Below, in pieces: positions 1 through 64,000 of a stretch of 64,000 nucleotides of DNA; the stretch's first letter is position 1, and every line of letters begins with the position of its first letter. The position numbers were made by a program, and so were the translations under genes. This DNA comes from Eledone cirrhosa. Its lineage: Eukaryota. A model generated the notes under the pieces. The model saw only the letters and a list, made by a program, of their open reading frames with translations, was not told the origin of the DNA and ran no database searches. Location of the stretch: contig OZ024740.1 in assembly GCA_964016885.1 (NCBI GenBank), positions 342,736,001 through 342,800,000 of the forward strand, given 5' to 3'.

Positions 1-2
1 CA

Positions 3-245
3 GCTTATATCTGGAGTCTAAAAGACAACCACACCCAATATAAGTTATACTGGGAGATCCTAACTAGGGCTAGATCGTATAACGGAAATAAAAGACCATG
101 TGACCTCTGCACCGCTGAGGCCCTGGAAATACTCTACGCCACAGACCACATCTTAAACAAAAAATCTGAGGCAATTTCGGCTTGTAAACATAAATTGCAC
201 AAAACTTTCCTGTATTACAGCCCCACGTTATACCCTAACGGATAG
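3..245 (+). mobile_element. Penelope-like retroelement, C-terminus of GIY-YIG endonuclease ORF (runs off window start); 3' UTR/pLTR continues to about 1230
   Basis: Manual translation of frame 3: AYIWSLKDNHTQYKLYWEILTRARSYNGNKRPCDLCTAEALEILYATDHILNKKSEAISACKHK...*. The W..LK / W.I / CxxC..E / LN.K.E...C.H pattern matches the ORF at 49484-50335. Confidence 0.75.
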
Positions 246-810
246 CACGATCTATACGTGGATATTTTACGTCTTGATGTGGGAGCTAAGTATATGTTTT
301 GTTTATTCCTTTACTTATTTGCATAGGTAAGTATATATTACCCGTATGTTTTGTGAAGGTACGTATATTTGACTGTTATGGCGTATAATTTTTACATATT
401 CTGGTATGTAGGGTTCGGCTATGTGTATACGGGAGTTTTGCGTCTGCGTGAGTATGCAGGTTCGTACGTATGGTGGGTGTGTGTATATGTGTACTTCTTG
501 TTTTAGTTGACTTACGTCTCCGAACATTCGTGTATTTATTTGTAGGTATGTGTGTGCGCTTGTTATATACGTATTTATTTACTTATATATGTTTATATAA
601 TTATTTATTTATTTGTACACAAGCATACACACACACACATATTTATATGTGCGTGGTTTTGTATACCTATGGTAAGGTTTTGCGTATGCTTGTGTATGTA
701 CATATCTGTTTGCGTGTATGTATTTATTTGTTTCTATTACTTCTGTATTGTATTTATTTACTTTGTTCTTAACTCTGTAGCGGAGATTCATTTGGTCTCC
801 TAGTTAGAAT

Positions 811-1080
811 TTTAGTCTACGATTTCTGCTATACTATTTACGTGGTTTTGTCTTTGCGTGCTATTGTTCTCCACGCTCCACATATGACTTATTATCTTCG
901 TTTTTTCGTTCATTGCCAGAGAACGTCTCTATGCACCACCTAAGAGAACATTAGTCTACGACCTCTTTTATACCATAAACGTGGTTCTGTCTTTGCGCGT
1001 AATTGTTTTCACCGCTCCTATTAATGACGTATTATTCGTTTTTTCCCGTTCTTTGCCAGCGAACGTTTCCACGAACCAAA
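811..1080 (+). repeat. Diverged ~140-bp direct duplication in the PLE 3' UTR
   Basis: TTAGTCTACGA...CGTGGTT.TGTCTTTGCG...TTGCCAG.GAACGT occurs at about 811-940 and again at about 951-1080. Confidence 0.7.
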
Positions 1081-1229
1081 GTATCGTCTTCCTGTCTTCC
1101 TTCGGTTGCAACGTTTTTTGAAATATCCAGTTCTGCGTTTACAGATTGACTTTGTTAGTTTCAGAAGATCCCGTTAAGGGTGAAAGCAGCGATTCTTTGC
1201 TTAAACTTTAATCTGTTATTTTAATAAAT

Positions 1230-1294
<65 letters not shown>

Positions 1295-1582
1295 AGTAAG
1301 AAGAAATAGTAGACACAGATATATACGTATTTTTTTTCAATGTCCCGACTGTACAGTTTCGCTGGTCAGTATGCAAAAATCTTATATCATAGAGATGTAA
1401 CATTGTTGTGAGGTAAGCCAGCTTTTCAAGGGAACACCTCAGGAGAAGAGTGCTTCTAGACACGTCCGTAGCATGCGAGAAAATCTCAAAAAGGCGGAGG
1501 GAGATACTATCACGTGATACACCGGTCACGAAAGGTGTTCCCTACTGTATACATATATGTATGTACGTATACATACTTATAT

Positions 1583-1630
<48 letters not shown>

Positions 1631-1761
1631 TTTATTATGGCTAAGGAGTGAGTCGTGTTACTCAGAAGTTTCACCTGTGCACTCGCAGGATCATCAGACA
1701 ATCCTGTGAATGTGCAGGTGAAACTCTAGAATAACAAGACTCGCTATGTAGCCATAATAAA
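1631..1761. repeat. Imperfect ~60-bp-arm inverted repeat (Penelope-type inverted pLTR remnant)
   Basis: TTTATTATGGCTA...GTTTCACCTG...CAGGAT, then ATCCTG...CAGGTGAAAC...TAGCCATAATAAA. Confidence 0.8.
1653..1701 (-). ncRNA. Minimal type I hammerhead ribozyme motif
   Basis: Minus strand reads TGT-CTGATGA-T-CCTG-CGAGTGCA-CAGG-T-GAAAC-TTCTGA-GTA-ACA: core boxes, 4-bp stem II, short stem III, GUA cleavage triplet and 3-bp stem I. Confidence 0.65.
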
Positions 1762-2049
1762 TGAATATTTAAATTCTACTTTGGTATTGAGTTGTCTTTC
1801 TCTTTTCTGCCTACTACATACAGAATTGAGAGAGAGTGTGAGAGAGAGAGAGAAGAAATCTCAATGGATGGGACTCATGGAAGAGGCAAACCCAGAAAAA
1901 CATGGGATGAAGTAACAAGAAGAAGCAGCATGTTGTACTAGTGAAGACCTGCCTACATCCGTAAAATGTGATTTTATCCACTATCATTCCTTAGTAGCTA
2001 TTTCCCACCCCTTCACAATCCCTCCTTAGCTATACTTACCATCACTGTT

Positions 2050-3283
2050 GTCTTACAAGGAAGAGGGCATCTGAGGTACTTTTACCTGGTACAAACTGCA
2101 TCTCATCTAGGTTAACTTGTTCCCTAATCAGCTGTGCTATGACTTTCTGAGACCTTCATAACTTGGTCAACCAACTTAATGCCTCTATAGTTTTCTCAAT
2201 CTAAAGCATCACCTTTGCCCTTGTAGAAGTTTATGATGATACTGTACACCATTCATTAGGTATGTCACAATTTTGTATTACTTGGTTTATAATGCGGGAG
2301 ACTATGGTGTGGCCCACCATACCTGATGCTTTCAGCATCTCAGAAACTATCCCTGAGGGTCCAGCTGCCCTGCCTAACTTCATATCCTTACTTACTATAC
2401 TACTATTGACTTGTACAGCCAGGCCCTCTGTTGGGTCGACATGAGACAAACTTTCTTCTTCCATGCATTCTCCTCATTCAGTAATCTTTCATAGTGGCAC
2501 TTCCATGCTACTTTCTTTTCAGCAGAGGGCAAGTTTGTCAAAATAATTTCGGAAACACTTCTTCTCCACCGACATCACAATTTTCCCTAACACACAGGCT
2601 TGTGATCCTGAACACCTCATGCCTTTGATTCTCATGCTTAAATATTGTTTTCTGCTTCCCTTCTTGCAAGGTATACCTGTCGCCTAGCTTCTCTCCTAGC
2701 TTTCTGGTAGACTTCTCTACTACCCCCATTTTGCCAATCCTTCCAAGCCTGTCTTTTGGCCTTAATTGTTTCATCTACCTTACTATTCCACCAGCAAATC
2801 ACTCTCCATCTCCCTAGAGACCTACTCAAACTGCAGATTTCATATGTCGCCTTCAGTAGGTTATCTTTCAGGAACTCCCACTGCTTGTCTATAATTTGCT
2901 CTTCCTTACTGTCAAAGGCGTCAATCAACGTACTTCTAAATTTGTTACTGGTTGATTGGTTTTTTAATGGGGTTTTTTAACTTCTTTTTTACTCTTCTCC
3001 TCCTGGTTGTCGTCTGTTGCCAGGTTTTTCTAGCCCTGACTAAGTTATGTTAGGAGGTGCATTCTCCATTAGGGAGGGACTTTGTGTTAATAACAGTCAC
3101 TCTGTCTCGTCTTTCGGTTAGAATGAAATCTATCTGGCTGGCATGCTCACCTAATCTATAGGTGATTATGTGGTTGTCTTGTTTTTTGAAGTTCCTGTTA
3201 CAGATAAATAGGTAATTTGCGTTACAGAATTCCAGCAGTCTGAAACCTTCTTCATTTCTAGCGCTGAACCCATAACTCCCATG
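2050..3283 (-). mobile_element. Degenerate RTE-clade LINE fragment (end of AP endonuclease to start of RT)
   Basis: WWNSKVDETIKAKRQAWKDWQ, MKLGRAAGPSGIVSEMLKASG and the GKGDA..ENYRGIKL region, broken by stops and frameshifts. Same family as 46890-48725. Confidence 0.85.
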
Positions 3284-3289
3284 GATTCC

Positions 3290-4325
3290 ATCGAAGCCCT
3301 TGTACTTGCAATCCCAGTTGTCAACTATAGTTTCAATATTATAAATTGGAACATTAATGAAATAAAGAAAATGGACACCAAAATCAAGAAACTTCTGACC
3401 TGTAATAAACTACATCACCCCAAAACAGTTGTGGATCACCTCTATCTCTCTAGACAAAATGGATGTAGAGGTATGATCCAGCTTGAGTTGTCATGCAAAA
3501 TATCAACTATTGGACTTGAACAATACCTTATAACTACAGATGACTAGATACTGAAAATGGTTGCAGATGATGAAAGGAAAAAGAGGTTACATTAAATCAC
3601 AAAGGAGTGTAGGAAGTTTGCAGAAGAATTGGGAATACATTTTGAAAATGGCGATTCTGCAATTAAAGCTACAAAGAACATCAACATGTTGGCAAAACAT
3701 GAAGGTCAACAGAGATTGTGCACTAAATGGGAGCAAAAACCACTGCATAGGCAGTATATTCTCTGTAGCAAAGAACCTGATATAGATCAAACTTTCACCC
3801 CTCAGTGGCTGTGGGGCTCTGGGCTAAAAGCAGAGTGTGACAACTTCATTTTGGCTGCACAAAATATGCAATATTCAAGCCAATGTGATCAGAAATGGAA
3901 CTGACCCAAAGTGTCGATTCTGTGATGAGCATGTTATGACCATTGACCACTTGGTTTCAGGTTGTAAAGTATTATCTTCTCAGGAATATAAAATGAGACA
4001 TGATAGAGTAGAGCAATATTTACACTGGGTAATATGCAGGTTTTATGGTATAAAAACAGAAGGAAAATGGTAGAACCATCACCCAGATGCAGTAACAGGA
4101 GGCAAGAATGTGACAATCCTATGGGACTTCCCTGTGAACACCTGAGAGAACGATCAAGGCCAACAAATCTGATATAACTGTGAAGGACCATGAAAAGAAA
4201 ACATTCTTCTTAATTCACATGAGCATTCCATCAGATCGTAACATCTCGACAGAGTTCCAAAAGCTCAGTAAATATAAAGATCTGACAATTGATATTGAGA
4301 AAATGTGGAATCTTAAATCCTGTAC
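3290..4325 (+). mobile_element. R4/Dong-like non-LTR retrotransposon, C-terminal fragment (RT thumb, CCHC finger, restriction-like endonuclease), degenerate
   Basis: AIPVVNYSFNIINW, LHHPK..VDHLYLSRQNGCRG, CRFC...TIDHLVSGC, YKMRHDRV, ILWDFPV, K.SKYKDL..IEKMW. Confidence 0.8.
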
Positions 4326-5016
4326 ATTAGAAATATTCTTTTTTAATTTTTAGGCTAGTTGGTTGATACCCCCCCCCCCCCCACACACACACACACATTT
4401 AACTAAAATACGAATAATTTCCAACAGTTTTGAAGATCATTGTAAAGAATACAAGAAGTGGGGGAGATCCGAGGGTGCCCATTCCTCCTCTGGTTTATAT
4501 TTTAAAAAAAGGCAGTGTGGCATGTTTAGGTGTAAGATTCGTTGATAACACGCAAAAAAAAAAATACATGAAAAAATAATTCCCACCAAGTGCGAGAAAG
4601 TAAAGGTCTGCTAAAACCCGAGTCTTTCCATCCTTCCCCTTCATTTTATACAAAGCGCGTCGTTTCTGGCGGGTTTTGGAGTCATATTCATTATAACACA
4701 CGAAAAATAAAAAAAGGAAGGAAAATGGTTAAGAAAACTCCAGAATGGATGGGCGCAAGGGGATGAAGAGTCCGACCCTCTCCTCCTCTTTCCCAGGGAA
4801 GAAAGTCCTTTGTGCCATATTAGGAGGTAAGTTTAATTGATAGCACACTAAAAAAAAAAAGAGGAAATAAATATTTCTTCACTGAAATTGGTGGGTGGGG
4901 GAAATGAAAAGTCCAAGGCCTCTACTTTCTCTCACTTTTCATCGGAAACAAGTCCTTAAGACCATATATAGTAAGTTTAGCACACAAAACATAAAACGAG
5001 GAAAATCATCATTATC

Positions 5017-5120
5017 CCGCCGAGGTTAACTTTGCCTTTCATCCTTACGGGGTCGATAAAATAAAGTACCAGTAATACACTGGGTAATTGCTGGCCTTGT
5101 GCCTAACGGAGAAACAATTA
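5017..5120 (+). mobile_element. OK-like octopod SINE, 3' part
   Basis: CCGCCGAGGTTAACTTTGCCTTTCATCCTTACGGGGTCGATAAAATAAAGTACCAG...CCTTGTGCCTAA, repeated more than 10 times in the window. Confidence 0.75.
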
Positions 5121-5330
5121 TTATCTATAAAAGGCAGATTGTTGTTGTTGTGTGTGTGTGCATGTTCCATGTTTATACATTTGCACAATTTCAAACCGAT
5201 TCGACTCAAAGTCTGTAAGAATGTTGTAAATGGTCTAACTTACGTCAACGACTCCCATACTCTCCCTAACTCCCATACATACTGCAACCTTCTCTTATAT
5301 ATGCTTATAAACCTACTCCTTAATAATTTC

Positions 5331-7305
5331 TATGTTTGTCTAGCTGCGTGCCAGTGGAGAAGGAGGGCAGAGCATGGAGCCAGGCACCACTGGGGGGTTT
5401 GGAGGCTGCATGAAAACAAGCAAGGCGGTGCTGGTCGAGCTGGCGCGTGAGCCTGTCTGAGGCCAGGCTGCACTGGATGGCATCCCAAGTGCGTTGGGTG
5501 GACTTGACGTCAACAAGGGGAGAAGGAGGAGGGACGTCTACTGGGCTAAGTCCCAGCCGGTCCCACGTCTCACAGGAGGCCTCACGTTCTCTGAACACAG
5601 AGGGTTTTGTTGTGTTTTGAAGAACCCTGCTGACGAGGACGCGGCATGAGGTTACCGACGAAAGATACGCCGGCAAAGCTAGTGAGATCGGGGACCGGAG
5701 GCCTAGGCTGCCATACCTGACCGGTAAAGTGGCCTGTTTCCACCCTATGTCGTCAAACTTGACGTTGCATATGTCCTCGGCTGCTGCTTGGATAAAAGTA
5801 TCGAGGTCAGTGAGGAGAGATGTCTGGGTGTAACATGGAGCACTGCGGAGTGTATAGAGGAGCTTCGGCATGGCGAAGCAGTTCCCCAGCAGAAAGAAAA
5901 CTGGGTGGCCGTCAATAAAACCCAGTCGGCTCGTGAGAGTCTGGAGCTGTTGAAGCCTGAACCTGATAGTAGAGCGGATGGCCAGTGGGTGGATCGGTGA
6001 CCTGAGGATTAGGACATCCTCTTTGGGGGTCACCTGAACCTGGCGGAGAATGGACCGCACGTCCAAGACGGAGGCTGCAAAGCTCACAGCATCGAGGCTG
6101 ACGTTCACCACCTCCGACTTGGCCGAGTTGACCTGAAAGTCTTGGCAGACCGTCCGTACGGGCCCGCCCAACGTAGCATCATCCAGATACCAAACGTTGA
6201 GAGGGACCGTGATACTCCGGGCGATGTGGTCAATACCAAGGGCGAACAGGAGGAGTCCCAAAGGATCGCCCTGTTGGACCCCAGTAGCCGAGGATATGAC
6301 CGTATCAGCAGCTAGGAGCATGCTTGGGGCTCCATATGACAGGTAGGCCAGCAGAGGGGGCTCGGCTGAGGTAGGCCTCGAGCAGATGATCCCGGCGTAA
6401 AGTGTTAAAGGCATTCCTCATGTCAAGCTTGACAATGAGGTGCCTGGAGTCCCTGGATGCCGGTACCAATGGGCGGCTGCTGAAGAACTGCCTGATTGCA
6501 TGAGAGGCTCCCTCACAGCCACTGGACACGCCGACACCCAGTTGCACCGGACTAAACTCCTCACCCAGTTCGTGTGTGATGGACTTGCAGATCACCTTGG
6601 CAGCCAGCCTCCGGAAGACATTGCCCACAGCAATGGGGCGTATGCCACCCTCTTTTTTCCTGAGAGCAGTGAGGCTGGCCGAAAAAAGAGGCCTCGAGCG
6701 TAAGGGTCGAGGACACCATGAATGAGCCTATTGGTGAGCGCCACAATTGCACTCAGAAGGCGGCGCCCGGCCTCAGCAGAGAGGGGGGATGTCAACTCCT
6801 TGAGGTGGCCTGGTCGGAGACCATCAACACCTCCACAGCTGCTAGCTGGGAAGGACCAGATGGCGGACATGATAACTGCATCAGTAGCCACAAGGAGCAG
6901 GTGGGGGTATGGGTCTGAGATCAGTGGGTGGCTCAGGGTGTTTGAGCTGCAGAGCAACCAGGATCTCCTCGGTGGGTTGGAGGACAGTGTCCTCTGAGGC
7001 AACAACTCTGACTGCGGCCGAGACATCACCCATGATAAGCTTTGCGTTTACCTGATCACGCAAACGCTTAGCGATGGCCTCGGGGGTGGAGGATAGGAGG
7101 TACCTGAGGGTGGGGTGTGCGGCGTCCCTGGGCACGCTTGGAATGGACGCTCGCCCAAATGACGAGACATTGGCCTTGACAAAGGCTGCTGTTGACCGGC
7201 CGCCCTGGTCAGCGCCAGAGCTGGGGAAGCCGAGGGCGAGTGGGTCAAAATAGAACATCCGCTCCCAGTCACTGGCTCGATTGGAGTCCAGAGCGCTCTC
7301 AATCG
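5331..7305 (-). mobile_element. CRE-clade non-LTR retrotransposon RT fragment inside the Helitron
   Basis: GGVDGLRPGHLK, GNVFRRLAAK, QLGVGVSSGCE, KLDMRNAFN, GVQQGDPLG, WYLDD, LPVRYGSLGL, SGAWLHALP. Frameshifted and truncated at both ends. Confidence 0.85.
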
Positions 7306-7828
7306 AGGAGAGAGAGAAAAAAATAAAGGAGGTAGCCAGAGAGTGAGAGACAAACGTGAAATACATGACGCTTACATCTCTTATATGCGCTTATAAACCC
7401 ACTCCTTAATAATTTCACACAATTACATTTTGTATATAACATATTTACATGTTTATTGAGTGAAAAAAAAACCACATAGGGATTTTTGGCCAAACAACTT
7501 CACATTGCTGACAGAAGTGCGCTTTAAACAAACTGTGAGTTATTTATTTGCCTCTGTAAGAATGTTGTAAATGGTCTAACTTAGGTCAACGACTATTTAT
7601 TTATTTCAAAATCACCCACAAAAAAGAGAAGTCGCCTCGGTCGCCATACCGCGTCAGCGGCGGTGCAGAGGGCGATTACAGCAAATGAGCCCCCCGAGGA
7701 AACTGCTTTAAGACTTTCACAGAGCGCCTTACGTTCAGCGGAATGCAGAGCTGCTGAAAGTTTTTAACAACGCACCGCACGCCTAGCCAAGATGGCTTCA
7801 TACGACGCCTCGAGACGTGCTGTGATGT

Positions 7829-10800
7829 GTGATTCAGAGCGGTCGATACGTCATTCCCCAAAAAAACGCTTCTACTGCTACTTCCAAGGCTTCAGAGGGC
7901 CCGGAACAAAGGGCAGCTCGACTGACTAGAAACGCTGCGGCTACTGCTGCTTCAAGGGCTTTGGAAGGTTTGGAACGGCGGACGAATCGCCTTGCTAGGA
8001 ATGCTGCGTCTATGACTGCTAACATGGCTTCTGAAGATGCAGACGGGCGCTCCATTAGGATTGCAAGGGTGGCTTCTGCTACTGCTGCGAGAGCTTCCCA
8101 CGACCCACAGGAGCAACATTCTACGTTGGAGCGGAACAGTCGACGACAAGAAGCTGCCCGCGATGTGACGAGTCCCAACAGCCCATACTGGAACCTACGG
8201 GCCTTCAAGTATGAACCCAACGTTAACTACTCGATGTGTGCCGACATAAATATAGGGGAAATGCGCTTCAATTACAAATTCTGCAATGCTAAAAATTGGG
8301 CTGGGGAGCCACCTGCAATGTGCTGCTTAAACGGTAAGGTCAGCTTGCCCCCTCTTGGGGAACCACCAGAGCCTTTGAAGTATCTACTTACTGGTTCTAC
8401 CTCAAGGTCATCCAAATTCCTTCAACTCATCAGGAAGTACAATTGTGCGTTTCAAATGACTTCTTTCGAGGCTAACGTTGTCAGAGAAAGTGGTTGGATG
8501 CCTACTTTCAAGGTCCAGGGGCAGGTGTACCATCATATTGGGTCGCTCCAGCCACTACAAAATTGCAAGCCTTCGTTCCTTCAAATTTACTTCATTTCTA
8601 ACTATAGTAGGCAAGTTGATGCGCGGTTCGGCGTTATTCCAACACCTGCAAACACTGACGCTGACACTTTTGAAAGGGACGTGCTGCTCGGTCTTCAAAA
8701 CATGCTTCATGAGCACAACAGTTATATTCGCAGTTTCAAATACCCATTGGAAACAAATCCTTCACCAAACTTCATCATTGTCATCGATGCTGACAAAAGA
8801 CCTTCTGGCGAGTACGCACGCCGTTATAACGCTCCTTCGTGCAATGAAGTGGCCGTAGTTAACCATGGTGAACAGCACAATAAGCGAGACATAGTTCTTC
8901 AAAGTCGTGACAGTGGTCTTCGACGTATTAATGAGACGCGTCGTTCATACGACGCCCTGCAGTATCCCCTTCTTTTTGCATACGGAGAAGACGCGTACCA
9001 TTTCAGCATTCCTCAGTACAAACCAAACGAGCCCACTGCTGCGACATCTAAAACTGTTTCATGCATGGCTTTATACTCATACCGCTTCATGACGAGGCCT
9101 AACGATTTCAGCGCCCTGTACAGGTCATGGGAACTGTTTCACCAGTTTGCAGTTGACATGGCTGCAAAGATGGAGTCGGAGAGAGTGCGCTTCATAAAAT
9201 TGAATCAGAATCAGCTGCGCTCAGACTCCTACATCCATTTGCGTGACAGCATCGGGAATGACACTGACCCCCAGAACATCGGCAAAATGTGCATTCTCTC
9301 CTCAACCTATACGGGGGGGGGGTACATGCACGAGCGAACACAAGACGCTATGACGTTCGTTCGGCATTATGGGCGCCCTGATTTATTCATCATGTTTACG
9401 TGTAACCCCAAGTGGGTTGAGGGTACGCAGGAACTTATCCCAGGGCAGCAGTACTGCCATCGGTATGATATTATTGCCAGGGTTTTCAGGCAGAAGCTGG
9501 CTAAGCTAATTGATCTAATAAAAAAAGGGAAGGTTTTCGGGCCTGTTAGGTGCCACATGTATACTGTTGAGTGGCAGAAGAGAGGGTTGCCACACGCGCA
9601 CATTTTGGTTTGGTTGGTCACCAAAATAGACCCTACAGTTATAGATGATGTCATCGCAGTGGAAATACCGGACCCCGTTGTTGACTGGCAGCTGTACGAC
9701 ATTGTGAAGGCACACATGGTGCATGGTCCGTGCAGTCCTGGTTTTCAAGAGTTCTCCTCATGCCACAAGGACCATGTGTGCACTAAACGATACCCAAAGA
9801 GGTTTGTTGAGGAGACCCAGACCAGCGGCGACGGATACCCACTGTACAGACGAAGGCAGCCTGAGAACGGTGGATTCACTATGACGTTACGGGGTCATCA
9901 AGTTGATAATAGGTGGGTGGTCCCGTACTGTCCATTTCTGATGAAAACTTTCAACGCTCATATAAATGTGGAGTTCTGTCATTCAGTGAAGTCGATAAAG
10001 TACATATGTAAATATGTTAACAAGGGTTCCGACGCTGCCATGTTCGGCCTTCAAACCGACAATAGCAGGGACGAGGTCTCGGAGTACTTGACAGGTCGAT
10101 ATATCAGCAATGGTGAAGCTTTTTGGCGGATATTCGGGTTTCCACTTCACCAAAGGCACCCCGCCATCATACAACTAGCGGTTCATTTGGAAAACGGCCA
10201 GCGGGCTTACTTTACTGAACAGAGTGCTGCTCATTTGGCGGCCAATCCAAAAGAAACAACTTTGACTGTTTTTTTTACTTTTCAAAAACACTTTCATATC
10301 CTCAGGTCCCGTCCTACTACGTGTATTTAACAACACTTGGGTGTGTAGGAAGTCAGGTCAGGATGTTGAAGGACATCTTGGTTTCAAGTTTGACAGTTGT
10401 CTAGGAAGAGTACACTGTACCTCCCAACCAGCATGAGTGTTTTCACCTGCGCCTTCTCCTCCAAGAGGTTTTTGGCCCACAAAGCTTTCGAGACAAGAAC
10501 TGTTGACGGTGAATTATGTGATACTTTCCGGGAAGCCTGCTTTAGGCGTGGCCTTTTGGAGGATGATTCACAATGGGGCGCCACTATGGCAGAGGGCGTT
10601 TTGTTGAAATCTCCTAAAAGACTAAGATTGCTTTTCGCTATTCTACTCCTATGGTGCGACTTGGGTGATCCGGCTTCTTTATGGCTTAGCTACAAAGATT
10701 ACATGTCTGAGATTTCCTGCGTCACGCTCAGTTGCTAAACCCATCGGTCAAGTACAGTGACCTCATTTACAACAAGGCGCTGCTTGAAATCGAAGATACT

Positions 10801-12295
10801 GTTCTCGATATGGCCGGTAGTGCTTGGCGGTGTATGGCCTACCTTCAACAAACTGGGAAGGTGCAAACACTCTGTCTTCGGATTTTCTGCGTGAGACATC
10901 TTATAATGTTGACGAGCTTGCCCAGTACATAGTGGAGAATAACAGAAATTCGCTTACAACTCCGTTGTTAATTCTGTCCAGGGCAAAGCGGGGGGGATTT
11001 TTTTCCTGGACGCTACTGAGAGGACTGGGAAAACTTTTGTCACCAAATTAATATTAGCTGAGATTAGGCGAACAGAAGGCATTGCCTTAGCTGTGGCATC
11101 ATCTGGAATTGCGGCTACTTTGTTGCCGGGCGGCAGGACAGCTCATTCCTATTTCAAGCTCCTGCTTGACTTAGCGAAGACTGAGACACCCACTTGCAAC
11201 ATCAGTAAGAGCTCCGATCAGGCAGAAGTGTTCAGACGATGCAAGCTTATCGTTTGGGACGAATGCACGATGGCCCACAGAGGTGCTCTTGAGGCGCTAG
11301 ATAGAACTCTGAGAGACATCAAAGACTCTACGGTTCCAATGGGAGGCATAACACTTCTTCTTTCAGGGGACTTCAGGCAAACGCTTCCCGTTATTCCCAA
11401 GGGGACTAGAGCTGATGCAGTATGTGCGTGTCTTAAGTCATCCGCATTGTGGCTCCTGGTGAAGACGCTTAAACTTCACACTAACATGCGTGCTCATATG
11501 CGAGGTGATATCACAACAGCAGCATTTTCTCACACCTTCCTTGCACTTGGCGAAGGCAAAACGCCCGGGGATGAAAAGGGTAATATTGCCATCGACTCAC
11601 TTTGTACCGTTGTTAGTACGCCTTCTGATCTCAGGGATGCAGTGTTCCCAGATCTACAAGCAAATTATCAGAATATGGATTGGCTTGCCCAAATGGCTAT
11701 TCTGGCCCCGAGGAATAAAACTGTTAACCATATTAATGATCAAATGCTAAAACTCATTCCTGGGGATGGCTATGTATATAAGTCTATCGATAGAACTCCT
11801 GACCCCGAGGACATCATCAACTATCCAATAGAGGTATTAAATTCCTTTGAGCCCTCCGGATTACCCCCACACATTTTGAAACTTAAAGTTGGTGCCCCTA
11901 TAATGCTCATTCGAAATTTGGTTCCGCCGAAACAATGCAATGGCACACGTTTGGTCGTTAAGTCCTTAGCTCCCAATCTGATTGAGGCCACGATAATCAC
12001 AGAGTGCTGTTGGGGCAAGGTTGTGCTCATACCGAGGATGCATCTTTTCCTATCAGGAGCAGACCTACCTTTCACATTTCGGAGGTCCCAGTTCCTGGTC
12101 AGGCCATGCTTCGCAATGTCAATTAACAATGCGCAGGGACAAACACTGTCTGTCGCGGGAATACATTTGGGGGAGCCGTGTTTCTCTCATGATCAGCTTT
12201 ACATTGGCTGCTCGCGTGTCGGCAGCAAGAGTGATGATTTTGTGTTTGTTCCGCAAGGAAAAACGAAAAACATTGTGTACAAGGAGGTTTTATAG
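7829..12295 (+). pseudogene. Helitron RepHel protein (STPR-like repeats, Zn finger, HUH Rep, Pif1-family helicase), frameshifted
   Basis: Rep motifs GRPDLFIMFTCNPKW, VEWQKRGLPHAHIL and YICKYVNKG; Pif1 motifs ASSGIAATLLPGGRTAHS, IVWDECTM, GDFRQTLPV, LKLKVGAPIMLIRNL..CNGTRL and AMSINNAQGQT. Split across ORFs 7829-10330, 10397-10738, 10732-11051 and 11093-12295. Confidence 0.95.
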
Positions 12296-13230
12296 GATTA
12301 CCTCTTTTCCTAATTTTATAACTTTTTTATTTTTTGCCTTTTCGTGAGTACTTTCTAAGTAGGTTAACCTTCACTGTAGTGCACTGGACACTCCCCACCA
12401 TCTGCCGTACAAAGGCTGATTCTCGCGCCGTTACAAAGCTTCATTGCAACTCCGACCCTACTCAAATATCAGCTGTTGCTCCTCACCAACCTCCGTTTGG
12501 TGGGCCTCGGAGGACCGTGGACAGGTTAGTATTTCACCTCCGTACGACTCTCAAAGGGTCAACAATGCTTTAATGACGGGATTTATATTTTTAGGCGGTT
12601 CCCTGCAATTACTTCACACTTCACCAACACCTGGCCTCCGCTCAGCTCTATTTCCCTCCCTCCGTCGGCACAGCAGCAGGCTCATCTTCTACGTCCGACA
12701 TACACGATGCACCAACCATACAATGACCCCTCTTTCTCTTTTTTGGTTGTCATAATTCGACAATGTGTTCAGGCCCCTGTTTGCGGTTCCCTCAATCCAC
12801 CCCCTCCTCTGTTAAAACATGTCATGCAGAACAACTCCATCGCAGCTCTGTTGTTCGGCTGGCATCGTCTACGTGCGTGTTGTGCAAGTACTGTGAAACA
12901 ATAAATTTGAACACTTCTTTGCACAGAGATAATATCAATAGGCGAAACTACAATTGTCACTGCTGGCGCAGCTCCTGCTTTGGTAGTGCAGGTTTGCAAT
13001 TCATTCAACCAGTGCCTGGCAGACAAAAAAGTGCTGCCATAAAATGGGTGGTGCAACCTAACTTTGGTAACTTACTGACCCCGAGCAACGCCGGGCTTTA
13101 ATGCTAGTATATTATAAAAAGACAACCCCACAGATTTTAGTGGAAAATAATTTTTTTCCTTTTTTTTGTGTGCTATCAGTTAAACTTACCTTATAATATG
13201 GTCTTAAGGACAATTATAGAACACCTACAG

Positions 13231-13430
13231 GGCGGTGGATTGCAGTATAGGTAGAGCGTTGGACATCGCGGCATAGAGTTATGTCCCTTTATGATCTCAG
13301 TTCAAATACTGGCTAGGTTAACTTTGCCTTTCATACTTACGGGGGCGATAAAATAACGTACCAATAATGCACTGGGGTCGATTTAATCGACTTTTCCCTC
13401 CCCTTGTGCCTAAAGTAGAAACAATTATTA
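13231..13430 (+). mobile_element. OK-like SINE, near full length
   Basis: tRNA-like head (GGCGGTGGATTGCAG...AGTTCAAATAC) plus the shared core TTTGCCTTTCAT..GATAAAATAA.TACC...CCTTGTGCCTAA. Minus-strand copies lie at about 13825-13930 and 14445-14550. Confidence 0.7.
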
Positions 13431-15609
13431 TAGAACAACCCTTCGATTTCAATGGGGAAAACATTTTTTCCTCTATTTTTTTTTTTTTTGTGCTATCAAC
13501 TAATCTGATTACCAAGACGTTCGTAAGCGAATGTTTTTCCAGGAAACCCGAAGGAGTTTATGGTTATGGTTTCCATTTTACATGTGAGCACCTTGGGGGT
13601 CAGATTAGTTGATAACACATGAAAAAAAAAAATCGAAGAAAAATAATTATTTCCCACTAAACGCAGATGTATAGATCTGCGCGGAACCCACTCGACCCCT
13701 CTGTTCTCCGGTAAAAAAAAACTTGATTACCAGAATCTTGGAGGTTTGATTAGTTGATAGCACACGAAAAACACGAATAGAAAATTGTTTTCCGATTGAA
13801 ATAGAGTGGGGCGTTCTATAATAATAATAATTGTTTCTAATTTTGGCACAAGGCCAGCAATTATCCCAGTGTATTACTGGTGCTTTATTTTATCGACCCG
13901 TAAGGATGAAAGGCAAAGTTAACCTCGAATAATAATAATAAATTATTTCCCACTAAAATCGGCAGGTGTGTCTTCTGGTAGCAGTCAACTTATGTTCATA
14001 ATGCATGTATATGTGCAAGTGAAAATCAACGAAAAGTATGTAGAAAATGTTGTTCCATTAACGATGTTTTATAATACTGGTCAACAAATAGCCTAAACAA
14101 CAATAGTTGGTTTGAAGTGAATAAAGTTTTGTCTTTCAGATCCGCGAGAATATTTATAACATATGTGAAGTAGCTAAAGGTGACCATTAAATAGATATGC
14201 TTAATTGTTAAAATATGGGTAGAGCAAGAAAATGGGATACATTCAGTATAAAAACATGTAACGTAGATAAATCACTAGATTTATATTCAAATTCATATTT
14301 GCCTTCTCTCTCCTTGAACCTTTGCGAGTTCTTTATATAATTTAATAATAAGTATTGAGTAAAATCCTAGCAGTGTCAGTCCATGTACTAACTCGTGTGT
14401 AGTTGTATAGAAACAGCTTTTGATCTAACGAATATGTTTCTGAAAATAATTGTTTCTATTTTAGGCACAAGGCCAGCAATTACTCAGTACATTACTGGTA
14501 CTTTATTTTATCGACACCGTAAGGATGAAAGGCAAAGTTAACCTCGGCGGAAAATAATATACTTGCATTAGATCTAATAAATTTAGTGTAGTTAACACTG
14601 AAATATTTCATTAACTTAAACACAAAAATGTCACTAAAATATTTCTAATGCTGCCCATTAAGTAAATAGTTATAAATGTTATTTAACTATAACTGTTTAC
14701 AAGGAAGTATTACTACGGAGTCTCGTCCAAATTGACACTGACAGTTAACTAAATGACGAAAATATAAATAACATGAGAGAAACAAAACATACCCGTCCCC
14801 ACATTCGAACTGTTGATTTAGCAGTTATAGGTCCGATGTTATAACGAGTAGATTCCGATGACATCTTCAGATCCTGGTCTCCTTCTGCCATTTCTGGGCA
14901 TGCCATTTGGTGTACGACCGATTGACACTCCGTTTCTTTCGTTTTGATACTATATTTTCATGTGAAATATTTATGTAATTAAGTAATAGAGATTATCATT
15001 TATGTGTTGATTTTTTACATTTATAACATTGTGTTTGTAATTTCAAGTTATCTATATTTTCAGCATATTTGTTTGGGGGAAAATACGAACTTTGCTATTA
15101 TGCAATTTCATGTACATCGTTTATTCTTTTTTATTGTGTTAATAAATTTATCTCTTTATATATCATATGACAAGCTTATACAAATTGTTTTTGTTTTCAG
15201 ATCACAAGGCGGGCGGTTAGAAGCCCTTGTAAAAGTCGGGCAGATTATAGCCGCAATGACGTCGATAAAGTTGTTGGTGAGGCGATAAAAAGAAGAAGAA
15301 AAAAAACGAAAAGAAAAAAAATCGTGGTAAACGTGTGCAGAGCTGATTAGGTTTTAACCTAGGCGCAGTTATCCTCCAGCACTTGTAATACTTCACAACA
15401 CACTTAAGCAACAGCAGGCTAGGAAATGTACACACTCACTTTGAAGTATGCTAACTATGATAATTTCTATTCTAATTACTGAAATTATGAAAACACTATC
15501 AATTTTCATATGAAGTATATGTAAATGTGTGACAGCCGAATGAGTACCATCTACCTCCAACATAGACACATTCATCAACACCCAACCATATGTACACCCC
15601 TACATACGT

Positions 15610-16285
15610 GTATGTATATAGGACTGGATCAAAGGTATTTTGTTATCGTTATACACAAGCAAAGGGGGAAAATCGATATGTGACAACTACCGTGGTATCA
15701 CTTTTTTGGAAGCTGTTGGCAATGTTCTTGCAAGAATTTTGCTCGACAGACTGGAGGAGCAGATCTGTCCTATAGCTATCCCAGAATCACAGAGTGGTTT
15801 TAGGGGAGGAAGGGGAACAGTTGACAGGATTTTCTCTGTAAGACAAATACAAAAAAAGGCATTGAGCAGTGTGTCCCTCTCTATATCAATTCTTTGTCAA
15901 CCTAACAAACGCTTTTGACACATTTAACAGCGATGCACTCTGCATAATACAATGTCCAGCTAAGTGTGTGAGTATGCTAAAGCAGCTGCATAGAAATATG
16001 AAAGCTCAAGTTACCTTCAATGGTCAACTATCTGGGCAAATCCCAATTGACAACAGGGTAAAGCAAGGTGATATTCCTGCTCCTACATTTTTCTCTATCT
16101 TCTTTGCTGCCTTACTCACATATGCTTTCCATGATTGTGACAAAGGCATTCCCCTAATGTTCAGAACTACCGGAAAGGTTTTCAACTTAAGAAGGTTTAA
16201 TGCCAAAACAAAACCTTTTCAAGCTTTGATCAGAGACTTTCTTTACACCAACAACACTGACTTCCCAGCACATACAGAAGCTGAA
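15610..16285 (+). mobile_element. RTE (BovB-like) LINE RT fragment, degenerate
   Basis: CDNYRGITFL, PESQSGFRGGRGTVD.IF, FVNLTNAFD, VKQGDIPAPTFFSIFF, FRTTGKVFNLRRF. Confidence 0.85.
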
Positions 16286-16372
16286 AATTCTTCCATGGGC
16301 ACTTCAACTACACACAGAGAATCATCAGTTTCTTCATATAAACAACACATCTCCTTTGCACTGTGAACTTAC

Positions 16373-16653
16373 TGTGGGTATGGTGTGGTGTGCGGTGGCG
16401 GGGGGGGGGGGGGGGGGGCTCGACCGGAAGGGGTTTTTGAGTGCTCGACCGGAAGGGGTCTTTGACCGGAAGGATGCTCGACCGGAAGGGCCAGGAGAGG
16501 GCCTCTCTCTAGTGGTGACCAGCATACGGTGAGGACGCGTTTTGGGCAGCTCCCGGTGTTAAGCAGTCGGACACACGTGGAAGAGGAGTACCTGCAGTGG
16601 AATTTAGCGGCGCCTGTGAAAAGCGGTAAGTGAGATAGCTTTTTCTAACCACA
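16373..16653 (+). repeat. 5' LTR
   Basis: TGTGGGTA...TTCTAACCACA (TG...CA), matches 20310-20589. Confidence 0.93.
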
Positions 16654-16713
16654 AGCTATTTCGGCGACTGAAAAAAAAAAAAAGAAAACACTTGCCGCAA
16701 AACAAATCAGAAG

Positions 16714-17466
16714 ATGGCGACAAGACTACGGATGAACGAAGCTATCAGGCCATTCACCGGGGAAGGTGATGTTGTCGCTTGGCTGCGGAAGGTTCGGCTG
16801 GTCGCAGGCTTGCAGAAGATAGAAGACGTGGCCGGCCTCATGGCATTGTACCTCGAGGGCGACGCGTTGGTACTCTTCCTTGAGTTGGACGAGCACAGCC
16901 AAAGAGATGTGCAGAAGATTGAGAGGCGTCTGATGGATGCATTCGCCGAGGGACCGTTGGCGGCTTTTGCTAAGCTGGCGAGAATCAGGTGGAATGGTGA
17001 GCGCGTCGACATTTTCGCAGCGGAAATAAGGCGGTTGGCTGGTTACCAGGCGGAATGCGAACGCACGGTGCGGTTGGCATTCATCAATGGATTTCCGGAC
17101 GACATAGCGGTGAAACTGCAGCAAGTCCCGGGGTACAAGGAGATGGAAATGCGTTCTCTGGTGGAACAAGCCCGGATCATAGCGGAAGATGCCAAAAAGA
17201 GTGTCGCGGCGATAGCGACTACGGAGGCTCAGGACACCTGGCAGCGAAATGGTCAAAGGGAGGCAACCTCGGCACGCGGCCGTGCGCGAGAATTTAGGGG
17301 CCGCTGTTTTAGGTGTCACGGCCCGCATATGGCTAGAGACTGTAGAGAGTCGAAGCTGGATATAATTTGCTACCGGTGTAAGCGACCAGGCCACATCGCT
17401 ACTAACTGCGACCAGGGAAATGGTCCAAGGGGAACTACTGCGCCGGTAGTTGCCCCTTACGAGTAG
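16714..17466 (+). CDS. gag: Gag protein with two CCHC zinc knuckles
   Basis: Uninterrupted 250-aa ORF containing CFRCHGPHMARDC and CYRCKRPGHIATNC. Confidence 0.9.
   Translation: MATRLRMNEAIRPFTGEGDVVAWLRKVRLVAGLQKIEDVAGLMALYLEGDALVLFLELDEHSQRDVQKIERRLMDAFAEGPLAAFAKLARIRWNGERVDIFAAEIRRLAGYQAECERTVRLAFINGFPDDIAVKLQQVPGYKEMEMRSLVEQARIIAEDAKKSVAAIATTEAQDTWQRNGQREATSARGRAREFRGRCFRCHGPHMARDCRESKLDIICYRCKRPGHIATNCDQGNGPRGTTAPVVAPYE
17415..17458 (+). promoter_or_regulatory. -1 programmed ribosomal frameshift signal (gag-pol)
   Basis: In-register slippery heptamer G-GGA-AAT (17415-17421), 5-nt spacer, then stem-loop AAGGGGAACTAC...GTAGTTGCCCCTT. The -1 frame is open into the protease motif LVDTGC. 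Confidence 0.75.
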
Positions 17467-20297
17467 CGGCGCTGCCCGTGGTGGAAGTCTTCGTGAGGGG
17501 GAAGCCACAGCGAGCCCTCGTGGATACGGGCTGTACAACGACACTGGTGACCGTGGGGTGGCGCAGAGGTGGGGAGGGAAGAGCAGCGTAAGGGCAGTCG
17601 ACAGCAGGAAAATTGAATGCCGAGGTCGCAGCGAGATGGAAATAGCGGTACGGGGAAGGACGATAAGGCTTTCCGCCATCGTGGTAGACAGTGTGGTGGA
17701 TGGGATCGGCGTGGTTATGGGCATGGACGCGATTGGCCGTCTAGGGGGCGTCACGGTGAACAATGTCGGTGTGTCGTTTGGCGCCGCTGCATCGGTATGC
17801 GCTGTGAGTGCACGTCATGAGAACCAGAAGGCCCACGAGGAGCAATACCCCGCTTACACTGTACAGGACAAGGACTTCAAGGCCGTGTTTGATGGGCAGC
17901 GATGGGTTGTTGAGTGGTACTGGAAGGGAGAACCACCAATACTGAAGACCAAAGTGGGCTGCTATCAACACACATTGAAGGGAAACGCTAGGGGCGAGTT
18001 CGAGCGAGAAGTAGAGAGATGGATCGAAGAGGGCATACTGCTTCCCTGGAAGGAGGAGGTGAAGTGCGGAGTATTGCCGTTGATGGCGGTGGTGCAACCC
18101 ACGAAGAGCAAGGTGAGGCCGGTGCTGGACTATCGAGAGCTGAACGAGCACGTGTCATGCCACACGGGTGGCGAGGTCACGGATGTCTGTGGGGAAACCC
18201 TGCGTGAGTGGAGACGCATGACGGGGGGTTCAGCGATCGTGGATCTAAAGTCGGCTTACTTGCAGTTGCATATAGATGAGAGGCTCTGGCGGTATCAGCT
18301 GGTCAGGTATAAGGGCCAGACATATTGCCTGACCAGGCTCGGTTTCGGGCTGAGCTCCGCACCGAAGATCATGGCGGCGGTCCTCAAGACCGCTCTGGGG
18401 AGGGCCGACAAGATAAAGAGGGCTACTAACTCTTACATTGACGACATCCTAGTGGACGAGTCGGTGGTGTCGACGGCGGAGGTCACGAGCCATTTGCGGA
18501 GGTATGGACTGACTGCGAAGCCATCAGAAGCATTGGAGGGAGGAGCCGCGCTGGGACTTAGGCTACGGCGAGATAAGACGGGCGTTTTGGAGTTCCAGAG
18601 GGGAAACGAAGTTCCGGAACTGGGCCCAAGTATGAATAGGCGGGAGCTTTTCTCGGTGTGTGGAAAGCTGGTGGGTCACTACCCGATCGCTGGGTGGCTC
18701 CGGACGGCATGCAGCTATGTCAAGAGACGAGCGGGAGGGATGACTTGGAGTGACAGAGTGGGAGAGAGAACGGTGGCCATGATGCAGGAGATCGTGGGGA
18801 GGGTGAAGGCCGACGACCCAGTGCGGGGACGCTGGTACGTTCCCAAATCACGGAGCGGGACCGTATGGTGCGATGCCAGCAGCATAGCGCTGGGTGTCAC
18901 GTTGGAGATAGGAGGTGTTGAGGTCGAGGATGCAGCCTGGCTTAGAAAGAAGGACGACTGCAGCCACATCAATGTGGCCGAGCTGGACGCGGTGTTGAGA
19001 GGGGTGAACCTCGCCCTGCGGTGGGGGCTGCGCACCATCGAGATACGCACCGATTCGGCTACCGTACTCGGATGGGTAAGATCAGTGCTCACCAGTGAGA
19101 AGAGAGTGCGAACGAGAGGCGCGGCGGAGATGCTGATAAAGCGCCGCCTGGGAACGTTAGGAGAGCTGGCCACCGAGTTCGACCTGAAGCTGAGCGTAGT
19201 GTTCGTGCCCTCAGAGAAAAATAGGGCGGACATCTTAACTAGAGTGAAGAAAGCCTGGATGGAAGCGCCGGAGGAGGTAGAGGATGAGATAGCTGCCGTG
19301 TGTCGGCTGACCGAGTTAGACCTGAAGGGGTTGCATGACATGCACCACATGGAGGTGGATAGGAGCCTGTTCCTAGCCAGGAGAATCGACTCGGACGTTA
19401 GCAGACACAGTGTTCGGGGGGGGGGGGGGGGTTAGAGGCTGCGTCCGATGTCAGTCCATTGATCCCGCCCCGGGTGTACACGAAACGGGAAGCCTCCCGG
19501 TGGATCACGACTGGAAGCGATTAGCGGTGGATGTGACGCACTACCGGCAGGGAACGTACCTCTCGATGGTCGACTGTGGACCAGGTCGAATGGCGATATG
19601 GAGGGAGATGAAGACTGGAACGGCCAAGGAAATCGTGCGGACGTTGAGAGAGGTGTTCTTGGAGCGGGGCCCTGTGGATGAACTGCTGATGGACAACAGC
19701 GCAGCGTTCCGCTCGGAGGCACTGAGGGAGATGCTCGATGGATGGAAGGTGGACCGTTTCTTCAGCGCGGCGCACAGGCCGAGCGGGAATGGAATCGTGG
19801 AGCGACACCACCGGACGATCAAGGCAATGGCGGAGTGGGGCCATATCTCACCAATGGAGGCAGTGTTCTGGTACAATATGTCCCCTCGGGTTGGACAGGT
19901 CGAGGAATCGGTGCCACACAGAGCAGTATTCAAATACGAGTGGCGGCACCCGTGCACGCCACCACAACGGCCAGTGGGGAGAGAGAGTGCATTCGTGCAG
20001 GTGGGCGAAGAAGTCTGGGTTAAGCCCCCAGATGCACGGTGCACATCTCAATGGGGAAGGGGAACGGTGACGGCCGTAAATTCAAAGAACAATGTGTCCG
20101 TGGACGGGGTACCACGTCATGTCCTGGATGTAAGAAGAATCACTGTGTCGACGGACTCCGAGGAAGAGGAAACCCAAGATGAGGTGGAAACCCAGAGCCC
20201 TGCCCCAATACTACGAAGATCGCAACGAAGTCGTAGACCACCGACCTGGACGGCAGACTTTCATATGCAGAGGGACGAGGGGGAAATTGATCCTTGA
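17415..20297 (+). pseudogene. pol: Pol polyprotein (protease, RT, RNase H, integrase) with two apparent frameshifts
   Basis: ALVDTGC (-1 frame), DLKSAYLQ, RLGFGLSSAP, YIDDIL, WCDASS, INVAELDA, RTDS, NRADILTR, H..HH...CVRC, VDVTH, MDNS, GIVERHHRTIK. Frame breaks near 17550 and in the G-run near 19416-19432; the second may be a homopolymer sequencing error. Confidence 0.9.
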
Positions 20298-20309
20298 GAT
20301 CAGGGGGCG

Positions 20310-20589
20310 TATGGGTATGGTGTGGCGTGTGGTGGCCGGGGGAGGGGGGGGAGTGCTGACCGGAAGGGGTTTTTGAGTGCTCGACAGGAAGTGGTCTTTG
20401 ACCGGAAGGATGCTCGACCGGAAGGGCCAGGAGAGGGCCTCTCTCTAGTGGTGACCAGCATACGGCGAGGACGCGTTTTGGGCAGCTCCCGGTGTTAAGC
20501 AGTCGGACGCACGTGGAAGAGGAGTACCTGCAGTGGAATTTAGCGGCGCCTGTGAAAAGCGGTAAGTGAGATAGCTTTTTCTAACCACA
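20310..20589 (+). repeat. 3' LTR
   Basis: TATGGGTA...TTCTAACCACA, a handful of differences from the 5' LTR. Confidence 0.93.
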
Positions 20590-20777
20590 CTTACTGCTAC
20601 CTATGCTTGTATGTACATCCTAAAACAACGTGTCACTTTGTAATCTAATGTAGCATAATAAACACAATCTTTTTCCTTTTTAATTGAAGTGAAGTAAAGT
20701 TCTATATCTAACTAAAATTATTATGTTTGTTGTGTTTATCATCCTTCTTCAACAGCAACCACTAACTTCGCTTCAAT

Positions 20778-20795
20778 TGGTGACCCCGACGTGAT
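20778..20795 (+). other. tRNA-Trp primer-binding site of a second, older LTR element
   Basis: TGGTGACCCCGACGTGAT is the complement of the mature tRNA-Trp 3' end (ATCACGTCGGGGTCACCA). It lies 2 nt after a CA, with AATAAA upstream. Confidence 0.7.
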
Positions 20796-21251
20796 TGAAC
20801 TATTTACAATAACAACATTTCAGTTTCATATTGTTCTGACATCAACATTTGAAGACTCATATAGGTAAAACTGGTGTATTGAATTGTGTCATTGTCTGTC
20901 AATTAGTTTCAACATTAAGGAAAGTTAATCTGAAACATGAGTAGACATGTCTAGACTTTATCTTGAAACATATCCTTACCTAAGGAGTGGCCTGATAGGT
21001 TTTATTTTTTAATTTTCTTGTTCAAGATTTTGTATTGAATGTATAATATTGTGTGTGTGTGTGTGTATGTGTGGGGGTGTGTGTATTTGTGTGTGTGCAT
21101 GTGCTGTGTATATGTATATGTGTGTGTAATTTTCCTACTCTGTATTTTCACTATGCATCCAATCCACACCAGTCAGTGCATACTTATGTATGTCAATGAT
21201 TTGCCCACTCTTTAGTCCTTCTGAAAATATTTACCTTCTGAAAATACTTAC

Positions 21252-21590
21252 GGAGGCACATGGCTTAGTGGTTAGAGCATTGGCCTTACAATCGAAAGGT
21301 TGTGAGTTCAATTCTCAGACCGGGTGATGTATTGTTTCCTTGAGCAAGACACTTTATTTCACATTGCTCCAGTTTACTCAGCTGTAGAAATGAGATGATA
21401 GGGACTGGGGTCCCTATCATTCCACTGTAAAGTGGTCGTGGAGGTGTCACAGCAAAAAAGCACCCAGCACTCACTGTAAATGAGGTTGGTGTTAGGAAGG
21501 GCATCCAGCTGTAGAAATCAAGCCAGAATCAGTTCCCGTCCCACTCTTGCAAGCAGGGAAAAAGCAGACGTAAAATGAAATGAATGAAAA
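21252..21590 (+). mobile_element. tRNA-derived SINE with RTE-derived 3' tail
   Basis: A box (TGGCTTAGTGG) and B box (GAGTTCAATTC), core TCCTTGAGCAAGACACTTTATTTCAC, tail CTTGCAAGCAGGGAAAAAGCAGACGTAAAATG. Reverse copy at 61830-62167. Confidence 0.8.
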
Positions 21591-21624
21591 AATGATTATT
21601 ATTAGCCTATTATTATTATTATTA

Positions 21625-22211
21625 TCAGTAATATAATAAAAGCTGTGTGTATTTGTCTGATACACACTAGAGATGACTGACAAAGGAAGGGGTGACTACA
21701 TCGACTGAAGGAAGAAGGGGTGACTACATCGACTGAGGAAGGAAGGGGTGATGACGTCGACTGAGGAAGGAAGATGTAGCAGAATTTAACATTTGCTACA
21801 CCTGTATGTGTATAATTATAGTGAATTGGCTACACACAATGGCTGTTATGATTATGTGAGTGTTTGCGTGTGTGTATATGTGTTTTTGTGTAAATTATAT
21901 ATATATATAATATTTGTGTGAATGTATATATGTTTATTTAGAAAGATACATAGACAATAGATTACAAACACACATGAATGTACACATACATATATATAAA
22001 CAGACACACTTAGAAAAAATAATTATTACATACACACACATCTATGTGATGACTAAGGAAGGAGGGGGTGAAAAACTATAGAAGTCCAGCGTTCTAAGAT
22101 TCATCACTTGTGTGAGTGAGCGCGAAGGAACCAACCAACCAAAATCTCTTTTTTATATTATGTATAGATATTACAATTAGCTGTCATTTTTGACAGCACG
22201 GGGCCAGCTAG
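21625..22211 (+). mobile_element. Non-autonomous Helitron
   Basis: A|TC start within (TAT)n, internal ~30-bp tandem repeats, 3' hairpin GCTGTCA-TTTT-TGACAGC, then CTAG|T. Confidence 0.7.
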
Positions 22212-22269
22212 TATTATTATAATTATTATTATTATTATCACTATTATTATTAGCATCATCATTATTTCT

Positions 22270-25200
22270 ATTGTCACCGAAATATCGAGACAGTGTTAGT
22301 CACAGAGGAGGAGATGGCAGTCGCAAGGGCCATGGTGACAAGAAGCGCAAATAGAGTTTCCCTGAAACCTCCACCCGATTTTTTCAAGGACCAGCAGCTA
22401 CGGACGGTGACTTACCGCACCGTAAGCAAAAGCTCACATCGAGTGGAGAGAGCCACGGAGGCTCAAATCCAAAAGGCCTTGGGGTGCGTCTGGGCACGCA
22501 AAACCCACATCACCCGAGGCAGAAAGTACGCCACAGTAGACATACTTTTCGCCACCCCCCAGGAAGCAAAGTCTCACTCTTTGGAAACCCTAAAGAATGA
22601 GGAGATAGTCTTGGTGCCCTCCTACTGCGGGCAGAAAATTGTGAGGGTAAAAGTGACCCAGGTCCCACCCGACGTGCCCATACCTTGGCTGGCCGCGTCT
22701 GTCCTTGCTGGAATCGAGAACAGGACGACCATGCTGCAAGTAGAAAAAAATAGGGAGAGAGAACTGGTCAGGTATAGGCATGCAAATGCTTATACAAACT
22801 GACCAGGAATGTATCGACGCTATCCCCGATATCATAGACATCGAGAAAGGACCCCAACTCCCTATAAGTGTAGAAGGAAGACGGCCAAAATGTTATCTCT
22901 GTGGGTCGAAGGGTCACCTCAGAGCCTTTTACCCGCAGAAGACAGCAAAGAAGGCCCCTCTCCTACCAATACCTGGTCCGTTGCTACCAAGAGCAGGGCA
23001 GGCAACAAACGAAGAAGCCCCTTCCACAGTGAGTAGGAGGGCAACGTCTGTAGCACCCGTACCAAGGCCACGGACAACTAAAGCAGCATCATCAGTGGCA
23101 GCAACACCAATAGTTACATTTGAAGTAGCTACACCAGCAACAAAATTGCCGAAGAGGGCTCCACTACCACCACCAACAGCCGTGGAGCATATACCCTTCC
23201 CAGAAGCCACAGAATCCGACATGGAGTTTGAGGTGGGAGTGAAGTGGCAAACGGTCAAAAAAGAAAAAAAACCTTAGATTCACCCTCCAAAAGCGAAGGC
23301 ATACAAAGAGGGGTAAAGGCAGCAAGGAAATTTGCAGCAACACCACCACCATCATCACCACAAGCACCACTGACAACAACAACCACACCACCACCAGCAT
23401 CACCAAAAACACCAACAATGCAAACACAACAAGACACATACACCAAACAGCAACAAGAAGAAAACAGCAACAAAATCACCCCTCCCCCCAAAAAGTACAC
23501 AGCCATAAACATGGCAAAAAAAGAACTCATACAATATATAAAGCAGCACACAGACATCACAGAAAAAAACTACTACACCCCACCAACACCAAGAACTCTC
23601 CCGACAAAAATAAGCATCATCGACATATCAATAGAACAGTACAAACCTTTAAAACAAAAATTCCCCAACGCAGTTGGAGACTTCAGAGGGTCGGTTACCA
23701 AGAGGATATACACTGACATCCTCTTGGAAACACCCATGACCAGCGAAAGGGACGGTTCTACTGTCCCTTCACCACATGAACAAGGTAAGTGACCCTTTCT
23801 TACTTGCCCCGTTTCTCATCCAACATGGCCGTACTCAGAATAGGCAGTATAAATGCACATGGCCTGGGGTCATCTTGGAAGCAGGGTCACCTGCTCAACG
23901 ACCTCAGGTCACTAAACATAGATGTGGTGGCCATCAGTGAAACCAGAATCTCCGAAGCGCAAGCTTCGCACCGATCTTCGGTGGCTACGATGTATACGCA
24001 TCTCCCAGCCGTCCAGGATCAGGGGAGGGGTCGCCGTCCTTTTTCGGAGAGGCTTGGATCTCGGGATACGGGCCATCTTCCTAGACCCAGAAGATAAGTC
24101 GGTGGTGCTGGACGTGACCGGCAGTGAAGGCAATGCTTTCAGGCTAGTAGCCGTCTACGCCCCAACAGGGGCAGGACGGCCAGATTTCTTCAGACGTCTA
24201 GAGACCTTTCTTGGAATGTCCCGCTCTTTAGTGTTAGTGGGCGACTGGAACGGTATATTGGATGCATGCTGGGACCGTGTGGGGCTGGTGGATAGGGGAG
24301 GAGGGTGCAAGAGCCTCACCAACCTGCTCAGGCATTTTGAATTGTCTGACAGGTATCGACTGGATCACCCGAATGTGCCAATGTGGACATGGACAAACCG
24401 CATCGAGTCGTCCAGATCGTATCTTGATAGGATATTCTGCAGGGAACTAGATAAGGCTAGTATAAGTTGTCCACAATTTAAAATAGTCGACTACACAGAC
24501 CACAAATTTGTGATCTGTGAGATCGACATAGACAGACTTCATAGACAAGGGCCTGGTTACTGGAAGCTGAACGCGTCTTTCCCGGCGCGCAAAGCCTACA
24601 GAGACCGGATTAGCATATTAGTTAAGCGGGCGTTGACGGGAGCGATCGTCAATAACAGGTGGTGGTTCGCCCTGAAAAGAGCAATTAAAGTAGAGTCGAT
24701 TAGGTTTAGCAAAGGAGTAGTGATAGAGGAAAATAGAGTAGAGGGAGAGCTAGTCAGAAAGCTAGAAGAGGCGTTTAGGACAGGCATCGCAACCGACGTG
24801 CTTGCGGCGAGATTGGCACTCGACCAAGTCTTCAACGCAAAACACGAAGGCTGCGTTGTCAGAGCTAGAGCGCGTGCTCTGAAACACGAGGGGACAAAAG
24901 CCATCCAATGGGCCCGGGTGGCAGAGGCGCAACGTGGCAACAAATCCACAATTCGGTCTTTGTCTGACCAAAACGGGTGCGTGATGCTCGAACCCGAGCG
25001 GATGTGTGAAGCTTTTCAGCAGCACTTTGCTGAACTGTTCGGGAACAGCGGCGGCCCGGATCGGGGCATGGACTTCAGTTCATACCTCGACGGACTGCAT
25101 CGGCTCTTGACGACCGCAGCACAGTGTTGCAAAAAGCCAATAACAGCCGGTCAAATACAGGAAGCGAGGGCTAACTGCACAAGGGGTAAATCGCCAGGTT

Positions 25201-27533
25201 TGGATGGTCTGCCCTACGAGCTTTATGTATTTATGCCAGACTTGTTCGGTGACCTCTTGGCAGATGTCTACTGCAACTGGCAGCAGAACGGGAGTATTCC
25301 CAGTTTTTTGAGCCGGGGAGCAGTGGCGCTGCTGAGAAAAGACCCGAACAAGGGGGATGTTATCGATAATTTCAGGCCCATAACCCTGCTAAACGCAGAG
25401 TTCAAGATTTTGGCCAAGGTGTTAGCAATGAGGTTGGCGCTTGTCGTCAAGGGGCTGGTGGGAGAGGCGCAGACATGCGTCATTCCGGACAGATCCATAC
25501 ACGACAACCTCCACCTCATGCGATACATCATAGAGAGGGTGGTTAAGGAACCTGGCAAGGGTGGGACCCTGATTAACTTGGATCAATCCAAAGCATTCGA
25601 TAGGGTCGACCATCGCTACCTGGCGGCGGTCCTCGAGGCAGCCGGTTTCGGCCCGTTTTCAGGGGTTGGATCGCAGCAATGTACAGCGACATCTGCTCAG
25701 TTGTGAGGGTGAACGGTCACCTGTCGCAGCCGTTCAGCATCATGTGCTCAGTCCACCAGGGTTGTCCCCTCTCGTCCCTCTTGTACGTATTGGCTCTCGA
25801 GCCGTTACTGCACAAACTGGGGGCAATGAGGGGCGTCCCACGCGAACTAGGATGCGGGAAATCCGAGTCGGCTTACGCTGACACGTCACCGTGGTGGTGT
25901 CGAGCACCAGACACGTCCAGATGCTCGGCACCGCTCTCAAGGAATACGAAGCGGTCACAGGAGCAAAGATAAACCAGGAAAAGTCGGTGGGCTTGCAGCT
26001 CGGCACCTGGAGAGGCAAGTCCATGCCATCTGACAGCGTCGTGGCGCGTTGGATGGACGGACCGGTTAGATTGCTCGGGGTCTGGTTCAGACTGGACCTC
26101 CAGATGGAGAAAAACTGGAACGAGGTGACGAGCAGGGTGGCCTCCCTCACCCAGAAATGGGCTGAGATGAAGCTGTCCCTGAAAGGCCGGGCGGAGGTGG
26201 CGAATGCGTACATTGCATCCGTCATCTGCTACCGCCTCACCGTCGTCTCTTGCTCCAGCCCAACTCTCACCAAAATGGAGCGCCTCCTCTTCCGCTTTTT
26301 GTGGAAGGGATGCGCTCCCATGGTCAGACGATCCATCTGCTGTCAACACCCGTTGCGTGGAGGACTGGGCATGCCATGGCTGATGATGCGCAAACATGCG
26401 CTGAGGCTGCGACATCTCTGATGCTGCCTTGATGGTGAACAGGTGTGGTCACCGTTCGCCAGACACGTTTTCCCACAGCTCGTCTCCTTGACGGAGCTGC
26501 AATCCTGGGTCAGAAAAAGACCGAGGGATAGTGCTTGGAAACTGGAATGTCTCCAGGCGCTCACTGCCCTCTGCCAGCTGGGCACCAGTATCGGTGGAAC
26601 ATCCACCTCGGCGTTCTATAGAGGACTAGTGGAGGGGAAGAGCGACGACATTCTCAGAGAGATCCTGGGCGTCGAAGAAGATCAGCTGTTTGCTCTCTTC
26701 TGGAGAACTTTCAGCCCGGGGCCTATGGATAACTTCCAAAAATCCCTGGCCTGGCAGTGCTACCGAGGAGCGCTGCCGGTTCGAGATAAGCTCTACAGGC
26801 ACGGAAGTGCCGTCAGCCGAGCCTGTCCGAGATGCGCGCAGAGCAACGAAACCATCGTGCACGCACTCGTTCAGTGCCCGAGCATTGCTGACCTGTGGAG
26901 CTATGTCGAACAGTTGCTGTCGCGTGTAGGACTGATCCGGTTGTCGACTGAGTCCATTGTGCAGATGGTCTCACAGTCTTCCTTCGAGGAGGAAGAGCAG
27001 GCAGTTTTCATCTGCCTGGTGGCCATGGTGAAAGAGATTGTGTGGTGGACAAGGTTAAAAGAGTTAAAGACAGACACTTTCCTCTTCGGCGAATCCCTAA
27101 TTAACTTTTTCAAGTTTCACTTGAAGAGGAAAATCAGGGTGGAGAGGCAAGTGCTGCCCTCTAGCAAGTTTGTGGAAAGGTGGGTGAATGTAGCGAGAAT
27201 GGTCCGAGTGAACGGGACCACTCTGAATATACGTCTGTAGTTTGAGAGAGGGCGCTTGCCCTGGTGGGCAGGGTGGCCGTGGTCTTTTGTGTGGTTTTCG
27301 CCACGAGTAACCCTCGGAGGTTTCCCCCCTATTGGGGAATTTTTCATTGTTTCAATTTTCATTTTTATTGTTTATATATATATATATGTTTCTATGTCCT
27401 TTTTTTTATTTCTTTTCTTATATAAATAATAAAAATATTTACACGCACAAAACCCACATCGTTCCGTCCTGTACCGTCCTGTGCCGTCTGTAATGTTTTT
27501 CTTGATGTCAGCCCTTGTGGCCAATAAAGAAAT
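22270..27533 (+). mobile_element. Tx1/L1-clade LINE, near full length (ORF1 about 22293-23792; ORF2 about 23825-27240), frameshifted
   Basis: ORF1 zinc knuckle CYLCGSKGH. ORF2: GSINAHGL, AVYAP, GDWN, SYLDRIF, TDH, GYWKLN, KSPGLDGLP, NFRPITLLN, LDQSKAFDRV, QGCPLS, AYAD, C-terminal CPRC...ETIVHALVQC. AATAAA at 27523 followed by (TAT)-like repeats. Confidence 0.92.
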
Positions 27534-28989
27534 CATTATTGTTGTTATTATTACAGTGGATTTTCAATATTGGTGGAGTGTTGGACAACATGCTTCATGG
27601 CACAGAGTTACAACCCTTTAGGTTCCAAGTTTCATATTTCTAAAATCTTAAATTATTTTACAAATTTATTTTCATTTCATATTATGACTTCAAGAAACTG
27701 AACAAGCTCTAGAAGCTCAACTTTATGAAGGAGATGACATAGGGCTGAGATAACTGGTAATATACTATGATACAAAAGACCTGCCCACTAGTACAAGAAC
27801 TGCAAGACAAAATATAAATGTGGTGAGAAACCGAAGGCTTCAGTGTTGGTGACTAAATGGAGACAATATAAAGTTTGAGATAAGGCTGGGAGAGCATGGG
27901 ACAACCTCCCCCGTGCTGGTGCCATGATAAAACACACCTAGTAAACTCTGTAAAGTGGTAGTGGTGGTGTCATGAAAAAACACACCAAGTACACTCTGTA
28001 AATGAGCTGATGTTAGGAAATGCATCCATCTGTAGAATCTTTGCCAAATAGCCAAATATGGAATGTATGAGCAAGATATGGTCACTCTAACTCAAAAGGT
28101 CTTGAACCATCCAACCCATGCCGACATGAAGAGTGGATATAAAATGATGATGATGATGATGATGATGATGACGATGATGATTATTATATTTTATTACAAG
28201 CTACTTCATTTTATTCAATGTTAATCATTTATTACCTTAAAAAATAATAATATTCTAGTAGAAGGTAGCTTGCACTTTGATCATTCATCATCATCATCGT
28301 TTAACGTCCATCTTCCACGCTAGCATGGGTTTGGACGGGAATTTTCCCACTTGAGGCAAGGTTGGTTATCTTGCTCGTATAGGACTGTCTGGCGGGTTTT
28401 CTACAGCTGGATGCCCTTCCTAAAACCAACCACGTTTACAGTGTAGACTGGGAGGTTTTTACCGTGTTACCTACACGGCCACATTACAGCGTGGACTGTG
28501 TGTTTTTTTGTCGTGACACCTACACAACCTCATTTGTTTTTGATATTTCTAACTATTAATAATGTTCACTTAACATCCCTTTTATTATACTTATCTTTAT
28601 TTTTTGCCCATTACTATTTAACTAACTGTAAATTCATGTTTCTCTATGTCCCATTTTAGGAAATTGTTATTGATAATAAAATAAAGCCTCTTCTCTCTCT
28701 CTTTCCCCCTCTATATACACACAGTTTCATACTTTATATATATCAATGTCTGGAGAAGTAGGAGCAGAACTAGTCACCTTCATAATCTATCAGGTAATAC
28801 AGGTCAGAGTCATATCCAATGTCTGGCATAGCAGTCATCATCATCATCGTTTAACATTAATTTTCCACGTTAGCATGGGTTAGAAGAGTTGTCCCGTTGT
28901 GAGATAAGTCAAATCAGATAACTGTCTAGCTCATTCAGAACTGTTTCTGGCTTGGTTTCTATGACTGGATGCCCTTCCTAACGCTAACC

Positions 28990-29370
28990 ACATTTACAGT
29001 GCGGACTGGGTTCTTTTTATTCTGGCATAAATGATTACTTTACAGTGTGAACTGGGTGACATTTGTCATGTCACCAAAACGACCATTTTACAATGTGGAC
29101 TGAGTGCTTTTTGTCATGTCACCATCATGACCTCCCAACAGGGTGGACTGGGTGCTTTTTGTTATATTACCATCATGAACACCTTACAAGGCAAACTGTG
29201 TGCTCTTTGTTGTGTCACCAACCTAACCACTTCATAAGGCAGACCCGGTGCCTTTGGTCATGACACCAACATGAGCACCTTACATGGGGGACTAAGGGCT
29301 TTTGTTGTGACAACAGCATGACCCCCCCCCCCCCCTTTTATGGGTGAATTGAGAGCTTTTAGCCATTTCA
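28990..29370. repeat. Diverged ~55-bp minisatellite derived from a SINE segment
   Basis: About 6-7 units of CATTTACAGTG.GGACTGGGTGCTTTTTGTCATGTCACC, the reverse of the SINE segment AAAAAGCACCCAGCAC..ACTGTAAA. Confidence 0.7.
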
Positions 29371-29635
29371 GCAACATTGTTCAGCAAGTTCAGCTTTCGA
29401 TGCTTGTATAGGTGAATCGGTCAAGGGAGGTGCATCAGGTGTGGGGGTGGGTTGCATTTATGTAGTGGGGATTGGAGAGGTAGGTCTAGGGTGGGGGTAC
29501 TTAGATGGTGAAAGGGGGAATGTTAAGATGTGGGAGGAATATGGAAGGGGAGGATGAGAGAAGTGGTGCATACTAGAGACTACCAGATGTTTCTTCATCC
29601 CATACACATGGGAAGGTGGATCTTTTGCAGTATTA

Positions 29636-30084
29636 TCAATTATAATAATAGTGAATGTGTGTATATTTATTTATATAATTTGTCCGTCACTCACTGAAAG
29701 GGAGATGACTGACGAAGGAAGGGGGTGCTAACAAATTATAGAAAACAGTGACCAGTGTTCTAAGATGTGTTACACTTGTGTAAGTGTATGTGTAGCAAAT
29801 TGGCTATTGTTATTATGTGAGTGTATGTATGTTTGTGTGAATATATTTATACTTGTGTGAATGTATGTGTTTGTGTGTTTATATCTATACTCATACAAAA
29901 TAAATGTATATATATATATGTACACCAAGTTATTATCTTGGTTATCTATGTTAGTTGCAGATAGTTTTTTTCACAAAAGATTTTGTAATAAAAGAACTAT
30001 TAAATTAAAAACTTAGTTTTGTACTTTTTTTTTATATATAAAATACTACAATTAGTCATCATTTTATGTCATGGCGCCAGCTAG
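29636..30084 (+). mobile_element. Non-autonomous Helitron, same family as 21625-22211
   Basis: A|TC start, shared GAGATGACTGAC.AAGGAAGGGG and CCAG.GTTCTAAGAT blocks, ends GCCAGCTAG|T. Confidence 0.65.
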
Positions 30085-30120
<36 letters not shown>

Positions 30121-30479
30121 TGATGTCTGATGTGACGTGGAATTAGCTATACAGGTATTTGGGTAATGTTAGTTCAGCCACCATGTTAGGTTAACCCTTT
30201 AACATTTCAACCAGCCGTATCTGTCAGGACACTCTTGAGTGCTACTGGTAACATGTAAACCAGTACAACCTGTCGCATGGTTGGGTTGTCGGCGACTAAA
30301 CTGGCAACCCCACCAAGTTTACTTGGTGAGGAGGGTGATTTTGGACACCCTGCAGGACAAAAAACAAAACCTGACAAAGGGCGGAAGAACTGATAAGAGT
30401 CAACGGCCATCCAAAAATGTGTAAATATGTATATACACATGTACATATGTATGTGTATGTATATGCGTGTGTATATGCC

Positions 30480-31200
30480 TAGGGTGTCAGGGAGGGGCAT
30501 GTACCTCTGTAGGGAGGGCTAGCCATGTCCTTTTCAGGACAGCTTGTCCTGCATTGGGTCCCACCTGACACTCAGCTCTCACCTGTGGCCCCAAGAAGAT
30601 GTAGCATGCGACAGCGGCCACATCCCGGTAAACCACCTTGGCTGGCGGGCCGAACCAGGTTGAGAGTAGCAGGACGGGTCTGAAACCCCCCGGTGAGTTA
30701 GATAGGGGATGCCTGCCCCTGCATGTGAAGACTTGACCCTGCGGAGTGAGTGGAGGAGGACAACATCGTCCCCACGGTCACAAAGGCGGCGACAGCAAGC
30801 AGTGTGGAGTGCTAGGGCACAGCAAGGCACTACAGACGTTGTGGCCATCCACTGCAGCCAAGGAAGTGCCTGGTCGTGACGGTCCTCTGTACCACCGGAT
30901 TCTGGCTTCTGCGGCCGAGTGAGTGGGACCGTCACTGTGCACTGGCCCTCCCACTATAAACCTTTCCCGCACAGGTTTCTTCTTTAGCGTGCACTCCCAA
31001 AGCCCTGCGGCGATGGGCAAGAGGTGGAGGTAACAGGTGGAGGTAACCTCTGGGAGTTGCCAGTCTGAGTTCGGTCTCTTCCCCTACCCTCACTGTCCCC
31101 GGACCTGCAAGTCAAGGATCGGCCTCCACAGCCACCTTCGTCCCCGTGGCAGACGGTAACAACAATAAAGAAGATGTCATCATCGTTTACAATGGACAAC
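30480..31200 (+). mobile_element. GC-rich 5' UTR/leader of an RTE-type LINE
   Basis: CAGCTCTCACCTGTGGC...GCATGCGACAGCGGCCAC...GCATGTGAAGAC resembles RTE1/BovB-like 5' regions (recalled, not searched). No attached ORF. Confidence 0.5.
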
Positions 31201-31496
31201 CAAGATCTGGCTAGAATTCTCTCACCTCTTTCTGTTCAAACCGGCTGTAACCAGCCGCTCATACTTATGTTAAGGTATTGTTCTTAAAATAAATATCAAA
31301 AGCTCGTAGATTCGGTACTATATGAGATAATTATGGATAATAAAGTATTTACCTGTGAAAATAAAATAGTAAATATAGAGTAATGTAAATACTAAAAGGT
31401 TAAATGAATAACTGGACAAAGCACAATTGTTTCACTTCAGCTGTATCACATGATTTTTGCTGGTAATGGAGCAGTCATTTAACTATCATTATATAG

Positions 31497-31678
31497 CTAG
31501 GCAGTATCGGTAGAGGGTCAGACGCCATGCTTTCCAGCATAGTTACGTCCCTTTACAATCTGAGTTCAAATCCCGCCAAGGTTGACTTTGCCTTTCACCC
31601 TTACGGGGGCGATAAAATAAAGTACCAGTAATGCACTGGGTAATTACTGGCCTTGTGCCTAAAGTAGAAACAATTATA
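31497..31678 (+). mobile_element. OK-like SINE; an inverted copy lies at 32160-32310
   Basis: GGCAGTATCGGTAGAG...GAGTTCAAATCCCGCC...TTTGCCTTTCACCC...CCTTGTGCCTAAAGTAGAAAC. Confidence 0.75.
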
Positions 31679-33001
31679 TAGCTAAAAGGTTAAAAAAGGA
31701 AAAAATAGCTGAAAAATGTCACACACAGAAAAAGAAAAACTGAAGTCTTATGTGCCGCACAAAGATTGAAATGAAAATGGAGTGTGCTTTAGCTGAGCAG
31801 TGAAAACTCACATCTGACCATCAGCAGTCAACAGTTAGTCTGTGTTGCCCAGCTACCTGGGCCAGTTTTAAGACACAGTCCTTTTCTGTGGAGAACATTG
31901 TAGAGACCTCTCACATGATTCAACAGGCGTTTTTTTTTTTACTGATTAATTCCAAAATAATTATAGCTAACAGTTATTAAGATGTTGCTTTGCATACACA
32001 TATATAATTAACAAAGGAAATAGACAATAACGACATGCTAGCATGGATAATGATGATGATGATGGTGGTGGTGATGGTGGTGCAATAGGTGGTGGTACTG
32101 GTGGTTGTGGTGGTTGTGGTGGTGGTACTGGTGGTGATGATAAGAATAAGTCAGATAGAAAATAATTGTTTCTATTTTAGGCACAAGGCCAGCAATTACT
32201 CAGTACATTACTGGTACTTTATTTTATCGACCCCGTAAGGATGAAAGGCAAAGTTAACCTCGGCTGGATTTGAACTCAGATCGTAAAGGGACGTAACTAT
32301 GCTGGAAAGCAAGAAGGTCCATTATCAAAGCACAGGTATGGCTGTGTGGTTAAAAAGTTTACCTCACAACCTTGTAGTTTTGAGTTCAACCCCACTGCAT
32401 TTTAGTCAGGTGTCTTCAACAATAGCCTAAGATTAACCAATATCTTGTGAATGAAATTTGATAGACTGAATGCACTTGATATGTATATGTGTGAATGCAT
32501 TTTTATATGTATGAACGTGTGTGTGTCAGTATGTGTTCATGTCTGTGTTTATGATTTACACTACTTAACAATTGGTGATGCTTGCTTATATCTATGACCT
32601 GTAACTTAGCAGTTCAACAAATGGAGGTTGATAAAATATGTATCAAACTTAAAAACAAAAATAAAAAGTGCTAGACTTGATATGAAATCTTTGAAGGTGG
32701 TATTATGGCATGTTTGCTGTTCTATGAGTACCCATTCCTAAATCTATATTATATATGAAAAGTGGTCGTGTTGGCATCACGACAAAAAGCACCCAGCACA
32801 CACTGTAAATGTGGTTGGCATTAGGAAGGGCATCCAGCCATAGAAACCAAGCCAAAATCAGTTCCGTATGAGCAAATCATGATCCCCCGACCTGATCTTT
32901 CACAAAGGGACAGCCAGTCCTACTCATGCTAACGTGGAAGATGAACGTTAAATGATGATATGCACACTCACAAACACACACACACATATATACAATAAAT
33001 A

Positions 33002-33459
33002 TCTATATATATAAAGTTGTATTCCTGTCTGTTTGTTTCACAAACTACTCCTATGATTTTGGAGATAGACCCCCATAACCATATATATTCCCCAGGGTAC
33101 ATGGATGAGTATATTTCATTTTAATCAAAGGGTTCCCCGGGGGCACAAAAAAAATGCTGAAAAATGCTTCCCTATGATTTATATGAAATTTAAACCATAG
33201 GTAAATGACAAGATATGATGCCTATTCACAAAAGGTTGGAATTGATATTTTGAAAAAATTTATTTACTAGAAACAAAATAAGAATAAAATTTAATAATGT
33301 AATTTTGATTTGATATATTACAAAAATGTTTTCCAAGTTTTCATGCATTACATTTTACATTGAGTAATATTGAAATGCAGAGTTTTTCTCCATAAATTAT
33401 ATCACTGATTTAAAATCAATCAATTTCTTACAAAAAAAAGGCGCAGGTAATTCGGCTAG
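33002..33459 (+). mobile_element. Non-autonomous Helitron-like element
   Basis: A|TCTATATATATAAAG...CTGTCTGTTTG start and GGCTAG|T end within (TA)n. The 3' hairpin is not clear. Confidence 0.55.
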
Positions 33460-34349
33460 TATATATATATATGCAAGCAGGGAAAAGCGGACGTAAAATA
33501 ATGATGATGATGATGATATATATATATAGTTGCAGAAGAATGTAGCTTATAAGTAGTTGTTATGTCGTAACTTCTTGAGGATAAGCTGGTCCGAGCAATC
33601 CAAAGTATAACAATATCGGTTTCAACACACGATTTCAGATAAAGAATCTTGCTAAACAAATTCAGAAACGAAATGTTATACATATATATACATATATATA
33701 AAACTGTAGTTGTCTGTGTGTGTGTCCTCATTTTTGAAAAGTCTATACAAATCCACATTTCTACTCCGATTGACTTCAAACTTGCATTTATATATTCCTT
33801 GCGGTCTAAAGATATTAACTGCAGCTTTAATTTTTCAATTTTCTGTTGTTAGGCGTCAGTTATCGATCTCTGTCGCGCCCTTATAATATCTGTCTGTATG
33901 TCTGGCTGTCTGCATAACGACATTATGACCAACACGTCATTGCTGACCTATTATCTTCGCCACATTCACACACATACACACACACATATATACATCATCA
34001 TCATTGTTTAACGTCTATCTTGTTAGAGATGCCTACTGGCTGGAGTAGGTTTTACTATATATTTAGGTAAGGCGGGTCTTCTCTGTTACTGAGTACCGCC
34101 AAAGGTCTCGGTCCAGTGACATTGTCTTGGAGAGGTGTAAGTGTGTGATGTCGGAGTTTATCAGCTCGTCCCAGGTTTTTCTAGGTCTGCCTATTCCGTG
34201 ACTACCGTCTATCATATATATATATATATATACATACATATACAAACACATATACACATATACTTATATATAAAAATTCACATAAAAATATATATATCTA
34301 TCTATCTAGGGCGGGTAAAATTCCCGAGATCCATGGACGATTTCTCCAG

Positions 34350-34765
34350 CGTGGGTTTTGGCTGTGTAAAAAAGGTTATAACAAGAAAATAGAAATATCA
34401 AAAAATTCAAAAATTCCCCAATAGGAGGGAAACTTCTGAGGGTCACTCGTGGCGAAAACCACACAAAAGACCACAGCCACCCTGCCCACCAGGGCAAGCG
34501 CCCTCTCTCAGTTCTCCACTCCTCAGTCAACAGGTGCATAATCAGAGTGGGTCCGGTCAAGCACCGGACATGTCCAGATGCTCGGCACCACTCTCACCAC
34601 TCTCAAGGAATATGAAGCAGTGACAGGAGCAAATTTAGAGAGGCAAATTACTGTTCGCCCGACAGCGTCGTGGGGCGCTGGACGGAAGGACCGGTTAAAT
34701 TGCTTGGAGTCTGGTTCAGTCCGGACCTCCAGATGGATAAAAAATTGGAGCGAGGTGACGAACAG
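34350..34765. mobile_element. Rearranged Tx1 fragments (3' UTR on minus, ORF2 pieces on plus)
   Basis: 34350-34510 is the reverse complement of the 3' UTR at about 27240-27370; 34560-34765 matches ORF2 at about 25905-26135 with deletions. Confidence 0.75.
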
Positions 34766-34914
34766 TTAATTTATTCGGTCCTCAATGTTTACAATTGACT
34801 GACCAACGGTCAAAAATACAGATATAATATAGACACAAACTCATATATATTATATCTGTATTTTTGACCGTTTGTCAGTCAATGGTAAACATTGAGGACC
34901 GAATAAATTAACTG
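34763..34914. repeat. Fold-back inverted repeat, ~69-bp arms, ~14-nt spacer
   Basis: CAGTTAATTTATTCGGTCCTCAATG...CAGATATAATATA / TATATTATATCTG...CATTGAGGACCGAATAAATTAACTG with 2 mismatches. Confidence 0.85.
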
Positions 34915-35139
34915 ATATAAAAGATACAGAAGCGAAAACCAACCAAACAGTGAGTGTGTTCTGTTTTTTTATTAATTCTGGCAATATTATTACAACAATA
35001 TGACCCCCCCCCAAGTATAACAATATTTGTTTCGTCACACGATTTCATATAAAAAACCTCGCAAGACAAATTTATATACGAACACATATATATATACACA
35101 TATACATATATAAATATCCACATAAAAATATGTGTATCT

Positions 35140-35390
35140 ATCTATCTAGGGCGGGTAAAATTCCCGAGATCCATGGACAAGTTCTCTCCAGCGGTCTCTG
35201 TCCCTCATTATCGCTGACATGTCCTGCATCTCCAGCAGACCAGTGTCTGTCCTTAGAGCATCAACATATGTTAACTTCGGTCTTCCTCTTCCAGTGTGTC
35301 CATGCAGAGACTCCCACAGGAGCACTGAGTGCAGTGTTAACTCTAGATGTTGGGGAGCATGTCCAGTTCGTGAGTTTTTAATAGGCACTC
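35140..35390 (-). mobile_element. RTE-type LINE 3' end fragment; other short RTE 3' ends at about 1860-1960(+), 34040-34210(-) and 34300-34345(-)
   Basis: VLLWESLHGHTGRGRPKLTYVDAL...MRDRDRWRELV, followed by a (TAGA)n tail. Confidence 0.7.
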
Positions 35391-35979
35391 ACAAATAAAT
35401 GTTTCTCATTGGAAGTGCCATTGCCAATATTCTTACCTGTGCAACACCAAGATACACTGCTAGTATATATATATATGTGGAGGGGGAGTTTGGGAGCAAT
35501 AGAAGAAGGGAGATAAGTATGAAGTTATTGCAAGTATTGTATGATTTGATAGGGATGATGAGTAGGGAAGGGGTGATTTTTGATAGCATAGGGGAAGTGA
35601 GTGTGGTGGTAAGAACACCTAAGTGGAGATAATGGTGAGGGTGTGTGGATGGTGTGAGTAATAGCGTGCGGTTGTGGGTGGCAATCACCATGCCCAGAAG
35701 GGGAAGTGTAGTGATGGAGAGAATAGCTAAAAAGTGATAGTCGGAGAGGCATGGGTGGATGACATAGGGGTGTAAAGAGTAGCTAGTAGGGTACGAGAGT
35801 GAGGGTAAATAAACATTTTAGAGGAGGGCAGCAACTACGGAGTGATAGTGGAGGGGGTATGGATGGAGTGAAGGTGGTGGTGTGTAGTGATGGTAAGGAT
35901 AGCTGCTAGAGAGTACTAGTGAAAGGGAGGGGGACACAGGGATATGTCAGGCTATATTATACACTGTTGGCCAGGTGTT

Positions 35980-36019
<40 letters not shown>

Positions 36020-36360
36020 ATTCCTATAATTGTTTAATAGAAAAAGAAAAAGACAGATTGAGAAGAAAGAATGAAATGTAAAATAAGAAAATATAAAAAA
36101 ACGGAAAAGGAAGGGAAAGGCAAGGGCTCTAGTGTGACAGAAGAATGGGGGGGGGGGATCTGTGCATAGGGCACAGTGGTAATGGGGCTATGTCCCGCAG
36201 ACAAGACCGCAAAAGCATTCCCGTGGACAATGGCCAGTGACACCCGCTGCAACAGCCACCCTACCTCAGAGGGCTCCTTCCTCAGATAGGCCGCTGATGT
36301 TCCAATCTTGAAGAAGAGCTCGGCAGTATGGGGTCCATGTATGCCTAGGTCTCGACAACA
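36020..36360 (-). mobile_element. CRE-clade retrotransposon 3' end
   Basis: LGIHGP....FFKIG......EPSEVGWLLQRVSLAIVHGNA is the typical CRE C-terminus; the 3' UTR runs into (TA)n. Confidence 0.7.
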
Positions 36361-36829
36361 ACTGGTGCAAAGAGGAAGCAGTTGGACAATCCCCAATATT
36401 TGTTTATCTTCCTTTCCTCTACACAGCGATCTATGTAGCGAATCTAAGCAGAGATTTGAACTATTGTCCCCTCAGTGAAATAAATCATGCAACCACACAC
36501 ACCAGCCTTTGGTCTCATAGATAAGTGACTTCTCCCATACTGTACCTACATATTTTACTCCCTTTGTTTTGGGGGCTTATGTCACCAAACTGTCTGGGAA
36601 TAGAGTTTTCTAGAGACCATCTGCTTATTGTCAACGAGAACAGAATCCTCATAAATAGTCTATCAGCTGTCTAGTGAGCCAGTTCAGTTCAGTTCACGAC
36701 AGAGATCAGAACAATTTAGTTTACCAACAGACTCACTCTGACCCACTGGGTCCCAACCCTTTTGGCCAGTGAGTCAAGACAGTCATACTCCCATTTGATT
36801 CCAACAAAAGTTAGTCCTATGCAACTTTT

Positions 36830-38050
36830 CAGACCCGTTGATTCCAAATTGCATTTCCATAGATGGAACTTATTTTCTAGTTCTTTTATGGATTCAGCTA
36901 TAAGGACCAAATCATCTGCATAGAGAAGTTTCTCTGGACAGCCAATTTTAAACTCCTCTGTTATAGCCTGGAGAACTATGAGGAACAGCAGTAAGCTAAG
37001 AACCAAACATTGAATTTCTCACTAAACTCGCTTCAACTGGACATGGCTTGCACTGCTCTCACAAGTCATTCTTCTACACCTGATTTCCTTAAGGACCACC
37101 AGATAATAGATCGAAGTACTCTGTCAAAGTCTTTTTCTAGATCAACAAAAGCTAAATATAATGGCTTATAATAATAATGAAAATGATTGTGTACAATGCT
37201 CAGGTGCACTACAACTTATCAAAGGTGCATGTATAGTACATATAATAATGTACAAAAGTCAGGAAAGTGAACAGTGTAAGAGTCATGATATACACACTGA
37301 TGCATGCATGTGTATGGAGGGGAAATATCAGATGTAGTGTTGGCAAATTTTAGGAAATATGAGTTTTGAAGGATGCAGTGTCCCAACAGCTAACAACTAG
37401 GAACTTCACTTGTAGTTACCTCACTAACAAGAGGGCATCTGTTGTGATTTTCTCAGGCATAAAACCAAACTGCATCTTGTTTAATTTGACTTTTTCTCTA
37501 ATTAGCAGCACTATAACTTTGTATTATTTGATTGACTATGTGAGTTACTATTTCAACTCTTACTTCTGATGCTTTTAACAATATCAGCAACTATCTCTGA
37601 TGGTCCTGCAGCTCAGCAATTCTTCATCTCTTTCATTGCTTCTTTGACCCTATAACTATAAAATTCAGTAGCTGGTACTTCTGTTGTAGGTTAACAGGTA
37701 ATCTCTCTCCTATTCATTCTCTACATTCATCAATCTCTTATAGTAACATTTCCAGGCCTCTTTCTTTTGGGCATCAGTAGTGCATCGGTGTCATTTCTAA
37801 CACATTTTTCCCCAACAACATCTCCATTTATACTAACACACTGCTTTACAATGCAGAACACTTCATGTCTCTGGTCCTCATGTCTCAAGACATTGGCAAG
37901 CTTTTTTTCTTTAGCCTCTCTCTGATCTGTGTAAACCTGTCATCTAGCTTCTCTTTCAGCTACATAGTACTGGTCTCCGCTACCCATATTTTTCCAGTCT
38001 TTCCATGCCTGTCTCATGGCTTTAATGGCTCTATTCACTGTGCTGTTTCT
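36830..38050 (-). mobile_element. Degenerate RTE LINE fragments
   Basis: LLFLIVLQAITEEFKIGCPEKLLYADDLVLIAES, AFVDLEK.FDRV, AIKAMRQAWKDWK. Confidence 0.8.
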
Positions 38051-38756
38051 CAATGGCTCATACATAAGCATACATACATTCAGCCTCACACACATGCACA
38101 CAAAAATCATCCCTCTACAGATAATACAAGGCCACCAACACATGTGGAGACACATATACACACACTCATGACACACGTGAAAATATACACATGCACACAA
38201 ATGTATACATAGAAACAATAGAAAAAAAGTTGTATACACACACTCAACTGACGCACATAATCGTACACACTCACATACATAGAAACAATAGAAAAAAGCC
38301 CAATACACACACAGACACTCATGTGCACCACATGCATAAAAAACAAAGAACAGACACCAGTGTGCACACACCAACAATATAAGACTCTGAGACACGCACG
38401 TGTTCTCACACACACAGACTGAAGCAATAACGCACACCTATCAATTTCATCCCTTCGGCACACACTCAACCATACCCGTGACACACCTGGACGTTCCACT
38501 TCGCCCCCCCCCCTCACAAATGCCGGACCTCATGCCTACCTATCAATCTCTTCCTAATACCCTTTTCCTAACTTCCTTTTCTAACTTTCACACACTACTT
38601 TCATGTATTTACCTGCTCTCATTATCCAAACTTTCCTGATGAAGGACATTCATCCAAAACGTAGAACCTTCCACCACTTCCTCTAAGCATGAACCTAATA
38701 TGACATATTTTTTGCATTCCTGTGCTTTTTTGTTTCCTTTATATGTATGTATGTAG

Positions 38757-38821
<65 letters not shown>
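38757..38821 (+). repeat. (CTAT)n microsatellite
   Basis: About 16 perfect CTAT units; a second tract lies at 44648-44678. Confidence 0.95.
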
Positions 38822-41800
38822 AGAAATCTAGCTGTCGTCTGTTCTACAGTGTGGATGTCATTCACTTCGCACAGAAGTTTTGTTCAAATTTATTGAGGAA
38901 ATTTTGTGAGTTCAAACTTAATTTTGATACAATTGTGTAGCTTGACCCTCCGTCTGAACTGTCAGGCGGTGGGTCAGCTCATCTTTACCCCTCCTAGAGG
39001 TGAAAAACCTGTTTTAAAAAATTTTGTGTAAAAAATTTCAATCGTCTAACAGAAATGTTAAACGCAGCGAACGAAAATAGTGGTGGGGGGACAGTGGTAA
39101 GAGTTGTAAGCTCGCACGCTTTAGTCCCCTCTTCCTTCCCAACTAACGTCATAGAGAAGGAAGGAAAAATTAAAATAAAAACAGACGAATCTGCGGAGAA
39201 AAAAAAAAAATGACGAAAACACAAATCTGGACTTGGATTCCAACAACGAAAAAAAAAAATTTGGATAAAAAAAAACAAAAAAAAAAATTGCATGACAATA
39301 CTAATAACACAAACAAAGACACAACAAACACAAAAATAACATTTGAAAATAACACCATATCAGAAAACAAAGCAGACGACAAGATTTATTTTGCACAGAA
39401 AACAAAGATATTTTTGACTTATATAGCGGAAAACATTTCAGATGTGGTACGAAGGATCACGGACGCCAAACAATACATAAGTGAAGGAGAGAATGATATT
39501 TTATCGGTAAAAATGCCTCAAGAATTCACGAAAGACATTGAAAGCCGAACGGTCAAGTTTCAGACCATCAACAACAGTACAAAAAAACCTGAACAGCCTT
39601 CTCAAGCAGATATCAAAACAGTACTCACAGAAGTACTTAATGAAACCACTTTCATAAGAAAAGACAGAGTGTATGGAAGCCTAGCAATTATCATGAAGAA
39701 CGAATCGGCGGCAAAAAAATGTGCTTTGTCACCGATTCGTTCGAAAAATTTCACCTTTTATCCATCTTATATGGGGAAAAGAACTCAACGCATATGGCTG
39801 GATGCAATGATGCCAGATGTGGACTACTGCTGGCTCATAGCTGGCTTCATCGATCCAGTGAATGACAACGTGATTTCCATTGGGAAAACCACAGGCAATG
39901 CGTTCAGTGGAACAGGTATAGAGCTGGTAGTACAAATGAAGCCTGAACGCATCGCCCAAATACCCGACAGAATCCTATTAGAGGACCACGGGTATATAAA
40001 CATTAGCGTGGAGGGGAGAAGGCCGTCCTGCCATATCTGTGCAGGCAGAGGGCACCTGAAGGCCGCTTGTCCCCAACTCAACAAAAAGAAAACCCTGCTA
40101 CCAACACCAGCTCCACCACCACCACCACAACAGATAAACAAACAACAAAACTCAGTCCCACCCAATCCGTCCCTCAGTAAAACCACAACACCACCACAAC
40201 ACAAACAGTCACAACACATTACCCCAAAACAAAATACAGGCCCACCCAACCTCTCACTCAATAAAACAACACAACCACCGCAGACACAACACACAACACA
40301 GTCTAACATAGTGACATCCATCTCCCCAACACGGAAACATTACCAGCAAACATACCTCTTCCCTCCAACACTGAAGATAACCCAACGAATTCGGAGGAAG
40401 AAACGGAGTCCTTCAGACAGATTAAAAGGAAAAAAAGAAAACATGTGCAAAACACACAAGGACAAACAACCCCCACCCAAATCTCAACACAATCCAACAA
40501 AACAGAAAACACCCCTCCAGCAACAAACAAAACCAAACCTGCCCCTCCCCTCTTCGAAACACTCACACCATCGGAAAAAAAGACATTACACTATACTTAC
40601 ATCAACAGAAACAATAATAAATTAAATGAGCTCATATACAATAATCCTTCGGTACAAACCGAAGGTGTAAACTTTGTTTCGTCAGAAAACTACCCACATT
40701 TAAAACTAATAAAGATCCCAATGAACCTCTACCAAAAACTAAAAAAGGATTTTAAGGAGGACGTAGGACCACCCTCTGTCAAACCCATAAACCGCGTCCT
40801 ACTAAAAAGCTTTCCCCCTCCCCTTCCCCTCCCCAACACAACTCCAAACACCCCAACCCCACCACACACTGACGACCCCACACCACCACAAGACACCCCT
40901 TCACCCAACACCCCCGACCCCATGGAAGTCGTGCAACCCGAACCCCGGGAAGCGGAAAGGTAGGTCTCTACACTCTCCTTTGGCTCTGCCGCCCACATGG
41001 ATGTGTTAAGAGTAGGATGTTTGAATGCACGTGGCCTGGGCTCAACTTGGAAGCAAGCAAAGCTTCTAAATGACCTCAGGTCATGTAGTATAAATGTAAT
41101 GGTTATCTGTGAGACTCGAATCAGCGTCGTGCGGCAGCTGGCCCCCACCTTCGATGACTTTGAGGTGCATGCATCTCTCTGTCAACCTGGAGGTGGGGGT
41201 GGGGTTGTCGTACTGCTGCAAAAACACCTGGGTCTTGCCGTACAGGTTGTGCACTCGGACCCGGAGGGTCGTTTGTTGGTGCTAGACGTTGGCAGTAGTG
41301 AAAGTGCGGCCTTGAGACTGGTCGCCGTCTACTCCCCTTTCGGAGCTGAACGGCCCGACTTCTTCCAGCGTTTGGAGACTTTTCTGGGAACGTCGCGTTC
41401 CCTGCTTCTAGCGGGGGATTGGAATGACATCCTGGATGCACGTTGGGACTATGCAGGAGCATGTCCTAATAGAGGGGGGTGTAACAGCCTCAAGGGGTTA
41501 CTCGACCGTTTTAACTTGGTCGATAGATATCAACTAGATTTTCCAACTGCCTACCTGGACTTGGAGAAACCACAGTGGTCAATCTAGATCGTACTTAGAT
41601 AGATTCTTAGTTAGAAGTAAGGATAGGGACATATTAAGCTGTCCAGAAATGCGCACGGTTGGCTACACGGATCACAAATTAGTGACCTGCGTGGTCAATC
41701 TCGAGAAAACACATAGACAGGGTCCCGGTTACTGGAAACTTAATTTGTCTTTACCGGCAAAAGAGACTTACAGAAACCGGATTAGCAGATTAGTTAAGGA

Positions 41801-44645
41801 GAGGTTGACGGGTGCAATCGTCAACAACCGATGGTGGGCATCTCTCAAAAGAGAAATTAGAACAGAATCAATAAGTTATAGCAAGATGTTAGCTGCCGAT
41901 AGGAATAGAAACGAGAAAGAATTAACAGGTAAATTAGAAGAGGCAATCAAGAGCGAAGATGTGGCCAGAGTGCTGGCATCGAGGACGGCCTTGAACCAGT
42001 TTTCGATGCAAAGCACGAAGGCTGCGTCATTCGAAGTAAAATACGTGCTCTAGGTAATGAGGGGGCCAAAGCCGTTGGATGGGCCCGCGTGACAGAAGCT
42101 AAGAGTGGAAATCGATCCACCATCCGGTCGTTGCAAGACGAAGATGGACGGGTGATCCGGGAGCCTAAGCAGATGTGCGAGGCCTTTCAAAGGCACTTTG
42201 CCCGATTGTTCGGGGGAGGCGAGGGTCCGGGCGGGGGCGTAGATTTCGGTCCATACCTCGACGACCTGCCGCGTCTCTCGAACGAAGAGGCAGAGTCCTG
42301 CGAGGGACCAATCTCGGCTGATGAGATCGGAGATGCGCTGAGCCAATGCAGCAGACGCAAATCTCCAGGTCTCGATGGTATACCTTACGAACTTTATTTA
42401 GCAATGCCGGTCTTCTTCTCCGAACTCCTCGAAGCGGTCTACTGCAATTGGCAGCAGAACGGGAGAATTCCTTGTTCTGTAGCCAAGGGCGTAGTCACGC
42501 TGGTGAGGAAGGACGAGAACAAGGGGGATAGTATAAATAATTTTCGGCCCATAACCCTGCTAAACACAGAGTTAAAGATTTTGGCCAAGGTGTTAGCAAA
42601 GAGGTTGGCGCTTGTCGTGGGTGGCCTGGTGGGAGATGCGCAGACATGTGCTATCCCATCCAGGTCCATTCACGATAACCTCCACCTCATGCGATACATC
42701 ATAGAGAGGGTTGGCAACAAACCCGGCTTCGGTGGGGCCCTGATCAACTTGGATCAGTCTAAGGCCTTCGATAGGGTCGACCATGGTTACCTGGATGCGG
42801 TGCTAGTGGCGGCTGGGTTCGGTCCTGTTTTCAGAGGCTGGATCACTGCCCTACATAGCAACCACATCTGTTCTAGGATCAAGGTGAACGGCTACATTTC
42901 GAAGCCGTTCGAAATCACACGATCCATTCGACAGGGGTGCCCTCTCTCCTCCCTTCTGTACGTATTGACTCTCGAGCCTTTACTGAGGAAGTTGGAGTTG
43001 TTGCAGGGTATCCCCCTGGAACCAGGATTGAGCAAAGCGGTGTCGGTCTACGCCGATGACGTAACAGTAATGGTATCAACCGACTCGGAGATCGAGGCGA
43101 TCGGTACCTTACTGGAGGAGTACGAAAGGTTGTCAGGAGCGAAACTGAACCGGGAAAAATCCATCGGGCTGCAACTCGGAACGTGGAGAGGCAGACCGAT
43201 GCCTCCTGACGGTGTCGTCGGACACTGGACGGAGGGCCCGGTAAAGTTGCTTGGGGTCTGGTTTGGACCGGACCTCCAGGTGGAAAAGAACTGGAACGAG
43301 GTTACGAACAAGGTGTTTGCACTAACCCAGAAATGGGCCAAGTGTAAGCTGTCCCTAAAAGGCCGGGCGGAGGTGGCGAACATTTACATAGCGTCCGTCA
43401 CTTACTACCGCCTGACTGTCGTGCCTTGCCCTAAGGAAACACTCACCACCATGGAACGCATGCTCTTCCAATTTCTTTGGAAGAAGCGTCCTCCTATGGT
43501 GAGAAGATCCATCTGCTGCCAACAACCTTCGAAAGGAGGGCTGGGGATGCCGTGGTTGATGATGCGTAGGCACGCATTAAGGCTACGGCACCTACAGGTA
43601 TTCCTCACTGGTCAACCGGTGTAGGCTCCGTTCGTGAAACGAGCCTTTCCGAGACTCGTCTCGCTCACCGAGCTACAGTCCTGGGTCAAGCAAAGATCCG
43701 GAAAACTGGGAGACTGGCACACTGAGTGTGCTCAGGCGCTCAGGGCTCTCTGGCAAGCGGGCCAGGCCATCGGTGGAGAATCCACCTCATCATTCTATAG
43801 AGGGCTGGTGGCTAGCAGGGGCGATGACACCCTTGGAGAGTCGCTGGACATGGAAGAAGACGAACTGGCCAGCCTGTTCGGTAGGACTTTCGGCCCAGGA
43901 CCAATGGACAACTTCCAGAAGTCACTGGCCTGGCAGTGCTACCGGGGGGCTCTACCCGTTCGAGAGAGGCTCTACAGACACGGGCGCCCGGGCAGGGATC
44001 CCTCAAAAAAGATTTGCCCTAGATGCGTGCGTCACGAAGAAACCGTTGCGCACGCATTGGTGCAATGTCCGGGCGTGGCTGATCTGTGGGGCTACGCCGA
44101 ACGACTGCTGTCGCGGGTGGCGCCGATTAAATTGACCGCCGAGTCCGTGATGACAATCAAACCGCCTCCCCTCTTCACAAAGGAAGCAAAGGCGGTTTTT
44201 CTGTGCGTAATAGCCATGTTGAAAGGGGTTGTTTGGTGGACACGATTGAAAGGTCTGAGGTCAGGCAACTTCCTCTCTGGCCATAGTCTGGTCTACTTCT
44301 TCCGATATCACTTCGGAAGAAGGATAAGAATGGAGAGAGAGGTGCTTGGCCACAGGCAGTTTTATGAAAGGTGGGTGATAGTGGCGAGAATGGCTCGTGT
44401 AAATGGGCCTTCTCTGTATACCATCCTGTAGGTAAAGAAGTAAAGGAGAGGGGAGCACCTTCTCCATGTGCTCTCCGGGCAAAGGATTGCACACTTTTTC
44501 GGGGGTGTGTGCAACCCCCATCACGTCCCCTCCCTTTTGAGGTTATTTTCGATTATTTTCATGTTACACCCTTTTTACTCGATTATATGTAAACTCCCCC
44601 TTTGTATTTGTCCCTTCTTTTTATGCCTTTATGGTAAATAAAGAA

Positions 44646-44647
<2 letters not shown>
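38822..44647 (+). mobile_element. Tx1/L1-clade LINE, full length (ORF1 39210-40963; ORF2 40997-44431), several disablements
   Basis: ORF1 contains CHICAGRGHLKAAC and a Pro/Thr-rich tail. ORF2: GCLNARGL, GDWN, TDH, GYWKLN, QGCPLS, YADD, CPRC...HALVQC. Ends AATAAAGAAAT(CTAT)n. The 5' boundary is approximate. Confidence 0.92.
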
Positions 44648-44678
<31 letters not shown>

Positions 44679-46888
44679 GCAGAACGGGAGAATTCCTAGT
44701 TCTGCAGGCAAGGGCGTAGTAATGCTGACCAGGAAAGACGAGAACAAGGGGGACGAAATTAACAACTTCAGGCCCATAACTCTGCTCAACACAGAGTTAA
44801 AGATTTTGGCCAAGGTGCTAGCGACGAGGTTGGCGCTTGTCGAGAACATGGTAGGGAAAGCGCAAACGTGTGCAATCCCGACCAGGTCCATACACAACAA
44901 CCCCCACCTCATGCGATACATCATAGAGAGGGTGGGTAGTAAACCCGGCTTCGGTGGGGCTCTGATCAACTTGGATCAGTCTAAAGCATTCGATAGAGTC
45001 AACCATCGATATTTGGAAGCGGTTCTCAAGGCGGCCGGTTTCGGTCCTGTGTTCAGAGGCTGGATCGAGGCGATGCACACCAGCATATGCTCGAGGGTCA
45101 AGGTGAACGGCTACCTAGCGGAGCCGTTCGCAATCACGTGTTCCATTCGACAGTAGTGCCCTCTCTCTTCCATTCTGTATGTATTGACTCTAGAGCCACT
45201 ACTGCGGAAATTGGAGCTGTTGCAGGGCATCCCTCTAGAACCGGGACTGCGCAAAGCGGCGTCGGCTTATGCCGACGACGTGACGGTAATGGTGTCGAGC
45301 ACCTCAGAAATCGGGGTGATCGGCAACTTACTGAAAGAATACGAAACGCTGACGGGAGCAAAACTAAACCCGGAACAAGTCTGTCGATTTGCAACTCGGT
45401 ACGTGGAGAGGCAAACCGATGACGTCCGACAGCGTCGTTGGACGCTGGACGGACGGACCGGTAAAATTGCTCGGGGTCTGGTTCGGTCCAGACTTCCAGG
45501 TGGAGAAAAACTGGAACGAGGTCACGGCCAAGGTGTTTGCACTCACCCGGTAGTGGGCAGAGTGCAAACTGTCCTTGAGAGGTCGAGCGGAGGTGGCGAA
45601 CACTTTCATAGCGTCCGTCATCTACTACCGCTTGACTGTCGTGCCTTGTCCCCGTGAACACCTCGCCAAGATGGAACGCATGCTCTTCCAGTTTCTGTGG
45701 AAGAAGCAGGCTCCGCTGGTGAGGAGATCCGTCTGCTGTCAGCACCCTTCCACGGAGGGCTGGGAATGCCGTGGCTGATGATGCGCAAACATGCGCTGAG
45801 GCTACGGCATCTCCAGGTATTCCTCACCGACCCCCAACCGGTGTGGGCACCATTTGTGAGACAGGCTTTCCCACAGCTCGTCTCGCTGATGGAGCTGCAG
45901 TCCTGGGTCAAGAAAAGACCGAAAACGATGGGCGCCTGGCACATTGAATGCGCTCAGGCGCTCACAGTCCTCTGGCAAGCGGGCGCAGCAATCAGTGGAG
46001 ACTCCACTTCGACATTCTATAGAGGGATTGTACGTTACAAGGGCGACAACTTGCTCGGAGATACTCTAGGCGTCGAAGACGATGAGCTCACCAGTCTATT
46101 TGGTAGGACTTTCTGCCCGGGACCTATGGACAACTTCCAGAGGTCCCTGGCCTGGCAATGCTACCGAGGAGCTCTACCGGTTCGTGACAAGATCTACAGG
46201 CACGGACGCCCCGGCAGGGATCCTTCCAAGAGGACGTGTCCAAGATGCGCGCAGGACATTGAAACAGTCCTGCACGCAATTGTACACTGCCCGGGCCTAA
46301 CTGACCTGTGGAACTATGCAGAACAACTGCTGTCGCGTATGGGACAAATCCAGTTGACTGCCGAGTCCATAGTAAGGATCAAACCGCCAGCCTCTTTCAA
46401 AAACGAAAGAGAGCGGTGGCTATGGTGAAAGAAGTTATATGGTGGACGAGGTTGAGAGGACTGAGGACAGATGCCTTTCTCTCCGGACAACAATTGATTC
46501 CCTTCTTTAAGTATCACTTTAGAAGGAGAATCAGGGTGGAGAGAGAGGCACTGCACTCCAGTAAATTTACTGAAAGGTGGGTGAATGAAGCAAAAATGGC
46601 CCGAGTGATTGGGCCTTCTCTGTTTATAAGCCTGTAGGTTGAGGAAGAGAGCAAAAGGAAGAAAGGAGCACTTGCACAACATGCTCCTGGAGTTGAGGGT
46701 TGTTCTATCGACGGGGTATTAAACAACCCATTTGTGTCGCCTCCCCCCCTATTGGGGGTTTCGATTGTTGTAATTGTTTGTTTTTATATTTTTTACACGA
46801 CTGTATGTAAAATCCCCGGCATGTCTTTGTGTATTGTCCACTTTTCTTGTGCGCCCTTGTGGCTAATAAAGAAATAAATCTATCTATC
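44679..46888 (+). mobile_element. 5'-truncated Tx1 LINE (third copy), head-to-tail with the previous one
   Basis: Starts abruptly in RT (QNGRIP); NFRPITLLN, AYADD, CPRC..ETVLHAIVHC; ends AATAAAGAAATAAATCTATCTATC. Confidence 0.9.
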
Positions 46889-46889
46889 A

Positions 46890-48725
46890 TCATCATCATC
46901 ATTTTACGTCCGCTCTTCCCTGCTTGCAAGGGTGGGACGGATCTTATTCTGCACAGCATCTCTCCACTTGTCACGGTCCTTCGTCATCTCCACCGTGAGC
47001 TTCAGCGATCTGAGGTCTGTTCTCACCACCTCCGCCCATGTTTTTCGTGGTCTACCTCTACCACGTCTTCCTTCAACTGGCATTTCCTGGCACTTCTTTA
47101 CCCATCGGTCATCCTCCATGCGCATCACACGTCCATACCACCTTAGTCTCCTCTCCCGTACACTACATTCTATCCCTCTCAGACACAGTTTCTCTCTCAA
47201 CACATTCATGCTTGCCTCATTTCTCTCCAGCTGTCGCATATCCTCTGCAGTTGCTGTTCATGTCTCACTACCATGCAGTATCGCGCTCCTCACACAGGCA
47301 TCATATAACTGGCCTTTCGTACGCAGGGAGAAACCCTTCTTCATCAGCAGAGGAAGCAGCTCCCTAAACTTCTCCCAACCCGTCCTTATTCTAGATACTA
47401 TGACCTCGGAACACCCCCACCCATGCTAATCTGATCTCCTAGGTACCGGAAGCTATCCACCACTTCTATATCACCCACCTGCTTTTGAAAAATGTGTCTA
47501 TCAATGCGACTTCTACTATCTAATTTCCCTGTACATCTACTGAATACATATTTCTCCCTACCTGTTAGTTTGCCTGCTATCCCGCTACATCTCTTGTGTA
47601 CCCAGGATCTGCACTGTGAGCATTTTATGGAATTTATGCCAGTTCCTTTTCTGCATATCAAACATGGCCATTTCCCTGACGGAATCAGAGTATTGTCCTC
47701 TTTTCTACTCATCAACACTTTTGTCTTAGCTAGGTTCACTCTCAGTCCTCTTGCTTCCAACTGCTGTTTCCATAGCCAGAATTTATTCTCTAACTCCTCT
47801 ACTGATTCTGCTATAAGAACCAGATCGTCAGCATAGAGAAGTTCCCATGGACAGCCAGTCTTAAACTCCTCTGTTATGCTTGGAGAACGATAATGAACAA
47901 GAGCGGGCTGAGGAACGAACCTTGATGTACTCCTACTTGTATCTGGAATTCCTCACTAAACTCCATTCTGAGAGTACCTCTGTACAAAGTTTGCACTGTC
48001 CTCACAAGCCATTCCTCAACACCTAGTTTCCTTAGGGACCACCAGATGACAGATCGGGGTACCCTATCAAAGGCCTTCTCTAGGTCAACAAAGGCTAAGT
48101 ATAGTGGCTTATTTTTCTCTAAGAACGTCTCTTGCAATTGTCTCACCAAGAAGAGGGCATCTGTTGTACTCTTCCCAGGCACAAAACCAAACTGCATCTC
48201 ATCTAGTTTGACACTTTCTCTAATTAGTTGTGCTAATATCCTTTCTGCCACTTTCATAACCTGATCCATCAGTTTTATACCCCTATAATTGATCCTCTCC
48301 AGAGCATCCCCTTTACCTTTGTAGCAATTTATGAGAATACTGCTGCACCAGTCTTTGGGTATGACATCACCATATATAGCCTGATTGATGATGCATGCAA
48401 CCAGCTTAGTGCCTACGTTACCTGATGCCTTCAGCATCTCAGCAACTATTCCTGATGGTCCAGCAGCCTTACCATTTTTCATTTCCTTAATTGCCTCTTG
48501 GACCTTATATTCGTCAATCTCAATAGCTGGTCCCTCTGTCGGATCTACTGAGGGTAATTTCTCTCTCCCGTTCGTTCTCCACATTCATCAGTCTCTCATG
48601 ATGACATTTCCAGGCCTCCTTTTTCTGATCATTCGTGACACTAAGTACACCGGCATCCTTCCGGACACATTTATCTCCAACAACATCCTGATTTGCATTG
48701 ACACACTGCCTTGCAATGTGGAACA
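46890..48725 (-). mobile_element. 5'-truncated RTE LINE (RT and 3' end, (ATG)n tail)
   Basis: NYRGIKLM, QFGFVPGKSTTDA, AFVDLEKAFDRVP, GVHQGS.LSPLLF, LLYADD, RRLRWYGRVMRM, GRGRPRKTW. Confidence 0.92.
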
Positions 48726-48820
48726 CCTAACACCTATAGACGTACCTAACAATATAGGTAGATATGCATCACACATAGATATATATACATACATACACGC
48801 ACACAAATATATATACTTGC

Positions 48821-48860
<40 letters not shown>

Positions 48861-48924
48861 ACACACATATAGAGAGAGAAATATATAAATACAGTACATG
48901 GTATAATTTAAGTACATAATATAT

Positions 48925-49095
48925 CTAAAATAAAATAAAATAAAATGAAAAAATAATAAAATGAAATATATGAAAAAATAAATAAAATGAAATGAAATAA
49001 AATAAAATAAAATAAAATAATAAAATAAAACAAAAACAAAATAAATAAAATAAAATAAAATAAAATAAAATAAAAAATAAATAAAATAAAAAAGA
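48925..49095 (+). repeat. (AAAAT)n degenerate microsatellite
   Basis: Direct inspection. Confidence 0.9.
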
Positions 49096-49483
49096 ATTAT
49101 ATTACGATTTGGAAATATAATTATAAGCAATATAATTTTAAATCAATATAATTTTAAAAATATTACAGAATATTTCAAGTTATAGTTTTAAAATAATAAT
49201 ATGTATAATAGTATAAAAATTTTCTTCGTATATTTAACTTTATACCTATAAGAGAAAGAAAGAGAAACTTTCAAAAGAGAAACTTTCAAAAATAGGAGAA
49301 ACTATCAAATAATATTTTCCCCTTTAAGAGCTTTAAGTATGTTTCTCTAGAAGAGTTTTTTATATTTATTTATATTTAGGAAGAAAAGTTTTTTACTTAA
49401 GAGTTTAAGCAGTCAAAATGAAGGAATCTAATGATTTATCGATAGGTTCAATATATTAATAGAATTAATTAATTAATTATATA

Positions 49484-50335
49484 TTACATTTTAAATTTAT
49501 ATTTAAACGTTGAGTTCAATCTATGTCTGCAGCAACTGAATAAATTGTTCCTTAGGTTCAGGGAATTTTTGGTCTTTAATATAAAGAATATTTCCTCTAT
49601 ACAAAGATCGCAATTTTCAGAAGAGGAGTTAAAAGGAGTAGCTTTTGAAATAATATTCCAAAGCAACGAATATTTAACGTTCTTTAATTTAAGGTCCCAT
49701 AATAAGCTAGATAGAGAAGTTGAAGATTTTTTGTTTGGATTTGTAAAATAATTTTTATGATTATTGAAACGAGATTTAAACTCTGTGGAAGTGGATCCCA
49801 CATAATTAAATGAATTTAAATTAGTTTTTACATTACAATTATAAACTATATTTTTAGCTAAGCAATTGTTATTTAACGGACAGTTAGATTTATTTCTACA
49901 GTTACATTTATCAAATTGGATATTGCTTGGGTTATTAGTGGTATTCTGGTTAGGTTTTAAATTTCTATTATTAATTCTATTAATATTTTGCGCTAAATTT
50001 TTGGTGGAAGAATAACTTAATTTTATAGTATGTCTATTAAAAATTGAGTAATATCTATGTGTTCTAAGGAAGCATTTGTCAAGAGCTTTAAAAAATAGTT
50101 TAGCAATAGGAGTTTTAATATTTAATGAGAAAGGAGGAGCGAACCATAATATATTCCTAGTTCTATTTCTTTTTTTGTTTTCCGAATTATTGTAAGGTTT
50201 TCTATTATAATTGTTAAAATTGTTAAAATAGTTAAAATTGTTAAGATTATGGTTAGTTTTTATATTATTATTATCAATGTATTTAATTTTATTTCTATAC
50301 CCAGCTCTACCTAACGCTTCGTTGTAATAATGTGG
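49484..50335 (-). mobile_element. Penelope-like element, C-terminal ~280 codons (RT thumb linker plus GIY-YIG endonuclease), no stops in my manual translation
   Basis: YYNEALGRAGY...RNIIWFAPPFS...IKLSYS...CNCRNKSNCPLNNNCLAKNIVY...YVGSTSTEFKSRFNNHK...TSLSSLLWDLK...CDLCIEE...LNLRNNLFSCCRHR. Confidence 0.88.
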
Positions 50336-50656
50336 AGGGGGGGGGGGGTTGTCGAAAGATAAATCAGAATAGACTTAGAAATAAAAATAGAATTAAAAAT
50401 AAAATTAAAATTAAAATTAAAGTTAATAATAATAAAAAAATAAAGATAATAATAGAATAACGTAAGTGGCGTAAAGTGTGTAATCTTATGTATATTAACA
50501 AGGTGTAATAGTGAAGACATAGATATGGTACAGTAGCCAAATGATTATGAGAGCTAGAATGAAGAGTCATCAAAAACCAATGGTGATAATGATGATAACA
50601 TTAATGTTGGCAAACAAAAGAACCCAAACAAAAAACTAAGTAATGGAATATATCTG

Positions 50657-50869
50657 CTAATGGGTACAATTTGTACTACTAGAACATTTGGGTTTATAAT
50701 AAAAATAAGAATTAGAAATGGCATGGGGGCAAGAAGAGAATATCTCAGACTTTCTATTCAGTAAGGGTACGCTAGAGAAAATAATAGAGTGTGTCTCAAG
50801 TATACAGAGATTACAAAACTTACTATGTGCAGAAAGGTGGTTAGATCGTGCTACTAAACTCCAGTTAAG
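50657..50869 (-). mobile_element. Third Penelope-like GIY-YIG C-terminal fragment (3' UTR about 50345-50656)
   Basis: Manual translation: LNWSLVARSNHLSAHSKFCNLCILETHSIIFSSVPLLNRKSEIFSSCPHAISNSYFYYK...*; not in the ORF track. Confidence 0.75.
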
Positions 50870-52671
50870 CCTTTAATATCTTTGCCTTTCATCCTTACGG
50901 GGTTGATAAAATAAAGTACCAGTAATACACTGAGTAATTGCTAGCCTTGTGCCTAACGTAGAAATATCTTTAACAATTGTAACATTTATATAACTAAATA
51001 ACGTAATTTCCTTCACGCTGATTTGATATTACATAGAAATGATTTTCTCTATTTTTTCTAAGATTTTCTATGAAAAATCTATAAGTTTATGAATATTCAT
51101 ATATCTTAAATTAAAAAAATCCTTTATACTTTGTATGTATATATTATGTACGCAGATGTATATGTATATGTATGTGTTTGTATGTATATATATATTTATA
51201 TGTATATATATCTGTGTGTGCGTGTGTATATATATGAATATATTCTTTTAGTAATATATAGATTTCTTAATAATAATATATAGATTTCTTAATATATAGA
51301 TCTCAATTTTTAATGTATAGATCTCAATAATTTAAATGATAAACTAAACATTTAATCATATTTAAACAATGGTTAAAATTCTCATATTATGTATGTATTT
51401 TCCATTCAAGCTTATTTACATTTCTATATTCATCCATAAAAAATAAATATTTCTTCTTTCACTTCATCTCAAATGTTAAGATAACTCAACAACCTATCAC
51501 TTAGAGTTTTTGCTTTCTCTTCTCTCTTTTTTTCTTTTTTCTCTCTCTCTCTTTCTCCGTAACCCAACGGGTTATTTAAAAATATCCAATACAAATTTAC
51601 ATAATAGTATTAATAAAGTTATAACCCCACTATCCGGGAGCTTCCAACAGTAATGGTTTCATTCTTTAAGGGTATGTCAATATTTATTTATAAAACTGCT
51701 CTATATTATATTTTATCTGATGAAAGCACACCATAATTTAACTTGATGTCCTTGAAATAAATATGGTTTTATAAATATAGTTTCCATTTGTTAATATCGT
51801 ATATATATATATAAAAATAACAGATTAAAGTTTAAGCAAAGAATCACTGCTTTCACCCTTAACGGGATCTTCTGAAACTAACAAAGTCAATATATATATA
51901 TATATACACACACATTTGTACATATATTAGTTTGGGCTAAAAACATTTTTGTTTTTTTATGTCTAACTTTAAAAGCAAAATTTTCTGTGTGTTGCTTTTT
52001 GGTAAGTAATTACAAGTTTTATATTTGTTCTCTGTCAATTGTCACTGTATAATTGTATCTAATCATATAAATGTATGAATTATATATAAACGTATTATAC
52101 CAGCTTATTGTAGACTGGCATATAAAACGTGTGGGGATTAGCAGAACCACTAGAGAGTTTGACGAAATGCATACGGTATTTAGTTTAACTTTGCTTTCGT
52201 CCTTTTAGGGTCGGTAAAATACCAGTCAAGTACTGGAGTCGATAAAATATTCAGATGTAAATGAGCGTTGTCCCAGTCAACTCAGTTACCAAAAATGTGT
52301 TTCACTTGTAATTTAAAAGGTCAATCTTGCCACATACTGTATTACGGTAAATCTCCCTGAAAATTACGTTAAGGTTACATGCTTCTATTAAATCCTCGGC
52401 CACATGCACGCTAATTTCATAAGCAGCTGGAACACTCGTCGTCGGAACCGACGGAGGTCTGACAATGAATCAATAAATACACTTCTAAGCTGACTAGTGC
52501 AGTTAAAAATTTAAATTAAAAATAAGAGTTCTCTCCCTTTATACACCGCGTTTAACTTCGGTATTCGTAACTTCAATATGAGAATAGCGTTTTCAAAGTG
52601 AGCACATCTCACTTGAACAAAACATAAACTGATTTAAACTTACTTATTGTCTAAACAGTGCTTTTTTTGTA

Positions 52672-53064
52672 ATGCCTAGACGGGCAGCATCAAGTGGTCG
52701 TGGGACAAAGAAGACACCAGTGTCCAACGCCGTTCGCGGTCGGCTCATAGATTGTTATGATCGTGGATCGGACTATAAGGAACTTGCTCAATCCATAGGC
52801 ATTAATTTGAAGACTGCAAATAGAATAGTTTTGGATTATATAAAAACAGGAAAACGAAATGCATTACCCAAGGGTGGTAGATGCAATGTAAAAATTGATG
52901 ATGAGATGCGTAACTATTTGTTTGCAGCAATAACTAACAATCCGTCTATCAGCTTGCGAAAGTTAAATGAGAGCATGAAATTGGATTTGCCACAAAAACC
53001 ACTTGTAAGCAATAGTTGTATTTCAAAGACACTAGATAGCATGCTGATAACAAGAAAAAGGCTG
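52672..53064 (+). CDS. Tc1/IS630-superfamily transposase N-terminal DNA-binding region (double HTH), 131 codons, no DDE domain
   Basis: ATG-initiated and stop-free: VSNAVRGRLIDCYDRGSDYKELAQSIGINLKTANRIVLDYIKTG..LPKGGR..KIDDEMRNYL...NNPSISLRKLNESM...VSNSCISKTLDSMLITRKRL. Similarity ends at G|GTAATA; the rest of the 206-aa ORF is pyrimidine-rich and intron-like. Confidence 0.75.
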
Positions 53065-53197
53065 GTAATAGTTGTTTACTCATTCCGTCTCTCACTATTT
53101 TTGTCATTCTTTATCTCTTACTATATCAATATTTTCTTGTTAGTATCAGCATCATTATCTCCCTTATCACTTCTAGCATTGTGTCTATCAGTTGAAA

Positions 53198-53303
53198 ATG
53201 GAATCAGAAATCGAGAGAATGTGTCCTTCTGGCGAACACCCGGCTGTGGCCAACTTCAGACGATATCTAAGAATCAAAACTGTCCAGCCTAATCCTGATT
53301 ATG
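53198..53303 (+). CDS. ACY1: Aminoacylase-1 (M20A family), first coding exon
   Basis: [35 protein letters not shown] + G|GTCAGT, matching the ACY1 N-terminus (human [24 protein letters not shown]). In-frame TAG at 53174-53176 upstream; phase-1 donor. Confidence 0.9.
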
Positions 53304-55406
53304 GTCAGTATGTTTTTAAGTATTTTTTTTTATTTTCAATTATTTTATTTATCATATGACACGTTTGTCAAACTAGATAATTATTACAAAAGAGGGGAAG
53401 TGTCACATCGCTTGTTGTTTATTTCCAGAACAGTCATGATCTATCGGTATTTTAATAAATATACATACGTATACACACTAATAAACAAAATAATCTAATT
53501 TTCTTTTTTAAGATGGTGGGGTGCGATTTGAAGAAGATTTTGTTGCTATTTAAGATAAGTAACAGTCGATTACTGGCGTCGATGTAATCGAGTATACACA
53601 TCGTTAGAATTACCAAAATCTTTTGAACGTATTTGTTGTGGCTTTTTACCTTCCCAGTTCAAATCCCACTAAGGTCAACTTCGCCTTCCATCTTTCCATG
53701 GTCGATAAAATAAAGAACTAGTCAAGTATTGGGGTAGATTTGTACAGCCACCGGAAATAACATCTGTCCTTACCAGTAAAATAAACAACTCTATCTATCT
53801 GACTACCTAGCTACCTCACCCCAGTGAAACAAACAACCCTTAGGCCACCAAAATAAAACGCCTACACAGCGGCTAAACATCAAACGATTATTTTTGTATA
53901 AATAGAGTGGTTCCAAACACTTTCGCCATGTACCTCTGTATCATGTATGGAATACATCGCTGAACGAAACTACATCTCTTGCTTGCTCGTCCTTTCAACT
54001 TCTTCCTTCGTCTGTTCATCCTCACCGTATACGATAACAATCCTTTTAAGGGCTATTCTCAGATCCGATCAGAAGTAGTGACCAGACCCACTAACCACGT
54101 CACTACAGATTTAAGCGACACCCCTCTTTCTTATCCCGCCCTCATAGCTACGTAAGATGCACAAATTCGACGAAACCAATAAGAAATTCTTCTATACAAT
54201 ATTAATATAGCTTATTATCATCATCATGTAGTGGTTGTTTAAATACAAACGCTGTTGAGCAAAGAGGGTTCTTTAGAATTGTTGAGAACATGACATGTGA
54301 TTGTGGCGTGTCCCCTTTCCTCCCGAACTGTCTAAGAAAGAAATAACTCAGAATAAGAATTAATTTCGACTGTAGCAATCTGCTCAACCCATGCTAGCAT
54401 GCAAAGAGGGTGTAAAAAGTTAATAAGGATGCCTTTATATAGTTTGATATATTGCTCGAACTACTGAAATCTTACTAAGTAAAAAAAGAAAATACTCAAA
54501 AAACAACAATAAATAAACGTATTTTTCTATGAGGAGAGGCGATTTATTTTACGATATCTGTGTACATAATATATAGAGGTCTTGTAGATGGAAAACTATA
54601 TGTAATTTGTATGGTACATGTATGTGTCACAAAGGGTGTAAGCATGCAGTTTAGTGGTTAGGGTTTGGGACTCATGACCATAAGTTCGTGGGTTTGACTC
54701 CTTGACCAGATAGGACTTTGTGTCCTTCAGGAAGATGTTTCATTTCATATTGTTCCAGTCCACTCAGCTTAGGGTTGAGGGGAAATATGCACTAGCAACA
54801 GTTAGGAGTTAAACCTTGCAACAGACTGGCACCCAGTCAAGTGGAGTCTTTTCATGATAGAACTAGGGCAGGGGTCATATGATTAATACACTCGTGAAAA
54901 CTTTTATGAGATGCAACTTCATAGGAGGTCAGCTAAACCTACATAGATGTGAGCTACAACAATATTTGATAGTTTTTTTTTGGGGGGGGGGGGGGTTCTG
55001 TATCATTTAATCATTTCATCTTCCCTTTTCTATCTTCCGTCATGTAGAATAGTTCATTTTGTTTTTTGTAGGGGAGAGTGAATGTAAAAGAAATAATTTA
55101 TTCATTGTAAAATATAGGGTGAAAGTTCAAATCCTGTATTGTATTATTCTAAAGCAATCTAAAGCATAGGGTGAAAGATCTAATCTAGTAAAAATTAAGT
55201 ATTTCAAATTGTTATTTCTTTTTTTCCAAAAATATAAATATTATTTAGGAGTTGTACCATTGGTTGGATCATGTGTTGAGGAAGGATAGAAGTGACTGGG
55301 TAAGAGGAATGATGGAAATAAATATGGAAAGAAGCAGATTTTTATTGAAATACTTTACAGATGTGTTTTAATTCATTTTGAAAACATCTATATATACTTG
55401 TATATA

Positions 55407-55442
55407 CATAAATCATACCAATATATATTGGTATGATTTATG
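55407..55442. repeat. Perfect 36-bp AT-rich palindrome in ACY1 intron
   Basis: CATAAATCATACCAATATATATTGGTATGATTTATG is its own reverse complement. Confidence 0.9.
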
Positions 55443-58400
55443 CCTCCATTTTACATGTTATTTACATTGTACAATATATTTTGGATTGAAGTTTTGTAGG
55501 TTTAGTATATGAGTTACATGCTGGTTTTCTACATTAAGTTTTCGTGGAAAAAAATGTGACTCGTGCACAAGTATATTTAGTAAGCTTTTCGTTAAGTTGT
55601 TTGGAACATGACTGAAAAGACTTTTTACATGAAATTATGATGTAGACTTTTAATTTAATGTGAATATTTTAAAACTAGCATATCTATGTCATAGAACCAG
55701 AGGTAAACCCTGACTGGTTGGTATAAAAGTATTAAAGGGGCCATGATTTGAAGCAATAACAAAATTAATATTTATGATTTTATACTAGATTACATTGAAT
55801 ATAATTATCAACAAACTCCGCTCATGTCTATTGGGAGATAATAATTCAGTTCGTGCTGAATTTGATTATATTAACTTTTATACTTAATATATTACAACCT
55901 ACTTGTCTTCTGATTACTGGAAAAATACTGACCTAATTAGTTATCTTAGTAGAATGAAGAAATCTACTCATGTACAGGAGAAAATTTAGAGAAATATTAG
56001 ATATTATGAAATGTTTATCTAATATCATGCATTATTCATTAAAATGAACAGTGAAATCTTCATGTTGAAAAAAACTGTTGAGTATATTTTTGAATTTACA
56101 AATTAATGGCAACTGAATGGAGACTGCTGGCTATGGAACAGAGGCAAGCAGTGATTGAACAGATGTAGTTGATGGTTGAACAGATAGTTGGTGATTGAAG
56201 GAAGACAATTTGGATGTTAGTAACTGAACAGAAACAACATAGGTAAAGAGGACACTTTTGTCATATAGGGATAAGGCAACTTCTCTAATGTTGGTAGCAC
56301 AATAAAATACCCTCAATAGACTCCATTATGTGGTTGACAATCAAACAGAGACTACATAAAGTAAAAAGAGCTTTTTAGTCTTATTGACATGATAATCTCT
56401 CTAGTGCTGGTGCTATGATAAAATGCTCCCTATGTAAAAATGGTTGATAATTGAACAGAGACATGTAGGGTGCAGAGAGCTCTAGTCTTGTTGAGGAAAT
56501 GGCAACTGCTCTAGTGCTGAAGCCATGATAAAATGCACCCAGTATACACCATAAAGATGATTAGCATTAAGAAAGACATCTAGCTGTAGAAATCATGCCA
56601 AAAATAGGACATACAAACAGAAAGTGGTCGTCTGACCTGTCTTGGAGAGTAGCAACTCTGAATAAGAACTGACTCAGATCATAACAATGTATTCAATCCA
56701 CTCCAGCATGAAAAACAAATGTAAAATGATGATTAAAGCAAATCTAAGAAAGTTTCAGTAGAGTTGGACTAAAATTGGCAATATAAAATGCATGGGCATT
56801 TGAGTTTTTTTTTGTTTACAAGATAAAGCAGAGGACCTCTCACATTAAGGAAATCTGTAGTTGTAAATTAGTTTTATGACCTAGTCAGAGTAGGAAGGAC
56901 TGCAGCCATAACTGATAGTAGAAAGGAAGAAAGATATTGATATCTCCAGACCTGAGCCCCTTTTTTTGAATGCTTGCAAGAAAATGGACTCCACTTAAGA
57001 TACCTAAGGTTTGGGTGTTGGCAGAGACAGAATAAGTTTCCATGGGCCCTAAACTGAAATTTTCATTGCAACCCTTGTGTATGGTAGCAAAAAAATAATT
57101 TAGAGCCCTTTAACTATTGTGGGGCCCCTGGTTGCAATTCATTCACCCCCTTCCCCCTTTAATCTGCTAGTGATATTAGTGATATTAACCTGGACAATGA
57201 ACTAGGTCTACATTTTATGTTTAATTTAAAATTCTGTAGGTTAACACCTTTAGGAAAACATGCAAGGAGAGAAATCCAGAGGGCTACAATTTTGGAGAGG
57301 AATGATTGAGGAATGCATTTGTTATTGGAAATACTATAAAAGTATAAAATAATAAAGTTAATGTGAATGTGAGTATGTGTGTCTAAAATAAATTGATCAT
57401 TGAATATACAACTGTTAATATGGTATTTGAATGTAGAAGGACTAGGAGAAAATGCCCAGGGAATCTATATAAGTCTTCTTTGATTGGCAGTACTGGCAAA
57501 GGCTATAGTTTGCTAAGGTTATCTAAATAAACTGAAACATGTAGAGAGTTGTCATTGTATTGTCACAATGAAACTCACTTCTCAGGAAATTAGCTATTAA
57601 TATAAAGAATGAAAAGCGTAGTGGATATAAGCAGATCTTGGGGTACATGTAAGTTGAATAGTCAACTCCTTCAATGAGCACTCAAATGAAGGGGTCTTTC
57701 AAGAAACTTTTGATCCAATAGATGAGAGACTTAACTAGGAGTTTTTCATGCTAAACACTGTCAAAGTCTTTGTTATTGCCTGATGCAACAACACAACTTT
57801 TGCCAAAGTTCTCAAGTGTAAGTGACCCCTGGTGTGTGATGTTGGTAAGTTTCTGGTAGATTTAACTGTATGAAAATCATATTGGTGGAGAAGTAGAAAT
57901 GATTCAAGATAATGAAGGAGGATTTTGTCTGAGGCTGCCTTCATGAATTTTGAGATATTGGAACTGAGGATGATATAACAATAGTTGGTAATGTGTATGT
58001 AATGCAACTAACTCTTTGGATACTAAAATGCCTGAAACCACTGCTGGTCCTATGACAAAACTTTATTTTAAAGTGTTTATATTTATCTAAAAACCTTCCA
58101 TTATAACTTTATGTAAGAATCTTTGGTAAGTTATGTTCCAAACACAAGCTTAATAATGAAAAAGTTAGTTATATTATTGAATTTCTCCAAATCCTCGATT
58201 ATTTTCAAAATGATTTGAAAATCGCAGGCAGTATCTTTCATTAAGAAATAGGGTAAAAGAAAAGATTAAAAGCTGGAACAGTTATCTTTCAAGTTATATA
58301 TAACATATTCCTTTGTATGTGCAAATCATTGGTTCACTGAAGGTATATCTTATAAATAGCCTGCTTATTTAAGAAATACTTGGTGAAGAATTAGGTGGTT

Positions 58401-58485
58401 AGCACTGTTATTTAACATTGATTTTTAACATAAGCACAATGTTTCAAATTTTTTAGGTTGTATAATTTTCGTTTCATATTTTCAG

Positions 58486-58550
58486 ATGGAGCAATAGCAT
58501 TCCTGAAAGAAATGGCTGCAGAACTTGGTTTGCCATACAAAGTAATTGAG
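58486..58550 (+). CDS. ACY1: Aminoacylase-1, second coding exon (65 nt)
   Basis: TTTTCAG|AT GGA GCA...GAG|GTGAGC. Joins exon 1 in phase to give PDY-DGAIAFLKEMAAELGLPYKVIE (human [25 protein letters not shown]). Later exons were not found in the window. Confidence 0.9.
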
Positions 58551-59424
58551 GTGAGCTATGTAGTTTCTACTTACAGAGGTGTAGTAAACTGGATTAGTCA
58601 CTTTTGGGCACAGCTTTGAAGGGGGGCTAAATTTCCAGTGGCTTATCATGCTTGTTAATTTAAACGGATTGCGCCAAATGTATTTTTGCCCCTGGGTACT
58701 AAGAACCCTTGTTATGTCACTGTCTTTTTATTAACCTTTTCATGGGGGTAGATTTGTAATATCGGTAAAACATCAGACAAATGCTTTGTAGTATTTGTTC
58801 TGGCTATGTACGCTCTGAGTTCAAATCCTGCTGCAGTTAACTTTGTCTTTCATCATTTCAAGGTCAATAAAATAAAGTACCAGTAAAGTATTGGCATTGA
58901 TATAATTGACTTTTCCTTCTCTAAAATAGAAATCATTTATGAACACTTTCATTAACATATTTCTAATGAAATAAACAGTATCATCTTTCTGCCTTTCTTT
59001 TCATGTCATATTATGTCTGATGATAGGCAAATATGTGATGAATAGTTATGACATCTGTGTATATATGTATATTATTATCGTTCATCAACTTATTTTTTCA
59101 TACACAGAACCTTGTTAGCAAAGTATTGTAGCAAATACTTTCCCAGGGACCACCATGTTGGCTTGATCCCCAACTGTATTGTTGTTAATTAATTAAACAT
59201 TTGGATAAATTTACTAAAATTATTTCATTATTAAGATGGCATTTGTAACAAAAAGTTCTTATATAAAATTATGCTGGAAGATCTCTTTAAAACGTGTGGT
59301 TTTGTTTCACAGAACCAGAGGAGGATTGATATTAGAGGGATTAAATTGAACTTTGATAACTATTTCTGTTCACTAAATTCCTGTTTACTTGACGTTCTCT
59401 CTGGCTTTTCTCATCTTTTCTCTG

Positions 59425-60024
59425 TACAGAAAGATAATTGTTTCTGATTTAGGCACAAAGACAACAATTTGGGGTTAAGGGAAAGTCGATTAAATCAATC
59501 CCAGTGCATTGCTGCTACTTTTTTTTTATCGACCCCGGAAAGAAGAAAGGCAAAGTTAATCTCAGTGAGATTTGAAATCAGAATGCAAAGGGTCATAACT
59601 CTATGCTATGAAGCATAGTGTCTGACGCTCTACCGATATTGACAATACAGAAAGATAATTGTTTCTACATTTGGCACAAGGCCAGCAATTACCCAGTGTA
59701 TTACTGGTACTTTATTTTATCGACCCCGTAAGGATGAAAGGCAAAGTTAACCTCGGCGGGATTTGAACTCAGAATGGCAAGGGCCGTAACTCTATGCGTC
59801 AAAGCATGGCGTCCGGCCCTCTACTGATACTGCCAAAAGATAATTGTTTCTACTTTAGGCACAAGGCCAGCAATTACTCAGTACATTACTGGTACTTTAT
59901 TTTATCGACCCCGTAAGGATGAAAGGCAAAGTTAACCTCGGCCGGATTTGAACTCAGATCGTAAAGGGACGTAACTATGCTGGAAAGCATGTCCGATTCT
60001 CTACTGATACTGCCAAAAGATAAT
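59425..60024 (-). mobile_element. Three tandem OK-like SINEs
   Basis: Three ~180-210-bp SINE copies, each bounded by AAAGATAAT. Further diverged copies at about 58760-58930(+) and 60255-60395(-). Confidence 0.85.
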
Positions 60025-61127
60025 GAAGTGCAAAATAACTGAAGAGATTGGAATGACTCATCAAAATTCTATGATGTTTCCATGTCAATATAGATTTATG
60101 TATGGACCTGTAACTCTTAAGGGAGCATCATATTGACATATGGCATTTCTAGGGCATTTTTAAACCTGGTGGAGCCCAACTACTCTCCAAGTCTGAATAC
60201 AGTAGATTTCTTCCAGAAAAGGATAGAAAGTGTGAGAAAGTGATATAGAAGAAGAATCGACCCCAGTACTAGACTAGTACTTTTGTTATCGACTTTAAAT
60301 GTATGAAAGGCAAAGTTAACTTCTGCAAGATTTGAACTCAGAAAGCAGAGAGTTTGAACGAATACTGCAAGGCATTCTATCCAACGTTCTAACGACTGTT
60401 TTTATGTTCTTTGGCATTTTTCACTATATAGTAAAAAAGGGTTCAAATACTCAGTAACTAAACTTCAATCTTATCCTAAAATATTTTAACTGAACCTACT
60501 CTCATAGCTTTTGCTATCACATATTTGAGTTAAAAGTTAAATAAGTAAGTATTTAGATGATAGCAATTCTGAGAATTACTAAACATATACTTTTATCTAT
60601 TATCTAAGTAAAATACATTCTCAAAAAGCTGCATTTTTATCAAGTAGTAAATCTATTTCTTGGCAGATTTTACAAATGTTTAACAAACATATTTTAACAT
60701 TCCAACAATATTTGGCTGACAAAATTTAAAACAAATGTTTATACATCAAATTGATAGGGAGTTGATAGATGCAGGCATGTCTGTCTGGTTCAGAAGTTTG
60801 TTTTGTAACTGTGTTTTGGGTTTTATCCCACCGTATGGTGGCTTGGGCAATTGTCTTTTACTATATACCCTCAGACTGATCAATGCCATGTGAGTAAAAT
60901 TTGGTAGAGAGAAATTCTGCAGAAGCTTGTCTTATATACATATATATATATATATATATATACGGGGTAACAGATTATTGTTATAGGTAGTCTACTTAGG
61001 TGTAGTCCAGTTAGGGTACTCTGAGTAGTGTATGATATCAACGCTTGGCTAAGTTTGACTCAACAAGGCGTTTCCATAGTGATGCTGTGAGTACGCGGTG
61101 ATTTCTATGTTAACACTTGGAGTAATG

Positions 61128-61467
61128 ATAAATCAGGAAAGAAGAGTGACACAGTTTACTATACAAAAAAGGTTTTTAATCTCATTGCTGACAATTGTTT
61201 CTCTGAACTAGTAGGTCTAGAGATCGCTACCCACTTGTTTTCACGTCATTCGATCACCAATACATAGTTGTAACCAGTCAATTCATCAGAGCATTCTCGC
61301 AAGCTCTGATGAATTGACTGGTTACAACTATGTATTGGTGATCGAATGAAGTGAAAACAAGCGGGTAGCGATCTCTAGACCTACCAGTTCAGAGAAACAA
61401 TTGTCAGCAATGAGATTAAAAACCTTTTTTGTATAGCAAACCGTGTCACTCTTCTTTCCTGATTTAT
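61128..61467. repeat. 340-bp near-perfect palindrome (165-bp arms, 10-nt loop, 5 mismatches)
   Basis: 61128-61292 is the reverse complement of 61303-61467. Confidence 0.97.
61303..61408 (+). ncRNA. Minimal type I hammerhead ribozyme with enlarged stem II; mirror copy on minus at 61187-61292
   Basis: GCT-CTGATGA-[ATTGACTGGT...ACCAGTTCAGA]-GAAAC-AATT-GTC-AGC: both core boxes, palindromic stem III (ACAATTGT), GUC cleavage triplet, stem I GCT/AGC. Confidence 0.75.
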
Positions 61468-61829
61468 ATATATTAGAAAAACAAAGAAGTTTCGTTTACA
61501 TGTATAAGATTTTTATTGTGTATCGACTTGCTACGTGCGTTTTGCAGAGGATTGGCTCAGGGTCACCCATAGGAGTTATTGACCCGACTCCTACTCTGCC
61601 TGTGCATAGAGTGCTTGTTTTGATACTGCCACCAGTAATTCACTGATTCACCTACACTGTATATATATATATAAATACACTATAAATGTGGTTGGTGTTA
61701 GGAAGGGCATTCAGCTGTAGAAACCAAGCTAGAAATTATTATATAGCATTATCAGTTAATGTCTGTTATCAATTAACCACTTGACCTTGGTTTTGTTTCT
61801 TATCTTTTCGTTGTATGACATTATCATCA

Positions 61830-62167
61830 TCATCATCATCATCATTTCCGTCTGCTTTTCCTTGCTTGCAAGGGTGGGATGGGAACAGATTCTGGCTTGA
61901 TTTCTACAGCTGGATGGCTTTCCTAACACCAACCTCGTTTACAGTGAGTGCTGGGTGCCTTTTTGCCGTGGCACCTCCACGACCACTTTGCAGTGGAATG
62001 ATAGGGACCCCAGTCCCTATCATCTCATTTCTACAGCTGAGGAAACTGGAGCAATGTGAAATAAAGTGTCTTACTCAAGGAAACAACACATCACCCGGTC
62101 TGAGAGTTGAACTCACAGCCTTTTGATTGCAAGGCCAATGCTCTAACCACTAAGCCATGTGCCTCCA
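61830..62167 (-). mobile_element. tRNA-derived SINE with RTE tail and (ATG)n end
   Basis: Reverse complement of 21252-21590. Confidence 0.8.
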
Positions 62168-62517
62168 TAATGTATATATATATATATACATTATGTATAT
62201 ATATATATATATATACTGTCTGCCATGAGGGTATAAAAAACTTTTAAAAATCTCATCTGGTTCATCTTTGTGATCTAAGATCTAACACTAAGATCCCATC
62301 AAACATTCCATCATGTTGTTCCACTCAAAATCCTATCATCTGCACTAAATGCAGCTTGATATGTAAATCAGCAGCTGGATTAAAGTGCCATTTAAGGCAT
62401 AACCATGCATTGAACCTTCATAGTTCAATATATGAGGGGAGAGTCCATTATATATATATATATATATTTATTAAAATAACAGATTAAAGTTTATATATAT
62501 ATAAAGTTTATATATAT

Positions 62518-62596
<79 letters not shown>

Positions 62597-62621
62597 TACA
62601 TATATATATGTATATATATAT

Positions 62622-64000
62622 ATCATCATCATATTTTATGTCCGTTTTTCCCTGCTTCAAGGGTGAGACGAGTCCTCTTCAGCACAGCATCTCTCCATTC
62701 GTGTTGGTATCTTCTGTGAGCCTCAGCGATCTGAGTTCAGCTCTCACCACCTCCGCCCATCTTTTTCGTGGTCTTCCTCTACTGTGTCTTCTTTCCACCG
62801 GGATTTCTTGGCACTTATTCACCCAGCGGTCATCTTACATGCACATCACATGGCCATGTCAATGCAGTCGTCTCTCCCACACACTACAGCTTATTCCTCT
62901 TATACACAGTTTCACTCTCAACTCATCTATGCTTGGTTATTCACGCACATTGACATTACACATCCATCTGAGCATGCTTGCTTCATTTCTCTCCAGCCAT
63001 CGCACATCCTCTGCAGTTGCTGCCCATGTCTCACTACCATGCAGCATCGCACATCTCACACAGGCATCGTATAACCGACCTTTCATTCTTAGGGAGAAAC
63101 CCTTCGTTGACAACAGAGGAAGCAGCTCCCTAAACTTCTTCCATCCTGTCCTTATTCTAGATACTATGGCCTCGGAGCATCTCCCCTTGCTAATCTGATC
63201 ATCTAGATATCAGAAGCTATCAACTACCTCTATAGATCCTACCTGCATTTGAAAAATGTGCCTATCACTGACACTTCTACTATCAATTTTCCCTGAGCAT
63301 TTACTACATATGAAGTTTTCCCTTCCTGTTAGTTTGCCTGATATCCCATTACACCTCTTGTGTACTCAAGATCTACATTGTGTACATTCTATAGAGTTTA
63401 TGCCAACTCCTTTTCTACATATCGAACATGGCTATTTCCCCGATGGAATCAGAGTTTTGTCCTCTTTCCTACTTATCAACACTTTAGTCTTTGCTAGTTT
63501 TACTCTTAGTCCTCTTGGTTTCAATTGCTGTTTCCATAACTGGAATTTATTCTTTAGCTCCTCTACTCATTTTGCTATAAGTACCAGATCATCAGCATAG
63601 AGAAGTTCCCATGGGCAGCCAGTCTTAAACTTCTCTGTTATGGCTTGGAGAACTATAATGAATAAGAGTGGGCTGAGGACCAAACCCTGATGAACTCCTA
63701 CTTGTATCTGGAATTCCTCACTGAACTCCATTCCTACTCTCACTTTACTGACAGCTCCTCTGTACATAGCTTGCACTGTCTTCACAAGCCATTCCTCTAT
63801 ATCTAGTTTCCTTAGGGACCATCAGATGACAGATTGGGGTACTCTATCAAAGGCCTTCTCTAGATCAACAAAAGCTAAGTATAGTGGCCTATTCTTCTCT
63901 AAGAACCTCTCTTGTAGTTGTTTCACAAAGAAGCGGGCATCTATTGTACTTTTCCCAGGCATAAAACCAATCTCATCTAATTTAACTCTTTCTCTAATTA
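62622..64000 (-). mobile_element. RTE LINE 3' portion (continues beyond window)
   Basis: GVHQGLVLSPLLFIIVLQAITEKFKTGCPWELLYADDLVLIA; colinear with 46890-48220. Confidence 0.9.

Follow-up and report, generated by a model that had tools for sequence, protein, structure and literature searches.

The palindrome at 61128..61467 of the window (that is, of the whole 64-kb stretch of DNA that was analysed) consists of two copies of a high-copy repeat joined head to head, and it was most likely created, as we judge with good confidence, by a single insertion event of a PLE pLTR; in any transcript, its hammerhead motif is predicted to be trapped and inactive. The original prediction had proposed an inverted pair of pLTRs at this site, and this is supported, with a PLE-type family as the source, by the high copy number of the arm, by the head-to-head orientation of its copies and by an extension that is present on one side only. 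The palindrome most probably represents an ordinary scar left by a jumping gene, and the locus itself carries little weight as one of many PLE-type scars; the interest that remains resides in an oversized stem II and in a junction located at the 5' edge of the ribozyme.

Anatomy of the palindrome

The two arms of the inverted repeat, each 165 nucleotides in length and 97% complementary to one another, are separated by a spacer of 10 nucleotides. The left arm (61128..61292, minus strand) is the paired part of a longer pLTR-like copy, and the right arm (61303..61467, plus strand) is a shorter, inverted copy that starts exactly at stem I of the hammerhead and ends at a TA run; as in EN+ PLE insertions, an inverted, 5'-truncated copy is joined head to head with its partner. 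When folded as RNA, the palindrome reaches -277.5 kcal/mol (z -33.5), a stability equalled by none of 100 shuffled sequences, which bears out the claim that a strong fold-back is present at this position. The arms differ at five places, given here on the plus strand as 61153A/61442C, 61158A/61437C, 61210A/61385C, 61233A/61362C and 61245G/61350A. Four of these five had been described as A-C mismatches in the plus-strand transcript, and the list of sites confirms that count (the fifth being G-A); the same four sites are G-U wobbles on the minus strand, and the excess of A-C over G-U among the transitions (four of four) is not significant (two-sided p 0.125). Beyond the palindrome pair, neither a second copy of the arm nor a direct repeat of it was found in the 64-kb window, and the head-to-tail arrangement of retrozymes is absent at the locus.

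Repeat family and origin of the mismatches

Four public DNA runs carrying one organism label (at most three samples, from two studies) were compared with positions 60700-61900 at 80% likeness. Summed contig depth is about 6,000-155,000 over the arms, as opposed to 12-15 on the unique flank, values that indicate high copy number rather than providing a copy count, and RAD reads lie hundreds deep over the arms; the arm is a member of a high-copy repeat family. In the right arm, coverage of the 3' half is approximately ten times deeper than that of the 5' half, which could be explained by 5' truncation and equally by subfamily differences.

At all five mismatches, the majority letter of the family is kept by one arm and has been changed in the other. 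Four private G>A changes on the plus strand belong to the left arm (61153, 61158, 61210 and 61233, where G is found in 354/360, 354/382, 278/297 and 195/252 X9 reads, respectively), two of them at CpG, and one private change, a C>A at 61350, belongs to the right arm (C in 830/861 X9 reads); this variant evidence is drawn from the 40 rows listed out of 254. Since the family majority letter is retained opposite each change, the mismatches are DNA changes that arose during or after insertion, and they are not footprints of ADAR, because such footprints would need A>G. A fossil of editing, in which edited RNA was copied into DNA, is likewise ruled out at the four A-C sites, because G is the letter of the family there and the substitutions run G>A / C>T. 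The mismatches have the appearance of decay at the DNA level, and not of a switch operated by RNA editing. Both arms additionally share letters that are in the minority among the RAD reads (61152/61443 and 61270/61325), and these fit one source.

All four transitions lie in the left arm and run in one direction (G>A on the plus strand, C>T on the sense strand of the element), a pattern with a chance of about 1 in 64 by a post hoc hand calculation, and one that counts against the best explanation.

The five differences between the arms, with one arm matching the family each time, also argue against a fold-back introduced by the assembly, as do a spacer that matches the family sequence on one strand and an asymmetry of the arms that equals the size of a PLE tail. 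Speaking for such an artefact, no independent read or contig was seen across the loop (none of the contig pieces listed for the four runs spans it), the best runs contain 57-64% of the sampled words of 60600-61800, and the private letters of the left arm at 61158 and 61210 are found in none of the depth of the X1 contigs; those contigs, however, drop rare variants and may come from another individual. An assembly artefact is, on this evidence, improbable.

The hammerhead motif

Each arm harbors CTGATGA, followed by 81 nucleotides and then by GAAACAATTGTC, with cores that start at +61306 and -61289. Motif positions and folding delimit a type I hammerhead motif at 61303..61408 on the plus strand, comprising a 3-bp stem I (61303-05/61406-08), CUGAUGA as the core of the right copy (61306-12), a stem II region of 81 nucleotides (61313-93) and GAAAC-AAUU-GUC (61394-405), with a predicted cut after 61405. 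The mirror motif of the left copy (61186..61293, minus strand) has a 4-bp stem I, and one G-C pair of its stem II is now G-U. CUGANGA, GAAA and NUH are present in type I order, and a scrambled-order hammerhead was ruled out by eye, the ordinary order being the one that closes stems I and III. Helix I measures 4 bp in the left copy and 3 bp in the right, the norm for minimal type I PLE hammerheads being 4-5 bp, and helix III with loop 3 is palindromic (ACAAUUGU; self-duplex -6.4 kcal/mol). Two features depart from that class: (i) stem II begins at its base with A.A (or, behind a bulged A, with U-A) in place of G10.1-C11.1; and (ii) a region of 81 nucleotides stands in place of a helix II of 7-8 bp. 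No Rfam hammerhead matched at the gathering score across the 64 kb, and none was found among the 22 matches, with E values of up to 10, in 60900-61700; the Rfam miRNA matches were dismissed as generic hairpin matches that lie far below their own gathering scores.

The original prediction had described the stem II region as unusually long (~80 nt), as the 81 nucleotides found in each arm confirm. It had also described each arm as a complete minimal hammerhead, and this holds for a core that is present in type I order but not for the A.A pair, the 81-nucleotide insert and the missing Rfam match. The motif resembles a canonical minimal hammerhead and cannot be filed as one.

These departures raise the possibility of a dead or merely apparent hammerhead, belonging to a family that never cleaves and in which the 81-nucleotide insert and the A.A pair block folding of the core. 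A single arm favours non-hammerhead folds by 6.9 and 10.2 kcal/mol (placing the hammerhead 7-10 kcal/mol above the best single-arm fold), and the stability of the stem II insert lies at shuffle level (z -0.55 and 0.12); together with the lack of an Rfam match and of G10.1-C11.1, these results speak for inactivity. Arguing in the opposite direction, the core, stem I and the palindromic stem III are intact and in the right order, and only three core-plus-palindrome arrangements exist on both strands of the 64 kb, two of which are the arms of the palindrome. Furthermore, none of the nine listed family-variable sites falls in the core or in the two predicted stem II helices (p about 0.005, from 40 of 254 rows, in a test that is weakened by RAD reads that end inside the hammerhead core). 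For the two helices alone (61318-22/61383-87 and 61340-44/61369-73 on the plus strand, with pair probabilities of 0.88-1.0 in the right arm), the same count of none in nine gives p about 0.07 in a biased sample of 40 of 254 rows, and support for possible selection on the stem II insert is thin. On balance, a hammerhead that is dead throughout its family appears rather unlikely.

Of the 117 loci obtained when metagenomes were scanned with the pattern, none resembled the element beyond the pattern itself (best blastn match 18-22 nt), and these were discarded as chance matches, with a stem I of 3-4 bp in 5/116. Elsewhere in the window, a further candidate core was observed at 1360-1430 on the minus strand, where a CUGANGA-like heptamer lies 62 nt upstream of GAAAC-TGTACA-GTC.

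Predicted locking of the ribozyme, RNA editing and the host gene

With the hammerhead forced to form, the palindrome reaches -114.4 kcal/mol, versus -277.5 kcal/mol for its free fold, so that freeing the motif would cost about 163 kcal/mol; in addition, CUGAUGA is paired at 7/7 positions in all seven plus-strand transcript prefixes that were folded. The hammerhead is predicted to be locked in a 165-bp duplex on either strand of any transcript, in agreement with the earlier suggestion that the ribozyme is silenced by pairing.

An ACY1-like gene lies on the plus strand upstream of the palindrome, as had been claimed: its first coding exon (53192..53303) is matched by TIGR01880 (E 4e-7) and by PDB 1q7l (E 2.4e-7) and has splice borders. 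The probable next exon (58486..58550, plus strand) is in frame with the first and is flanked by AG/GT borders; it was assigned by that frame and by a presumed likeness to ACY1, and the segment alone has no profile match. For later exons, no short motif was matched in 58551-64000, and 0/82 plus-strand frames matched NCBIfam in a weak scan that also missed a control exon. The palindrome likely lies within an ACY1 intron.

This position, downstream of two ACY1-like exons and on their strand, is compatible with a ribozyme switch in the ACY1 pre-mRNA, kept silent by pairing and adjusted by A-to-I editing so as to affect the gene; so is the preference of ADAR, coleoids included, for duplexes such as this one, which is 165 bp long and contains A-C mismatches (PMC8891338). 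Conversion of the four A-C sites to I-C, modelled as G, nonetheless shifts the duplex from -277.5 to -302.4 kcal/mol, real I-C pairs being somewhat weaker than G-C according to PMC8891338; the same is reported for Alu fold-backs, whose A-C mismatches stem partly from the decay of CpG and whose stability is often increased by editing (PMC526178). When ~50% of the non-core adenosines were forced to be unpaired, 8-10/10 core bases were still paired in 8/8 trials, and the probability that all seven core adenosines escape editing at a rate of ~50% is 0.008. The claim that editing modulates the ribozyme is not supported by these results, as editing at the A-C sites is predicted to tighten the duplex and the sites themselves go back to DNA changes that are private to the left arm. 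Single minimal PLE hammerheads, moreover, gave no cleavage (PMC4209133), and cleavage by a PLE hammerhead needed the protein of the element (PMC11167929). A switch of this kind is therefore very improbable.

An ACY1 pre-mRNA that reads through the palindrome would present the antisense arm first, and this arm would trap the strand of the ribozyme during its synthesis. As a generic substrate of ADAR, the duplex would be stabilised by editing at the A-C sites, and hyper-editing would strike the catalytic adenosines before releasing them. The duplex may well be edited if it is transcribed, and on these models editing is not plausible as the key that opens it. Common short repeats in both orientations were also observed at 58760-60376 and 61678-61946, inside the presumed ACY1 intron; since these other inverted repeats would form dsRNA, the palindrome would not be the sole ADAR target there.

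Ends, junction and proposed mode of insertion

The left copy continues for ~28 nt past 61128, to about 61100 (a one-sided tail at 61100..61127, minus strand, as defined by read ends), and the right copy has no tail. Loose, mixed and AT-rich read ends are found before 61108 (394 in X9 and 356 in X10), with last letters that still resemble 61101-61107, and most family copies therefore end near 61100. The extension resembles the one-sided tail of PLE insertions, with a length of ~28 nt by loose ends as compared with the 30-40 bp given in PMC8557442 and PMC3846280, but repeat sequence goes on to 60964: the high-copy stretch beyond the tail (60964..61099, minus strand) is hairpin-rich, reaches a (TA)n run and is linked to the tail in a few contigs only. 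It is possibly the body of the element, and the continuation of the left copy into it in some contigs is unexplained by a clean 28-nt tail. No clear target-site duplication was found, the best candidate being 4 nt at the tail end and the remainder TA repeats only; depth, the mixed AT-rich loose ends and the TA run after 61467 show that the targets are AT-rich and the copies dispersed.

RAD molecules that start at -61301 number 61 and 72, those that start at -61294 number 120 and 109, and most of the listed end points fall at AATT, a distribution that appears to fit digestion by SphI and MluCI. On that assumption, by which the junction letters are read from RAD read starts, GCATGC would stand in family copies at 61299-61304, the place of GCAAGC in the window, and the spacer (61293..61302, minus strand), which family reads match to 61301, would therefore belong for the most part to a 5' extension of the left copy. 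The junction would rest on a microhomology of four nucleotides (ATGC/GCAT) in which 61302 was changed later. An opposite-strand joint at 61302/61367 was also observed in an X1 contig of single-copy depth, and it could represent another head-to-head copy, one arm of which starts at the same stem I boundary.

PLE protein has been demonstrated to nick and extend both target strands, with two RT start sites, internal to the RNA, that bound a tail of 30-40 bp, and its insertion template is mostly uncut RNA, the hammerhead cleaving only with protein (PMC11167929). For the palindrome, we infer a PLE origin by double priming and a lack of function. The enzyme of a PLE that may belong to the Hydra clade would nick both strands of an AT-rich target; two cDNAs would be primed on uncut element RNA at start sites ~28 nt apart, yielding 3' ends at 61467 and ~61100; both would pass through the ribozyme, stop at its 5' edge and anneal by the 4-nt microhomology; and the arms would later diverge through ordinary DNA mutation. 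Both copies span the cut site, and the template RNA would therefore have been uncut or re-joined. No PLE ORF is attached to the arm at the locus, which makes its connection to PLEs an indirect one.

The main alternative to double priming is that one cDNA ended at a GCAT-N6-ATGC hairpin upstream of the ribozyme, snapped back and self-primed its second strand. The family sequence, as reconstructed, forms this DNA hairpin weakly (-1.5 kcal/mol), palindromic junctions have been read as self-priming in PMC3846280, and the minority letters shared by the arms are in keeping with such an origin. Snap-back alone, however, gives no two 3' ends 28 nt apart, as two RT start sites do (PMC11167929), and the GCAT/ATGC letters are equally usable as microhomology between two cDNAs; self-priming is accordingly doubtful, and double priming is preferred.

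The driver of such an insertion may have been a Hydra-clade PLE, to judge from a shared 13-mer, TTTCCTGATTTAT, that lies at the 3' end of the arm (61455..61467, plus strand) and, in a comparison by eye, also at the 5' end of the Hydra-1_Obim consensus. It lies 62 nt past the cut site here, versus ~69 nt in Hydra-1_Obim if the ends of the latter are joined; its chance, estimated post hoc, is about 3e-4 to 2e-3, and an unrelated consensus, from Chlamys, also contains it once. Outside the 13-mer, the arm has no obvious likeness to Hydra-1_Obim by eye, and the locus offers no protein by which to place it in the clade. At some distance, an AT-rich ORF at 49484-50374 (minus strand) looks, on inspection by eye, like the PLE proteins of the Hydra clade, its linker being rich in Asn and its end similar to GIY-YIG; it has no Pfam or NCBIfam match.

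Relationship to known systems

The twin-hammerhead layout is already in print, and what is found here is a known architecture with a variant hammerhead. Pairs of inverted pLTRs that carry a hammerhead on either strand have been published (PMC4209133, PMC8557442, PMC3846280), the first of these papers placing hammerhead pairs on opposite strands 100-700 bp apart, and inverted, 5'-truncated copies with one-sided tails are standard in PLEs according to the latter two; Penelope-13_HM, for example, has an inverted copy with one hammerhead per strand (PMC8557442, Files S1/S2). The palindrome shares with EN+ PLE insertions (Pen2a_Av in PMC3846280, Penelope-13_HM, and the Fig. 2 legend of PMC8557442) its head-to-head copies, the palindromic nature of their junction, a one-sided tail, an AT-rich target and a hammerhead on each strand. 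It differs from them in that no ORF lies between or beside the arms, the tail is ~28 nt, a clear target-site duplication is missing (a feature that is optional in PLEs) and both copies stop at the 5' edge of the ribozyme.

The core, short helix I, palindromic helix III and opposite-strand pairing within 100-700 bp correspond to the minimal type I PLE hammerheads of PMC4209133, whereas the 81-nt stem II region (against a 7-8-bp helix) and the A.A pair (against G10.1-C11.1) do not. In the hammerheads of the Hydra clade (PMC8557442, File S2), the pair that closes stem II at its base is often not of the Watson-Crick type, stem III is near-palindromic and 3-4 bp long, and the targets are (TA)n, all of which recalls the palindrome; loop II, in contrast, does not exceed 10 nt in these hammerheads or 35 nt anywhere in that File. 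Five nucleotide strings from the arm gave no match in the available supplement of PMC8557442, whose line breaks could hide some, and no published account of an 81-nt stem II region was found by title or by the start of the abstract, in a search of papers available without subscription.

Similar to the palindrome arms, non-LTR retrozymes (PMC7229834; bioRxiv 10.64898/2026.07.22.740005) are short, high-copy, apparently non-coding carriers of a type I hammerhead, with a proposed derivation from PLEs; those, however, are head-to-tail tandem repeats, whereas the palindrome is head to head. Inverted Alu pairs (PMC526178) likewise form a repeat-born fold-back in which A-C mismatches stem partly from CpG decay and I-C is often stabilising, but the arms of the palindrome come from one insertion, lie 10 nt apart and carry a ribozyme motif.

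Broader implications

A more far-reaching proposal, which we consider unlikely, is that the family represents a high-copy, non-coding PLE parasite with an active hammerhead and a structured stem II of 81 nt, whose insertions repeatedly join at one hairpin 5' of the ribozyme. If so, one centre like GAGCATTCTCGCATGCTC would be common to many palindromes of this genome and would represent a set position at which PLE reverse transcription stops and the copies are joined; were the junction at the 5' edge of the ribozyme to recur, the completion of PLE insertion could be tested directly; and each insertion would silence its own ribozyme while supplying long dsRNA to ADAR and RNAi. A stem II domain of 81 nt would exceed any in the published PLE tables that were compared. 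Neither Rfam nor the published descriptors pick up a hammerhead with a stem II of this size, and PLE ribozymes may consequently be undercounted.

Other elements in the window

A second high-copy repeat (61468-61645, minus strand) adjoins the right arm tail to tail across the TA run. With family letters restored, its sequence is GCAGAG ... CTCTGC-GAAAC-GCGC-GTA, corresponding to the 3' half of a core that resembles a hammerhead and has a long stem II; no CUGANGA was seen upstream of this half-core, and many contigs contain opposite-strand joints at 61593. Another inverted pair, of 150 nt and 93% alike, is located at 31528-31677 / 32162-32311, its members ~480 nt apart. Just upstream of the first ACY1 exon, an ORF at 52633-53292 (plus strand) displays weak helix-turn-helix matches (Pfam HTH_29, E 0.0036, below the cut-off) and is probably a transposase remnant. 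ORFs at 7826-12295 (plus strand) presumably correspond to a Helitron, given their likeness to Rep/PIF1 helicase. Finally, a Gypsy-like gag/pol set, several L1/Tx1-like LINE copies and a further RT fragment were recognised by eye at 16672-20297, 22254-27240 and 39174-46428 on the plus strand and at 5320-7390 on the minus strand.
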